A stretch of DNA of 63,925 bases, filler included. It is 8 parts of 8 records of this genome, joined end to end, with 100 filler letters (N's around TTAATTAATTAA, not from the genome) between each part and the next. Parts side by side here need not be neighbours in the genome. Positions count along the whole stretch, not along the records: positions 28,660 to 39,951 come from SRR2962707_2833; 7 more parts are not named here. One strand, given 5' to 3'. Position numbers and translations under genes: made by a program. Shown here piece after piece: positions 1 to 63,925 of the stretch. The notes beneath the pieces are model-generated. The model was not told the origin of the DNA and ran no database searches. It saw nothing but the letters and a program-made list of their open reading frames with translations. The stretch's first letter is position 1; each line of letters begins with the position of its first letter.

Positions 1-24
1 GTGAGTGAGTGAGTGAGTGAGTGA
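1..24. repeat. (GTGA)n microsatellite at the start of the window
   Basis: Six tandem GTGA units read directly. Confidence 0.95.
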
Positions 25-353
25 GCGTTCACCAAGTCACCCCACCCAGACCCACCCTCAAAAAAAATTCACGCTTGCTTCCGTCTGCCGTCTTGTCTTC
101 TCTCTCCCTTTTTGGTTGCTGCCTGTTCCCTCTCGGTCGGCCTGACGCCCTCCCTGTGCTCTCGTTCCCTCTGCCCTCTGCCTGCGCCACTGCGCGCCGA
201 AAACAACCGAACTGAGAACTCATCGAGTAGGAGTTTTTTTTTTGAAGGTGTAAAAACAACAACGCTCGAAAGCAGCGCGGTGTTTCGATTGTTTGGATGA
301 GCGTTTGAGTGTTTGAAGCGCGTGTGTCTGTTTGCGTATTCCACAGCGTCACC

Positions 354-3300
354 ATGGTCAAGTCCAAAAAGCTCGGGCCTAAACCCGTGTCGTCAACTCA
401 GGGAGTCGAGCTGGAGGACGAGGAGGGAGCGCTCCGGATCTGCAAGCTCAACATTGACGGTATGACTTGCAGTAGTTGTGTTTCGAAGATCGAACACCGA
501 CTCAAGAAAAAGCCGGGTGTCGTGGACGTGTCCGTGTCACTTGTGCTAATGAGCGCTGACGTAAAGTACGACCCGCTGACTTTCGGTGGTGGAGGTGCTT
601 CGAAGTCAACGACTTCATCCCGCAACGATGACGCGGAAGCGACGGATTCGGCAGTCTGCGAACCTTCTTCGCAGCTTGCGAGCTGGGTTGATGAGCTTGG
701 ATTCCAAGCCTCTGTTGTCGACGACTGCGAAGACAGCGCGGAGGCTGATGCTGAGCGAGCCCTACTTGCTGAAACTAGGATCCAAGTGCGCAGGATTGAA
801 GCCGTGCACCGAGGGCTTCCCACTGAGCTTCCAGCAGCCGTCGCTGCCCTGTTGGCCGAGCGAACGGGCGTTGTCTCGGCGGTCCACACCCCTGCAAAGC
901 CTACAAGCGACAATGGGTCCGGCACGGCTACGTCTGCAGTGGCAACTTTTGTGGTAAAGTTCGACCCACACCAAACCGGCAATCGACATTTTTTGGCTGC
1001 CGTGCGGCAATGCGACGCGGTCACGAGCCTCGGAGTTGGGGCGTGCGAGGTGTCTGTGCGCGCAATGAAACAAGACGCTCTGGACGAACGAAAAGAGCGC
1101 CAACTTTTGGAAATCAATGCGTACAGACGATCGTTTTTGATTGGAATCCCCTTTACCGTGACCGTGATGATACTGACACTCATTGTATTCCGTTACGTCC
1201 CGTGGTTCTCCGAGCCCGTCGCGAGTCATTTACCGGTCGCCAAAAAGGTACACCTCCATGTCAATTCGTCCTCCTTTCACAGACCGTTGGGTCGGATTGT
1301 GTCGTTTGTGCCGCTGTGCTCCGCTCACAAAGCTATCACTCTTTTTGCTTAGGTTATTTTCATTTGGCTTCTCGCGTCGCCTGTCCAGTTTTACTGTGGA
1401 CTTTGCTTCTTCCAAGTAGCAGTCAAAGAGCTGCGTTTCTGTTCACTGGGCATGTCGACACTCGTTGTGACTGGTTCTCTCATTTCGTACGCGGTATCTT
1501 TTGTAGCGATGATCATGGTGGCAGCGGGTGCTTTGGACCCTGCCACTCAATTGACTGATTTTTTCGAGACATCGGCGTCGCTGGTGACTTTCATTTTGCT
1601 CGGCAAGTGGCTGGAAGCACGCGCGAAAGCCTACACTGGCAACGCATTGGAGAAGCTCATGGCTCTGCAAGCCAAGACCGCTCTCCTTCTCGTAAATCCA
1701 GATGCCGCACAGGAAGAGTCAGACAAGCCACAGGCCACTACGGATTCGACCATATCTACTGCAGATGTTGGCCGTGAAGTCCAGAGCAAAGCAGAAGAAT
1801 GGCAGGAAGTGGACTGCAATCTGCTGCATATTGGCGACACAGTCAAAGTGCTCCCTGGTAGTGTTGTACCTGCAGATGGCGAAGTTACTCGCGGTGCATC
1901 TTCCATTGACGAGTCTATGCTGACAGGCGAAAGTGTGCCAGTCCGCAAAACACCTGGTGATGCAGTGTTTGGAGCCACTGTCAACTTGGACGGGGCTTTG
2001 TATGTTCGGGTCACAAGCGGTGGGGACCAGTCCATGCTCAGCCAAATCGTATCGCTGGTCGAAAATGCCCAAGCTGCTAAAGCCCCCATTCAGGTGCGAA
2101 CAGCGACTTGGCTGGTCTTTTTGCAGTGTACTTAGATTTGCCGCGTCGTTTTGGCTTTTCCGAGTGCTTGAGATGTCCTTCACCAGCGTGGACTACGTTC
2201 CACTGCGTGTATGTGCGCTCTGAACTTCTTTGTTGACAGGCCCTGAGCGACCAAATCTCATCTGTATTCGTCCCAGTGATTCTTGGAATTGCGGTGGGTG
2301 CTTTTGTCATTTGGTCAAGCGTATTTGCAACCGTTCTGCATGGATCAGCACACTTCAACGAGGATGGATCGTGCAATGCATCGATTTTCAATGACTCCTT
2401 CACATCGGTCGACAACGTGTCGTCAGGCGGGACCGCTGAGTGCTGGCTTCCCTACGGGGTGTCAGAGTTTGGTCTAAGTGCGACATTTGGCATCGCTGCC
2501 CTTGTTGTCGCGTGCCCGTGCGCACTGGGTCTCGCAGTGCCGACCACTGTAATGGTCGCAACTGGCTTGGCAGCGCGCTTGGGCATTTTAATCAAAGGCG
2601 GTGACGTGGTGCAAGGATCGACAAACGTTTCGGTAGAGTTTTTTTGTTTTTTGCGTTTTCTTTTGTCTGCTGCGTGTTGACTGTCACGTACATCGATTTT
2701 CCCTGTTCATTGTATTGTTTACGTGTGTTGTCGGCACAGGCGGTAATGTTTGACAAAACCGGCACATTAACCATGGGCAAGCCCGGAGTTGCGTCTGCAC
2801 GACACATTGACGTTGTTGGTCTGCGCCAGGCTGCCATACGCGAGAAACGCAGCACTGAGCACAACGTCCTGAGCTCGACAACAACTCCTGCAGCCGAAAC
2901 GAGTGATGTTGTTGAGGTATTGCTCGACATTGAAGGCATGCGCTGCATGAAAAATTGCGGGACTCCGGTACAAAATGTTCTTCGAGAAGCTGATCTCTCG
3001 GCCCTTGGTGCGTTTCAACAGAAGTTCCTTGCGGTTGCGACTGCTTCCCAACATGTCCTTTCGTCTCATAGCTCAAGTGTTTTGTGCTTGCCTGTCGTCT
3101 TTTTTCTTTCAAGGGATGGAGGTCAAAGATGCTCATGTTGATTTCCCAGCCCGACAAGGCCGCGTTACTGTCCGTATAAAGTCCGGGGAAGTCTCTGCAC
3201 ATGAGCGGGCTGCTGCAACTGCTGAAGCCGCTGCGCTCCTTTGTGATGAGGTTGAAGATATCGGGTTTGGTGCTACTGTTGCCACGCCTCCCAAGCCACA

Positions 3301-5783
3301 GCCTGTACCAACGTCAGATTTACATTCGACACACAGTGCCACAATTGTTCTTGACGTTCGTGGCATGGCGTGTATGAAAAATTGTGGCGTGCCTGTCCAA
3401 AATGTGTTGCGTGAGGCCAATTTGGAAACGCTCGGTGAGTCATTCGATGTACTCTCGCGTTTTGATGAAAAGCTTGTTCATATGTGTTCGCCATTGACCC
3501 GCCGATCTGTCTTCGTTCCGATGCACACAGGTGTCACCATTAACGAGGCGAATGTAGACTTTCCTGCGCGTCAGGCTATCATTTCGGTCACCTCACGTAC
3601 AGATGACGTGCTTTCCCCTGCGGTAATACACAAGGCAGCTGGCGCTTTGATTGAAGAGATTGAAGACATCGGGTTTGAAGCATCACTGGCATCGGCCCCG
3701 AATGAGGATTCTTGCCAAACAGGGTCAATTGACAACGAGGGTGCAGAAGTTGAGCAGCGTAACGTGTGGCTAATGGCTTGTGCAGAGCTTGGCAGCGAAC
3801 ATCCCATTGCCCGAAGCCTGGTTGAGTATGCGAGAGCAACCCTTCCAAACGAATCAAAGTGGGCACTTCGTGATCCCGATGAAATGAAGGTATGCACTTC
3901 TTTTTTGAAAAGCTGAGCCCTGGATGTTAGTGCTTTTGTTGTTCAGTTTTTCACACACACACACACACAGCGGCATGCGTGCATTCTTACCACGAATTTC
4001 ACAATTTCCTGACCGTTGAACACACTGATGTCCTCCGTCGCTTGAACACGAAGGTATTGCCTGGCAAGGGCGTTCAAGCTCTTGTTGGTCGATCCATGTT
4101 GCACGTTGGCAATCGCCACGTCATCCCGGAATGCCCCCCACATTCCTCTTCGAACCCGCTGGATGGAGATGCTCGTGTGAGAAACGCATTTGTTTTCCTG
4201 TCACGATTCTGCCAACGTCATGTCAGGGCTTCATGTCTTCACCGTCTGTCTCCTTTCCCTTCCTGCAGGCCAATGAAAAAGCGCGCGAGGTGATGCATGA
4301 ACTTGAATCCAAAGGACAAACAGCCATTGCACTGGTTGTAGATCGAGTTGCCAGAGCTGTCTTCGGATTGGCTGATGAGGTCAGTGTGATTTTACCCCCA
4401 TCCATTCTGGCGCAGGCTCTTCCTTCTGTGGCCCCAAGGGACAAGTTGTGTTGTTGCTGTGCCGATTCGAAGGTTCGGCCAGAGTCTGCGGCGACGATCA
4501 AGGCGTTGCACCGTGCGCGTTTCCAAGTATTTATGCTCACCGGGGATAATCGAACGACGGCACGTATGATCGCCGAACAACTCAACATTCCAGCCCCCCG
4601 TGTGCTTGCAGAAGTGCTTCCACAGCACAAGGCGGAGAAGGTCGAACAACTACAGGTTGGTGCATTGAATGTTCTTGCTCGGCGCGTTGCGCTCTCACGA
4701 ATCCCTGCTGCAACGAGCGTGCTTTTGCATCATTTTTTTTCTTTGCTGTGGTTGTGGTTTGGTTCCGTCCGTGGCTAACCTTGGGCACAGAAAATGGGCA
4801 TGCGTGTTGCAATGATCGGGGATGGTATTAATGACGCCCCTGCTCTGGCGCAAGCTGATGTTGGAGTAGCAGTTGCTTCGGGAACCGAAATTGCTGCGGA
4901 AACCGCAAGTTTGACACACACAGCGTTGTCAAGATTTATGAGTGCATTTCTCGCCATAGGTCTATCACACGTGAATGTATTCGCTTTGTTATTGTCTGCA
5001 GGCAAATATTGTCCTCCTCAACAGCAACCCGGAAGACGTCGTTGTCGCTCTGGATATCTGCCGACATGCGTATGGTGAGCCGGGCCCTTCTTGCCCTGTT
5101 TTTCATTTACCGTCTGCAGGCTGATTGCCGTGCACTTACATGTGGCTCTTTTGATTTCAAAGGCCGTATCCAGCTGAATTTGTTCATGTCCCTCGTGTAC
5201 AACTCCCTCGGCGTTCCCTTGGGGGCTGGCCTCTTCTATGCTGCAACCCGGCCAACGACACTTCCCCCAGCGATCGCAGCCATCGCAAGTTTGCATTTTG
5301 CTCAGTGTCGTTGCAACTTTCCCAGGGCTCGCTGTGTGCTTGAATCCTGACTTCATGATGTTTTCAATTTAGGCCATGGCGCTGTCTTCAGTCTCGGTTG
5401 TTCTGTCGTCGCTTGCGTTGAACCTTTACGTTCGAAAGGATGCGCAGCACCTCGCCATGCCACGAGTAAATCGGAACACTTGCAAGCAGAATCTTAACAA
5501 ATTTTGGTACCAGACCTGTTGTCACCGAATCAATGTGTCAAGCCGTACGAAGATCGCCCAGGCGTCAGGGTCACGCGATCGCAAGAAGCGCTACGCTGAC
5601 ACGAACGCCAGCAGCGACGTGGAGTCTTCGAACAAGCAACCAGTTACGAATCCAGTCGAGTACTGCCGCATGGATGTTGAAGGCGATCCTGACATGTGCG
5701 ACTGCCCGGCCGACCGCTGTACCTGCCGGTGCGTTGTATATGATGTGTTGTTGACAGAACCGAGGCAAAGTGGGAGGCATTGA
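354..5783 (+). CDS. Eukaryotic P1B-1 (Cu+) transporting P-type ATPase, ATP7/CopA-like, with 12 inferred introns
   Basis: Motifs: HMA GMTCSSC (459-479), TGES, CPC ([14 protein letters not shown]), [28 protein letters not shown] and MALSS. Frame-restoring introns: 1248-1352, 2094-2239, 2633-2739, 3008-3113, 3435-3530, 3890-4053, 4177-4268, 4380-4472, 4656-4790, 4905-5001 (GC-AG), 5075-5162, 5285-5372 (GC-AG). The exact 3' end is less certain. Confidence 0.93.
3951..3969. repeat. (CA)n microsatellite within ATPase intron 6
   Basis: CA run inside the inferred intron 3890-4053. Confidence 0.85.
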
Positions 5784-6152
5784 GTGAGACGATTGATGGT
5801 TTACTTGATTTTTGGCAAGTTGCTGATCGCTGACGACCCCTGTGTTTTGGTTTGTTCGTTCGATTGATGTTGTTGTGCTTCCCTTAAATTTTGCGGGCTA
5901 TCGGATTCGTGTAAATGCGGATCATTGCAGTGGCTGCGAAGTCCACGACGTAGTTTCAAACCGACTTGCGCGCGAGAAGCAACTTTAGCCACGTTCGCAA
6001 CTCAAAAAATGCTTTTTTCATGACTCTACTACCGGTACTTGGATGACCATACCGAAAATTCATTGACAGCACTCTGTTTTTTTGCTCTAACGGTTTACGA
6101 AAAAAGATTCGATCCGTGTGAAATTCCATCCTTTGAGGTGGCAGCAGAATGT

Positions 6153-9100
6153 CTATTTTGCCGCATTCGGGAGTGAGACATCCATCACATATCTCATCCG
6201 CACCTGGGACGCATCAAACACTTCCACCCATCCATTAAGTGCTAGGCCATCACGAAGGCTTGTGTTGCCAAATTCATGTTCCTCGCAACGCAGCACCTGC
6301 TGGAGGCTGCTCTCAAACTCGTCGGTTGGCATAGCAGTGGCCACGCCACCTCCCTCGAAAGACACAATGTCGGAACCGAGTCCTGGCAAAGCGACGGGAA
6401 CTGGTCGAACAGGCTCCTACCATACATGCACAGCAAAATAAACACACATATCAAGGGCGCGGCAAAGCAACGATATTTATGGATTGCATTTGGGACTGGA
6501 TTCACATGCACTTCCAATACGCACCACGGCGTTCTCAAGCACATCAATTGCAGCTTGCAAGGAGGGCTCTTGATCGCTAGCTGCTTTCCCAATCAACGGC
6601 CCAACCGTTTGTGAATGAAACCATGGTTCCAAACGGGCGAAAGGGCGCTTGCGACGATCCGCAAGCGAAGTTTCTTTGGTTTTTCCCACCACAACTTCGC
6701 ACAAAAACACAAGAAGTCGGTGCGTTGATCTTGCTGCACCATTTCCGCTGACATTTGCAATGGCAGAGGCCTCTGCCGCTGCAAGCGCTCCTGCAGCGGT
6801 ATGAAAGAAGCGGAGGCCGATTCCAGCCGACACTAGCGGTGGTGGGCAAATCCCATTTGCCAGCCAGACCAGTCCTTGTGCCTCGAGCTGAGAAGTTGCG
6901 ATCCACAGCAATTGGCGTGGGTGTTTTACACCTGCAAAGCCATCAAACAATCAGCAAAATGTTGTTGTTCGATGCAACAAATGCACACGCTCGCGCACAG
7001 ACAGTCACCCCCACGGTTCAAACCACATCCATCCATGTGAGAACGTGCCGAGCGCGGTGGAGGTCAAGTGATCAAATGCAGCAATGGCCCTGGCTTCTTC
7101 TGACCGCCGCACGTCAAACACCCCGTTCAGCTTTACGTCAGGAGCCAATCGCATCGTCTGAGCAGAAGATGAGCTTGGCAAGAGCGAGACGGATGCTCCG
7201 AGCAGTTGCTTCAATTTGCGGTACACTTGTGCAGCCTCTTGTCGTTGCTTGTCTGCGGCCCGGCGCTTGCGACGTTTCGCAACTTTTTGTCTGTGCTTTT
7301 GCGACAGCTGCTTCTTCGAGCTTGAACCTGGGCTTTCGTTTTTTGCTTTGTTTTTGGCACGCGAGAGCATGTCCAAAAACAATTCTGCTCCTTCAACATC
7401 ATCAAGCTGCCGGTCATCGCACGCTTTGCCTGTATCGGAACAGTGGAAAACTGCTGCATCACCCCCTGCTTGCAGAGCTTTGTGTTGCTCCGGGTTGACA
7501 ACGCGCCACTTGTCACACTCGTCGCAGGCAGCCCAAAGAGTTTCGTTTTCTTCTTCATCTCCATCGTCGACGAGGGTCTCATCGTTGTCAGCGTTGTCAG
7601 AGCTTTCATCTGATGATTGATCGTCCTCGCTGTCCATGTCATTCAGTGTCCGCGACATGACATCACGCACTTCAAGGACATGTTCCAGGGCAGCAAAACA
7701 GTCCTCGGGCGTAGGCATTCCAACGCCAGTGGCATCGACCCGCTTGAATCGACGTTGGACACGTAGAGCTTGCAGGGTCTCGCTTGCAAGCAACAAACGC
7801 CCAGCAATACACTGCAGGCCATCAGCACTGTGGAAACGAGCATCTTCGGGACCGCTGGCAGTCAAATCACCAAGAAGTGACAAAAACGACGCTGGAGACG
7901 ATAAATCCCCATCCTCGTCCTGCTGGGGGCCCAGATTGATAAGTTGACGAAGAGAATCATAGAGTCGCGAGCTTGCAGTTGAAGTCACTTCACCCGTTGA
8001 GTCTGCTTCTTGAGTTGCCCGACCCAGCACCTCCGCGGCCTTTAGCACCTGTGCCATTTGTGCAACCCACAACACTTTGCTTGTAAAAAAAAATCATGTT
8101 GTTGTTTCGGCTGCCAGCACAATCCGAGTCGCAAGCAAGGCACTTTGAGTACTTGAAATCGCACCTGTGCTCCCAACGCTCGAATATCGAGATCAGAACT
8201 TAACGATTCAGCCCCTTCAACACAGTCGAAAATCCCGGTAGGAAAGCCAAGCTTTTTGGCCGTCGTGAGTGGTGCAGTATTGGCTACAAGCCGCGCGAGC
8301 AGCTCCCCAAACATCGACTTTGCCGCAGATGACGAAGCTGCTGCAGATGTCACTTTCTTCGCATCCTACAGTGCAATACAAGTCCCCACGACCAACCATA
8401 CGTTGTTTCGCAAAACACGCACGAAAGAGCCCAAGCAGCGCACAAACCAAATATTTACGCGACGGACCAGTTCGTTGCTCGCTGTCATGCATTCGTCACG
8501 TGATACCGGCAGGATCGTGTAGCGCTGCGGCTTTGACTGCACGAATGTGAGTATGGCACGCAGACAAACACACGCACATACACACACAGTCAAATACAGT
8601 TTGAGTTTCAACGACGCCAACGGCGCATCTTTCGAAGGTTTCCAACAATGCCACCTACCCTTCCAGACTTTGCGCCGAATACATAGCCAGTCTTGTCGTA
8701 GAAAGTGTCCACGAAGTATTGTTTCGCTGCAGCGATATCGAAAAAGGGAAAGAGCTTTGGCATATTCCAGAGCATACGGGCACACGGCATCATACACAAA
8801 CCAAAATGAAGTGAGCATGAATACAGACGATCAGTAGCGTCGCTTAATTGCACACTGCACAATGAAAGCAAGCAACAGCAGAGCGCCAGATGCATGCTGG
8901 GGAGTCGAAACAATACCTGCGTGCTCGATTTCCGTGAGGTAGCATTTTGCCCATTGGGAGGTTTCTTGGCCCCTTGCTCGGGGTCATTTTCAGACAGCGA
9001 TTTGTCTTCGATCTGCTTCTGTGCTGACTCGGAAGATTCGACGTTTGTGGATTCGGGGGCTGAAGCATCATCCTTGGGGGTCAAAGTCACCTCGCACGAG

Positions 9101-10128
9101 AAAACCCACCACCTGCAACGAGTGTTGAACCAAAACAATACAAACACCCTGTCAGAACATAATGCGAGCGCTACAAAGTTGCATGGCGTTTTCAATTGCA
9201 GCGCGAAATAGGCGCACATCTTGTCTCGAAGTTCCACTTCATACTGCAACGAGTGCGATACATCGTCTGCCTCCAGCAGCTGCAGTCCCAGCATCCGTGT
9301 CGCGCCATCACGCCACTCCATGCCCAGCAGTGCGTCAAACACTCCGCTCTCATCCTCCACCACATGAGTCGTGCCGTATTTGCCAGACCGGGGGTCCACT
9401 GCCTCTCGCAGCTCGGCTGAAATGCTAAGCGGAGGGTCACCCGCGCGCTCCGGCTGAACTTGGAGGGTGCCGAGAAAGTGCCTCTCGGCTCCAGTGTAGT
9501 ACCCGGACGTGTCGAAAGTCGCCACGTCGATCCTCGTGCTCGCGGCCTTGGCCTTCCGCGACTTTGTTTTGCTTTTGCGCGCACTCGCGCCAGCCTTGCC
9601 ACCAGAGCCTGCTGCTGCTGCTCGCCGCTGTCTAGTCTGAGCGCCGCCTCTCTTTCGCTTGGAAGGCGTCTTTTTGCTTCCAGCTTTGCTCGTCGGCTTC
9701 TTGTTCCTGGTTTTTCTGGTCTCTGGCTCAGGTGTCCAGTCATCGTCCTTGTCCTCTTCCGGCGCAGACGACGACTCTTCGGGCTCGCTGCCCCCCCAGT
9801 CTGGCTCGTCTTCTGCGTGTGCTGCTTCGTTTTCGCGTTCTTCTTGCTTTTCCTCGTCCGGCTCCTCCAGCAGAATTTGCTGCAGCCCCTTTTTGAACCA
9901 CTTGCGGTCCTGCTTGCCCTCGAAGGCCTCGGCTGGCAGACCCAAAGCAGTCGCCACTTTGGAGCGCATCTCGCTCAGCGTGAGATCCTCCAGCACAGAG
10001 CTGCCGACCAGCCCGCGGATGGCATGGAGCAGTTTCTCGTCCGAAGGCCACTCGGGCGGCTTGATTTCTGCCATCTCTTCTTCCCGAGCCACCTCCTCCT
10101 CGTCGTCCTCCTCCTCCTCCACTCCAAC
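6153..10128 (-). CDS. Multi-exon PARP1/2-like protein, 5'-truncated: DEK-C-like, WGR-like, PARP-regulatory-like, CW-type Zn finger and degenerate PARP catalytic domain
   Basis: Segments: WPSDEKLLHAIRGLV..LEDLTLSEMR (DEK-C-like); FYDKTG..SKPQRYTIL (WGR C-terminus-like); WAACDECDKWR..FHC..C (zf-CW); VFDVRRSEE, RQLLW, LCEVVVGK and VFDASQVRMRY (PARP catalytic pattern). About 7 introns inferred, e.g. 9113-9244, 8755-8916 and 6932-7048. Confidence 0.65.
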
Positions 10129-10228
10129 NNNNNNNNNNNNNNNNNNNNNNNNNNNNNNNNNNNNNNNNNNNNTTAATTAATTAANNNNNNNNNNNNNNNN
10201 NNNNNNNNNNNNNNNNNNNNNNNNNNNN
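10129..10228. other. Artificial contig spacer
   Basis: 44 N + TTAATTAATTAA (stops in all six frames) + 44 N. Confidence 0.99.
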
Positions 10229-11035
10229 CTCGCTATCTCCGGCCAGCCCGGCAATGCCCCGTGACATCATGGCGTAGGGCGTACGGCGCTGACCGAAGTC
10301 CCGCGCCGCTTCCATTACCCCCGGCAGCTCGGTGGTCAGCATGGGCTGCACGGTGTCCACGGTGCAGTCACGGGGCCCGACCCCGGTGCCGCCGACGGTA
10401 ACGATCAGCGCGGTGCCCTCGGTCAGTTGCGCCTGCACCGCCTCGCGCAGTTGATCCGGCTCGTCCGGCAACACCTGATAGTGCACCGGTTCAAAACCGG
10501 CGGCGGCCAGACCGTCCTCCACCGAGCGCCCGGCGGTGTCCGGTTTACGGCCAGCGGCCACGGTGTCCGACAGCACGATCACCGCCGCGCTCATCGGCGC
10601 ACGCAGATAGCGGCGGAACTGGGACTTGCCGCCGGTTTTTTCCAGCAGGCGGCCATCGGTGATTTCCAACTGATCCGGACGGCAGTGTGGCTTGAGCATG
10701 TCGTATAAGGTGAGTGCCGCCATCTGCGCGGCGGTGAGCGCTTCCATTTCCACCCCGGTAGGGCCGATGGTCTGCACTTCGGCCAGGATCGTTACTTGCT
10801 CCTCGCCCAGCTCGAACTCCAGTTCGGCGCGATGGATCGGCAGCGGGTGGCACAGCGGCAGCAGTTCGTCGGTGCGCTTGGCGGCGAGAATGCCGGCGAT
10901 GCGCGCGGTCTTCAAGGCATCGCCTTTGTCGGTGTCGCCACGGCGCAGGCGCTCGATGCAGTCCTGCGGAGCCCGCAGACAGCACTGCGCGCGGGCGCTG
11001 CGGAACGAGTCCGGTTTGTTACTGACGTCTTTCAA
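10229..11035 (-). CDS. moaCB: Bifunctional MoaC-MoaB/MogA fusion (3'-truncated)
   Basis: MoaC motifs LLPLCHP and TGVEMEAL followed by MoaB/MogA motifs VIVLSD..D and GGTGVGPRDCT. The TTG start overlaps the moaE stop. Confidence 0.92.
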
Positions 11036-11559
11036 GAATGATCTCCATCACAATGGGGAACCCGGTGATGGTCCGGGTGAGAGTCGGTATGAGCGTGATG
11101 CGGATCGCCCGACCGTGAGTCCGGGCGGATGCAGCAGCCCTGCACATAGGCGCTGCTGCCGTCGGTATAGAATTCTTCCTTCCAGATCGGCGCCTGATGC
11201 TTCACTTCATCCACCAGGTAACGGCACGCCTCGAACGCCTCCGCCCGGTGCGCGGCACGGGCCACGCACACGATCGCCACGTCACCGATGCGCAGCGCGC
11301 CCAGGCGATGCACCACGCGGCAATAGCTCAGGCCGAAGCGCTCACGGGCCTGTTGTTCGATCTCGGCGATGCGCTTTTCCGCCAACGGCGCGTAGGCGGT
11401 ATAGCGCAAGCTCTCCACCGGCAAGCCCTGGTGATGGTCACGCACGGTGCCGGCGAACAGGGCCAGGCCACCGCACTCCGGATAGCGATCCAGCGCCAGC
11501 AGTTCGTCGATGGCGATCGGATATTCGGTCAAATGCATCCTGTTACTCGAATCCGTCAT
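11032..11559 (-). CDS. moaE: Molybdopterin synthase catalytic subunit
   Basis: FAGTVRD, HRLGAL.IG, HRAEAFEAC and K..APIWKEE motifs; His-rich tail. Confidence 0.93.
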   Translation of the reverse strand: MTDSSNRMHLTEYPIAIDELLALDRYPECGGLALFAGTVRDHHQGLPVESLRYTAYAPLAEKRIAEIEQQARERFGLSYCRVVHRLGALRIGDVAIVCVARAAHRAEAFEACRYLVDEVKHQAPIWKEEFYTDGSSAYVQGCCIRPDSRSGDPHHAHTDSHPDHHRVPHCDGDHS

Positions 11560-11561
11560 GA

Positions 11562-11810
11562 TCACCCCCCCGCCACTGGTGGCAGCAGCACCAGATGACC
11601 GTTTTCCGGCAACGGGTCCGAGCGCAATAAAATGTCGGTGTCGCGCACCGCGGCGCACTGATCCAGGCGCGGTTGCAGGGCCGGACACTGATCGGCCAGC
11701 ACGCTCAGTGCCTCGGCCACCGTGGCCGGCGCCATTTCGGTGACGAGGGTGATACGCTCGCCACCCGCCAGCGGAATCAGTTCACCGTAAAGTTCAAAGG
11801 ACAGATTCAT
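11562..11810 (-). CDS. moaD: Molybdopterin synthase sulfur carrier
   Basis: About 82 aa ending LLPPVAGG (C-terminal Gly-Gly), located between moaA and moaE. Confidence 0.9.
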   Translation of the reverse strand: MNLSFELYGELIPLAGGERITLVTEMAPATVAEALSVLADQCPALQPRLDQCAAVRDTDILLRSDPLPENGHLVLLPPVAGG

Positions 11811-12814
11811 CAGCCTCCCATCCCGTGCATGGTAATTGGCCGGTCCACCGGGCCGGGCGTGGCCGCGTAGCCGGCGTCCTTGTGCCAGACTCTCTGTTCG
11901 ATGCGACGCCGCAGCTGGGCCTCGCTTTCCCCGCCGCGCAGCGGCGTCAGCAGATCGTGCCCCTGACGGGCGAACAGACAGGTGTAAAGATGCCCGTTGG
12001 CGGTCAGCCGCAGCCGGTCGCAATCGGCGCAAAAGGGCCGGGTCACGGTGGAGATCACGCCCAGGGTGTAGCGCTCATCGAGTCGGTATTCGGTGGCCGG
12101 GGCCGCCCCGCGGGGCAGTGCCTCGATCCGATAGTGGCCGGCCAGCGTATCGAGAATGCGAGCCTCGGACACCACCTGCTCCTCACGCCAGCGGCCCGGT
12201 TCGTCCAGCGGCATGTATTCGATGAAGCGCAATGGCAGATCACGGGCCTTGGCCCAGTGGGTCAGCGGCAGGATCTGGTCGTCGTTATACCCCTGTATCA
12301 GCACCGCGTTCAGTTTCACCGGCAGGCCGCTGTCGCGGGCCTTTTCGATCCCCGCCAGCACCGGCGCCAGCGGGCGGCGGGTAAGCGCCTGGAAACGGCC
12401 TTCGTCCACCGCGTCCAGACTAATGTTCAGATCGTCCAGGCCAGCCTCGATCAGGTCATCGAGCAATGCCGGCAAGCGGGTGCCGTTGGTGGTCATCGAC
12501 AGCCGCTTCAACCCATGCTCACGCAACCGGGACAGTGCCGCCACGCACGCCACCACATCCTTGCGCAGCAGCGGCTCGCCGCCGGTCAGGCGCAGCTCTT
12601 CAATACCGTTGTCCACGAACAGAGTCGCCAGCCGCAGCAGTTCCTCCCGGTCCATCAGTTCCCGCCCGGGCAGCCATTGCGGGTGTTCCGGCATGCAATA
12701 CCGGCAACGGAAGTTGCAGCGGTCGGTCAGTGACAAGCGCAGCTTGCGTTTGACCCGGCCGAAACGGTCCTGCAACGGCTCTTTTACCAACAACGGCTCA
12801 AAGGCTACGCCCAT
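11810..12814 (-). CDS. moaA: GTP 3',8-cyclase (radical SAM)
   Basis: DRFGR, LRLSLTDRCNFRCRYCMP, FCADCDRLRLTA and C-terminal MHGMGG. Confidence 0.96.
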   Translation of the reverse strand: MGVAFEPLLVKEPLQDRFGRVKRKLRLSLTDRCNFRCRYCMPEHPQWLPGRELMDREELLRLATLFVDNGIEELRLTGGEPLLRKDVVACVAALSRLREHGLKRLSMTTNGTRLPALLDDLIEAGLDDLNISLDAVDEGRFQALTRRPLAPVLAGIEKARDSGLPVKLNAVLIQGYNDDQILPLTHWAKARDLPLRFIEYMPLDEPGRWREEQVVSEARILDTLAGHYRIEALPRGAAPATEYRLDERYTLGVISTVTRPFCADCDRLRLTANGHLYTCLFARQGHDLLTPLRGGESEAQLRRRIEQRVWHKDAGYAATPGPVDRPITMHGMGG

Positions 12815-12816
12815 GA

Positions 12817-13410
12817 TCAGTCTCCCCGGCTCAGACGGGCACAAGCGTCGGCCACTTCCGCGGGGTTGTTCAAACTCCACAGCGGCTCCGGCTGCACGTC
12901 GGAAAAGTCCACCGGCCGCGCACCGATGGTGGCGAACCAGCGACGCGGCGCCCGCTCGCCATGCTCCAGCGCTTCGGCGAGCCCGCTTTCCAGATCGCGA
13001 TTCAGCAAGCAGCACAAATACTGCCCCTGACCATGCGCCTCAGCATACACTGCCCGCAAGCCTTGCAGCTTGGCCTGGATCATTAAACGGGGCAGCAGAT
13101 CGTCGGGCAAGGTCACCGCATCACAGGGGAGAATAAGCACCCACGGAGTGGAGGCCGTGCGTAACGCGGCCAGAATACCGGCCAGGGGCCCACGAAAGTC
13201 CGGCCAGGGGTCACTGGCCACCGGCACACCCAATGCCTGATAGGCACGCAGATTACGATTGGCCACGATCAGTCTCGCCGTTCCGGCGGGCACCGCTTGC
13301 AGCACCCGCTCCACCAGGCTGCGGCCCAATACCGGAATCAGGCCCTTGTCCACACCACCGAGCCGGCGTCCCTGGCCACCCGCGAGGATCGCAACGGTCA
13401 CGTCCTCCAT
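12817..13410 (-). CDS. mobA: Molybdenum cofactor guanylyltransferase
   Basis: ILAGGQGRRLGGVDKGL, GPLAGI and PCD motifs. Confidence 0.93.
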   Translation of the reverse strand: MEDVTVAILAGGQGRRLGGVDKGLIPVLGRSLVERVLQAVPAGTARLIVANRNLRAYQALGVPVASDPWPDFRGPLAGILAALRTASTPWVLILPCDAVTLPDDLLPRLMIQAKLQGLRAVYAEAHGQGQYLCCLLNRDLESGLAEALEHGERAPRRWFATIGARPVDFSDVQPEPLWSLNNPAEVADACARLSRGD

Positions 13411-16106
13411 CACGCGCCCTCCGCCAATCTTGCCCCTTCGATCAGGGCGCGGATTTCCGGCTGGCAGGAGCCGCAATTGGTGCCCGCCCTGACGCAGCGC
13501 CCAACGCCCTCCACCGAGGTTAACCCGTTATCGCGAATGGCGTCGAGGATGGTATTCCGCCCCACTGAGAAACAAGAGCAGACGGTGGCGCCGACGTCGT
13601 CGGCCGGGTCCACCGAACGCCCCAGTTTGAGCCCGACGATATCCGCCTCGGATACTTTTTCCTTCCCGAACACGCGGCTCAGCCAACTGCGTGAAGGCAG
13701 CTCGGCGCGCGGTGACAGATAGACACAGGCCAGCAGGCGCTCTTGCTCCAGGGCCACGGCGCCATAATCACCGGCACTGTCCTCGCCCACTTCCAGCCAC
13801 CGCGGTTGCTGCTCGAATCCCAGCAGCGACCGGCTCCAGTGGTGCGGCTCCTCAAGCCGGCCCCGGCCAGCCAGCTCATAGCGCAGGAAACCGTCACCCT
13901 GGATACAAACCCAGTAGGCCGGCGCCTCGCTGCCCGCGAATTGCAGCGGGGAACGGCTGTAGACCACCCCGTGCCAATCCACCGGGAACGGCGACACCAT
14001 GACCGGGGTGTGCTTGAACTCCGGCTCCCCGGAAAGCGGATCCACCACCGGGTTGACCAACGCGCCAACGCGGGCATCCGATGCACGCTGGTCATTCCAG
14101 TGAATCGGCACGAACACGGTCCGCCGCGGTTGATCGGCGGTGCAGCGCAGCCGCGCCACCATCGCGCCCCAACGGCTGGTCACCCGCACCAGGGCCCCGT
14201 CCTGCACACCGCACAACATGGCTTCGTAAGGATGCATTTCCACGAACGGCTCGGGCAGGTGGCTGGCCAGACGCGGGGCGCGGCCGGTGCGCGTCATGGT
14301 GTGCCATTGGTCGCGAATACGACCGGTGTTGAGCACCAGCGGGAACTCGTCATCCACCGCGTTGACCGGAGCACGGGGCGCGGTAGGCACCAGCCTGGCC
14401 CTGCCGTCCCCATGGAAAAAGCGGCGGTCCTGGAACAGCCGGGAGGTATGTTCACCCGCTTGCGGCACCGGCCACTGGCACGGGCGCAGGCGATCATAGC
14501 CCTCGGCGTCGAGGCCCGCCAAACCGCCAATATGGAAAGCACGCCGCACGCCATCGTCGTCGTTGCGCCAGGCCGACAGCCGCGCGTGCTCATCGAAAAT
14601 TTGATGGGGCTGCTCAAAGGCGAAGCCATCGAACCCCAGCCGCCGGGCCACCTCACTGACCGCCCACCAGTCCGGCTTTGCCTCTCCCGGCGACGGCAGA
14701 AAGGCTTTTTGCCGGGACAGGCAGCGTTCCGAATTGGTCACGGTGCCGTCTTTCTCGCCCCAGCCCAGAGCCGGCAGAACCACGTGGGCCTCGGCGGCGG
14801 TGTCGGTATCGGCGAACAAATCGGACACCACCAGCAGCTCGCATCGGCGCAGGGCCTCGCGGACCCGGTCGGCGTCCGGCAGGCTCACCACCGGATTGGT
14901 GGCCATCACCCACAGGGCCTTGATGCGGCCATCGTGCACCGCTTCAAACAAATCCACGGCCTTTAAACCCGGCTCCCGGGCGATACGCGGGCTGCCCCAG
15001 AATTCCCGCACCAGTTGCCGGTGCGCCGGCTCATCCAGTTCCAGATGCGCCGCCAGCGTATTGGCCAGGCCGCCCACTTCCCGGCCGCCCATGGCATTGG
15101 GCTGGCCGGTGATGGAAAACGGTCCCATGCCGGGCTCGCCAAGCCGCCCGGTGAACAGGTGACAATTGATGATGCTGTTGACCTTGTCGGTGCCGCTGGA
15201 CGATTGGTTCACGCCCTGGGAAAACACCGTCACCACCTTGCGGGTACGCGCGAACAGGGCGTAAAACGCCTGTAATTGCGCCACCGGCACCCCACAGGCC
15301 TTGGCGACCGCCTCCAGACGGCCGCCGTCGGCACGGGCCACGGCCAGCGCTTCGGCGGCACCGCGGGTATGGTTGGCGACAAACCCGGTGTCCACCACAC
15401 CATGCTCTTCCAGATAGGTGAGCAGCCCGTTGAACAACCACACATCGGAGCCTGCCCTCACCGGCAAATGCATATCCGCTTGCTCGCAGGTGGCGGTGCG
15501 GCGCGGATCCACCACCACGATACGTTTCTCCGGCCGCTCGCGCCGGCTCCGCATCAATCGCTGGTAGACGATCGGGTGGCACCAGGCGGTATTGGAACCC
15601 ACCAGCACCACCAGGTCCGCTTCTTCCAGATCCTGATAATTGCCACCCACCAGATCTTCGCCGAAAGCTCTTTTATGACCGGCCACCGCGGAGGACATGC
15701 ACAGCCGCGAATTGGTATCGATGTTGGCGGTGCCCAGCCAGCCCTTTACCAGCTTGTTGACCACGTAATAGTCCTCGGTCAGCAACTGGCCGGAGACGTA
15801 GAAGGCCACCGCCTCCGGACCATGCTGGTCGATAATACGGCGCAGATCCGTGGCCACCCGATCCAGCGCCCGATCCCAGGACACGGTTTGCGCCTGCCCG
15901 GCGTCATCGCGCATCAAGGGTTGCAACAGGCGCCCTTCCAACCCTACCGTCTCCGCCAGCGCCGACCCTTTCACGCAGAGACGGCCCTGGTTCGCCGGGT
16001 GATCCGGATCGCCTTCGATACGCAACCGGTTCGGTGCGCTCTCGTCTCCGGGCGTGGCGATCACGCCACAACCCACACCACAGTAGGGGCAGGTGGTGCA
16101 GGTCAT
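13410..16106 (-). CDS. nasA: Assimilatory nitrate reductase catalytic subunit
   Basis: TTCPYCGVGC..LCVKG, IDTNSRLCMSS, GQPNAMGGREVGG, LNTGRIRDQWHT and a C-terminal BFD 2Fe-2S motif (CSCF..GTNCGSC). Confidence 0.96.
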   Translation of the reverse strand: MTCTTCPYCGVGCGVIATPGDESAPNRLRIEGDPDHPANQGRLCVKGSALAETVGLEGRLLQPLMRDDAGQAQTVSWDRALDRVATDLRRIIDQHGPEAVAFYVSGQLLTEDYYVVNKLVKGWLGTANIDTNSRLCMSSAVAGHKRAFGEDLVGGNYQDLEEADLVVLVGSNTAWCHPIVYQRLMRSRRERPEKRIVVVDPRRTATCEQADMHLPVRAGSDVWLFNGLLTYLEEHGVVDTGFVANHTRGAAEALAVARADGGRLEAVAKACGVPVAQLQAFYALFARTRKVVTVFSQGVNQSSSGTDKVNSIINCHLFTGRLGEPGMGPFSITGQPNAMGGREVGGLANTLAAHLELDEPAHRQLVREFWGSPRIAREPGLKAVDLFEAVHDGRIKALWVMATNPVVSLPDADRVREALRRCELLVVSDLFADTDTAAEAHVVLPALGWGEKDGTVTNSERCLSRQKAFLPSPGEAKPDWWAVSEVARRLGFDGFAFEQPHQIFDEHARLSAWRNDDDGVRRAFHIGGLAGLDAEGYDRLRPCQWPVPQAGEHTSRLFQDRRFFHGDGRARLVPTAPRAPVNAVDDEFPLVLNTGRIRDQWHTMTRTGRAPRLASHLPEPFVEMHPYEAMLCGVQDGALVRVTSRWGAMVARLRCTADQPRRTVFVPIHWNDQRASDARVGALVNPVVDPLSGEPEFKHTPVMVSPFPVDWHGVVYSRSPLQFAGSEAPAYWVCIQGDGFLRYELAGRGRLEEPHHWSRSLLGFEQQPRWLEVGEDSAGDYGAVALEQERLLACVYLSPRAELPSRSWLSRVFGKEKVSEADIVGLKLGRSVDPADDVGATVCSCFSVGRNTILDAIRDNGLTSVEGVGRCVRAGTNCGSCQPEIRALIEGARLAEGA

Positions 16107-17249
16107 GTTCCCACCTCCGCCAGCGCATCCGCCTCGACGCCGAAAGTGTCCAGCAGCGTCCGAACCATGGGCTCGCAACCGCCACAACCGGTGGCGGCGC
16201 CGGTACATTGCTTGATCGCCGCCAGATCACAGTGCCCCTCGGCGATGGCCTGGCACAAGGCTCCCTTGGTCACATTCTGGCACTGGCACAGCGTGGCACT
16301 GTCCGGCAACCGGGTGACATCGAGGGCCGGCGCGGCGCCCTGGGCGGCGGGCAGGATCAATTGCTCCGGCGTTTCCGGCAACGCCATGTCATTGAGCATC
16401 AGTTGCAACAAGGTGTTGTATTCCCGTGCGTCCCCCACCAACACGCCGCCCAGCAGGCGACGACCGTCCTCGCTGACCACCAGCTTCTTGTAAATCTGCT
16501 TGCGCTCGTCCTCGTAGCGATAACAGCAGGCTCCCGGCGTGCTGGCATGGGCATCCCCCAGGGACGCCACGTCCACGCCCATCAATTTCAATTTGGTGGA
16601 CATATCGGCGCCGGTGAACGGTACCGCCAATGTTTCATCACGCCGATGCCGCAAATGACTGACGGCGGCGCGCGCCATCTCGTAACCTGGCGCCACCAGG
16701 CCATAGATGCGCCCGCCCCAGAGCGCGCACTCGCCGATGGCGTAAACATCAGGATCGGATGTGCGGCAGTGATTATCGATGACAATCCCGCCGCGCTCTC
16801 CCACCGCCAGCCCGGCGTCACGGGCCAGCGTGTCCTGGGGGCGAATGCCGGCGGAAAATACCACCAGATCCGCTTCCAAGTGCCCGCCGTCGGCGAAGTT
16901 GAGACGATGACGGTAAAACTCCCCGTCGATGATTTCCGTGGTGTTCATTCCGGTATGCACGAACACGCCGAGCTGTTCGATCTTGCGGCGCAGCAGCGCG
17001 CCGCCGCCGTCGTCCACCTGCACCGCCATCAGGCGCGGCGCGAATTCCACCACATGGGTTTGCAGGCCGATATCGCGCAGGGCTTTGGCCGCTTCGAGAC
17101 CGAGCAGGCCACCGCCTATCACCGCGCCCACTTCCGCATCCCGCCCGGATGCCATGATCGCTTCCAGATCCTCGATGGTGCGGTACACCAGGCAACTGGG
17201 GCGGCCCCGCCCCGGCACCGGCGGCACGAACGGATAGGACCCGGTGGCC
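16103..17249 (-). CDS. NirB-like FAD/NADH oxidoreductase ending after one BFD 2Fe-2S domain; probable electron-transfer subunit (5'-truncated)
   Basis: VIGGGLLGLEAA, YAIGEC, TKLKLMGVDV and CQC..ATGCGGC. The stop overlaps the nasA ATG (ATGA). Confidence 0.82.
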
Positions 17250-17349
17250 NNNNNNNNNNNNNNNNNNNNNNNNNNNNNNNNNNNNNNNNNNNNTTAATTA
17301 ATTAANNNNNNNNNNNNNNNNNNNNNNNNNNNNNNNNNNNNNNNNNNNN
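17250..17349. other. Artificial contig spacer
   Basis: N run + TTAATTAATTAA + N run. Confidence 0.99.
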
Positions 17350-18057
17350 TCAACCGACGACACGCCATTTGATCAGGCTCCAGATGCTGGTGAAAAAATG
17401 CCACCAGCGGACCTTCTTGCCTTCTTCATAGCCGCGCGCGGCATGTGAGATCGGCACTTCATAGATGTTCAGTCCGGCCTTGCAGATCTTGGCGGTGACT
17501 TCCGGTTCGATCTCAAAGCCTTCGGAAACCAGATCGAGTGACTTGATGGCCTCAAGCCGGAACGCTTTGATCGCCGTTTCGATATCCGTGAAAATCCGGT
17601 TGAACAGGATATTCGCCGTCCAGGTCAGCAGTTTGTTGGCGACGAAGTTCAGCGTGCCGTAGACCTTGCAGTACTTGGCCCGGGTCAGCCGTGAGCCATA
17701 GACGACGTCGGCGTCGGTTTCGAAAAACGGCTCGAGCACGTCGTAATAGTCCTTCGGATTGTATTCCAGATCGGCATCCTGCCACAGCACGATGTCGCCC
17801 GTGGCGTGGGCAATGGCGGTGCGAAGGTTCGCACCCTTGCCGGAATGGCTGTCACGCAGCACGACCTTGATCTTCGGGTCATCGATTTTTTCCAGCAGCT
17901 CGCGGGTGCCGTCGGTCGACACGTTGTCGGAAATGACAATGTCCCATTCAAGGCCGCGTTTGTCCGCTTCGACGACCCGCCGCACGCATTCGAGAATGGT
18001 ATCCGCCTCGTTATAGGCGGGAATGATGATCGTCAGGGACTTCGGCGCTTCGGGCAT
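17350..18057 (-). CDS. GT2 glycosyltransferase, DPM1/polyprenol-phosphate glycosyltransferase-like
   Basis: IIIPAYNEA, STDGT, GKG, QDADLEYNP, DVVYGSR and GFEIEPE motifs. Confidence 0.9.
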   Translation of the reverse strand: MPEAPKSLTIIIPAYNEADTILECVRRVVEADKRGLEWDIVISDNVSTDGTRELLEKIDDPKIKVVLRDSHSGKGANLRTAIAHATGDIVLWQDADLEYNPKDYYDVLEPFFETDADVVYGSRLTRAKYCKVYGTLNFVANKLLTWTANILFNRIFTDIETAIKAFRLEAIKSLDLVSEGFEIEPEVTAKICKAGLNIYEVPISHAARGYEEGKKVRWWHFFTSIWSLIKWRVVG

Positions 18058-18160
18058 TGGGCAACTCAGACGGTTTGAATAAAAGGGCTTCGGGTCCCGC
18101 AGGTTATCGGGCACCCAAGTGGTAGCAATATACGCCGGGGATTTCGATCAAAAAGGTTGG

Positions 18161-19108
18161 TTATTCATCCCGAGGCGGCGCAGCATTGATGCAGAACTGC
18201 AGCAGGGCATCAATTTCGGCGCCCATCGGAGCTTTGGGGCTGAAGCCGGCATCCCGGAGTCGGCTGTTGTCGATTTCAAGATCGGGGATTGGGTCGCCGT
18301 CCGCGCCCCCGGACGCCGGTGCCGCGACGGACAGAGGGATATCCGCGTTCAAAAGCCTTTCGGCGCGATCCTGGATGAGCTGCGCCATCTCGCGGACGGT
18401 CATGGCCTTGCCGACGGAAAGATTGATGACACGATAGCGATCCGGAAACGCGGTCATAGCGGCAAAATGACGGGCGGCGGCGGCGATGTCGGTGAGTGGC
18501 AGAAAATCCCGGCGTTGCCGCCCATCCGATGTCAGGACCAGCTTCCGCTGCTGAACGGCCTGCCGGCAGAGGTCGTTGACCAACAGGGTCCAGCGGTCGG
18601 CGCCGGTATCGGCGGGGGCGCCGAAGCCGTTGGACAGCCGAAGCATCAGTGCGGCAAGGCCGCTTCCGCCCGCCGCTTCGACCAGCTTTTCCGATTCAAG
18701 GTGGGCGACGGCATAGGGGTGCGCGGGCGCGGCCGGTGTGTTCTCGTCGATGTGCCCGGTGAGCGGGCCATAGACATGCACCGTCGAAAAATAGATGAAC
18801 CGGCCGACAGCCTCTTTACGCGCTGCCGCAAGGGCGGCTTCGGTTAATGCGCGGGTTGCGGCGATTTCCTTTTCAGGATTGGCGGCGCAGGCGATTTCGT
18901 TGGGCGCGGCGAGATGGATCAGGCATCCGGCACCGTCGCAAAGACGCGCCAGGTCGGCACCCCAGGTGACGCGGGAAACTGCCCAGGCGGGAATCTGATC
19001 TGCCGCCCGGCGCGTCACCACGCGGACGTTAGCGCCGCCTTCCAGAAGGGTCTGCACGATACGGCCGCCGACGTAACCAAATCCACCGGTAACGACGATA
19101 GGCGTCAT
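18161..19108 (-). CDS. NAD-dependent epimerase/reductase (extended SDR)
   Basis: VTGGFGYVG, STVHVYG, YxxxH in place of YxxxK, and RDF. Confidence 0.87.
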   Translation of the reverse strand: MTPIVVTGGFGYVGGRIVQTLLEGGANVRVVTRRAADQIPAWAVSRVTWGADLARLCDGAGCLIHLAAPNEIACAANPEKEIAATRALTEAALAAARKEAVGRFIYFSTVHVYGPLTGHIDENTPAAPAHPYAVAHLESEKLVEAAGGSGLAALMLRLSNGFGAPADTGADRWTLLVNDLCRQAVQQRKLVLTSDGRQRRDFLPLTDIAAAARHFAAMTAFPDRYRVINLSVGKAMTVREMAQLIQDRAERLLNADIPLSVAAPASGGADGDPIPDLEIDNSRLRDAGFSPKAPMGAEIDALLQFCINAAPPRDE

Positions 19109-19569
19109 TTATCGGGCCAGGTGTAGGGCCAGGTATAGGGAATGGCGGGGTCGTTGTCGGGCCGGCCTTCGGCTTCATCGGAATCATGTCCGATCGACGC
19201 ACAGTTGGCGACGATGGCGGGGCTTTCGGAAAGGCAGCGGAAGCCGTTCCATATCCCAGGCGGAATAATCAGCAGGCCATAGGTGTCGGCACTGTCGGGT
19301 GACAGCGTCTCGGTCTGCACCTTTCCGGTCGTGGCACTGCCGGGCCGGTCATCATAGAGGACGAATTCAACGCGGCCAGAGGGCACGGCCAGCTGCATGG
19401 TCATTCGGGTATGGCGGCGCCAGGCTTTGACCTGGCCGGGTTCGATACAGGAAAAATAAATCTCGCCGAAACCGGCGAACTCGGGCCAGTCGCCACGCAC
19501 CATATGCATGATGTTGCCCCGTGCGTCGGGAATAATGCGCAGCGGTTTGCGAATGACGCCGTCGATCAT
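19105..19569 (-). CDS. RmlC-like cupin NDP-4-keto-6-deoxyhexose epimerase
   Basis: DARG, FGEIYFS, KAWRRH and IPPGIWNGF motifs. Confidence 0.87.
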   Translation of the reverse strand: MIDGVIRKPLRIIPDARGNIMHMVRGDWPEFAGFGEIYFSCIEPGQVKAWRRHTRMTMQLAVPSGRVEFVLYDDRPGSATTGKVQTETLSPDSADTYGLLIIPPGIWNGFRCLSESPAIVANCASIGHDSDEAEGRPDNDPAIPYTWPYTWPDK

Positions 19570-20636
19570 TCGCCGCTCATGTAGGCGTCAATCTGACGGG
19601 CGCTGACGGTATAGGCATCGCTGCCGTCAAGGACGGCCTTGTACCAGATCGCGCACTCTTCGATAGCGCGATCAACGCTCCACTGCGGCCGCCACGCAAG
19701 CCGGTTCCTGGCTTTGTCGATGCTGAGATGCAGCAGCGTCGCTTCATAGGCCTGATCCGGCGGCGTATCGACGATGACCTCGCCACTGCCCCAGTGACCG
19801 ACAAGCTGATCCACAAGCTGATGCACGGTCCTGACGGCATCCTCGCCGGGGCCGAAATTCCACGCGCCGCCATAGCGTTTGGGATCGTCCAGAAGTTTTG
19901 CCGCAAGGGTGAGATAACCGCTCAAAGGCTCAAGCACATACTGCCACGGGCGTGTTGCCTGCGGCATGCGGATTCGGATCGGCTCGCTTTTGCCGAGTGC
20001 GCGGATGCAGTCGGGCACGATGCGGTCCGCCGCCCAGTCACCGCCGCCGATCACGTTGCCGGCGCGTGTCGTCGCGAGACCAAACCAGTCGCGGCTATCC
20101 AGGAATGATGCCGCGTAAGCCTTGAACACGATTTCCGCCGCCGCCTTCGACGCACTGTACGGGTCCAGCCCGCCCAACTCGTCGGTCTCGCGGTAGCCCC
20201 AGTCCCATTCCTTGTTCAGGTAACACTTGTCCGACGTGATGAAGACCAGCGCCTTGACCGACGGTGCATCGCGCATCACGTCGAGCAGATTGACGCCGCC
20301 GCCGATATTGGTGTCGAACGTCAGCTTGGGATCGGCATAGGAGCGTTTGACCAGCGACTGGGCCGCCAGATGAAAAATGATTTCAGGTTCGCTGTCGCGG
20401 ACGACGGCGCGGACCTGATCGATATCCAGCATGTTGCCGTCGCGATGCGTGATGTGCTGATCCAGATGCAGCAGGGTAAAGTGCGGCTGTTCGCCTTCAG
20501 GGGGAAGGGCAAACCCCCACACATCGGCCCCCATGCGGGACAGCCACAAGGCAAGCCATGATCCCTTGAAACCGGTGTCGCCGGTAATCAGGATACGCTT
20601 GCCGCGAAACACGCCGGGATCGAACGGAAGCGTCAT
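19566..20636 (-). CDS. rfbG: CDP-glucose 4,6-dehydratase
   Basis: TGDTGFKGSWL, ITSDKCY, DPYSASK, RAGNVIGGGDW and ATRPWQYVLEPL. Confidence 0.94.
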   Translation of the reverse strand: MTLPFDPGVFRGKRILITGDTGFKGSWLALWLSRMGADVWGFALPPEGEQPHFTLLHLDQHITHRDGNMLDIDQVRAVVRDSEPEIIFHLAAQSLVKRSYADPKLTFDTNIGGGVNLLDVMRDAPSVKALVFITSDKCYLNKEWDWGYRETDELGGLDPYSASKAAAEIVFKAYAASFLDSRDWFGLATTRAGNVIGGGDWAADRIVPDCIRALGKSEPIRIRMPQATRPWQYVLEPLSGYLTLAAKLLDDPKRYGGAWNFGPGEDAVRTVHQLVDQLVGHWGSGEVIVDTPPDQAYEATLLHLSIDKARNRLAWRPQWSVDRAIEECAIWYKAVLDGSDAYTVSARQIDAYMSGE

Positions 20637-21418
20637 GACCAGTTCTTCCAGGGCGCTTTACCGCCTTCCCAGAGACCGGTCAGAAGCTTGAAGTCGCGAT
20701 ACGTGTCCATGCACTGCCAGAAGCCGTCATGCTGATGAACCATGAGCTGATTGTCCGCGACCAGTTTGCGGAGCGGGTCTTCTTCAAATACCAGTCCGTC
20801 ACCGTCCGGCAGATAATCGAAGATCGCGCGGTTGAGCACGAAAAATCCGCCGGAAATCCGCCCGCCTGTGGCTTGCGGCTTTTCATTGAATTCCATGACC
20901 ATGCCGGTCTCGTCCGACTCTAGTTCGCCGAACCGGCCCGGCGGCCGCACCCCGGTCACGGTCGCCACCTTGCCGTGCGCACGGTGGAACGAAACAAGCT
21001 GATTGATATCGATATCGCTGAGACCGTCGCCGTAAGTCAGCATGAACATCTCGTCATCACCGACATATTTCTTGATCTGGCGGACCCGGTCGCCGGTCAT
21101 GGCGTTCAGGCCTGTTTCGGCCAGGGTGATCTGCCAGTCTTCGGTATTGCCGGTACTGTGGATCCGGAGCGATTCCGGCTTGCCGAGGGTCAGCTGAAAA
21201 TCATGGGTCAAGATATCGTAGTTGATGAAGAAGTCCTTGATGACGTGTCCGCGATATCCGAGGCAGAGCACGAACTCTCCATACCCGAAAGACGCATAGT
21301 TCTTCATGATATGCCAGAGGATCGGCCGGTCGCCGATCGGGATCATCGGTTTCGGCAGGTCTTCGGCGACATCGCGTATGCGCGTGCCCTGACCGCCGCA
21401 AAGAATAACAACCTTCAT
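20633..21418 (-). CDS. rfbF: Glucose-1-phosphate cytidylyltransferase
   Basis: MKVVILCGGQGTR, PKPM, LTYGDG and GFWQCMDT.RD. Confidence 0.95.
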   Translation of the reverse strand: MKVVILCGGQGTRIRDVAEDLPKPMIPIGDRPILWHIMKNYASFGYGEFVLCLGYRGHVIKDFFINYDILTHDFQLTLGKPESLRIHSTGNTEDWQITLAETGLNAMTGDRVRQIKKYVGDDEMFMLTYGDGLSDIDINQLVSFHRAHGKVATVTGVRPPGRFGELESDETGMVMEFNEKPQATGGRISGGFFVLNRAIFDYLPDGDGLVFEEDPLRKLVADNQLMVHQHDGFWQCMDTYRDFKLLTGLWEGGKAPWKNWS

Positions 21419-21523
21419 AATGACGCGATATCCATGGTTTTCAGCCGTTGTAATAGCGGTCTTTTATAACCAACGGCATCCGGGAACGCACCCCAATTGA
21501 TGGTCCCGGGGACAATGCTTTGT

Positions 21524-23437
21524 TCAGGATGGAAAACATGTTTCAGGTTTGACGCTGAAGACAAAGATTGTCCGGGATGTTGAGCGCAACTGAGGCAGCG
21601 TTCTCGATGCGAAAATCGGAATATCAATGGCCGTCAGCTGATGTGCGCACCCTGCTTTCTCCAGTTTCTGCATATGGCTCCATATTGACGAGCGACCAGG
21701 TGCCGCAGGGTTGAAGTCCGAGACAACAACATGTGTTATGCCGGTCGTTTCAAGTTGCCTTGCAAAGAGCCTGCTGTCATCGCCAGCTACCTGAACCTGT
21801 GACTGCAGACGCGGGTGGGCCATGAAATGGGGTACTTCCAGAAGATAAAGCCAGTCCCGGTGGGAGACCATCACCCGGTCGGTTGCGGACAGGTGTTCAT
21901 TCAGCCAGATCACGACGTCATAGCCGGAAATGTTCTGCTTCAGAAAAGCTGTTTCGGATTGGTCCGCAAAAAGATAAGCGGTGAATTTCTTGGTGAACAG
22001 AACCTGTCCGGCGACCTGTGTCAGCAGCAGGAGGGCGATACCTGACCAGATCACGAGGCGTGTCGTCGGCAGGGCTGAGGTGAACCGGGCTGCACCGCAG
22101 ATCATGCACAGAAGGATCAGCGGATACACAGGCAACAGAAGACGAACAAGTGTGGTAGGTGTCGTGAAAAACCAGATCGTGTAAAAAATGATACTGCACA
22201 GCATGACCCTGAACAGCGGCGAGCGATGGGTCGTCGTGCTCCGGAATGCGGCAACGCAGGCGAAAGGCGCCAAAATCAGTGCCGCTGGGCCAAGCCCGGT
22301 GCGGAGCGCACTGAATTCCGGCAGGGGGGCGATGATGCTGCGGACCGGATAGGCGACATACCAGAGGAGCGACCGGGGCATCGCGTCGGGGTGTTGCCAC
22401 ATCAATTTTAATTGGTCCGCCATGCCGGCATCCCACTCGAAGCCGGGTTTCAGGGTCAGATATTGCCAAAGCAGCGGATAGATCGGGTCGCCGGTCTGTG
22501 ACCAGTTGAAGATATACCATTGGCTTCCGGCCAGCAGGGCCGCCACGGCGTACAGTGACAGCCTGGCGAACGATCCGTGCGCGCTGATCAGGACCAGACC
22601 TGCCGCCGTCGCAAAGATCAGCCCGGTCATTTTTGATCCGATAAAGAATCCGGCGGCAACGCCGGCGATGATAACCCAGCCGTATGAAATGCGGCGGTCC
22701 CCGGCGCTTTGAACGGCAACAGCGGCGCCATAGGCCGCCAACAGTGCAAACGCGGCGGTGCGGACTTCAACCTGACCTGTACCTGCAGCGTATATGACGG
22801 CGGGTGCGGTCATCAGTATAAGGGTCCCGGCCAACGCCCACGCGCGGCAAACATGCCGTCGTGCCAGGACGTAGAGCAGAATCCCGGGGCTCCATCCCGA
22901 CACCATCGTCCACAAGGGAACGGCTTTTTTGCCGCCCAGGCCCTCGGCCATGCCATAGGTCAGTTGCAATAGAAGCTGCGTCACCCCGTCAATAGCGCGG
23001 GGAATGGCGAAGATGCGTTGCTCCGCCAGGAAAAGACGCGGGGTTTCGAAATGATAGGCCATGCTGTCGGCGTCGGCCGCGGGGGCCAGCGCTTCCATGA
23101 GGTCCATCGACACCACGACCAGGATGCCGATGATCAGCGCCCATTCTGACGGCCCCATCTTTTCCGTACGCGGCGCTGCGGCGGGGATAGATGATTTGAT
23201 ACAAACCAACCCCAGCGTCAGGATGAGCAGGATCGCGATAAATGCCGGGGCGGCATAGACTTCCGCCAGGCCAGCAAAAAAGGCCAGCCATCCGATTGCC
23301 CCGATCCCGAGCACAAATCCGATGGCAAGCCGTTCAGCCAGGCTCAGCCCCCCGAGCAACCCGGCGGCCCTGAGGGTACAAAGGCCGCCACCGATGGCCG
23401 CCATCGACATCCAGAGCGTGATCAGCACAGGTGTCAC
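21524..23437 (-). CDS. Polytopic membrane protein, probable GT-C (ArnT/PMT-like) glycosyltransferase
   Basis: Many hydrophobic segments, a DSMAYH motif in the first external loop, and TGDPIYP. The GTG start overlaps the upstream TGA. Confidence 0.6.
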   Translation of the reverse strand: MTPVLITLWMSMAAIGGGLCTLRAAGLLGGLSLAERLAIGFVLGIGAIGWLAFFAGLAEVYAAPAFIAILLILTLGLVCIKSSIPAAAPRTEKMGPSEWALIIGILVVVSMDLMEALAPAADADSMAYHFETPRLFLAEQRIFAIPRAIDGVTQLLLQLTYGMAEGLGGKKAVPLWTMVSGWSPGILLYVLARRHVCRAWALAGTLILMTAPAVIYAAGTGQVEVRTAAFALLAAYGAAVAVQSAGDRRISYGWVIIAGVAAGFFIGSKMTGLIFATAAGLVLISAHGSFARLSLYAVAALLAGSQWYIFNWSQTGDPIYPLLWQYLTLKPGFEWDAGMADQLKLMWQHPDAMPRSLLWYVAYPVRSIIAPLPEFSALRTGLGPAALILAPFACVAAFRSTTTHRSPLFRVMLCSIIFYTIWFFTTPTTLVRLLLPVYPLILLCMICGAARFTSALPTTRLVIWSGIALLLLTQVAGQVLFTKKFTAYLFADQSETAFLKQNISGYDVVIWLNEHLSATDRVMVSHRDWLYLLEVPHFMAHPRLQSQVQVAGDDSRLFARQLETTGITHVVVSDFNPAAPGRSSIWSHMQKLEKAGCAHQLTAIDIPIFASRTLPQLRSTSRTIFVFSVKPETCFPS

Positions 23438-24411
23438 GACGTTGCGAGACCCAACGCCTGCAATACTGGCCCAAAAAAGTCGCGAAACTGGAAAAGGTAA
23501 GCGCCCAGCATGCCGAAGACCCATAACCCTGTCAGGATCGGCGCCACGGGCTTCAGCGGCGTCAAAGCAACCCGCAGTGTTTCAATGCAGAACCGCAAAG
23601 CATATGCGAATTTTCCGGCAGGCTGTGCGCGTGCGGCTTCCATATATATATAGGCGAACCGCCGCCATACGTCTTTTATACCGCCGCCTCGCACTTTCAA
23701 CGCGGGTAGATAGCGCCACGCGATTTCCCGGCAGCAGGCAATGCGCCGTTCGGTGTGCGTCATGATGCTGCCGTCGACATGGTGATAGCGGGCGAGCGCC
23801 TCACCGAACAGGGTGAAGCGTGTTCCGGGTTCGGCCAGCAGCTTGAGCCACAGATCAAAGTCCTGGGCATTGCGAAGCGTTTCATCGAAACCGCCGGCGG
23901 CGATCACCGCATCGCGTTTTGTGACGACGCTGATGCTCGGGATGTAGCCCTTCAGATACAGGGTGATAAACGGGTCCGGCCCTTCCTCGAAGCGCTGCCG
24001 GCAGTCGATGTGCCGGTCGCCGTCCGGTGTGCTGTCGAGATAGTCATGCGCCACGAGCAGGTAATCACCTTTCTGCATGACCTGCATCGAGCGTTCGAGT
24101 TTGGCCGGCAGCCATTCATCATCGGCATCGAGAAAGGCCAGATACGGCTGTGTCGCCTCGGCGATGGCGCGGTTCCGGGCCGCGCCCGCGCCCTGATTTT
24201 TCTGGGTAATGACGACAAGCCGGATCGCGCCCATGGCGGCACGCATCCGTTCGGCGGCATCCGCGCTGGCGTCTTTCGAGCCATCATCGACAACGATCAC
24301 TTCGGCCGGGGCAAGGCTCTGGGCGGCAATGCTCTGCAGCGCCCGGCCAATCGTCGCCTCGGCGTTGTAGGCCGGAATGATCACGCTGACCGGCGCCGGT
24401 TCAGGCGGCAT
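23434..24411 (-). CDS. GT2 family glycosyltransferase
   Basis: VSVIIPAYNA, VVDDGSKD, AARN, FLDADDEW and QDFDLW. Confidence 0.92.
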   Translation of the reverse strand: MPPEPAPVSVIIPAYNAEATIGRALQSIAAQSLAPAEVIVVDDGSKDASADAAERMRAAMGAIRLVVITQKNQGAGAARNRAIAEATQPYLAFLDADDEWLPAKLERSMQVMQKGDYLLVAHDYLDSTPDGDRHIDCRQRFEEGPDPFITLYLKGYIPSISVVTKRDAVIAAGGFDETLRNAQDFDLWLKLLAEPGTRFTLFGEALARYHHVDGSIMTHTERRIACCREIAWRYLPALKVRGGGIKDVWRRFAYIYMEAARAQPAGKFAYALRFCIETLRVALTPLKPVAPILTGLWVFGMLGAYLFQFRDFFGPVLQALGLATS

Positions 24412-26305
24412 CGGCAATCTCCGTCAAACTCGCCGTCGGCGCAGCTTCGCTGATCGCGCCATCGGTAAAGGTGCGCACGGCCAGTTCCAGCATCAGCAGA
24501 CTGTAGACCCGGTAGGCATGACGCTCGGGCCGGCGCATCAGCTGGCTGATCCCTTCCGCCGTCCACCAGCCGCGATCCAGGGCACGCCGGGACGTCAGCA
24601 ATTTTTGCGCAGCACGCCCGACATCCCCCTTGAACCAGTTCGGCACCGGCGAGACGAAACCCTGCTTCGGGGCATTGATCACGCTGTCCGGCAATAATGA
24701 CCGGGCCATACGGCGCTCCAGGAATTTCTGCTGTCCGCCGGGGGTGCGCACGTCGGAAGAAATGCCGAGCGCAGCCTCGATAAACCGGTGATCCAGGAAC
24801 GGCACCCGGCCTTCGACGCTGACCGCCATACTTGTGCGGTCCAGCAGCGTCAGCAGATCGTCGACCATGTACGTGCCGAGATCGGCGGCCAGTCCGGTGG
24901 TCTGCAGATCAGCGCCGGGATTCTGTGCGGCAAAGGCGCGCGCGGCATCTTCCTGCGCCATCCCGGGCAGCGGCAGAGTATTGCCGATAATGGCCCGGAG
25001 CGGCGGCGGGAAATGTGTGCTGTGCTGATGCAGATACGCACCCCGAGATGAACCATAGAGTTCCGCCCGGCCCAGCTGCCAGGCCCGCATCGGTGACAGG
25101 GTGCTGATCAGCGGTTCGATCAGGCCGTGCCGCAAGGCGGTGGGCAGACAAAGATACTTCCGTTCCACCGGCAATTGGAAATAGCGCCCATACCCGGCGA
25201 ACAGTTCGTCACCGCCGGTACCGTTCAGCGAGACGGTGACGTGTTCGCCGAGCGCGCGTTCGATCAGAAAATTCGGCAGCACTGCCGCATCGTTCAACGG
25301 CTCTTCCGTATACCAGGCCAGCGCCGGCAGATGTTTCGCGGCGTCAAAGGCGTCGACATCGATGACCGTGTGGTCGGTGCCGTAGCGTTCGGAAACAGCG
25401 GCCGCCAGCGGGCTTTCGTCGACGCCGCCCGGAAACCGTGCGGTGAAAGTCTTCAGGGCGTGCGGCGTGTGTTTGGCGGCCAGCGCCACAACCAGACCGC
25501 TGTCGATCCCCCCCGACAATAACAGACCGACCGGCACATCGCTTCTGAGCTGCAGACGGACACTGTCTTCGAGCAGGTCCAGAAGGTATCTGTCCAGCTC
25601 CGGGCCATCCGGCGGGAGATCGTCTGCCGGTGCCGGTTGCCAGTAAGGGGCGATCACCATCTCGCCGTCCGCGTCGATACTGAGCCGGTGTCCCGGCTGC
25701 AGTTTGTGGATACCCTTGAACAGGGTGTCCGGCGCGGGGACATAGCCGTGCGCCAGATAGGCGGAAACCGCCCGCTCATCGATCTCGGCGGTGATCAGGC
25801 CGGTTGCGAACAGGGGCTTGATCTCGGAGGCGTAGATAATGCCGCCCGAAGGAATCTCCGCCCAGTACAGCGGCTTGACCCCGGCCCGGTCGCGGACGAG
25901 TTCCAGCCTGTGTGCCTTGCCGTCGTAGAGCGCGAGCGCGTACATGCCGTTGAGCTCGTCGACATAGGCGTCCCCGCGTGCCGTGCTCGCGGCGAGGACC
26001 GCTTCCATGTCGCCTGCGGTCCGGTAGGGATAACCGTCGAAGCGCTTTCTGAGTTCGAGATAGTTGTATATCTCGCCGTTGCCGCTCAGCACCCGCCCGC
26101 CGATTTCATCGACCAGCGGCTGATCACCGGTCTTCAGGTCAATGATCGCCAACCGGCGGAACGCGGTGCGATAACGTCTGTCCGGGCTGTCCCAGAAGCC
26201 GTCTCCGTCCGGGCCGCGATGGCGCATGAACGACAGCATGTGCGTCATGTCGATGTCGGGGACCGGGCAGTCCCGGGGAATATACATGCCGGCGATGCCG
26301 CACAT
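24401..26305 (-). CDS. asnB: Asparagine synthase (glutamine-hydrolysing)-like amidotransferase
   Basis: MCGIAG, HRGPD, NGEIYNY, LSGGIDS, GGDELFAGY and VEGRVPFLD. In a polysaccharide cluster, so probably a sugar amidase/amidotransferase (inference). Confidence 0.92.
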   Translation of the reverse strand: MCGIAGMYIPRDCPVPDIDMTHMLSFMRHRGPDGDGFWDSPDRRYRTAFRRLAIIDLKTGDQPLVDEIGGRVLSGNGEIYNYLELRKRFDGYPYRTAGDMEAVLAASTARGDAYVDELNGMYALALYDGKAHRLELVRDRAGVKPLYWAEIPSGGIIYASEIKPLFATGLITAEIDERAVSAYLAHGYVPAPDTLFKGIHKLQPGHRLSIDADGEMVIAPYWQPAPADDLPPDGPELDRYLLDLLEDSVRLQLRSDVPVGLLLSGGIDSGLVVALAAKHTPHALKTFTARFPGGVDESPLAAAVSERYGTDHTVIDVDAFDAAKHLPALAWYTEEPLNDAAVLPNFLIERALGEHVTVSLNGTGGDELFAGYGRYFQLPVERKYLCLPTALRHGLIEPLISTLSPMRAWQLGRAELYGSSRGAYLHQHSTHFPPPLRAIIGNTLPLPGMAQEDAARAFAAQNPGADLQTTGLAADLGTYMVDDLLTLLDRTSMAVSVEGRVPFLDHRFIEAALGISSDVRTPGGQQKFLERRMARSLLPDSVINAPKQGFVSPVPNWFKGDVGRAAQKLLTSRRALDRGWWTAEGISQLMRRPERHAYRVYSLLMLELAVRTFTDGAISEAAPTASLTEIADAA

Positions 26306-28026
26306 CAGGCGATCTCCCGAACCGTGATGACGCCGGACCACGGCAGCGGTGCACGGGTTTCGAACACGATGCGCGTCGCAGGTGTGCCGGTGTGATACGC
26401 CTGCCAGACGGTCACGTTGTCCAGACGCGGTTCGGCATCCTGGCAGCTGACCGCGATACGACCGTCGATGACGGCGGCACCGTTTTCGATACGGACGTCC
26501 AGGGGCGTCACCAGGGCACGCTCGATGGTGTGGGCGTGACGGGACTTGTCCTTGCCGGATATGCCATCTTCGATCCGAAACCCGGTATCGTCGAAGTGCC
26601 AGCGCCGGCGTACATCGTCTGCGCCGAGGCGGCGATAGCCGCCGTGCGCGATGGTGAAGCCGTCAGCGTGGATCATCGCTGCCGCCGGCCCGGCATGACG
26701 GGCGCGGAAGGCGTCATCGTAATAGGGTTTGTTGGGTGGATAGGGGTCGGCGCCGTCGATGCGGAGCGTCCCGTGCACGGCGGCGGAACGATACAGCGCC
26801 GCGTCCCCTTCCTCGCCGTAACACCCCCGTCCCGGATCGACGAACAGCGGCTTGCCGTCCAGGTGCACTTCGGCGCTGCCCATGTCCTGATGCGCATGAC
26901 CGGGCATGAACGGCCAGCCCGCGTCGGGCACATGCGCCAGCGCCGACCAGCGGCCGAACACCGCCCGAAGCCAGCCGTCGCGCAGCGAAGCTTCGCTTGC
27001 CGGGGTATCGACGATGTCCGCCAGCGATTTCAGGCGCTCACGGTCATCGGTATCCAGTGTTGCCGCCCATGCCCCGTTGCCGGTCTCAAGACCGGTCAGG
27101 AACGACGGCGGACAGTCGGGCGAGATATCGCCGATGCAGGGCAGTCCGCCCGGCAGCACAAGATGCCGCGCCGCTTCCATCAGTTCACCGGCAATGGCGC
27201 GCAGCGTGGCGGCATCCGTATCATGTCCGTGCCGTACGGCGGCGAACCAGACATCGAGATAGTTTTTGAGATACAGCAGATGATAATGTGACGATCCTTC
27301 GCGGAGCGTCCCGCCCGGCAGAAAAATCCGGGTCGCTTCGCGGGTGAGAATTTCGAATCCGAGCCTGCGGGTCGCGTCATCCCCGAGCGCAGCCCCGATC
27401 CGGTATAGCCCGCGGCCGTTGTTGGCGAGATGGTTGGACGTATCGTGATCACCGAAATATTCCAGCCGTTCGGAAATCAGGACCGCGTGGCGGGCAAGAT
27501 CGGCAGCAAGTTCTTCCGGTGCATACGGAAGTCCCATTCGGCGTATCGCATCGATGATATTGATGGCGCGTTCCGCGGCCGTATAGGGATGCCAGTGCAT
27601 GCCGTCCTGCGCCGCATCGCCGGCAATGAAGCGGCGCCGCCAGGTCTGCCAGCACTGGGCGAAAACCGGCGCGGATATGCCGGCGCACATGGGCAGCCAG
27701 GCGAACCGGTGACGGGCGAGATCAACCTCGATATCGGGGACGGGCTGATCAAAGAACGCATCGGCGTCTTCGGGATCGAAGGGGATTTCAACGCCCGCCA
27801 GCGGCAACGTGACAGGCGCAGATACCGGACCGTTGGCGATCCGCGTCGCCGCACCCGGCCAGACAGCATGGGGGCTTTCCAGCGGCAGCATGTCCCACAG
27901 ATACGGCGGCAGATGCGGAGCGAACGGCGGCGGTGCCGGTTGCAGGGAAAGGGCGCGGCGAAATAGCCAGGCGCGCAATACGGGGTCGGCGCAGAGTTGT
28001 GAGAGTTTGCGTTTGAGGGCGTGCAA
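26305..28026 (-). CDS. Heparinase II/III-like protein
   Basis: WHPYTAAER, SNHLANN, EGSSHYH, GHAHQD and VDPG..Y patterns. Confidence 0.78.
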   Translation of the reverse strand: MHALKRKLSQLCADPVLRAWLFRRALSLQPAPPPFAPHLPPYLWDMLPLESPHAVWPGAATRIANGPVSAPVTLPLAGVEIPFDPEDADAFFDQPVPDIEVDLARHRFAWLPMCAGISAPVFAQCWQTWRRRFIAGDAAQDGMHWHPYTAAERAINIIDAIRRMGLPYAPEELAADLARHAVLISERLEYFGDHDTSNHLANNGRGLYRIGAALGDDATRRLGFEILTREATRIFLPGGTLREGSSHYHLLYLKNYLDVWFAAVRHGHDTDAATLRAIAGELMEAARHLVLPGGLPCIGDISPDCPPSFLTGLETGNGAWAATLDTDDRERLKSLADIVDTPASEASLRDGWLRAVFGRWSALAHVPDAGWPFMPGHAHQDMGSAEVHLDGKPLFVDPGRGCYGEEGDAALYRSAAVHGTLRIDGADPYPPNKPYYDDAFRARHAGPAAAMIHADGFTIAHGGYRRLGADDVRRRWHFDDTGFRIEDGISGKDKSRHAHTIERALVTPLDVRIENGAAVIDGRIAVSCQDAEPRLDNVTVWQAYHTGTPATRIVFETRAPLPWSGVITVREIA

Positions 28027-28028
28027 AA

Positions 28029-28559
28029 CTACCAGCGGCCCGGTGGGAAGATGCCCGGCTCCGGGACCCGGTGCTCGTCCAGCCCGCGGATCGCCGCCCG
28101 GCCCATTGCCAGGATCGCTTCGCCGGCGCTGCCGCCGATATGCGGCGTGGCGAGAAAATTGGGCAGGGTCAGAAGCTCTTCGTCCTCGGGCGGCTCGCAG
28201 GCGAAAACATCGAACGCGGCGGCGCTCAAAGAGCTGTCCATCAGGGCCGCCTTCAATCCCCCCTCATCGACAAGACCGCCCCGCGCGGTATTGATCAGAA
28301 CCGCGCCCGGCTTCATGGCGCCCAGGCGTGCGGCGTCCAGAATATTCTCGGTCGTCGTGTCCAGCGGCAGATGCAGACTGACGACATCGCTTTCCTCAAG
28401 CAACGTCTCCAGCGATGTCGCGATGAGCCCGTGCTCGGCGTTGAAGTCGGAAAATTCAACCTGATCATGAACCATCACGTCGCAGCCGAAACCGTTGCGC
28501 AGCATGACCGCAAGTTCCTTGCCGACGTGGCCGCAGCCGACGATGCCGACCGTGCAATC
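28029..28559 (-). CDS. D-isomer 2-hydroxyacid dehydrogenase, SerA-like (5'-truncated)
   Basis: GIVGCGHVG, SLHLPL, INTARGGLVDE, DVFACEP and TPHIGG. Confidence 0.88.
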   Translation of the reverse strand, partial: DCTVGIVGCGHVGKELAVMLRNGFGCDVMVHDQVEFSDFNAEHGLIATSLETLLEESDVVSLHLPLDTTTENILDAARLGAMKPGAVLINTARGGLVDEGGLKAALMDSSLSAAAFDVFACEPPEDEELLTLPNFLATPHIGGSAGEAILAMGRAAIRGLDEHRVPEPGIFPPGRW

Positions 28560-28659
28560 NNNNNNNNNNNNNNNNNNNNNNNNNNNNNNNNNNNNNNNNN
28601 NNNTTAATTAATTAANNNNNNNNNNNNNNNNNNNNNNNNNNNNNNNNNNNNNNNNNNNN
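28560..28659. other. Artificial contig spacer
   Basis: N run + TTAATTAATTAA + N run. Confidence 0.99.
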
Positions 28660-28909
28660 CAACACCCTTTTTCGTAAATCTGTCATTTTCTTTGACCAAA
28701 CGGGAAAAATCCGTCGGCCCGTATTACGAAAGCCCGGAAAGCCGCGATCTTGAGCAATTTGGAGGCCGAAGGGTTTCCAATATGAGGCTGATGGAGATCT
28801 CCGGAGCAGTTCCTCATCCGCAGCCTTCGACAGCCACAGGCATATATAAAAATATCTTTCACAAATGAATATCTCGAATTAGGCTTTGATCAACATAAGG
28901 GAGAGAGTG

Positions 28910-30040
28910 GTGACTGTTCGTGTTGAATTGAGAGGGATGACCTGGTCCGATCCGCGCGGATATGATCCGGTCGTTGCAGCAGCCAGTGCCTTCGCGGCAA
29001 CGCACCCGGGCATTACCATCACCTGGGACAAGCGATCGCTGCAGGGGTTTGAGACAACGCCTGTTGATGAACTCGCAGCAAACTATGATCTGATGGTGAT
29101 CGATCACCCTCATGTCGGTTCGGTGGCTGATCAGGGCTGCCTTCTGCCGTTTGAGACCCACGCCAGCGAAGATGCTCTGGGGGAACTCGCCAACCAGTCT
29201 GTCGGCCGCAGCTTCCAGAGCTATTTCCTGCATGGCAAGCAATGGGCCCTGCCGATTGATGCCGCGACGCAAGTTCAGGCCCACCGTGCCGACTTGTCAC
29301 CGCGCGTCCAGAGCTGGACAGACGTGATCCGCAAGGCCGAGGACGGACATGTGATCTGGCCTCTTCGATCGCCGCATGTGCTGATGAGTTTCTACACGCT
29401 GACGGCAAATCTCGGCCATCCCTGCGCAACAAGCTATGGCGATCTCATCGACAGCCGAACCGGGCTGCAGGTTTTCGAGCAGTTGTGCGCAGTCTCACGA
29501 CATATGGATGAGGCCTTTTACACCATGGACCCGATCGCAGTTCTGGATGAACTGTCCCAGTCCGACCACTATCACCTTGCGCCGCTTGTCTATCTCTACA
29601 AGGGTTATGCCAATGAGGGCTACCGCGCCAACCGGATCAGCTTTACCGACATGCCGGTGCTCGGACGCAACGGACCTTTGGGGTCGGCCCTTGGCGGCAC
29701 GGGAATCGCAATCTCGTCAAAGACCGCTCACCCGGAACTCTGCACTGAATTCGCCCTGTGGCTGGCCGGCGCAGAATGTCAGTCCGCACTCTATGTCAAA
29801 GCCAACGGCCAGCCGGGAAATGCACTGGCCTGGAGCAATCCAATCGTCAACGCTCCCGTGCTTGATGCCTATTACAACACCCGTCTGACCCACGAGACTG
29901 CCTGGCTGCGCCCGCGCCATGACGGCTATATGCGGTTTCAGGAAGAAGGCTCGGAGATCGTCGCCGATGCATTGCGCGGCCGCATGCAGCCCGAAACGGC
30001 AGTGGATCGGCTCAATGAGCGGTTTCGCGCCAGCTTCTGA
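28910..30040 (+). CDS. Sugar-type ABC solute-binding-fold protein with no evident signal peptide
   Basis: LRGMTW..PRG, YDLMVIDHP, ALPIDAA and LGGTGIAISS. GTG start (28907 or 28910) follows AAGGGAGAG. Confidence 0.72.
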   Translation: MTVRVELRGMTWSDPRGYDPVVAAASAFAATHPGITITWDKRSLQGFETTPVDELAANYDLMVIDHPHVGSVADQGCLLPFETHASEDALGELANQSVGRSFQSYFLHGKQWALPIDAATQVQAHRADLSPRVQSWTDVIRKAEDGHVIWPLRSPHVLMSFYTLTANLGHPCATSYGDLIDSRTGLQVFEQLCAVSRHMDEAFYTMDPIAVLDELSQSDHYHLAPLVYLYKGYANEGYRANRISFTDMPVLGRNGPLGSALGGTGIAISSKTAHPELCTEFALWLAGAECQSALYVKANGQPGNALAWSNPIVNAPVLDAYYNTRLTHETAWLRPRHDGYMRFQEEGSEIVADALRGRMQPETAVDRLNERFRASF

Positions 30041-30113
30041 TACGATTTGCGAAAACCGGCAGCCGGGTGGTTTGAAGCATGCAACAGCGCATCACTGCAC
30101 TTCGGCAACACGA

Positions 30114-31550
30114 TCAATCAGGGTTTTTCCCATGCAAGCAACCAGCGGCGACCAGTGTCCCCGCGGCGTCGCCGGCGACAGAGCCGAACCCAATGGCCGT
30201 CAACAGGCCGTTGCCGGACAGATAGCCCGACACATCGGGACCGGAAACACCGCAGGCCGCCCCGCCCCCGGCAAACAGGTTGGCGAAGGGCGTGCCGTCT
30301 TCGCGTACCACCCGGGCCTGGTCATCGATCATCAACCCGCCCTGGGTGTGAAACAGCGCCCCTGTCACCTTCACCGCATAAAACGGCGCGGCCAGTGCCG
30401 GTTTGCCGGTGAAATCACGGCCAAACGGATCTGCGGCTTCACCGGATTGACAGCTCGCCACCTCGGCCAGCGTCGCTTTCAGCGCCGCCTCGGGCAGGCC
30501 AATGACGCGCGCAAGCTCACCCACGTCTGCCGCCTCGCGGATGGCCCCGCCGGCCATTGCCTCCTGGTAATCCGGAAAGCCCTTGGCAAAGGTGTGCAGC
30601 CGCGCATCAAAAATGTTCCAGGCAATGCCACCCGGCTGCGCCAACACATTGACGGCCTGCTCCGAATAGCCGCCATGCTCATTGGAAAAGCGCGCACCGT
30701 CCGCGTTGACGTGAATGCCCCCCTCCATCATCAGCGCCCAGGAAATCAGGATGCCATGTGGATGGGCCAGCGAGCCGTGCCCCTGATAGCCTGAAAGATG
30801 ATTGATGCACGCGCCCAGCGTCTCGCCCCAGATCAGCGCATCCCCGGTATTGCCCTGATGACCGTAATAAAGCCCGTCCGCGATTTCAGGGATATGCTGG
30901 CGCACCAGTTCGGGATTGCCGCCAAAGCCGTTGCAAGCGAGCACCAGAGCGCCGCAACCGAGAATTTCCGTAGCCCCATCCGGCCGGGTGATTTCGACCG
31001 CTGCAATCCTGTCTCCATCCGCTGAATACAATTTGGTCGCATGCGCTTCCGTGACAACCGCTATGCCCGCCGCCTCGACTGCAGCCAGCAACCGTGCTTC
31101 CAGCGCGGCCCCGGTCTTCTCGGGCACCGCGTGCATTCTGTGCCGCGAATGACCGGGATAGAGGAAATCATCGAGCACGATCCATTCGAGCCCATGGGCG
31201 TCAGCCAGCCATTCAAGCGCCGGGCCAATACTGACGCTGGCAAGCCTTGCAAGCGAAGCCGCAGATTTGCCCTTGGATTTGGACAGAATGTCAGCCTCGA
31301 ACCGCAAAGGCGTGTCATCCTTAACGCCAATCGCACGCTGAAACCGGGTCGCGGGCGCGGGAACAAACCCCGACGACATCGAGGTCGAGCCGGAGGGTGA
31401 CGCGTCGCGCTCCAGCACCATGACTTCGGCGCCTGTCGATTTGGCGCGCAGTGCAGCGACCAACCCGCAGGCACCCGCGCCAATGACAACGACATCCACT
31501 TCCGCGTCGATGCGCTCGGGCATATCCCGCGTGATCAGACCGCCGCTCAT
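30114..31550 (-). CDS. FAD-dependent oxidoreductase (fumarate reductase flavoprotein / TcuA / KstD family)
   Basis: DVVVIGAGACG, GSTSMSSG, HTQGGL, NLFAGG and YLSGNGL. Confidence 0.85.
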   Translation of the reverse strand: MSGGLITRDMPERIDAEVDVVVIGAGACGLVAALRAKSTGAEVMVLERDASPSGSTSMSSGFVPAPATRFQRAIGVKDDTPLRFEADILSKSKGKSAASLARLASVSIGPALEWLADAHGLEWIVLDDFLYPGHSRHRMHAVPEKTGAALEARLLAAVEAAGIAVVTEAHATKLYSADGDRIAAVEITRPDGATEILGCGALVLACNGFGGNPELVRQHIPEIADGLYYGHQGNTGDALIWGETLGACINHLSGYQGHGSLAHPHGILISWALMMEGGIHVNADGARFSNEHGGYSEQAVNVLAQPGGIAWNIFDARLHTFAKGFPDYQEAMAGGAIREAADVGELARVIGLPEAALKATLAEVASCQSGEAADPFGRDFTGKPALAAPFYAVKVTGALFHTQGGLMIDDQARVVREDGTPFANLFAGGGAACGVSGPDVSGYLSGNGLLTAIGFGSVAGDAAGTLVAAGCLHGKNPD

Positions 31551-31551
31551 C

Positions 31552-32166
31552 TTAAGACCCCGATATCAGGGCTGCCGCCTCGCTGCAGGTCATGGTTTTC
31601 GCCACCGTCGACAAATCGCCAATGGCGCGCTCATGCGTCTCGGCAGAGAACGCCGCACAGCCATCACTGAGCACATAGGTCGAAAAATCCCGCACATGCG
31701 CATCGCGCACGGTGGACGCAACGCCGCCATTGGTGACGATACCGCAGACCATAAGCGTGTCGATGCCGGCCTTGCGCAACACCCATTCAAGCCGCGTCAT
31801 GTAAAACGCCGAATAGGCCACTTTCTCCACTGACAGATCGGGTGGCTGCAGCTCGTCCACCAGCGCATGCCCCCAGCTGCCCGGCGCAAAGTCGCCTTTG
31901 GTCAGAAACGGCCGGATTTGCTTGAGGTGCGGCGAGATGAATGGCTCCGCGCCCTTCCCCGGCACCAGCGTGAACTGCGTCGAGATGATCCAGCCGCCTT
32001 TTTGCCTGAGCGCATTGGCAACCGGCAACACTCGCGCCGGCAGCGCGGCAATATCCGCACTCTTCTGGTTGCCACGCGCATAGGCACCATCCGGATGCAG
32101 AAAGTCGTTTTGAAGATCCACAATCAGCAGGCCTGTGCGGGTCGGATCGAAGGGTTGAGCTGCCAT
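31552..32166 (-). CDS. Isochorismatase-family hydrolase
   Basis: LLIVDLQNDF, EKVAYSAF, GIVTNGGVASTVRDA and DGCAA. Confidence 0.88.
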   Translation of the reverse strand: MAAQPFDPTRTGLLIVDLQNDFLHPDGAYARGNQKSADIAALPARVLPVANALRQKGGWIISTQFTLVPGKGAEPFISPHLKQIRPFLTKGDFAPGSWGHALVDELQPPDLSVEKVAYSAFYMTRLEWVLRKAGIDTLMVCGIVTNGGVASTVRDAHVRDFSTYVLSDGCAAFSAETHERAIGDLSTVAKTMTCSEAAALISGS

Positions 32167-32169
32167 TGT

Positions 32170-34233
32170 CTAGGCTCCCTGAACGCTGCTGGGCGTGATC
32201 ACAAGATTGCCGAAGCCATCAACCACCGCGACAAGGCCGGGATCGACGAAGATCGTGGTATCGGCCTGTTCCAGCAGTGCCGGCCCGGAAACCGACGCCC
32301 CGACCGCAAGCGGCAAGCGTTCATAAACCCCGGCTTCGTGCCATGCACCATCGGCGAACACCCGGCGCGTTCCGATCCGGCAGGCATCCGCAGCCTTGCC
32401 ATCAACCGGGGCGAACACCGCCATGTCGAGTTTCGGCCGGCGGCCGATCACTGCAATCCGGTAATTCATCACTCGCATCGGGATTCCATCGAGAAGCCGG
32501 CCATAGGCTTCGCGATAGGCGTTTTCGAAGGCCTCACGGATATGCTGCGACGTCAGCCCCGATTGCGGAATCTCAATCGCAACATTCACCGTATGGGTCT
32601 GCCCGAGATAGAGCATGTCGAGTTCGACCACCCGGTCGACCCGCGCAAAGGCAACGCCGGCATTTTCCAGCAGCGCTTCGGTCTCGTCACCGACGCGCAC
32701 CATCTCTGCGCCAAGTTCTGCAGCATCAATCTGGTCGAGCAGCCGGTTGACCGTCTGCACCCGGTCGTGGCGCATGTCGGCCACGACGCAGCCGAGTGCC
32801 GAGGTGACACCCGGAAACCGCGGAACCAGTGCTGACGCCAGTCCCACTTCCTTGATCAGCGCGCCGGTGTGAAGAGCGCCGCCGCCGCCAAATGGCATGG
32901 CCGAGAATTTGGCCGGATCATGGCCTTTTTCGATCGACACCAGGCGGATGGCACCGGCCATCTTGGCATTGGCAAGCTGCAGGATCGCTTCCGCCGCCTG
33001 CTCGATGGACAGCCCCAGCGGTGCGGCCAGATGCGTATCGATCGCCTGCCGCGCGGCTTCAACATCAAGCCGCGCAAGTTTGCCTCCGATCGGGCGGTCA
33101 GGATTGATACGACCGAGCACCACATTGGCGTCGGTGACTGTCGGCCGGTCATTGCCGAGCCCATAGCAGACAGGACCTGGATCGGAACCAGCCGATTCCG
33201 GCCCGACCTGCAGCAACCCGCCCTTGTCGAGCGATGCAATCGAGCCACCGCCGGCGCCGATCGTGGTGATCTCGATCATCGGTGTGCGCACGACCATGCC
33301 GAAATCGATTGCCGTCTGCGCCGCCAGCGCTGCTTCATTGTTGGCGACCAGCGACACATCGAACGAGGTGCCGCCCATGTCGCAGGTAATGATGTTGTCA
33401 AAGCCCGCAGCCTTGGCAATCGCGGTGGCAGCGATCACGCCGGCAGCCGGACCCGAGAGCGCGGTCTTCACCGGATAGCGTTTGGCCATGTCGATAGACA
33501 TCACGCCGCCATTCGACTGCACGATCAGGATGTCGCCGCCAAAGCCCTTGGCCTCAAGCCCCTTTTCCAGCTTGTCGAGATAGGAGGAGACGACCGGCTG
33601 CAGATAGGCATTCAGCGTCGCCGTCGACAACCGCTCGAATTCGCGGATCTCCGGCAGGATTTCGGTTGCGGCCGTAACATAGGCATTGGGCCAGACAGAG
33701 CGCACGGCTTCAACAGCGCGTTTTTCGTTCTCGTTGTTGGCGTAGCCATTGATAAAGAACACGCAGACCGCCTCGCAGCCGGCCTCCGAGAGTTCAGTCG
33801 CCCGCGCCTTGACCTGCGCTTCATCAACGCCCTCAAGCACGGTGCCATCCGCCAGCACCCGCTCGCTGACCTCGACACGGTCGGGCCGCTCCACCACCGG
33901 GGTGAAGGATCCTTTCAGACCCCAGGTTGTCGGCCGGTCGCGGCGGCGCATTTCCAGCACATCGCGAAAGCCTTCGGTGGTGATGATGCCGGTGCGCGCG
34001 CCCTTGCGCTCAAGCAGCGCATTGGTGCCGACCGTCGTGCCGTGCACAACCGTGGAAATGTCGGCAAAATTGTCGACCTTGCTGGCAATGCCTTCGACAA
34101 AGCCTTTCGACTGGTCGCCGCGGGTGGAAGGCACCTTGGCGGTGAACACCTGGCCGTTGCTTTCGTCCAGAATGAAGACATCGGTAAAGGTGCCGCCAAC
34201 GTCGACGCCGATTACATAGGCTGGTCGTGTCAT
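32170..34233 (-). CDS. Hydantoinase A / oxoprolinase ATP-binding subunit
   Basis: GVDVGGTFTD, HGTTVGTNALLE, SGPAAG, DMGGTSFD, TIGAGGGS and FGGGGALH. Confidence 0.94.
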   Translation of the reverse strand: MTRPAYVIGVDVGGTFTDVFILDESNGQVFTAKVPSTRGDQSKGFVEGIASKVDNFADISTVVHGTTVGTNALLERKGARTGIITTEGFRDVLEMRRRDRPTTWGLKGSFTPVVERPDRVEVSERVLADGTVLEGVDEAQVKARATELSEAGCEAVCVFFINGYANNENEKRAVEAVRSVWPNAYVTAATEILPEIREFERLSTATLNAYLQPVVSSYLDKLEKGLEAKGFGGDILIVQSNGGVMSIDMAKRYPVKTALSGPAAGVIAATAIAKAAGFDNIITCDMGGTSFDVSLVANNEAALAAQTAIDFGMVVRTPMIEITTIGAGGGSIASLDKGGLLQVGPESAGSDPGPVCYGLGNDRPTVTDANVVLGRINPDRPIGGKLARLDVEAARQAIDTHLAAPLGLSIEQAAEAILQLANAKMAGAIRLVSIEKGHDPAKFSAMPFGGGGALHTGALIKEVGLASALVPRFPGVTSALGCVVADMRHDRVQTVNRLLDQIDAAELGAEMVRVGDETEALLENAGVAFARVDRVVELDMLYLGQTHTVNVAIEIPQSGLTSQHIREAFENAYREAYGRLLDGIPMRVMNYRIAVIGRRPKLDMAVFAPVDGKAADACRIGTRRVFADGAWHEAGVYERLPLAVGASVSGPALLEQADTTIFVDPGLVAVVDGFGNLVITPSSVQGA

Positions 34234-35966
34234 TGGGCTGTCTCCCGGGCGCGCAGATCTCGTGTGGCGGCTTCATCAACGGACCCATCGGGTCCGATAA
34301 CGACGCCGTAGTCGGCCTCGGTGTGCTCAGCCGTGATGTAGCCAAGGCGCAGATCGCGCGCGACGCTTTCAGGGTTTCGCTCAAGGGCGTGGCCGTAACC
34401 GCCGCCGCCCGGCGTTTCCAGCCGCAGCTTCTGGCCACGGTCAATGCGGACACCAACGATCTTTGAAGCCATTGGCGGCACGTGCTCGCCGTCTGCCTGC
34501 TCATAATGGAATGTGTTCAAGGCACCTGCCCCGCCACCAACTACGCCGGGCGGAGGAAACCGCCCGCGCTCGCCGAACAGAAAGACATCAGCCTGCTTTT
34601 CCAGAAGCTCGATCTCGTAGATCGCTCCGAGACCGCCGCGATATTCGCCCGCTCCCCCGGAATCCGGTCTGAGAGCCCACTTTGTAAACCTCACCGGATA
34701 GGCCGCCTCGAGGATTTCCAGTGGTGGTATCGTGGCCGTGGAGATCGGCGCATTGCCATGGTTGAGTCCGTCGCCGGCCCCATGCGCGCCGTGGCCGCCG
34801 CCGAAAAACGAGAACATCACCCAGCGCTGGCCATTGGCGCGGTGGCCGGCCAGCGACAGCGCGTTAATGGTGCCGTAAGCGCAGGCCATTGCCGGTTCGG
34901 GCGCAATCTGCGCCACCGCCTGAAACACCACGTCGATCAACCGCAGGATGGTCTCAGTATAGCCGCCAACCGGTTTTGGCGCGCGGACAGAGAGCAGCGA
35001 ATCCTCATCAATGCGGAATTCGACCGGCTCCAGCACCCCGGCATTGGCCGGCACATCACCGAAGATGTGCTTGAGCGCCACATAACAGGCGGCAATCGTC
35101 GTCGCCCGCGAGATGTTGACCGGACCGGCACAGGCTGGCGAGGAGCGCGAAAAATCCATCACCATTGTGTCGCCATCGATGATCAGGTCGAGCGCAATCT
35201 TCAGCGGCTCGTCATTGATGCCGTCATTGTCGAGAAAATCTTCCGCCGAGACCGTGCCCGAAGGCAGATTGGAGATCTGTGCTCGCATCATCTGCGCCGC
35301 GCGCGCCGTCAGCTCGCCCATGCAGTCGGCCACCTTGGCGTCGCCATACTCGTCGAGCAAAGCGTTCATGCGCTTTTCGCCAAGCTGCAGCGCATTGATC
35401 TGGCCGTTGAGATCGCCATACAGCGAGAGCGGCAACCGCGAGTTGGCAGACAGGATATCGACAATGTCCTGGCGGAACTCGCCGCGGTCATAGAGCTTGA
35501 CCGGCGGGATCAGCATGCCTTCCTGGAAACATTCGGTCGCGGCCGGATTGTAGTTGCCCGGCACATTGCCGCCGACATCATGCCAATGCCCGACGGACGC
35601 CAGGTAGCAGAACACTTCGCCATCGCGGAACACCGGCTTGACCAGCCGGAAGTCGGACAAATGCGTGCCGCCATCATAGGGATCATTGAAGATCCAGACG
35701 TCACCCTCGTGCACGCCACCCTGTTTGGCCGCCTTGTCGATCACCGCCTTGACCGCAAACGCCATGACGCCGACGAAAATCGGCAGACCGGATTTCCCCT
35801 GCACCAGCGTGTCGCCGGTACTGGCATCATAGATGCCGTGCGAGGCGTCATGCGCCTCCGCAATGATCGGATTGAACGCGGAGCGGAACAGCGTCGCGTC
35901 CATCTCATCGGCGATCTGTTCGAGGCGGCCCTTGAGGATGGCCAGTGTGACCGGATCAATCGTCAT
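34230..35966 (-). CDS. Hydantoinase B / oxoprolinase subunit
   Basis: DPVTLAI, NDPYDGGTHLSD, HWHDVGG, DSGGAGEYRGG and TPGGGGYG. Confidence 0.94.
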   Translation of the reverse strand: MTIDPVTLAILKGRLEQIADEMDATLFRSAFNPIIAEAHDASHGIYDASTGDTLVQGKSGLPIFVGVMAFAVKAVIDKAAKQGGVHEGDVWIFNDPYDGGTHLSDFRLVKPVFRDGEVFCYLASVGHWHDVGGNVPGNYNPAATECFQEGMLIPPVKLYDRGEFRQDIVDILSANSRLPLSLYGDLNGQINALQLGEKRMNALLDEYGDAKVADCMGELTARAAQMMRAQISNLPSGTVSAEDFLDNDGINDEPLKIALDLIIDGDTMVMDFSRSSPACAGPVNISRATTIAACYVALKHIFGDVPANAGVLEPVEFRIDEDSLLSVRAPKPVGGYTETILRLIDVVFQAVAQIAPEPAMACAYGTINALSLAGHRANGQRWVMFSFFGGGHGAHGAGDGLNHGNAPISTATIPPLEILEAAYPVRFTKWALRPDSGGAGEYRGGLGAIYEIELLEKQADVFLFGERGRFPPPGVVGGGAGALNTFHYEQADGEHVPPMASKIVGVRIDRGQKLRLETPGGGGYGHALERNPESVARDLRLGYITAEHTEADYGVVIGPDGSVDEAATRDLRARETAQ

Positions 35967-36832
35967 GCGTCGCTGTCTCCATCATAGCGCTTGCCGGTCG
36001 CGAGCAGATCATTCGTACCGATCACGCCATTCAACCCGGCGAAATCGAACATGCGGTTGCGGAAGGCCTCGTTTGAGCCTGATGCCGCCAGATTGGCGTA
36101 GTAGTCGCGCGCGGTTGCGGCGATGGCGCGCACGATTCCGCCCGGAAAGATGACGAAGCTGAAACCTAGTTCCTGCAGGCCGGCCGCATTGATGATCGGC
36201 GTCTTGCCGCCCTCCACCATGTTGGCCATCAGCGGCACCCGGCCACCGAAGCGTTTCACAATCTGATGGATCTCTTCCATCGATTGCGGCGCCTCGATGA
36301 ACAGCATGTCGGCCCCGGCCTCGACATAGGCCTCGGCCCGGTCCATCGCCGCATCGAAGCCTTCGACCGCGATGGCGTCAGTGCGGCCGATCACCAGCGT
36401 CTCATCCGACTGGCGGGCATCGCAAGCAGCCCGGATCTTGCCCGCCATCTCGCCCTTCGAGATCAGCGACTTTCCATCAAGATGGCCGCAGCGCTTCGGC
36501 ATAGTCTGATCTTCGAGCTGCAGCGCATTAGCGCCCATGCGTTCAAACACCCGCACCGTGCGTTGCACGTTGAGCGCGTTGCCAAAACCATTGTCGGCAT
36601 CAACGATGATCGGCAGCGTGATCCGGTCGCGCAACGCCGCGATGGTGTCGGCGACTTCACTCATCGAGACTAGTCCGATATCGGGTCGCCCAAACCGCGT
36701 GTAGGCGATGGATGCGCCCGACAGATAGACAGCCTCGGCGCCCGATTGTTCGGCGATCAGCCCTGTCAGAGCATCATAGACACCGGGTGCAAGCAGGATT
36801 TCCGCTTGGCCCAGCCGTTGTTTCAGGCTCAT
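35963..36832 (-). CDS. Isocitrate lyase/PEP mutase family C-C lyase (PrpB / 2,3-dimethylmalate lyase-like)
   Basis: PGVYD, YLSG, DADNGFG, EDQ..PKRCGH, GRTD and NMVEGGKTP. Confidence 0.9.
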   Translation of the reverse strand: MSLKQRLGQAEILLAPGVYDALTGLIAEQSGAEAVYLSGASIAYTRFGRPDIGLVSMSEVADTIAALRDRITLPIIVDADNGFGNALNVQRTVRVFERMGANALQLEDQTMPKRCGHLDGKSLISKGEMAGKIRAACDARQSDETLVIGRTDAIAVEGFDAAMDRAEAYVEAGADMLFIEAPQSMEEIHQIVKRFGGRVPLMANMVEGGKTPIINAAGLQELGFSFVIFPGGIVRAIAATARDYYANLAASGSNEAFRNRMFDFAGLNGVIGTNDLLATGKRYDGDSDA

Positions 36833-37335
36833 GCGCCTGCCTCCTTTGCGCGTTCCGCTGCGAAACGCTTTTTCAAATGCGGCACCAGCCCGCCATCGGC
36901 GAGCATCGGCTTGAGATTGTCCGGCAACGGCTCGAGCCGGACAGTTTGGTTTTTGCCGATCAATTGCAGTTCACCCGCGACCGGATCGAGCCCCGCGGCA
37001 TCACCATCAGCAATCCCCTCAACATCATCCGCAACCAGCACCGGCAGGCCGAGATTGAGAGCATTACGATAGAATATCCCGGCAAACGACTTGGCGACGA
37101 CACCGGCAACACCAAGATGCTTCAAGGCTTCCGCCGCCTGTTCACGTGACGACCCCATGCCGAAATTCTTGCCTGCCACGATCACGTCACCGGGTTTCAC
37201 CGATCCGGCGAAATCCGGCCGAGCCGATTCCAGGCAATGGGCGGCGAGCATGTCGAGACCGCCCTTCATGTACTGGCCCGGCGCCAGCTGGTCGGTATCG
37301 ATGTCATCGCCAAGAAGGAAAATCCGCCCGCTCAT
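36829..37335 (-). CDS. LeuD/HacB/DmdB-like small subunit
   Basis: DDIDTD, NFGMGSSREQA and SFAGIFYRNA. Confidence 0.9.
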   Translation of the reverse strand: MSGRIFLLGDDIDTDQLAPGQYMKGGLDMLAAHCLESARPDFAGSVKPGDVIVAGKNFGMGSSREQAAEALKHLGVAGVVAKSFAGIFYRNALNLGLPVLVADDVEGIADGDAAGLDPVAGELQLIGKNQTVRLEPLPDNLKPMLADGGLVPHLKKRFAAERAKEAGA

Positions 37336-38612
37336 GCCGCGCCCTCCGCGATCAGGAACTCGCGCGGATCGGCAATGCATCCGGTAACAGCGGATGCCGC
37401 CACCGTCAGCGGCGAGGCCAGCCAGACCTTTGAGGACGCTGCGCCCATGCGGCCCTGAAAATTGCGCGCGGTGGAGGAAATGCAGGTCACGTCTTCGCCA
37501 AGCCGGTCCGTGCCGTAGCCCGCGCAAATTCCACAGGCATTGGGCAGGATCTGCGCACCGGCATCCTCGAAGACGGCCATGATGCCCTCGTCCGCCGCGC
37601 GCTGCTGATCCCGCATCGAAGCGGGCGCAACCTTCAGCACAATGCCGGGCGCCAGCTTGCGGCCGCGAAGGATCGCCGCAGCGCCTTTCAGATCCTCATA
37701 TTTGGCCCCGGTGCAGGCACCGATATAGGCGACGTCAAAACTCGTTTCGGGTGCTTCAGTCACCGGCATCGCATTGGCCGGTGAGTGTGGGGCTGCCACT
37801 TGCGGTTCCAGCGTCGATGCATCGAAAACATGGTGCGCAGCGAGTTCCGCGCCCGGATCGGTCACAAACCCGCGCCAGTCACCAGCCGACCCGCTGACAC
37901 TGTCGAGATAGGCTTCGGTCGTCGCATCCGGCGCGATCAGCCCGGCCTGACCGCCAAGTTCGGCCGCCATGTTGGAAAGCGTCATCCGCTCCTGCATTGA
38001 CAGCGCCGCAATCGCCTCGCCAGTATATTCCACCGCCTGGTACTGTCCGCCATCCATGCCCAACTTGCCGCAAAGCGCCAGCATGATGTCCTTGGCGAGC
38101 ACGCCCGGTGAAAGCCGCCCCTGCCATTCGATCAGGATGGTGCCAGGGACCTTGAGCCAGATCTCGCCGGTGGCCAGAACGCCGGCCATTTCCGTGGCGC
38201 CGATGCCGAACATATAGGCCCCGAAGGCGCCACCTGTTGGTGAATGACTGTCTCCGCCGACAACAAGCATGCCGGGTTTCAAGTGTCCGCGTTCGGGCAG
38301 AACCACATGGCAGATGCCTTCGCCGTCGTGAAAAGCGACCTTGCGCTCCTTGGCCCAACGGCGGGTCAATTCGAGAATGTGCGCGCCCTCATCGGTATCG
38401 CCAGGCACGAAATGATCCGAAATCAGCACCACTTTCGAGGCATCGAACAGCCCAACACCAAGTTCCTGCAGGATCGGCTCGACCCGGCGCGGACCGCCCG
38501 AATCGTGGATCATGGCCAGATCGACACGAGCCGTAACCACTTCGCCCGGACGGACAATTTCCAGTCCGGCAGCGCGTGCAATGATCTTTTGAGCAAGCGT
38601 GGACGCCATCAT
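37332..38612 (-). CDS. LeuC/HacA/DmdA-like 4Fe-4S hydratase large subunit
   Basis: GICH, DSHS, IGACTG, CGICAG and STARNFQGRMG; short (~426 aa) type. Confidence 0.92.
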   Translation of the reverse strand: MMASTLAQKIIARAAGLEIVRPGEVVTARVDLAMIHDSGGPRRVEPILQELGVGLFDASKVVLISDHFVPGDTDEGAHILELTRRWAKERKVAFHDGEGICHVVLPERGHLKPGMLVVGGDSHSPTGGAFGAYMFGIGATEMAGVLATGEIWLKVPGTILIEWQGRLSPGVLAKDIMLALCGKLGMDGGQYQAVEYTGEAIAALSMQERMTLSNMAAELGGQAGLIAPDATTEAYLDSVSGSAGDWRGFVTDPGAELAAHHVFDASTLEPQVAAPHSPANAMPVTEAPETSFDVAYIGACTGAKYEDLKGAAAILRGRKLAPGIVLKVAPASMRDQQRAADEGIMAVFEDAGAQILPNACGICAGYGTDRLGEDVTCISSTARNFQGRMGAASSKVWLASPLTVAASAVTGCIADPREFLIAEGAA

Positions 38613-39313
38613 GCCAGTCCCAGATAGGAGCGCTGCAATTCCGGATCATCCATCAAATCGGCAGGAATGCCCGACAGCTTGATCTCGCCGTTCTCCATCA
38701 CGAAGGCACGATCCGCGATTTCCATGGATTGCAGCACATTCTGCTCGACCAGCAAAATGGTCAGCCCGTCCGTGTTAAGCTGCTTGATCAGCGAAAACAT
38801 CTCCTCGACCAGCAACGGCGACAGGCCGATCGACGGCTCATCGAGAATAAGCAGCAGAGGTTCGGCCATCATGCCCCGGCCAATGGCCAGCATCTGCTGC
38901 TCGCCACCCGACAAGGTGCCGGCGTTTTGCGAAAAGCGTTCCCGCAGACGCGGGAATATTTCTGCCACATGCTCGATGTTGCGGGTCCGGTTGGCCTTGC
39001 CACGCCGGTAGCTTCCGAGTTCGAGGTTTTCGCGCACCGTCATGTTGGGAAACACGTGTCGGCCTTCGGGAACCTGGATCAGCCCCTCGTCGACAATCGC
39101 CTGTGGCGAGAAACCCGCAATCGGCTTGCCCTCGAATGTGATCGCGCCGCTCCAGGGCTGCATCAGTCCGGAAACAACAGCCGAGAACGTCGTCTTGCCG
39201 ACGCCGTTTGAACCAAGCAGCGTGACGATTTCGCCCTTGCTGATCGACAGGTCGATGCCACGCAGCACTTCGACTGCACCATAACCGGCGCGCAGATTGG
39301 TAACTTCAAGCAC
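38609..39313 (-). CDS. Branched-chain-type ABC ATPase, LivF-like
   Basis: GSNGVGKT, VPEGR, LSGGEQQMLA, LDEPS and VEQN. Confidence 0.92.
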   Translation of the reverse strand: MLEVTNLRAGYGAVEVLRGIDLSISKGEIVTLLGSNGVGKTTFSAVVSGLMQPWSGAITFEGKPIAGFSPQAIVDEGLIQVPEGRHVFPNMTVRENLELGSYRRGKANRTRNIEHVAEIFPRLRERFSQNAGTLSGGEQQMLAIGRGMMAEPLLLILDEPSIGLSPLLVEEMFSLIKQLNTDGLTILLVEQNVLQSMEIADRAFVMENGEIKLSGIPADLMDDPELQRSYLGLA

Positions 39314-39951
39314 TGGCTGCCTCCCGCCTGGCAATGCGTTCGGCCATGCCCTTGCCGAGATAGGCTTCGATGACGTGGGGATCGGAGACCACATTCTTGG
39401 GTGGCCCTTCGGCGATGATCGCGCCCTGGTTCAGCACCCAGGTGTAATCCGAGAGACTCATCACTGCCTGCATCACATGTTCGATCAGCAAGATGGTTAC
39501 GCCCGCATCGCGGATGGCATTGATCACCGGAATCACATCGCGGATCTCCGACGGGTTGAGCCCGGCAAGCACCTCGTCAAACAGGATCATCTTCGGGTCT
39601 GTCGCCAAGGCCCGCGCCACTTCCAGCCGTTTGCGCCCGGCGACCGTCAGCGAACCGGCATCCATGTCGAGCCGGTCACCGAGACCGACCTGCTGAGCCA
39701 CCGCTTCGGCCTTGGCCAGCGCCTCGGCGCGGCCGCGGATCTTCAGATGCGCACCCACGGCAATGTTCTCCCGCACGGTCTGACCGGCGAACGGCTGCAC
39801 GGTCTGGAATGTGCGGATCATGCCACGCTTCGCGATCGCCTCGGGCGGCAAGCCCGTAATGTCTTCACCGAGAAACCGGACCGATCCGGAATCGGGCGTG
39901 TGGAAGCCGGTGATCAGCGCAAACAGCGTGGTCTTGCCGGCGCCGTTGGGG
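39306..39951 (-). CDS. Branched-chain-type ABC ATPase, LivG-like (5'-truncated)
   Basis: PNGAGKTT, RTFQ, DEVLAGL, IEH and EAYLG. Confidence 0.9.
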
Positions 39952-40051
39952 NNNNNNNNNNNNNNNNNNNNNNNNNNNNNNNNNNNNNNNNNNNNTTAAT
40001 TAATTAANNNNNNNNNNNNNNNNNNNNNNNNNNNNNNNNNNNNNNNNNNNN
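39952..40051. other. Artificial contig spacer
   Basis: N run + TTAATTAATTAA + N run. Confidence 0.99.
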
Positions 40052-40485
40052 TGCGTGCGTGCGTGCGTGTGTGTGTGTGCCTCAGTAGGAGCTGTTGGCA
40101 GGCTTGGCGTTGAAAGAGTTCGATCGTCGCTCTTTGTACCTATCGAGTCTGGGCGCCCTTTCTTGCGTCGTCTGCCTCGACGTCTTTCGTTCCGTAGTTG
40201 GTTGCCTCGTTGCGTGGGGCGCTGTGTCCGTTTGTGTTGAGTTGTTCCTTGCTTTCTGCGTTTCTCTGTTTCTTGCTTTTTGGGCGAAGTGAGAGAGGAC
40301 GGCTTCGACGTGGTTGCGCACGCTCTCCGCGAACTGCAGTAGCCCCACCACCCACCTGTCGACACGCCGCACACCACGCTGCCACCAATAACTCACTGGC
40401 CCTGCGCATACGCACGCACGTGCGTGGGCCTCGCAGCCCGCCGTTGCAGCTTCTGTGGAGTTTGGGGAAACTGCGAGTTGGAAAG

Positions 40486-42913
40486 ATGGAGCCCAATGAC
40501 CCCGTGTCTCCGGCTGTGGCCGTCGACGAACCACTGGTGGACAATGAGGCCGTACCGGTCAGCTTGGTGGCGCGAGAGCCTCAGGCCGACCAGCAGGCAC
40601 AAGAGGACGCTCAAGAAATGGAGCAAGACGATGATGCAGCTGTTGTACAATCGGAGAGTGTGCCAGAGATGAACGGCGTGAGTGGCAAGGACCAAGATGC
40701 CGATGGCGCCCCCGCCAAGTCGCAGGCTGTTGCTGTTGCTGCGCCCAGCAGTGGAGGGGCACTGGGGATGACATGTGCCCAGGGACATCTCTTGAAGCCC
40801 GCGAAGGCAGTGAACGCGAAGCAAGAGTTCACCTGCGACGCGTGCCGCCGGCCCCAACGCGGCGACATAATGCTAGGCTGTCGGCAGTGCAACTATGACA
40901 CCTGCCTCGGCTGTGCAGCAGCGCTGAACAATATGGACGTGGAGTGGCTGCGCGAGGAGGTTTCTGCAGCTGCCGACGCTGCTGCGAGCGAGATTGACAA
41001 GGAAGCATTCGATTTCTGCACGCGCCAGGCATTGTGTCCAATGACCTGCGTGAGCGACAAATGCCGCCTGCACCTGACCTCGACGTTGCTGCTGATCCTC
41101 TCCTTCTTCTTGTTTGCGGACCAGCAGCTGGTCGCCCCGAACTTGTCGCAAATCGGCGATTTTTTCAACTTGACGGGAGAGGACGCAGATTTTTATCTCG
41201 GTGGTCTCTTGCCACTGTGCTTCTTCGCCGTGGGTACCCCGGTCACGATTTTCATGGGACCCATCATTGACAAAGTGCACCGCCGAAACCTCTTTGTCAT
41301 CCTCATCTTCTTGGGAGAACTTCCCTGCATGTGCACGTTTTGGGTCAACGACATCTGGCAGCTCCTTCTCACACGAGCCATTACTGGAATGTCTATGGCC
41401 GGTGCCGAGCCGCTCATATTCTCCATGCTCAGCGACATGTGAGTTTTTACTTGCCGTGTGCTCCTCTTTAACAACTTTTGTGAGTTTGCTGACTGAGTGC
41501 ATGATTGCGGCTAATTTCAGGTACGGTGTGAAAGAGCGCAACGTGATGGCCAGCGTGATCACAATCGGGCAGGGGGCAGGATTGCTGGCGGGCCAGTCAC
41601 TGGCTGGATTTCTGGGCCCGACGTATGGGTGGAAGTTGCCGTTTCTGTTCGTCTCATGTCCATCCATGGCCTTCTCGCTACTTATGCTGTTGCTCGTGGA
41701 GGAGCCCGTGCGCGGCGCAGGCGAAGAGTCAGTACGCAATGCATCTGCGGAGGCCAAGGAACTGGATTCGGAATCCGCAGAGGTTGTCTACAATTCGTCT
41801 TTCACCTGCGAAAAACTGTGCCAAATCTTTCGAATTCCCACCAACATGCTGATTTACTGGAGCGAGATACCGGCCTCCATGGGATGGGGCGTTCTCTTCG
41901 CATTTTTGACCGACTACGTGGCCCAAGACAAGGCTTTTGGTGTCGAAAATGCCACGACTTGTGTCGCCATCTTGGGTGTTGGCCTTGCTGTTGGGGCAGT
42001 GGCCGGTGGCATCGTCGGGCAGCACTTGAACAACACCTGCCTCACCTTCCGCGGCTCAGTTTCTGTCCTGGTGGGAACCGCGAGCCTCCTTGGACCTTTG
42101 CCCTACTATTGGGTAATCTACGCGGACTTTGCATGCGAACTTGACATGACCGCGTGCTTGGATGAGTACAATGTGTCGTATGTGCCAACTGAAATCAACA
42201 CATCGGCCCCGGACGTCGTGGCAGCCCTAGCAACTTGCACGGATGCTTCCGAATTTTTTGTGTGCCCTCCTGTCACATGGGGCGTGCTTATCGTGCTTCT
42301 GTTTTTGTCAGGGCTATGCCTTGGTGTGCCCACGGCGAATGCACGGGCCATGCTCCTGAACACCAATTTGCCAGAGACACGCGGCACCGCCGTGGCCATC
42401 CTTGTTATTTTGTCCAACTTCGGCAAGGGTTTCGGCCCGTTGGTCGCCAGTTTGATGATCGGCAGCCTTGGGCGTCCAACATCCTTCACCGCCATTACAA
42501 TTGTATTCTCCTGTGCTGCTATCACCTATTTCGCAACGGCAGCCACGTATGGTCGGGACATTGCCAAGCAGGTGAAAATCGTCGAGCATCAGGTGCGCAT
42601 TCGCGGGCTGACGGACCAGAGTTTTGAAATGAAGGACTTGGCGGCCAAGCTGGAAGAAAATCTTGCCGCTCACAACCGCGCAGAGGCTGGCGAAACGGCG
42701 GTATCGGCGGATGAGGTGATTGTGCAGGAGAGTAAAGAAGCTCCGGATGAGGAAGCAGAAAAGGGGACCCCGTTGTCACACAGCCACACCAGCAAGCATC
42801 GTGTGTCACAGTCTTCTGACGATGATGCTAATGCCAGCGAGCAGGCTGAGCGTGATGGGGGCAACGACGACGGCAATAACGTGAGTGCGGGCATCGACAA
42901 CGACGGCGTTTGA
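40486..42913 (+). CDS. Eukaryotic MFS (Spinster-like) transporter with an N-terminal Cys-rich Zn finger; intron 41439-41520
   Basis: FADQQLVAPNL, motif-A-like GPIIDKVHRR, LLTRAITG, YGWKLPF and NLPETRG; the GT-AG intron restores the frame. Confidence 0.85.
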
Positions 42914-43371
42914 TTGGGTCGTGTCGTTGTTGTTACGGCTGCGTCCACCCCTCGGTGTACGGGCAGACATTGAATGGGCTGACAACTTGCTCCAGCAAAT
43001 GCTCAGCTACCTGCAGCTGAGGGACGAGTTTCGTGTAAAATATAAAGTCCCCCCCCCCTTTATTTTTTGCTGTTGTACCAAGTATTGGCTCGGCGTGTTT
43101 TGGTTTCTGCTGGCTGCTAGTTCCGCATTCCTCAATTCCGCACATGTACTCGTCTTACTTTTAAAATCCAAACACGATTCATAAGAGAACGGAGAGGGAT
43201 GCAGCTGCTTCCACACGCACACTCCTATGCACGGCGACAGTGGTGTTGGGACACCGTAACGGCAAACGACAAGACTCCTCTTGATTTTGGCGCGACATCA
43301 CGCATGCAGACACCCGAACAGTTTCATTTCATTGCTGTTGCGTCGTGCCCACCATCTTCCTCTGACCGAGC

Positions 43372-45532
43372 TTAACTTTCAGGTGGGCTCTTGGTTCCTC
43401 CACCAGTTCCTCTGCTTTGGTCCCTCACCTCGTCGGTGACACCATCGCTCCCATTCACCCCGCTGGCAACCAAGGAGTCCATGAGGAAAGCAACACGCTT
43501 GTGGAATGCAGCCCCATCATCATCGCCGTCGTCTTCCTGGTGAGCAAGAACACGGGTAGCGTGGCGGACTCGCTCATCGGTGGTGATTTGCGCTCGAATG
43601 CGCTTTAACGCCTCCTCGCGGTCCAGATTGTTTCGGGCCATTAGGCGATGGCAGGCAACTTCCTCAGGCACTGTAACAACCCACACTTCGTCGAAAGCAT
43701 CCATCCACCCAGCCTCCACTAAAACAGCAGCCTCAACAAAAATGAATCGGGGAAGCGGCCGATCGAGACACTCAGCCGATGTGGCACGTGGTCGCAGATT
43801 CGCCTTTATGGTCGCTACTTCCTCAACGATCCGTTGCCGAATGTGCGGCCATGTAATATCACAGAGGGCCTTCATCCGCTCCTTTGAGGAAAACACGATG
43901 TTGCCCAGCGCGCGCCGATTAATGGAGCCATCCGATGCAACGACTTTATTGCCAAACTCGTTCACGATGTCACGGTAGCAGCCGGTACCTTGCATGTAGC
44001 AGGCATGGCCGAGCTTATCCGCATCCACGGTAGGGCAGCCTCGTTGCTCCCGCAAAAAACGCATGAGCGTGCTCTTGCCCGAGGCGATGCCGCCAGTTAG
44101 TCCCACCACCAGGGGCTCTGGGTTCGAAGTCTCGTCCGTGTCTGGTCGTGGAAGCGGCGGCGCCTGCGCCTCACTTGCAGGGTCGTCGCTGTCATCGCCG
44201 AAACCAAAAAACACACCGGCACGTACCCATGAAAGTTGAAGGTCTGCCGATGGCTCTGGGTGCACGCCATACTCTTTGTTTGGCTTTGCTTTGACCATGA
44301 GAAAGCGGATGCCGGGAGCGACGGCGGCAAGCGCCGCGGAGAACCCAGCCAGAAGGTTCGCCTCAAAACGATCGTCTTTGCCTGGTCGGGCTGTGAGAGC
44401 ATTGCATGCAGCGTGGAAGTCATCCACGGGGATGGGGGCCCCGGCCACAACTTTCGCCAAAAGCTGAGGCACGGTTTTCAACAAGCAACAGAAGCAAAAA
44501 GTGAGACAAAGCCAATGTACGAAAAACATGTAAACACTCGCGGATGGAGAGCATACTAACCACATCGCGCTTTTCGTATTCCAGGTCGGGACCAAAGAGC
44601 TCGTTCACCACGTAACCGAAGGCCCCGTGGCAATAAAGCAGGCGCGCTGGTGAGGATGTCCCCGGAGCTGGGTCTGCGCCACTTTGAAAGCGTGTGCCGA
44701 AAACAGCACTGAACCGTTCCCGGAATGCATCAGCCGACTTGGCTCTGCCATCATCGGCATCCTCTTTTTCAGCTGCGGTGGGCTTGCAGCCAAGGAACGG
44801 GTCAAACGAGACTTGCAGTTTCCCGTGTCCATCGAGGGCATACAGCTGCGTCGAGGAACTGCCCACGCCAATTCCAGCGACAGAGCTGTGGGTTCCCGCC
44901 GCTCCATTTGGTGCATGCGGCGCGATTGTCGACAGATCATTCAAGCGAAAAAACGACGTTCCCTCAAGCCTCGCTTCCGCCGCTGTGGGAATCAGCGCGT
45001 AATCCCAGTCCTCCCCAAGTGCGGACCGCATCGCAGCGTACCATTGCGACCGCTGCTCGTGTGCGGCAGCGGAGTCCTGCAGCAACTTCGCCCGGATCTT
45101 TCCCGTCTGCCTGACAATCTTCTGGACATCCGCTGCCGCAACAGTGCCGCTCGGACAATGGGCCTCGACCATGGGCACCAAGTGCGTTTTGTAGCAGAGC
45201 GCGAGGAAGCCAGCGACCTCTCCGTAGCGCGCAGGATCGCACCCGCTGTAGTCCTCGAAGGTGCCTCCCGCGCGGTCGACCAGCTGGTCCACAAACGGGT
45301 GCTCTTCAAGGTACGTTTTGAGCTGCGGGTGGCCGTCGATGTCGCGCAGCAGCGTCCGCGCTTTCTCCGAGAAGTGCTGGACGACTATCCCGTGAGACGG
45401 AGAAAGAGCTTCTTGGCCGCCACCCGCTGCCTCCCCCTGCTCGTGGGCAGGAGGAGGGGGAGCAGGAGGCAGGATGTAGAGGTGGACGGTGAAGGACGCA
45501 CCGCCCTGGTCCACGACATACTTGATGGACAT
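43372..45532 (-). CDS. Fusion of a GDA1/CD39 (or Ppx-GppA)-like ASKHA domain with a C-terminal dephospho-CoA kinase; intron 44464-44560
   Basis: CoaE motifs VVGLTGGIASGKST, DADKLGH, INRRALG and EAAVL. The N-terminal part has apyrase-conserved-region-like motifs. A GTTAGT..CAG phase-0 intron joins the two ORFs. Confidence 0.75.
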
Positions 45533-45678
45533 AGACGGCGCAGTAGCCTCCAACCAAGCTCCTCCTCCTCCTCCTCCTCACGCACGTACGCACGCACGCA
45601 CGCACGAGAAACAAAGGACGTGGACAAAATAGGGCAGAGGCGAAATACTAGGGGCGGGAGGGAGGGGGAGGGACACAC

Positions 45679-45699
45679 GCACACACACACACACACACA
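45679..45699. repeat. (CA)n microsatellite at the contig end
   Basis: Read directly. Confidence 0.9.
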
Positions 45700-45799
45700 N
45701 NNNNNNNNNNNNNNNNNNNNNNNNNNNNNNNNNNNNNNNNNNNTTAATTAATTAANNNNNNNNNNNNNNNNNNNNNNNNNNNNNNNNNNNNNNNNNNNN
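45700..45799. other. Artificial contig spacer
   Basis: N run + TTAATTAATTAA + N run. Confidence 0.99.
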
Positions 45800-46884
45800 T
45801 TGTTGCCATCGGCTCCATCGTCATCGCGGCGATGCGGCAGGTCGGTTATACCAAGGATTTCGCAGCTGGTGTCATTTGTAACGCCGGTACTCTGGGCATC
45901 CTGATCCCGCCGTCCATCGTGATGGTGGTCTATGCCTCGGCCACTGACGTGTCGGTTGGGCGGATGTTCCTTGCTGGGGTGTTTCCGGGCCTGCTGGCTG
46001 GTGTGATGCTGATGGTGACGATCTATGTCATCGCCCGGATCAAGAACATGCCCAAGGGCGAATGGCGCGGCTGGGGTGAAGTGTCGGCCTCGTTCCGCGA
46101 TGCAGTCTGGGGCCTGCTATTGATCGTGATTATCATGGGCGGTATTTATGGCCACCCCTGGATCCGTTTCGAAGCAGGGCTTAGCCCAATTTACTGGCGT
46201 GGCGGGGCCTTTACACCGACCGAAGCCGCCGCTGTGGCTGCCGTCTATGCCTTTTTCGTTGCTACCTTCATCTACCGCGACATGGGTCCGCTGGCCGCAA
46301 CCGAGGAAGGGGGTCTTCCCCTGCCGCTTTACCGCAAGCCGCTGGCGATCTTCACGGCATTCTTTCACAAGGACACGCAAGCCACTTTGTTCGAAGGCGC
46401 CAAGCTGACCATCACGCTGATGTTCATCATTGCCAATGCGTTGCTGCTGAAACACGTGCTGACAGACGAACAGATCCCCCAGCATATCGCCAATGCGATG
46501 CTCAGTGCGGGGTTTGGCGCGGTGATGTTCCTGGTGATCGTCAATGTGATCCTGCTGATCGGCGGGCAGTTCATGGAACCCTCGGGTCTGATCGTGATCG
46601 TTGCACCGCTGGTGTTCCCGATCGCCATTCAGCTGGGGATCGACCCGATCCATCTGGGTATAATCATGGTCGTGAACATGGAAATTGGTATGATCACGCC
46701 ACCCGTCGGTCTGAACCTGTTCGTGACATCTGGTGTGGCGGGTATGTCGATCATGCGGGTGGTCAAGGCGGCGCTGCCGTTCCTGGCAGTGCTTTTCGTC
46801 TTCCTGATCATGATTACCTACATCCCGATCATCTCGACCTTCTTGCCCAATTCGATCATGGGGCCAGAGATTATCACAAACTGA
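45800..46884 (+). CDS. dctM: TRAP transporter large permease (5'-truncated)
   Basis: GTLGILIPPSI, FTPTEAAAVA, IDPIHLG and ITPPVGLNLFV. Confidence 0.93.
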
Positions 46885-46925
46885 CGTCTCTGAAGCGTGA
46901 TCGTCCGCGCTTTTCCTCCGGGAAT

Positions 46926-46963
46926 AAAAAAGGCGACGCCCTGTCATTGGGCGTCGCCTTTCT
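46926..46963. terminator. Rho-independent terminator, probably bidirectional, between the convergent dctM and tpiA
   Basis: Perfect 13-bp stem AAAGGCGACGCCC / GGGCGTCGCCTTT with a 7-nt loop and A/T-rich flanks. Confidence 0.85.
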
Positions 46964-47104
46964 CGTTGGGGGATGTGGGATATGCAGGGGAGTCATTTCA
47001 ACAGTAATTTTGCCCCCAACTAAGTCCGTCGGGAGTCGCGCTCGTGTCAAGGACGGGCCGCACAATGGCCCTCCTTGATACGGTCCGAATTTACGCGCGC
47101 CTGA

Positions 47105-47854
47105 TCAGGTGTTGGGTGCAGAGTTGAGCGCGCTTACAATGGGCATGAAATCCATTGCCTTCAGGCTCGCACCACCGACCAGTGCGCCATCCACATCCTG
47201 GACGGCAAAGATTTCGGCCGCGTTTGACGCTTTCACGCTGCCGCCATACAGCAGCCGCATGGCCCCGGCGATATCGTCGCCAAACCGGCTGGCGAGTTCG
47301 GTGCGCAAGAAGCGGTGTACCTCGGTGATCTGCTGCGTTGTCGGTACCTTGCCAGTGCCAATGGCCCAGATCGGTTCATATGCGATGACCAGATTGGCCC
47401 CGGTGCTTCCCTCGGGGACCGAGCCCTTGAGCTGTGCCGCCAGAACGTCCAGCGTGCTGCCATTCTCGCGCTGTTCCAGGCTCTCACCGATGCACAGGAT
47501 CACCTTTAGCCCTGCGGCCCAAGCGGCTTCGGTCTTGGTGGCGACATCGGCATCGGTTTCGCCGTGGTCCTGACGACGTTCGGAATGCCCGGTGATCACA
47601 TAAGTCGCGCCCGCATCGGCCAGCATCGGTGCTGATATATCGCCGGTATGCGCACCACCCTCGTTGGCGTGGCAATCCTGCGCGCCAATCGCGATGCCAG
47701 TCTTAAGGCCTGCACCTGCGTAGATCAGCGTGGCGGGGGGGCAGATCAGCACCTCGACCGTGCCCTTGGACATGCCCTGCATCGCGGCCAGTTCAGCCAA
47801 AGACACCTGCGTGCCGTTCATCTTCCAGTTACCTGCCGCCAGCTTGCGTCGCAT
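47105..47854 (-). CDS. tpiA: Triosephosphate isomerase
   Basis: [29 protein letters not shown] and LVGGASL. Confidence 0.97.
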
Positions 47855-48015
47855 ACATGATCCTTTTCCGTTGTTTCAAATCAGTCGTCGAGACGCGTAC
47901 AAGGCGGATTCCCGCCGGTGCTACCGCGCCTTTTGTAGGCAAAGATCAGGATCCTTGCGATTACCGCTTAGAAATAGAGACAGACCGCAGGCCCGGGTCC
48001 TACAGGTGGGACCGC

Positions 48016-48402
48016 TCAGACCTCGCCGCCCGCCTGCTCGGCTTCAAGCTCTGCTACGTCCTTGAACTTGATCGATTCACCGCAACCGCAGGCATCTGCA
48101 ACGTTGGGGTTGTTGAACCGGAATCCAGATTCCAACAGCGACGTAGCATAGTCGATTTCCGTGCCGAATAGAAACATCTGGGCCATCGGCGCAATCATCA
48201 CGCAGGCACCATTCTGTTCCACTACCTCGTCATGGGGGTCAGCGGTGTCGACATACTCCATCGTATATTCCATGCCCGCGCAACCGCCTTTTTTCACACC
48301 AATCCGCAGACCGGCGCGGTTGTCGCGCACCATCAGCCGGGTGATCTGAGTGATCGCTGCTGGGGTCATGGTGATCGGGGATTTGCCGGGAATGCCGAAC
48401 AT
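48016..48402 (-). CDS. iscA: A-type Fe-S carrier (IscA/SufA)
   Basis: GGCAGMEY and NPN..ACGCGES. Confidence 0.9.
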   Translation of the reverse strand: MFGIPGKSPITMTPAAITQITRLMVRDNRAGLRIGVKKGGCAGMEYTMEYVDTADPHDEVVEQNGACVMIAPMAQMFLFGTEIDYATSLLESGFRFNNPNVADACGCGESIKFKDVAELEAEQAGGEV

Positions 48403-48435
48403 ACGCGTAACTCCTGTGTTGCCTGTAATCTAAGG

Positions 48436-48990
48436 CTACCTGCCACCGGAAACAAGGGGGCGGGCCGGGCTGCCGCCGACCGTGGCCCCGGCGGGCACGT
48501 CGCGTGTTACCACACTACTGGCGCCGATGATGGCATCGTCCCCGATTGTCACGCCCGGCAGGATGATGGCACCACCGCCGATCCATACATTGCGGCCGAT
48601 GCGGATGGGGCGTCCCAATTCCAGCCCTGCTTCCCGGGTCTCGGCGTCGCGCGGATGGTCCGCCGTCAGGATCTGGACATAGGGACCAATCGCAGTCTTA
48701 TCCCCGATGGTGATCGGGCAGACATCCAGCAGCACACAGCCATAATTCAGGAACACGCCCTGGCCAAGGCGGATGTTGTATCCGTAATCCACGTAGACCG
48801 GCGCACGTATGGCAACGTCAACAGCGCCATTAAAGAGCTGCATTATCAAGGCTGCGCGTTCTGTATCGCCGACGATGGTCTGGTTATACGCCCGTTGCAG
48901 CCCCTGCGCGCGCACCCGGTCCGCAATCAGTTCAGCGTCACCCGGGCTGTACAACTTTCCGGCGGTCATTTTTTGCTTTTCGCTGGGCAT
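48436..48990 (-). CDS. maa: Maltose/sugar O-acetyltransferase (hexapeptide repeat)
   Basis: [16 protein letters not shown] and [16 protein letters not shown]. Confidence 0.85.
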
Positions 48991-49023
48991 CGGGCAGGGG
49001 CCTTTTGACAATCTACAGGCGTG

Positions 49024-49386
49024 CTACATGAACCCCAGTTCAAGCCGCGCTTCGTCCGACATCATATCCATGCCCCAGGGCGGATCAAAGACCATGTCCA
49101 CGTCCACGTGTTTGACCCCGGCAAGAGGTTCGATCGCCTCGGCGACCCAGCCCGGCATCTCTCCGGCGACGGGACAACCGGGGGCTGTCAGCGTCATGGT
49201 GACGTTAACCGCGTTCTCGGCAGAGATGTCGATCGTGTAAATCAGACCCAGATCATAGATATTGACGGGAATTTCAGGATCATAGACGCTGCGACAGGCC
49301 TCGACCACCTGATCGTAAAGCGGATGATCGGTGCTCGACGGCGGGATCAACGGCGCGCCTTCAAGCCTTGGGCTTGCGTCAGTCAT
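49024..49386 (-). CDS. sufT: DUF59/SufT Fe-S assembly protein
   Basis: VYDPEIPVNIYDLGLIY, TLTAPGCP and PPW. Confidence 0.9.
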   Translation of the reverse strand: MTDASPRLEGAPLIPPSSTDHPLYDQVVEACRSVYDPEIPVNIYDLGLIYTIDISAENAVNVTMTLTAPGCPVAGEMPGWVAEAIEPLAGVKHVDVDMVFDPPWGMDMMSDEARLELGFM

Positions 49387-49548
49387 GGACGGTCCTTCCA
49401 ACTCTTACCTGAGCATTCATATAGGGAATGGGCCCGTCGGCGTAAAGGGTAGCGTTTACCGCGCCAAGGTCATTATGAGGTCCTGGGGGCAAGAAACATT
49501 TGACCCGCAGAGGCAACATCCCGACAAAAACAATCCCCTCAGACCGTG

Positions 49549-50964
49549 TTACTCCGACAGCTTGCGCTTGCGCACCGGCGCGGGGCGCACCCGCTCCTCG
49601 ATATGATCATACAGCATTCCAGCGATGTTTTTCTTCGACGCCTTCTCGATGCCTTCCAGACCGGGGCTCGAGTTCACTTCCAGCACCTTCGGGCCGGTGT
49701 CTGAGCGCAGAAGATCCACCCCGGCCAGGTTCAGCTTAAAGGCCCGCGCCGCGCGGATCGCGACATCGCGCTCTTCGCGGGTGATGCGCACCACGGTGGC
49801 TGAACCGCCCTGGTGCAGGTTTGACCGGAAATCGCCCTCTGCCCCCGTGCGCTTCATCGCGGCCACCACTTTGCCACCGACGACAAGACAGCGCACATCC
49901 TCGCCCGCAGATTCCTTGACGAAATCCTGTACCAGAAAATTCGCCCGCAAACCGCGAAAGGCGTCGATAACCGATTGTGCGGCCTTTTTCGTCTCGGCCA
50001 GCACAACGCCCTTGCCTTGGGTGGATTCCAAAAGCTTCACGATCAGCGGCGCGGTTCCCACCAGCCGCATCAGCGAATCCGTGTCCTTGGGGGACGACGC
50101 GAATGCCGTGTTTGGCATCCCGATCCGGTGCTGCGCCATCAGCTGGTGCGCATGCAATTTGTCACGCGACGCGGTGATGCCTTCGGACCCATTTACGCAG
50201 AAGGTGCCGATCGTTTCAAACTGCCGGATCACAGCCGTGCCGTAAGACGTCACAGACGCGCCGATGCGCGGGATTACAGCGTCATAGCGCGGCAACCGCT
50301 TTCCGTCGTAATGCACCTCTGGTGCCATGGCGTTGATCGCCATGTAACAGCGCGTGGTGTCGATCACCTCGACCGTATGGCCACGTGTTTCGCCCTCTTC
50401 CACCAGCCGCCGGGTGGAATAGTTGTCTTCCCGGCTCAGCACGGCCACCCGCAACGCCCGCTTTGGCGCAGCCCGTCGCACTTCGAGCGACGAATATACA
50501 TCATAGCTCAGCTCGGGCTGACAGAACTTTTCGGTGGCGACGATGGTGATGTGATCCTTCAGCGCCTCGCGTCCCAGCAGCATCCGCGAATTCATCCTGT
50601 CGCGGTTGGTTAGCGTGACCTCGATCGGCCATTCTTCGCCGCCAACGCGCAGGGTCGATCCGATGACGTAGCGGCTTTCGCTTTCGCCATTGGAAGATAC
50701 CACAGATCGGCGGTCCAAGATCGCCGCCGAACAGTTGATGATCAGATCGTCGCGCCCCGGAATGGGGTGCACCGTGAACCGCACGCGCGGCGCGCTGGCC
50801 GATCCGAAAGTTTCTATGTCAAAGGCATGCAGGGCGCTGGTCTTGGCCCCGGTGTCGACCTTTGCCCGCAGTGCAGGCATTCCAAGGTCCGGCAGTGCGA
50901 CCCATTCCTCCCATCCGAAACGGATCAGATCGGGGGTCGCGGGAATGTCGTCGGTCATGGTCAC
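49549..50964 (-). CDS. rimK: RimK ATP-grasp ligase fused to an N-terminal RimB-like putative aspartyl protease
   Basis: N-terminal [19 protein letters not shown] and MLLGR; C-terminal IPRIGAS, RDKL, GKGV, FRSNLH and EVNSSPG. AGGAG lies 8 nt before the GTG start. Confidence 0.9.
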
Positions 50965-51302
50965 GCCTGTCGCTCCTAAGGGGTCCTCAGCCCTAGCAAG
51001 CAGGACGTGACACCGCAAGGCGTGTCTATCGAGCCGATATGACCTTTGTGTTACAGCAGGTGGGGGAGGCAGAATATGCCGGCACAAGTGGTCTCTCGAT
51101 CTGGCGGTAGTGCGGTCAGGGCCTGGACCACCGATTCCTTGAAACTTGGCAGACTCCTGCGGTGATCGGCGTCAGTTCGCCCACGACGGAAGATTCGCAG
51201 GGAAAAACCCGCTCGCTATTCTGGAATAGCGCATCGCACACGACACTCGAAACACGCATCAACTACCTGATAACAGGGGTTATGCGATACATTGCGTTGG
51301 AA

Positions 51303-51342
51303 TGGTGGGTGATGAGAGGCTCGAACTCCCGACATCTTCGGT
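51303..51342 (-). tRNA. 3' half of a tRNA, most likely tRNA-Val, cut by the contig end
   Basis: Reverse complement ACCGAAGATGTCGGGAGTTCGAGCCTCTCATCACCCACCA shows a T-arm GTTCGA and CCA end. The anticodon lies outside the contig, so Val is inferred from the acceptor stem. Confidence 0.8.
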
Positions 51343-51442
51343 NNNNNNNNNNNNNNNNNNNNNNNNNNNNNNNNNNNNNNNNNNNNTTAATTAATTAANN
51401 NNNNNNNNNNNNNNNNNNNNNNNNNNNNNNNNNNNNNNNNNN
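51343..51442. other. Artificial contig spacer
   Basis: N run + TTAATTAATTAA + N run. Confidence 0.99.
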
Positions 51443-53683
51443 ATCGATGTCCCAGGCGTCATATTCGACCGGCATATCGCGATAGGCCTGCAACCGGTTC
51501 GCCGCCTGCCCGGGCTTGATCGTCTCTCGCCCCCGCCGCTTGTCGAACAGGGACACCAGATGTCCCTTGTCGTCGAAGCGCGCCGCGATCAAGACGTTTT
51601 CCAGGTGATGCGCCGAGACCCCGAGCCCGCCAGTGCTCTCGGCCAGGTCCGCTTCTGCGCATTGAACAGTCACCACGCTGGTTGCCGGCAGGTCCTTGAC
51701 CAGCACGCCCTGGCGCGTCCGACCGTCTGCTCGATGGATGATCTGGCTGGCCAGGGCCTGCCCGCCAATTGTCAGGCTGGAAGGCTGGTCGGCATCGAAT
51801 TCGAGCAACCCATCGCGCGACCGGCCCAGGGCGTTGAGCAGGCCAAAGCCTCCCTTCCCCGCCAGTGCGCACGTCAGGTCGCCGCGCAGGCGTTCGGCCG
51901 CTTCAAAGAACTGCGCATAGTCACGGTCGCTGTCGTCAAACACGCCGCCAATCGAGGTGCCGGGCAAGATGTCGTGGAACTGGTTGAGCAGCACAATGCG
52001 CCACAGATCGTGCAACTGCTCCGCCGGATAGGGCAATCCAACCCGTTCCTGCGCCAACACGGCTAGAACTTCGAGCTCGCGCAGCGCCTGCTCAGCCAGC
52101 CGGTTATTGCGCTTGTTCTCGGCCACCGAAGTCAGCGTGCCGCGGTGGTACTCGAGATAAAGCTCGCCCACCCAGGTCGGATAGTCGGCGGGGCGCTCGG
52201 CCATGCGTTTCAGCAACCGCTCGAAATAGGGGCGCATATGCTCATGCCGGATCGAGGGGCAGCCCGGAATGCCCTTTTCCATGCGGCGGATGTTTTCCAG
52301 CATCTCGCGGGTCGGCCCGCCGCCACCATCGCCATGGCCATAGACCATGAAGAGTTCCTTGTTGAGAGCCTGCTGGGCGTGGCGCTTCCAGGTGCCCATG
52401 ACGAAAGTGGGCTTGATGTCGGCATTGTAGGTCGTGCCGAAGCCGGTCGCGGTATAGGGCTGGGTGGTCATGAAATATGCGGCCACCGTACTGCCATCGA
52501 TACCCTGCCAGTGGAAGGTTTCGTTGGGCATGCGGTTGGTGTCGTTCCAGCTCATCTTGTGGGTGACGAACATGTCGACATCGGCCAGCTTCATCATCTG
52601 CGGCAGGGCCGCCGAATAGCCGAACGTGTCGGGCAACCAGAACACGCGCGGCGTCACCCCGAAAGTCTCCTCGTGATAGGCCACGCCATGCAGGATGTGC
52701 CGGGCAAAGGACTCGCCACTGGTGATATTGGCGTCCGGTTCGAGCCAGAGCGCCCCTTCGATCTCGAACTTGCCCGCCTTGACCTGCCCCTGCAGGCGCT
52801 CAAACACTTCGGGATAGTCCTGGGCGAGATAATCCAGCAGGACACCCTGATTATACATGAAGCGATAGTCGGGATATTGCTCCATTAGCGCCAGGGCCGT
52901 CGACATCGAGCGCGCCATTTTCTGGCGGGTTTCGCGCACGCGCCAGAGCCAGGCGACGTCGATATGGGTGTGGCCGGTAACGGTGATAACCGGCTTGTCC
53001 TCGAAATCCTTGGCCGCATAGATCTCTTCGGCAATCGCCTCAGCCTGTTCGAGCGAAGCGGCAAAGCGCGCCGCATCGCCGGGCCGGAAATCGATCAGGG
53101 CCAGCGCCGCATCGACCCGGTTGAGAATAAGATGCCGCCGCGGGTCGTCCTCGGCCAGCAGGCGCGCCACGTCGAGCGGCACGGACAGATCGTAGAAGAC
53201 CTTCTCGACCAGCGCGTCATGCGCCAGCAGCGAGAACGACATGCCATATTGCCGGCGATCCTCGATCGTGCCCGCCTCGATCAGGATGTCGAACATCTCG
53301 CCGGCCTTGGCAGCAGTGCTCAGCAGCACTTCCTGGTGATTGCCATCGGCGCCCTGGGCAATACGCCCATTGACCCGGACCAGGCATTGCGGGTCCGAAC
53401 GGCCACGCGTATTGCCGAACTGCGCATTGACCTTGAGAAACACCCCCTGCCCATCGGCAGCCTCTGGCATGGCAAAACGCGTCGCAAACCAGAAATAGCT
53501 CTCCGGCTCACCCCACACCAGATCGGGACCAACCGCCTCCCAGCCCTGCGGGTCCTCGCCAACGATATTGCCGCGCTGCTCGGGCAGGCCGCGCCGGAAG
53601 CGCAGCGGCAAATCCGTCGCGATCTCCGTAAAGATATACGCGCGCAGGCGACGCAGAAGGTGGTCCAGTTTCTTGATATGCAT
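51443..53683 (-). CDS. GH38 alpha-mannosidase (3'-truncated)
   Basis: GHTHIDVAWLW, WLPDTFGY, YGHGDGGGGP, GELYLEYHRGT and QFHDILPG. Confidence 0.93.
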
Positions 53684-53699
53684 GTCGTTCGTCCTGCCC

Positions 53700-56153
53700 C
53701 TAGAGGGTGCTGATCGTGATGTCCGGCGTCACGCCATAAGCCGGTGGCGGCTGCGGGATGGCATTGACCAGCAGACCCTGTTCCCAGTCGAGGCACAGAT
53801 TGGCCAGGCCCGGACCTTCGAGCACAAGTGCGTCTCCGCCGTCGAAATGCAGCCGGCATTGCGCGATCAGATCGATGAAATCGGCAAGGGATTCGCCTTG
53901 CGCAACGATGGCGGCCCACCCCTGTAGCGGTCCGTTGCAACGATATTCAAGCCCCTCCGCGGGTCCCTCGGTGATCGCCTGCAGCGGACCGGTCGCCTTG
54001 AGCGCGACCAGCCCATCCCCGCCCTCAAGAATGAGCGTGTCACCATGGTGATGGTGGATCAGACCAGTGCGGGCAGCATAGGCATGGGTGAAATCGAGAC
54101 GGGCCTCACTCCCCAGCCGGTATTGCAGCAGGGCAACGTTTTCATGCTGGCCGACGCGCGGCAGCGTGCCATTGCCGGCCCAGTATGACGGGCGCTGCTG
54201 GCCCCAGGGATCGTCTTCGCCCGGATGGTTGATCCAGGCGCGGGCCATGGGATGACGGGCAAAGCGCAAGTCGAGCACATGCTGCTGATGACCATAGCCG
54301 CCCGCCTTGGCGCCGCTATTGGTGGAAAGCTGGATAGCGCGCGTCTTGTAGAGCCCCAGCGAAGCCGCCGGCCCATAGCCCTGCAGGTAGCGCGCGGAAA
54401 TCACTTCTCCAGGCTCCGGCCAGGCATAGCTCTCAAGCCCCTCGGGCGGTTCATAACGGCCCGCCGCAAACAATGGCAGCGAAGCCACCCCTTTGTTCAG
54501 CCACCCCTTGCCAAAGGCAATCGCCGCAAAGGGCGCCAGCTCGGTCAGCGGCCCGGCGCGCAATTCCTTGTCATAGGCCCGCCCCATCGACCCCGCCGGC
54601 ACGCCGTCCAGCGTGTGCAGCGCGACCATTGTGAAGATCCGGTCGCACATGGCCCGGGCGCGTTCCGCCAGGTCTGCGGGTCCAAGCTCGGCCAGTGTCA
54701 GTAGCCCGATGAAATCCACCGGGTAATAGGCCGCCGAATTCCATTCGGCCAGCCCATCCTCTTCGACCGCATCGAACCAGCGCGCCAATCGCTCGACAGC
54801 CAGTTCCGCCTGGTCCGCCCCGATCCGGCCTGAGGCCGAAAAAATGTCCTCGGGAAAACTCTGACCGGCCAGCAATTGCGCGACGTGAAAGCACAGCGCG
54901 TGGTTCTCGCTCCAGAACCACATCGCGTCATTGCCCGGCTCATCCACCCAATAGCGAAAATCGAGCAGGGTCTGGCGAATGCGCTCTTGCAGCGCAGCCG
55001 GCAGCGCATCGCGGCAGCGGATCCAGACCCAGAGCAGCGGCACGGCAACGAAATCGGCGCAGTCGCGCCGTTCCGCCATGGCCTGCAAGGTTTCCTCGAC
55101 AATGCCGGCAATCCGCGGATCGTCGGCCTTACCGCTTTCGAGAAGTGCCACGACCAGCCCCATCCGGCTTTCGCCATGGGCAATCGCATTCTCGAGCGCC
55201 AGTCTTTTGCGGCTGGGGAGATCGCCCCCAAGCGCCCTTGCCGAAGCCTGGTGCAGAATGGCGCAGCCGATACTGCGTTCAACCACGCTATCGCCCGCCG
55301 AAAAGGTCAGCCGCAGATCGTGATAACCCTGCGGCAGGTCCCGGCCCTGGCATAACACCAGTTCAGTCGCGCCCGCCGGCAAATCATAGGTGGCGTCGAG
55401 CAACACGGCCTTGGTGTGCGAAGTTGAGGCAATCACGGCGCGAATACGCACCGGCCGGCTGGCCGGTGTGTCGAACAACAGGGTCAGCGCATCCTCACTC
55501 GCCACCACATCGCCGCGCGTCCGGACCTGGGTCGAGAGCCCGCGCAACGTCTCGACATGCGCCCCGAGGCTCGCGCCCGGCAGATAGACATCCAGCGCCA
55601 CATCGTCGAGCAGCACCAGTTCAAAGAACCAGTTGGTGTCCCGCTCGGCCATATCCTCTGTAAGCACGATAATCTCGCTGCCATCGGCTTTGATCGGCAG
55701 GTGGACCACGCTGCGTTGATCGGCATTGCGGGTGAACGGCTCAAAACGCCCGGCCAGTTCGCCATCGACCCAGATATGCACGCCGCCGCGTGTGTGCAGG
55801 TCAAACGAACAATAGCGGTCGACCGGGCTGCTCACCTTCGTGCGGCACCACCGCGCCAGCCGCGTCGGCCGATGCCGGAACTGGCTGAACTCCACGCGCC
55901 GGTTATTGCCCGGCAGATAAAGCGCCTCGACCGCCCAGTCGGTGCGCAAGGCAACACTGCGGCTCGCCACGTCCTTCCAGGTCGCAACGCGGCAGGGCAG
56001 ATCGCCGACATCCACGAACCCGTTGATATATTTGTAGTCCTGCGGATCGCTGGCAGGGGCCGGCACACCGGGAAAAGAAGTCGCCTCGACAGCCGACAAT
56101 GCCCAGGCGGTCAGGCTGTCCCCACGGCGAATGGTCAAAAGAGGGGTGGTCAT
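53700..56153 (-). CDS. Uncharacterised ~817-aa protein between an Opp-type transporter and GH38
   Basis: Long ORF tightly packed in the operon, with aromatic/His motifs RRDCADF, WFWSENH, EWNSAAYY, GHQQH, NHPGE and RPSYWAGNG. Confidence 0.85.
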   Translation of the reverse strand: MTTPLLTIRRGDSLTAWALSAVEATSFPGVPAPASDPQDYKYINGFVDVGDLPCRVATWKDVASRSVALRTDWAVEALYLPGNNRRVEFSQFRHRPTRLARWCRTKVSSPVDRYCSFDLHTRGGVHIWVDGELAGRFEPFTRNADQRSVVHLPIKADGSEIIVLTEDMAERDTNWFFELVLLDDVALDVYLPGASLGAHVETLRGLSTQVRTRGDVVASEDALTLLFDTPASRPVRIRAVIASTSHTKAVLLDATYDLPAGATELVLCQGRDLPQGYHDLRLTFSAGDSVVERSIGCAILHQASARALGGDLPSRKRLALENAIAHGESRMGLVVALLESGKADDPRIAGIVEETLQAMAERRDCADFVAVPLLWVWIRCRDALPAALQERIRQTLLDFRYWVDEPGNDAMWFWSENHALCFHVAQLLAGQSFPEDIFSASGRIGADQAELAVERLARWFDAVEEDGLAEWNSAAYYPVDFIGLLTLAELGPADLAERARAMCDRIFTMVALHTLDGVPAGSMGRAYDKELRAGPLTELAPFAAIAFGKGWLNKGVASLPLFAAGRYEPPEGLESYAWPEPGEVISARYLQGYGPAASLGLYKTRAIQLSTNSGAKAGGYGHQQHVLDLRFARHPMARAWINHPGEDDPWGQQRPSYWAGNGTLPRVGQHENVALLQYRLGSEARLDFTHAYAARTGLIHHHHGDTLILEGGDGLVALKATGPLQAITEGPAEGLEYRCNGPLQGWAAIVAQGESLADFIDLIAQCRLHFDGGDALVLEGPGLANLCLDWEQGLLVNAIPQPPPAYGVTPDITISTL

Positions 56154-56188
56154 CAAAAAGGCCTTGTCAATATCGGGCGCAGCGGCGC

Positions 56189-57253
56189 CTAAGCCGTCAC
56201 GCCGGTCAGCGACAGCTCCTCGGCAAAGTGGCAGCGCACCTGCCGTCCGCCTTCAACCGCGCGCAGGGCCGGCACGTCCGTGCCACATATCGGCTGGGCA
56301 TAAGGGCAGCGTGGGTGAAAGCTGCACCCCTTGGGCGGGTTGGCCGCATTGGCAATTTCGCCCTTGAGCGGCACGCGCTTGCGGGTACGATTGCCGCGCG
56401 GATCGGGCTGCGGTACCGCCGCCATCAGCGCCTCGGTATAGGGGTGCAGCGGCTTGGCGAACAGCTTGTCGGTCGGCGCGGTTTCCATCAGCCGGCCAAG
56501 ATACATCACGCCGACCCGGTCCGAAATATGCTCCACCATGCCCAGATCATGGGTGATGAACAGATAGGTCAACCCGAACTTTTCCTGTAGATCCTGCATC
56601 AGGTTGATGTTCTGCGCGGCCACCGAAACGTCCAGCGCCGAGACGGCTTCGTCGGCCGCGATGAAGCTGGGGTTGAGGGCCAACGCCCGGGCAATGCCGA
56701 TGCGCTGGCGTTGCCCGCCGGAAAAGGCATGCGGATAGCGGTTGATATATTCGGGCCGCAACCCGACCACCTGCAACAATTCGGCCACCCGGTCGCGGAT
56801 CTCGCCCTGGCTGCCCACGCCGTGGATCAGCATGGGCTCGCCCACCAATTGCAGCAGGGTCATGCGCGGGTTGAGCGAGGAATAGGGATCCTGAAAGATC
56901 ATCTGCATTTCGCGCCGCATCGAGCGCATCTGCCGGTCCGTCAGGCCGGAAAGATCGACGATTGAGCCATCGGCCTGGCGAAACAGGATCTGCCCATCGG
57001 TCAACTGATAGGCGCGCAGCATCAGCCGCGCCACGGTAGACTTGCCCGATCCGGATTCCCCCACCAGCCCGAAGGTTTCCCCCTTGCGGATATCAAGGGA
57101 CACATCGTCGATAGCCTTGATCTGGCCCACGGTCTTTTTCAGCCAGCCGGCCTGAATGGGAAAATACTTCTTGAGATTGCGAACCGAGATCAGCGCATCT
57201 TCGGGCATTTCGGCATGAGCCGGACCAGCATTTGGTGTTGGAACATCAAGCAT
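56189..57253 (-). CDS. Oligopeptide/oligosaccharide ABC ATPase, OppF-like
   Basis: [27 protein letters not shown] and FHPRCP. Confidence 0.93.
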   Translation of the reverse strand: MLDVPTPNAGPAHAEMPEDALISVRNLKKYFPIQAGWLKKTVGQIKAIDDVSLDIRKGETFGLVGESGSGKSTVARLMLRAYQLTDGQILFRQADGSIVDLSGLTDRQMRSMRREMQMIFQDPYSSLNPRMTLLQLVGEPMLIHGVGSQGEIRDRVAELLQVVGLRPEYINRYPHAFSGGQRQRIGIARALALNPSFIAADEAVSALDVSVAAQNINLMQDLQEKFGLTYLFITHDLGMVEHISDRVGVMYLGRLMETAPTDKLFAKPLHPYTEALMAAVPQPDPRGNRTRKRVPLKGEIANAANPPKGCSFHPRCPYAQPICGTDVPALRAVEGGRQVRCHFAEELSLTGVTA

Positions 57254-58280
57254 GGACAGGCTCCTGGGCGAACTGCTCGGCAATATGGCAGCGCGACATC
57301 TGGCTGCCGAACCGTTTCTCCGGCGGGGTCTGGGTGTCGCACAGGCCTGACAGGGCATGGCTGCAGCGGGGGTTGAAGGCACATCCCGGCGGCACGCTGA
57401 ACGGATCGGGCACCATGCCCGGAATGGTCGGCAGCCGCCGCCCCTGATCCACCCCCAACCGGGGAATGGAGCGCAGCAGCGCCTGGGTATAGGGATGCTT
57501 GGGCGCATAGAAGATGTCGTCGACCGTGGCGGTCTCGACAATGCGCCCCAGATACATCACAGACACCCGGTCGGCGATATCAGCAACCACCCCGAAATTA
57601 TGGGTGATGAAAATGATCGCCATGCCCAGCTCGGACTGCAACTGCTTGAGTAGCTCAAGGATCTGCGCCTCCGTCGTCACATCGAGCGCCGTGGTCGGCT
57701 CATCGGCAATCAACAGGGCTGGATCACATGAAATGGCCAGCGCAATCATCGCACGCTGGCGCATGCCACCCGAAAGCTGATGCGGAAAGGCATCGACCAA
57801 TTGTTCCGGGCGCGGCATCTGCACCTTGGCCAACAGGTCAATGGCGCGTGCCCGCGCTGCAGCGCGGCCCAGCCCCATATGCAACTGCACGGTGCGCATG
57901 ATCTGGGCGCCAATGGTGTGTACCGGCGAGAGCGCCGTCATCGGCTCCTGAAAGATCATGCCGATATGTTTGCCACGCACCTGCCGGATCGCCCGGCTGT
58001 TGCGGCCGAAAGACGAGAGGTCGAACTGCTCGCCCGAGCGCAATTGCATGCGCACCTGCCCCCCCGCATCCACCGCGCGCTTGGGTAGCAAGCGCATGAT
58101 CGAGCGGGCCGTGATGGACTTGCCCGAGCCGCTCTCGCCGACAATGCCGAGCACCTCGCCCTTGTTGACATGGTAGGAGACGCCATCGACCGCCTTGACC
58201 AGACCTTCGCGCAAGGGAAAGTGCACCTGCACATTGTCGACGTCGAGCAGCCGCTCTTGGGGCATATCAAATGTTTTCAT
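57246..58280 (-). CDS. Oligopeptide/oligosaccharide ABC ATPase, OppD-like
   Basis: [33 protein letters not shown] and HPYT. Confidence 0.93.
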
Positions 58281-58284
58281 CGTC

Positions 58285-58316
58285 TTACTGCCCATAGGGG
58301 TCGGCCGCATCGCGCA
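58285..58316 (-). CDS. C-terminal fragment of an OppC-like permease
   Basis: Reads RDAADPYGQ*, a typical OppC/DppC ending, just upstream of the OppD-like gene. Confidence 0.6.
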
Positions 58317-58416
58317 NNNNNNNNNNNNNNNNNNNNNNNNNNNNNNNNNNNNNNNNNNNNTTAATTAATTAANNNNNNNNNNNNNNNNNNNNNNNNNNNN
58401 NNNNNNNNNNNNNNNN
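58317..58416. other. Artificial contig spacer
   Basis: N run + TTAATTAATTAA + N run. Confidence 0.99.
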
Positions 58417-58441
58417 CTCTCTCTCTCTCTCTCTCTCTCTC
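58417..58441. repeat. (CT)n microsatellite at the contig start
   Basis: Read directly. Confidence 0.9.
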
Positions 58442-58781
58442 GCTTCGCTCGCTCGCTCGAATAGAGTGAGTTTGAGCGAGCATTGAGAGTCGTCGACATT
58501 TCCAAGTGGGACCGTTGTGGGGTGAGGAGTTGAAGGTCTTGGCTTTGCCTTTTGGGCGTGTGGGTGTGAGTAATAATACTTGTGTTTTGTATTCATGTCA
58601 AGCGTTGACACATACATTCGAGTGTAGTTCCCTTTTTTCTTTTTTTTTTGTTTCTCCCTTTTCCTTGTCTTTCAGCTCTCTTATACTTCGAGGCGTTTGC
58701 TTGCTGGCAGGCAGCGTTTCCCGCGTGGCACTCCGCCACATACGTATCTCGCGAGTGTGTGTAAAACCGTCGTCTTTCGCC

Positions 58782-61207
58782 ATGGACGGTCTTGGTTTCC
58801 ACCACATGTGGGGCATGTCCCCTGCAATGGACTTGAACGAACTCGCGGATAAACTGAAGATCAAAGAGCGTTCGACCGATGGCGATGAAAATCCCTCCGC
58901 GTCCTCATCCGCCCCGATCAACATCCTGCTCATCAAGCCTGCTGACGTCCGCTCCATTGTCAAGACGGTAACGCAGCGCCATCGCCTGAAAACGAAAAGG
59001 CCTCTCCACTTCTATGTGTGGGAGGAGACAGCAGAGTTGCTAGCACGGCATCTGCTGCTGCTGCAGGTGTTTCAAGAGTGGAAGATCCCGATCCGCCAGC
59101 GATGTAATCTTTGGCTCGAAATATTTGGAAATGTGCTCGTGCAAGAGCGCACGATGCACTACATTGACGCAAAAGGCCGCCAGCTTGTAAAGCTGGTCTG
59201 TGACCAAGCGGGGCCTTTGGCTGGGATCGTCGACACTTCCTTGCTCAAGTTCGTGACTCTAAGATGCCGAGAATCGAACAATGTCATGGCCTAAAACCAC
59301 TTATTTCTTTTTTTCGCGGTGTTTGGCGCCATGGTCGAATGATTGTTACTTGACATGGTCGCCGATTGTTTCATGTGCACACGCAGGTACCGTGTCATCG
59401 ATGCACTACAGACTACGTTTCAGAGCTGGAGAGTAAAAATCCCGTTCAATGCTCGCGAACTGCACGAGCACCGCTTGCGCGGACTCCACAAAGAGCGGTT
59501 CGACTTTCGAAAGGGCGCAGCAGATTGGGACTACCAGTGCGTGTTGTTCGTTGTCAAGTGTTTGTTGTCGTGGATGCTTGAATTGGTAGTCACGAGGTTA
59601 CCGTGTTGTGTGGTGATCAATTGTGCGTCTAAAACGATTGTGAATGGACGCAGGTACGGCTTAAAGGAGTATGGAGCCTCGATCGTGCACGTCAAACAGT
59701 ACCGTGAGTGGCGGGAGTCTGGAATTGCATTTGAGTTTGGAGACCAGACATACACAAACCCAAATAGAACAATGGCCAGCTACATGCTTGGCAAGGACAA
59801 GACAGAAGGTCTCAGCAAAATGGTCAAAGGACTCTGGGTCGACGTCGTTGCAAGCCCGTACGTGCGCTGAGGTATCAGCAATATCTGCATCCGCATTGCG
59901 ATCCCATCCATCACAGTGTTTCCCCGTGCACGCTGCATCGCTTCACATTTCATTTTCAACACACACTTCTCTGCTGACTCCCTGAACAGTTATATCAGCC
60001 TTGGCATTGACTGCCACAAACCCAACAAGTATGCTCGCGATTTGTTCCACATTGTCAACAAGGGCCATGGGACTGAGCAGCATCGCCATAACGCAGTTGA
60101 GGTCGCGTGTTACAACATGGCCTCGTTCATGTATGAAACTGAAACTGGCAAGGTTTACGAAATGAGTCGCGAGCATGAGATTTTTAGCGGCCTTGGGACT
60201 GTGAAAGAAGAGGAGGTCATTCCTGAGGCAGCTGTTGCAGACAGCAGTGAACCAGGAAAAACAGCTTCCACTGATGTTGAGGCGGGCAGCGTTGGTGGGG
60301 ACGAGGAGGAAGAAGAAGAAGATGCAGGACAGGATGACGAAGGAAATGACACTTTCGACATGGGCGACAGTAAGAAAAAAGTCAAAAAGGTTTTTGTCGA
60401 TGCTGACGTCGCAACTAGTCAGGAGCAGGCACTGCAGCGTGCACTAAATATCGCCTCCACTTGGGACGGAGTCAAAGTGTTCCCACTGGGCGGTGATGGG
60501 GATCCATCGACACTCACTGACGTTTTCAGGCGAGCACGCTTCGACAAGCTTTTTGATGTTGTGTGGGTCGCGAACTTGCAAGTGCATCATTTGACAGCCA
60601 CACCTGAGAGCAAAGGGGTCCAGGCAAGTGGTTGTATGCTCACTCAATTGTTGTATCTTGTCGGGTGTGCGTGCTTGTTACTTGACGCATGTAGTCTCAT
60701 TGTTTGTGCGGCTTTGTGAATATGGCAGGCATGCCTCGCAGAGCCAGCTGCCGCCGTTGTAGTGGAAACGCTGAGACATGTCCCTACCATTAAAAAGGAA
60801 TTGAAACTGGGTTTTTTAGACAAGGTAGAGGCCATGGCCGAAGCAAACGGTTGGACTCCTACCGAACAAAGGCAGCCAGGGAAGCCGCTTGATCCGGAAT
60901 GCCAACTTGAGCAAATGACGTAAGTGTGCACCCATGTTGCTTCATAAATATCCACGGATCGTCAGCAATGCTTCTTGTTTTGGTTATTGATTGGCGTACA
61001 TGCAGCCAGAATAATTGAACTTGGTCTTTCGACTGTTTTCGTTGATGCAGGTTTTTATGCAAAGCAGCTACACGGGCCAAAAACATTGAGCGAGCTGCAC
61101 TGCGCAAAAAAAATCTCGCGCGCCTCGCTGCTGTGCAAGAAAAAGCTGAGCAGGACAAGCAACAATCAGCTCAAGGGGTGACTGGTGGTGCCGCCAAGTC
61201 TGAATAA
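58782..61207 (+). CDS. DNAAF3: Dynein axonemal assembly factor 3 (PF22) homolog with 5 introns
   Basis: MDGLG..WG.SPA.DL, ELLARHLLLL, EIFGN, DWDY, YREWRESGIAFE, PNRTMAS and SPYISLGI. Introns: 59249-59386, 59537-59653, 59858-59989, 60624-60728 (GC-AG), 60920-61050. Confidence 0.85.
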
Positions 61208-61310
61208 GATGTTATGCAGATCTCTCTTTGGCACACCATCGTGATTCTTCACTACCGCAGCGGATCGCCTGTACGACACTCTGTTTCATCCGCGACTCTG
61301 CGACCATACA

Positions 61311-62966
61311 TCAATTTGAAGATGAACCACGCGCAACACCGGCAGAACCACTGCCCCCACCCGCTAAATCGTGCACGTAACTGTTTCGGCCCAGCACCGA
61401 ATTGTTTTGCAAATATGTTGCACCTCGGGCACGAGCACGACCCCTTAGCTGCTCGCGATGTTCCTTCACACACCGAGCGCACTTGCACTCAAACTCATAA
61501 TGGTCACGCAAAACAGCCCTGCGCTCATGTACTGGGGCCATTCGGTCGACGTATGAGATGCACACCTCTTCACCTTGGCAAATATCGCGCAATGCCATGA
61601 GCGTAACAAACCTTCAAGTGTGCAATCAAAGAAATACAGAGGACAAGTGGTACGCCTTTTAATCGCGCGTTCACAGCAAGAGGGCAAAAATATCATGCAG
61701 CAATCAGAGCTGCCGAGCAATACGAAAATCAGCACCGTACCCCTCATCATCTACGCAAGCCTCTGTGTTGGGGTTGCAATCGTGGTTGCTGTAACCCATA
61801 AATACGGACAGAGCACACCCCACTTTTTCGCCTAAACGGCTACCGCCCCCACCGCGCTGAATGCTGCAAGCGTTCCCGCGGATCTGACCCACAATCTGTG
61901 CAACGACTTGTTCCGGAATTCCAGTGAGATTAGCAAGCATTGCTTTTTGTGGACCAGGGACCACGTCCTTGTTCGCCTGAAGCGTCGAAACGAGAGAAAG
62001 TGGCTCCTTTTCGCCCACTGCCGCAGCTTCCTGCCCTGCATTTGGTTCATCAACATCGTCTGCAGGACATGATCTTGCCCAATCTCCAACAGCATCGATT
62101 GCACGATATCGAAGCATCATTCGGATAGGAGAGCTTTCACCTCGACGCGCCCCTGCAGGCAGTTTTTGAAAAGCATCGCACTCAAATCCCCGGTGCCAGT
62201 CCAGCCGGCCAGCTGCGCGGCAGCCGGCACATGTGGTGCATCGGAGACACTTTGTGCATGGTTCCAATCCAACACGTGAGCTCGGAGGAGAAAGGGAACT
62301 TCGCAGCACCACAACCTCAAACCCTGACGCCCCAGCTGCTGCACCAGCAGAACTGAGGGCTGTGAGGCAGCGTTGCAACACCCCGTCTCCCGGTGCGACT
62401 GCAACTCCGGCCACTGATGCTACCACATCACCCGCCTGGATACCAGCCTCACTGTTGGCACTGCCATAAGCACAGCCGTTCAAAACTGCCACAGCAGGTG
62501 CAGTGCCACTCGCTTTTCGTTCGTCGACAAATATCCCAAGCCTCCCACTCGTACCAGTTCGGAGCAGCAACTGGTGCTGCTGATTTTGTGTCGCCGCCAA
62601 ATTTTCTCCAGTTCTTGTTGCTGTGGCCGTACGGAAGCAAAATGCGCACACTGAAGTGGTGTACTTGTCAAACACTGTGGAGAGAACTGGCTGAGCACGC
62701 ACGACGACCTCCCCCTTGGGAATGGCCACAGTTGCAAACAACCCTTGGCCACGCCCCTTTCCTGCAGGCCCTCGGCGAGTGTGGTTCACAAATCCTCTGT
62801 CCGCAGGAGCAGCACCAGCAGCTTGGGCAGCAGCGGACTGCTTCTTGGCTTTCTTGTTCGCCTTTTGCCGTGCCCGCTTCGCCTTGGCTTTCGCTCGCTT
62901 TTTGGCCGCAGCTAACTCCTCGGCAGAGGCAGTAGCTGTTGAACCATCGTCAATGTGTTCCGACAT
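61311..62966 (-). CDS. SMYD-like SET-domain lysine methyltransferase with a split MYND finger and PDZ-like insert; intron 61612-61740
   Basis: GRGQGLFAT..IPKGE, CAFC...CTKC..C..C..WH..EC, NHDCNPN, ALRDI..GEEVCISY and post-SET FECKCARC. Confidence 0.85.
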
Positions 62967-63029
62967 TTATACACACACCAGATCAATTCTTCGGCCTGCT
63001 CTTATTTTAAGAATCACAGTTACTCGGCG

Positions 63030-63330
63030 GGAACCACACACGCACTCACACACTCACGCACACCAAAAAAAAAAACGCAACAACAACAACAACAAAAAGG
63101 CTCCAACACGACGCACGCACGCACACACAGACACACACGCACACACACGGAATGCGTAGGTGTGGCTACAACTTCCAGGCACACACAAGCGTCGTCCTCG
63201 ACTGCTCTCACCGGAAAAACATCCACCAACGACGTCACAGCCCACCACTCGAAGTTGTCCAGAGTGAAGAGCAGATGGAGGGGAGAGGGAGCATACGGTA
63301 ACCGTCACGCACTCACACACACACACACAC
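63030..63330. repeat. Low-complexity CA/CAA-rich tract upstream of the SET gene
   Basis: Several (CA)n, (CAA)n and poly-A runs. Confidence 0.75.
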
Positions 63331-63925
63331 TTGAAGCACAAAGACCAAAAGATTAACAAATTATTTATTGAAGGCACTCACTGTGAACGAAAAGATTAAC
63401 AAAAGTTCAAAAAGTTGGAGGCACGAGTTTGAACCCACCACCACCGCATACACAGAAACACACACAGCCTGTACAAGGTCGCCTGCAATCACACACATAC
63501 AGCCTGTACAAGTTCCCCAACCCTCCCCACTCAGCCCAATGTTGAAACCCCTACCAACACATTTCGAACCCTGCGTAGCCTTCAGCTCCCTACACGCGGG
63601 TGTATCGTCCCCCTTATTCGGATTTTGCCCTCTTTCAGGCCGATAAGTGCACCCTGACTGGTGGTGGAAACTATGGTGGTGTTTTTGGGCAAACCTCACC
63701 CAGTGTGGAAGCGAGTGGGGAGGCGGAAATCGAGGGTAATGTTTGTGAAAACCACAGATTTTGGGACTAAAATCCATTGTTTGTACTCATTGTGGAGCGG
63801 GCTGAGGGTGCGTTTAGTTGAAGTATTTTTCAGCTTATTTGTTGAGGTCACACAAACGAAGCCTTTTCACATTTCACCCACTTCGCGAACTCATCACTCT
63901 CTCTACGAACTCGTTCTCTCACGAA

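Follow-up and report, generated by a model that had tools for sequence, protein, structure and literature searches.

A widely conserved bacterial operon that may open, hydrate and cleave a carboxylated cyclic imide or amide

What might a bacterium do with a run of genes for a hydantoinase-type ring opener, an aconitase-family hydratase and a PrpB-like lyase? The question is raised by nine genes that lie in one direction, all on the minus strand, at positions 30114-39951 of the DNA considered here (the window, a stretch of 63,925 nucleotides made of 8 contigs, with spacers of 44 N, 12 A/T bases and 44 N). The genes, as defined by open reading frames and family models, are listed in Table 1. A preliminary description had counted eight of them while naming nine; it was right about their common direction, and the families and the order it gave are matched by the ORF calls and by Pfam and NCBIfam models. 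Its statement that most junctions are ATGA overlaps or gaps of 1-3 nt also stands. Such overlaps are found at five junctions (livF/leuC, leuC/leuD, leuD/lyase, lyase/hyuB and hyuB/hyuA), and gaps of 3 nt and 1 nt separate hyuA from isoC and isoC from the flavoprotein gene. To these is added an 8-nt overlap of livG and livF (GTGCTTGA), provided that livF starts at the GTG at 39313, read from the sequence as its probable start. The longest ORF form of livF begins at an ATG at 39394. The contig bearing the operon occupies 28660-39951, and N spacer begins at 39952. Because 39951 is the end of a contig and not a biological boundary, livG is cut at its 5' end and the transporter genes upstream of it lie off the contig. 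What remains of its product is 94% identical to the copy in locus L001.

Table 1. Genes of the operon, with positions counted along the window
Gene or product	Position	Strand	Basis
livG, partial	39306-39951	-	Pfam ABC_tran and BCA_ABC_TP_C; LivG model 176 bits, below cut-off
livF	38609-39313	-	ABC_tran; LivF model 232 bits, below cut-off
LeuC-like, short (archaeal-type) aconitase-family large subunit	37332-38612	-	Pfam Aconitase
LeuD-like small subunit	36829-37335	-	TIGR02087 match; GSSRE motif
ICL/PEPM lyase	35963-36832	-	PEP_mutase Pfam; KRCGH at residues 113-117
HyuB	34230-35966	-	Hydantoinase_B, 570 bits
HyuA	32170-34233	-	Hydant_A_N, Hydantoinase_A and Hydant_A_C
Isochorismatase family protein (isoC)	31552-32166	-	Pfam Isochorismatase
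FAD_binding_2 flavoprotein	30114-31550	-	Pfam FAD_binding_2

Is this a unit, or an accident of one genome? All nine proteins are 84-96% identical to those of a collinear operon in Hoeflea sp. AS60, the closest relative, where the full operon has 13 genes: a GntR/UTRA regulator, a Peripla_BP_6 binding protein, LivHMGF, the LeuCD-like pair, the lyase, HyuBA, the isochorismatase-like protein and the flavoprotein. The solute-binding protein that the preliminary description took to be missing upstream is thus found there, with the permeases and the regulator. The same set is found again in dozens of genomes. The genome collection contains at least 538 relatives of the lyase, and the neighborhoods of 80 loci were compared. 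Full flanks of 10 kb are available for 53 of these, and in them HyuB is found 50 times, HyuA 51, the isochorismatase-like protein 51, the flavoprotein 44 and a LeuC-family protein 46. In 21 of the 80 loci the complete set of nine is found at an identity of 45% or higher, and in 63 the lyase gene is accompanied by those for HyuB, HyuA and the isochorismatase-like protein, in alpha-, beta- and gammaproteobacteria and in several gene orders. Through all of the rearrangements seen in the 80 loci, the order and adjacency hyuB-hyuA-isoC is unbroken. The preliminary description would have been refuted had the genes not co-occurred in other genomes; they do. This is a real, widely conserved and previously uncharacterized bacterial unit, more than chance would produce, and it is shown to lie under a GntR/UTRA regulator and to include an ABC importer of the LIV type. 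In 9 loci TRAP DctPQ genes stand in place of the ABC system, which implies a carboxylate as substrate. The nearest solved relative of the TRAP binding protein is 4MNC, whose ligand I take to be benzoylformate. The preliminary description could not match the operon to a described pathway, and a search of the literature for a description of such an operon or pathway likewise found none.

The LeuC-like protein scores above cut-off with NF001614 (507) and hacA_fam (432) but below it with the LeuC equivalogs. Its nearest solved structures are the isopropylmalate isomerase/citramalate isomerase of M. jannaschii and homoaconitase, and it retains Cys300, Cys360 and Cys363; it is predicted to be an Fe-S (de)hydratase. 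Its partner exceeds the cut-off of TIGR02087, the LeuD/DmdB family, with a score of 183. The pair as a whole rises above cut-off for subfamily models only, the homoaconitase-family model among them. The recognition loop of the LeuD-like protein, whose role is described in PMC7308503, reads YMKG when aligned to 2PKP (YLRT), 3VBA (YLVY) and 1V7L. At the position of the homoaconitase arginine, Lys or Arg occurs in 25 of 33 orthologues, and Gly, Ser, Ala or His in the other 8. The lyase falls short of the prpB model (290 against a cut-off of 354) and is 37% identical to E. coli PrpB, with which it shares invariant columns for the catalytic Asp, Glu, Lys, Cys and His. Judged from its sequence, it is a PrpB-like C-C lyase of the ICL/PEP-mutase family, in a clade of its own.

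HyuB scores 335 with the caprolactamase beta model and HyuA 532 with the alpha model, each against a cut-off of 1000, and the nearest solved structures of HyuB are 6YRA_B and the N-methylhydantoinase 7HK5. The two would form an ATP-dependent enzyme of the hydantoinase/oxoprolinase/lactamase type. Other genomes have put something else in place of this ring opener. In Burkholderia plantarii a pair of PuuE-like genes and one for an isochorismatase-family hydrolase that has the Cys lie beside genes for LeuC, LeuD, FAD and lyase proteins that are 56, 50, 50 and 56% identical to those of the window; Methylobacterium nodulans has an enzyme of the dihydroorotase/allantoinase family; and Variovorax RA8 has a RutA/SfnG-like monooxygenase with a flavin reductase. 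PuuE-like proteins are proven imidases, according to PMC11424739, on BpIH. That the opener is swapped while lyase and hydratase are retained fits the opening of a nitrogen ring followed by hydration and cleavage of a substituted diacid. The Paraburkholderia version of the operon has no flavoprotein and that of Tistrella no ring openers; members of the family may therefore act on several related compounds.

Two proteins depart from their families. Among characterized proteins, the isochorismatase-fold protein is best matched by ureide hydrolases, namely RutB, biuret hydrolase and cysteine hydrolases of the triuret type. In an alignment with EntB and E. coli RutB (where the nucleophile is Cys166), it retains Asp17 and Lys115 and has Gly148 at the cysteine site, and TNGG occupies that site, Cys replaced by Gly, in 66 of 66 orthologues. 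Going by this alignment it cannot be an ordinary cysteine amidase. Lacking the nucleophile, it cannot work through a thioester, and hydrolysis of the half-amide expected of an imide is for the same reason unexplained by precedent. The flavoprotein shares the FAD_binding_2 fold with Fcc3 of Shewanella, UrdA and TcuA. It is soluble and has no haem domain, and it scores 221 with TIGR01813 (cut-off 285). The preliminary description called it TcuA-type, which does not hold: the TcuA model gives 149 bits against a cut-off of 369, and the protein is rather like soluble fumarate/urocanate reductases, the nearest solved structures being Fcc3 and urocanate reductase (best 131-151 bits). In every one of 52 orthologues a Tyr (Tyr443 here) stands at the site of FrdA Arg390. 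Also the catalytic Arg287 of FrdA, the Glu245/Arg248 proton relay and the second Arg are absent from alignments with FrdA and NadB, which are at 22-25% identity and have an indel at this point, so the type of reaction is uncertain. The protein resembles a member of the fumarate/urocanate-reductase family with an atypical active site, most residues of the dicarboxylate site appearing to be absent.

I propose, with little more than even confidence, that the operon serves the breakdown of a small cyclic imide or amide that bears a carboxylate. The solute would be imported by the LIV-type ABC system and its ring amide bond opened by HyuAB at the expense of ATP. The isochorismatase-fold protein without Cys, whose gene always comes directly after hyuA, would finish the removal of nitrogen from the ring-opened product. 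It may do so by acid/base catalysis, the substrate being perhaps an enamide, an enamine or a substituted maleamate whose neighboring carboxylate acts as the nucleophile. The flavoprotein would insert a C=C bond when ring or acid is saturated. The LeuCD-like Fe-S hydratase would then convert a cis-ene di- or tricarboxylate to a substituted malate, and the PrpB-like lyase would cleave it into two acids, one of them a 2-oxo acid that is probably pyruvate. The logic of the preliminary description (import, ring opening, a maleate-type diacid, hydration, cleavage) survives as the best reading; co-occurrence and the swapped openers support it, and it needs correction in the details of the isochorismatase-fold protein and the flavoprotein. 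Against an imide it may also be said that its opening needs no ATP.

Could the operon be something more ordinary? That LeuCD serves leucine biosynthesis and PrpB the methylcitrate cycle is scarcely credible and already contradicted, the similarity being at family level only. The LeuC, LeuD and PrpB equivalog models all fall below cut-off; the lyase of a true prpC-acnD-prpF operon is merely 43% identical and lies outside the cluster clade in the tree; elsewhere in Hoeflea sp. AS60 there are two more LeuC-family genes, with open frames 473 and 494 aa long, and two more lyase paralogues; and leuA, leuB, prpC and prpD were not found near its operon or in the 80 loci. It is also very improbable that two unrelated modules stand side by side, LeuCD and the lyase for a branched acid (citramalate or methylisocitrate-like acids, for instance) and HyuAB, the isochorismatase-like protein and the flavoprotein for scavenging nitrogen from lactams or hydantoins. 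Parts of the set do occur alone: lyase, PrpD-like, flavoprotein and tautomerase genes with no ring opener in Tistrella, orphan lyases in L015, L076 and L079, and a GntR-Amdase-lyase-isochorismatase module in Hoeflea that lacks HyuAB. It is too much to ask of this idea that it account for the four-gene association in most of the loci, for genes coupled in translation by ATGA overlaps, and for substitutes of HyuAB that are again ring-opening enzymes beside the same lyase and LeuCD.

The substrate might instead be a ureide, a carboxylated 5-substituted hydantoin or dihydropyrimidine, which I think rather unlikely. HyuAB would act as N-methylhydantoinase does and yield an N-carbamoyl (dehydro)amino acid, the isochorismatase-fold protein would strip the ureido group in the manner of N-carbamoylsarcosine amidase or RutB, possibly by enamide hydrolysis releasing urea, and the remaining acid would pass to flavoprotein, LeuCD and lyase. 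The solved relatives of HyuB and the ureide hydrolases nearest to the isochorismatase-fold protein speak for it, as do a hydantoin/allantoin-racemase-like gene in 7 of the 80 loci and variant openers that are allantoinase-like (PuuE-like, AllB/dihydropyrimidinase-like) or RutA-like with a RutF-like reductase; the racemase, PuuE-like and allantoinase-like enzymes would suit a ureide no less than an imide. But I can name no natural carboxylated hydantoin that leads to a substituted malate. The obvious ones, hydantoin-5-acetate, hydantoin-5-propionate and dihydroorotate, would lead to aspartate, glutamate or oxaloacetate, making LeuCD and lyase, the core of the cluster, superfluous. Ureides with an endocyclic C=C open to trans (fumarate-type) acids, whereas aconitase-family enzymes take cis isomers, and the Cys required for carbamoyl hydrolysis is missing. 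Distinctly improbable is a lactam whose acetate side chain adjoins the ring carbonyl, such as 2-oxindole-3-acetate (oxidized auxin) or 2-oxopyrrolidine-3-acetate, from which the flavoprotein would make an exocyclic ene, HyuAB an amino-substituted aryl- or alkyl-maleate and LeuCD its hydrate, with nitrogen retained on the lyase product. True lactams are opened by ATP-dependent enzymes of the HyuAB type, and caprolactamase is the best NCBIfam and PDB relative. With no recognizable deaminase in the cluster and no nucleophile in the isochorismatase-fold protein, nitrogen may leave on a product; a Tyr for one carboxylate-binding Arg of the flavoprotein fits one carboxylate and one ring carbonyl; and benzoylformate, probably the ligand of 4MNC, fits as well. 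Yet auxin-catabolic genes are not among the recurring neighbors in the 80 loci or in the annotations read for 10 plasmid/chromid regions, the variant openers (PuuE-like, dihydroorotase family) act on imides and ureides and not on simple lactams, the normal Cys amidase of the B. plantarii and M. nodulans variants implies an amide intermediate, and the isochorismatase-fold protein is left without a role.

The proposed route through an imide or amide has partial precedents. Nicotinate fermentation by Eubacterium barkeri ends with DmdAB (2,3-dimethylmaleate hydratase) and Dml (2,3-dimethylmalate lyase). There too an ICL/PEPM lyase with K(K/R)CGH comes after a short aconitase-family hydratase of two subunits, and together they take a cis-alkylmaleate to an alkylmalate and then to a 2-oxo acid and an acid. 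Nicotinate dehydrogenase, enamidase, B12 mutase and methylitaconate isomerase, however, are absent from the recurrent neighbors in the 80 loci; the partners are HyuAB, the Cys-less protein and the flavoprotein, and the hosts are aerobic Alpha- and Betaproteobacteria. The tail of the methylcitrate cycle (PrpD, aconitase or AcnD-PrpF, PrpB) likewise runs from a dehydratase/hydratase to a PrpB-like lyase, all PrpB catalytic columns are conserved, and some variants of the operon have PrpD-family genes, but these are closer to IDS epimerase and cis-aconitate decarboxylase than to PrpD, and there is no prpC. Blastobacter sp. A17p-4 reportedly degrades cyclic imides by an imidase and a half-amidase. 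Ring opening of an imide and then conversion of the half-amide to a dicarboxylate, as in that strain, is matched by the B. plantarii variant, with PuuE-like genes, the type of the imidase BpIH, and a Cys hydrolase before the same LeuCD-FAD-lyase module. In the window, by contrast, the opener is of the ATP-dependent HyuAB type and the 'amidase' has no nucleophile; and the known imide pathway leads to succinate, or through maleate to D-malate, where the operon has an Fe-S hydratase and a C-C lyase. In the creatinine/N-methylhydantoin pathway, an ATP-dependent N-methylhydantoinase of the HyuAB type is followed by the isochorismatase-fold N-carbamoylsarcosine amidase. The position directly after the HyuAB pair is the same, but the amidase has Cys there and Gly here, sarcosine oxidase is absent, and LeuCD, lyase and flavoprotein have no counterpart. 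The Rut pyrimidine pathway (the monooxygenase RutA, the reductase RutF and the ureidoacrylate amidohydrolase RutB) is evoked by Variovorax RA8, which joins its monooxygenase and reductase to an isochorismatase-fold gene, and by RutB itself as one of the nearest characterized relatives. The scores, however, are far below the equivalog cut-offs (RutB 73 against a cut-off of 378, RutA 193 against 498), Cys166 of RutB is Gly or Ala, and RutC, RutD and RutE are absent.

What, then, might the substrate be? With low confidence I suggest hematinic acid (3-(2-carboxyethyl)-4-methyl-maleimide) or its dihydro form, the succinimide, from breakdown of haem, chlorophyll or bilins; the products would be pyruvate, glutarate and NH3. 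Hematinic acid is present in leaves as a product of chlorophyll or haem, according to PMC7318184. A minority of loci may hint at glutarate as the second product of the lyase. A glutaryl-CoA-dehydrogenase-like ACAD gene comes directly after the flavoprotein gene in L043, L046, L053 and the B. plantarii island, followed in the last three by a CaiB-type transferase, for which the best model in B. plantarii is succinate-glutarate CoA-transferase. Homologues of the ACAD at 83-90% identity bear the automatic name glutaryl-CoA dehydrogenase in JGI and UniRef; ACAD and transferase both fall below NCBIfam cut-offs. The link is found in 3 of the 80 loci, all in related Cohaesibacter-like genomes, and in 1 of the 10 plasmid regions opened. 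The match of the LeuC-like protein to the homoaconitase-family model may hint at glutarate too, as may the Lys or Arg in the LeuD loop, although that residue varies among orthologues. Two other genes recur beside the operon: a Pro1 tautomerase-SnoaL fusion in 29 of the 80 loci and a PrpD-family gene of the IDS-epimerase/CAD-like kind in 15.

The operon comprises nine co-directional genes joined by five ATGA overlaps and, at its last two junctions, set 3 and 1 nt apart; between livG and livF the overlap is 8 nt, provided that livF starts at the GTG at 39313. The preliminary description had the direction, the families and the tight junctions right but miscounted, giving eight genes for a list that names nine. 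The window is split into eight contigs by seven spacers, all built of 44 N, 12 A/T bases and a further 44 N, and genes flanking a spacer are not genomic neighbours. The operon's contig (28660-39951; 11,292 bases, 61% G+C) ends at 39951, so the operon's limit on the right is a contig end only. The convergent gene at its other side, a 384-aa ORF with a TTG start and a weak match to SBP_bac_8/SBP_bac_1, has no NCBIfam match and no counterpart in any of 80 related loci. For the latter reason I exclude it from the operon, to which it is probably unrelated. A simple scan of 29900-30300 gave neither a terminator nor a promoter, and among 23 runs there was no RNA run carrying the sequence, none of them matching half of the words or more.

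Features of the operon contig, and the spacers that separate the contigs of the window
Feature	Position	Strand
livG-type ATPase, 5' end cut	39306-39951	-
livF-type ATPase	38609-39313	-
LeuC-like, short aconitase-family large subunit	37332-38612	-
LeuD-like small subunit	36829-37335	-
ICL/PEP-mutase-family lyase, KRCGH	35963-36832	-
HyuB	34230-35966	-
HyuA	32170-34233	-
Isochorismatase-family protein	31552-32166	-
FAD_binding_2 flavoprotein	30114-31550	-
Convergent gene	28886-30040	+
Spacer	10129-10228
Spacer	17250-17349
Spacer	28560-28659
Spacer	39952-40051
Spacer	45700-45799
Spacer	51343-51442
Spacer	58317-58416

The genes keep company in other genomes, the point on which the preliminary description had staked its reading, across related loci, plasmids and chromids. 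A scan for the lyase in one genome per prokaryotic species gave at least 600 pattern matches, of which at least 538 encode a relative, so that the number of species with the gene set is several hundred at least. Of these loci the 80 best were retained, and just 53 of them have full 10-kb flanks. Within these 53, the lyase is accompanied by HyuB in 50, by HyuA and by an isochorismatase-family gene in 51 each, by a LeuC-family gene in 46 and by the flavoprotein in 44. Lyase, HyuB, HyuA and the isochorismatase-like gene occur jointly in 63 of the 80 loci, and the complete nine-gene set, at 45% identity or better, in 21. There are at least five arrangements of the genes among the 80, throughout which the hyuB-hyuA-isochorismatase triplet stays intact and in the same order. 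At roughly one locus in four a bacterial-type LeuCD, only 35-40% identical, takes the place of the short pair.

The closest of the best 80 (from at least 538) is in Hoeflea sp. AS60 (locus L001), where all nine proteins are collinear and 84-96% identical; through this locus that genome served as the whole-genome reference. It supplies the parts cut off by the contig end: a GntR/UTRA (HutC-type) regulator, a Peripla_BP_6 binding protein, LivH and LivM. The upstream solute-binding protein that the preliminary description had listed as missing is thus accounted for. The solved-structure relatives of the LIV-type binding protein carry generic names only. In nine loci TRAP DctPQ(M) stands in place of the LIV-type ABC system, which argues for a carboxylate substrate; the nearest solved relative of the TRAP binding protein is PDB 4MNC, whose ligand is probably benzoylformate.

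The hosts include marine Roseobacter-group bacteria, Stappiaceae and Rhizobiaceae, and plant-associated Azospirillum, Paraburkholderia, Burkholderia and Variovorax. A search of plasmids and chromids gave 81 records, with complete annotated versions in Sulfitobacter pontiacus, Azospirillum oryzae, Roseomonas and Paraburkholderia. The loci with an orphan lyase (L015, L076, L079 and one on a Comamonadaceae plasmid) offered no useful context. A record titled Oceanobacillus sp. HTM 045 (L035) holds a complete operon of the proteobacterial type, 58-76% identical, in an assembly labelled Firmicute, which points to contamination or mislabelling. A full-text literature search found no paper describing this gene cluster, just as the preliminary description could match it to no described pathway. 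It is a pathway of known enzyme families, two of its enzymes atypical, but undescribed as a pathway in the literature searched.

The lyase was examined at the ICL/PEPM catalytic set, the Mg-binding Asp pair, EDQ and K-x-C-G-H. The columns D78, D80, E107, D108, Q109, K113, C115, G116 and H117 are invariant relative to E. coli PrpB (alignment A5), and with all PrpB catalytic columns kept, a C-C lyase reaction is to be expected. It nonetheless scores below the PrpB equivalogs (TIGR02317, 290.0 bits against a cut-off of 354.4; NF008455, 243.8 against 353). The window's protein is 43% identical to the lyase of a genuine prpC-acnD-prpF operon (Diaphorobacter) and 37% to E. coli PrpB, and prp context (prpC, prpD or acnD/prpF) is absent from the recurrent neighbour families of the 80 loci. 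The lyases of the cluster stand apart from the prp-operon lyase when placed in a maximum-likelihood tree, with 86/84 support at the fork of 14 non-PrpB rows; E. coli PrpB sits there on a very long branch (2.92), and its placement is unsure.

The LeuCD-like pair behaves similarly. The large subunit scores 350 against 611 and 252 against 560 (TIGR02083, TIGR00170) and the small one 134 against 246 and 48 against 116 (TIGR02084, TIGR00171), all below the equivalog cut-offs, while the subfamily models NF001614 (507; cut-off 385), TIGR01343 hacA_fam (432; 386) and TIGR02087 (183; 109) are passed. Cys300, Cys360 and Cys363 are present in the LeuC-like protein and GSSRE in the LeuD-like one. By these matches the pair is predicted to be an aconitase-family two-subunit hydratase, placed at a subfamily level that includes the homoaconitase family. 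Lys or Arg occupies the homoaconitase Arg position of the LeuD recognition loop in 25 of 33 orthologues; being frequent but not invariant, it makes this loop, whose role is described in PMC7308503, only a weak hint of the substrate. The neighbours of the pair are transporters and catabolic genes, with no leu context. Elsewhere Hoeflea sp. AS60 has another two LeuC-family genes and another two paralogues of the lyase, in two additional, different modules. Equivalog scores, paralogues, tree and context thus agree that these genes do not cluster with housekeeping LeuCD or PrpB; such clustering is what the preliminary description would have counted against itself. The system also differs from DmdAB and Dml of nicotinate fermentation, compared by gene context alone: enamidase, 2-methyleneglutarate mutase and methylitaconate isomerase are absent from the recurrent neighbours of the 80 loci.

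HyuB matches Hydantoinase_B over residues 4-526 (569.5 bits), and Hydant_A_N, Hydantoinase_A and Hydant_A_C are all found in HyuA, so both subunits, with full-length domains, are assigned to the ATP-dependent hydantoinase/oxoprolinase family. Both fall below the cut-off of 1000 bits of the caprolactamase (CapAB) equivalogs, HyuA at 532 and HyuB at 335.

The isochorismatase-family protein is the first of the atypical enzymes. RutB is a cysteine hydrolase and EntB a true isochorismatase. Aligned with both from E. coli, the window's protein keeps Asp17 and Lys115 and has Gly148 at the site of RutB Cys166; all 66 orthologues in related loci read TNGG there. With glycine in place of the nucleophile, a thioester-forming amidase role is impossible, and a Cys hydrolase of the RutB, CSHase, NicF or BiuH type is rejected, the Asp-Lys-Cys triad being without its Cys. 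EntB too has Gly at the aligned position, at an identity of only 22-27%, and isochorismate-pathway genes are absent from the recurrent neighbours of the 80 loci. True isochorismatases attack a vinyl ether. By analogy, it would be chemically sensible for the protein to remove nitrogen by protonating the C=C of an enamide or enamine; equally sensible chemically would be hydrolysis of a substituted maleamate in which a neighbouring carboxylate of the substrate serves as nucleophile.

The flavoprotein, the second atypical enzyme, was taken by the preliminary description to be of the TcuA type. That identification fails: the TcuA models give 148.9 bits (cut-off 369) and 105.7 (cut-off 372.6), and a TcuB-like gene is absent from the recurrent neighbours of the 80 loci. 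Among solved structures the flavoprotein is closest, at 131-151 bits, to the flavin domains of the Shewanella fumarate reductases and of urocanate reductase, but it has no haem domain, and the flavocytochrome c models, like TcuA, fall below cut-off. The active-site residues of E. coli FrdA are His232, Arg287, His355 and Arg390. In an alignment with FrdA and NadB, to be read with caution because identity is only 22-25%, the first active-site His is kept (window His258). The catalytic Arg287 (PRD) aligns to QPGG, a stretch variable in 54 orthologues and reading QRD in only two; the window's own Arg287 corresponds by residue numbering to FrdA Arg262, and the catalytic Arg is not conserved. FrdA His355 aligns to Phe400, with His401 adjoining, the Glu/Arg proton relay is Trp/Met, and the second substrate Arg, Arg390, aligns to Tyr443, which is Tyr in 52 of 52 orthologues. 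With most active-site residues replaced and the models below cut-off, a fumarate-, succinate-, aspartate- or tricarballylate-type enzyme is rejected. From these residues one may reasonably infer a substrate that has, beside the reacting bond, one carboxylate at most and perhaps a ring carbonyl opposite.

The most informative result is the non-orthologous replacement of the ring opener. On a Burkholderia plantarii plasmid, LeuC, LeuD, flavoprotein and lyase are 56, 50, 50 and 56% identical to the window's, and their neighbours are a GntR gene, two PuuE-like genes of the polysaccharide-deacetylase family and a Cys-containing isochorismatase-family gene. The PuuE-like genes and the Cys hydrolase stand in place of HyuAB, which is absent, and of the Cys-less protein; PuuE-like proteins include a proven cyclic imidase, BpIH, according to PMC11424739. 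On a Methylobacterium nodulans plasmid the role of opener falls to a protein of the dihydroorotase/allantoinase/hydantoinase family; a Cys-containing hydrolase once more accompanies it, and two PrpD-family genes take the place of LeuCD. Variovorax RA8 has a RutA/SfnG-like flavin monooxygenase, a flavin reductase and an SDR, then an isochorismatase-fold gene (its product Cys-less, with Ala at the site), lyase and LeuCD. This LLM-class monooxygenase cluster (L087, Variovorax sp. RA8 plasmid 2, 9942-21289) also holds a RibBA gene and is flanked by IS elements. The Paraburkholderia version lacks the flavoprotein. On Tistrella mobilis pTM1 (L097, 5985-18605) there is neither ring opener nor LeuCD, the order being GntR, LIV-type ABC, PrpD-family, lyase, tautomerase, flavoprotein, two Asp/Glu-racemase-family genes and a second PrpD-family gene; this version may take up an already opened acid. 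The nitrogen part of the pathway (ring opener and isochorismatase-fold enzyme) is thus exchangeable among cyclic-imide and ureide enzyme families, and the carbon part (flavoprotein, hydratase and lyase) is stable.

Accessory genes recur as well. In 29 of the 80 loci there is a gene that fuses a 4-oxalocrotonate-tautomerase domain, with a Met-Pro start, to a SnoaL-like domain, though one protein query did not find it in Hoeflea sp. AS60. Fifteen loci have a PrpD-family gene, closest among solved structures to IDS epimerase and cis-aconitate decarboxylase, and seven have a gene nearest hydantoin and allantoin racemases. Such isomerases and epimerases suggest that the intermediates have stereocentres and a double bond that can move. 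Hoeflea sp. AS60 also carries a second, paralogous module, 29-41% identical to the window's proteins (L092, G001:C1:190001-210000, at about 3700-13050), in which HyuB'/HyuA' diverge from LeuC'-LeuD'-lyase', followed by 3-hydroxyacyl-CoA-dehydrogenase-like and histidinol-dehydrogenase-family genes, with a LacI regulator and a TAXI-TRAP system nearby. In a third module (L093, G001:C1:212001-230000, at 6836-10829) GntR/UTRA diverges from an arylmalonate-decarboxylase-family gene, accompanied by a paralogue of the lyase (40% identity), an isochorismatase-family hydrolase that has the Cys, and an SDR.

The best reading remains the scheme of the preliminary description, in which a ring is opened to a maleate-type diacid, hydrated to a substituted malate and cleaved to a 2-oxo acid. 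Its steps, all of which I infer from gene association, family memberships and residue patterns, are somewhat more probable than not; the conserved, non-housekeeping gene set agrees with it, and its TcuA-type flavoprotein has to be given up. A small carboxylated cyclic imide or amide would be imported and opened by HyuAB at the expense of ATP, the Cys-less isochorismatase-fold protein would aid removal of the nitrogen, and the flavoprotein would desaturate a saturated substrate. The LeuCD-like enzyme would then hydrate the cis-ene di- or tricarboxylate, and the lyase would cleave the product to a 2-oxo acid and a second acid.

That second acid may be glutarate. In three loci, all from Cohaesibacter-like genomes (L043, L046, L053), an acyl-CoA dehydrogenase gene directly follows the flavoprotein in the same direction, and in the last two a CaiB-type CoA-transferase comes next. 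The B. plantarii island has the same pair, plus ETF genes; the best model for its transferase is succinate-glutarate CoA-transferase (542 bits, where the cut-off is 750; the runner-up model gives 318). For the dehydrogenase, JGI and UniRef list homologues 83-90% identical under the automatic name glutaryl-CoA dehydrogenase. The hint comes from only three of the 80 loci and one of ten plasmid regions opened, probably two independent events. These neighbours do suggest glutarate, in which case the lyase substrate would be (2-methyl)homoisocitrate-like and the hydratase a (methyl)homoaconitase, a reading consistent with the hacA_fam match and the Lys/Arg of the LeuD loop.

Hematinic acid (3-carboxyethyl-4-methyl-maleimide) is an imide with exactly the implied skeleton; a known oxidation product of haem, bilirubin and chlorophyll, it occurs in leaves (PMC7318184). 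The operon could then be the missing bacterial route that mineralises hematinic acid and its dihydro form, monopyrrole fragments from chlorophyll, haem and bilin oxidation, a conjecture that I offer as a long shot. The preliminary description had a like idea in naming alkyl-maleimides from tetrapyrrole breakdown as speculative substrates. The succinimide would be desaturated by the flavoprotein; dihydrohematinic acid would need that enzyme, and its occurrence as a substrate could account for the accessory genes of the epimerase type. Opening of the imide would fall to HyuAB or, elsewhere among bacteria, to PuuE-like imidases, and the nucleophile-free isochorismatase-fold enzyme would hydrolyse the dialkylmaleamate by means of the substrate's neighbouring carboxylate. 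The methyl-homoaconitase-like LeuCD would hydrate the product, and the lyase would yield pyruvate and glutarate, the latter consumed by glutaryl-CoA dehydrogenase.

Other substrates fit some of the genes. A carboxylated hydantoin or dihydropyrimidine would suit the hydantoin-type enzyme families but gives the core LeuCD and lyase genes nothing to do, and I consider it unlikely. A lactam-acetate such as 2-oxindole-3-acetate would make sense of the use of ATP and the lack of a deaminase; it sits badly with the imidase-type replacements and with the Cys amidases of the variants. Next to the loci and regions opened, moreover, no auxin-catabolic gene was conspicuous, and a literature search for oxindole-3-acetic acid with hydantoinase found nothing. 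I hold this substrate to be quite improbable.

It might also be asked whether there is one pathway at all. The modules can occur apart, as they would if two unrelated ones merely sat together, but their co-variation and translational coupling contradict this and make it very improbable indeed. As for housekeeping LeuCD and PrpB, the similarity at the level of families is real, yet scores, paralogues and context speak so consistently against the idea that it is scarcely credible.

Returning to the proposed import and cleavage of a cyclic imide or amide, identifying the substrate would name a common environmental nutrient. It would assign functions to a Cys-less isochorismatase-fold protein and to a fumarate-reductase-like flavoprotein without the dicarboxylate site, and correct thousands of annotations as leuC/leuD, rutB and isocitrate lyase family. 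Were the guess of a tetrapyrrole fragment true, the fate of chlorophyll and haem nitrogen would become directly testable.

The other contigs of the window are a mixed lot. At 11810-16208 (contig 10229-17249), unrelated to the operon, lie a MoaA-like radical-SAM gene and a gene for a 932-aa molybdopterin oxidoreductase, assimilatory nitrate-reductase-like, with a BFD-like [2Fe-2S] domain. Contigs 40052-45699, 1-10128 and 58417-63925 are lower in G+C (0.51-0.57), with few Pfam matches. Their ORFs have a eukaryote-like look (an MFS protein whose acidic tails are long, a dephospho-CoA kinase of 407 aa extended at its N-terminus), and there is a His-Thr/dinucleotide repeat near 45690. The assembly may be a mix of a bacterium and a eukaryotic host or alga.
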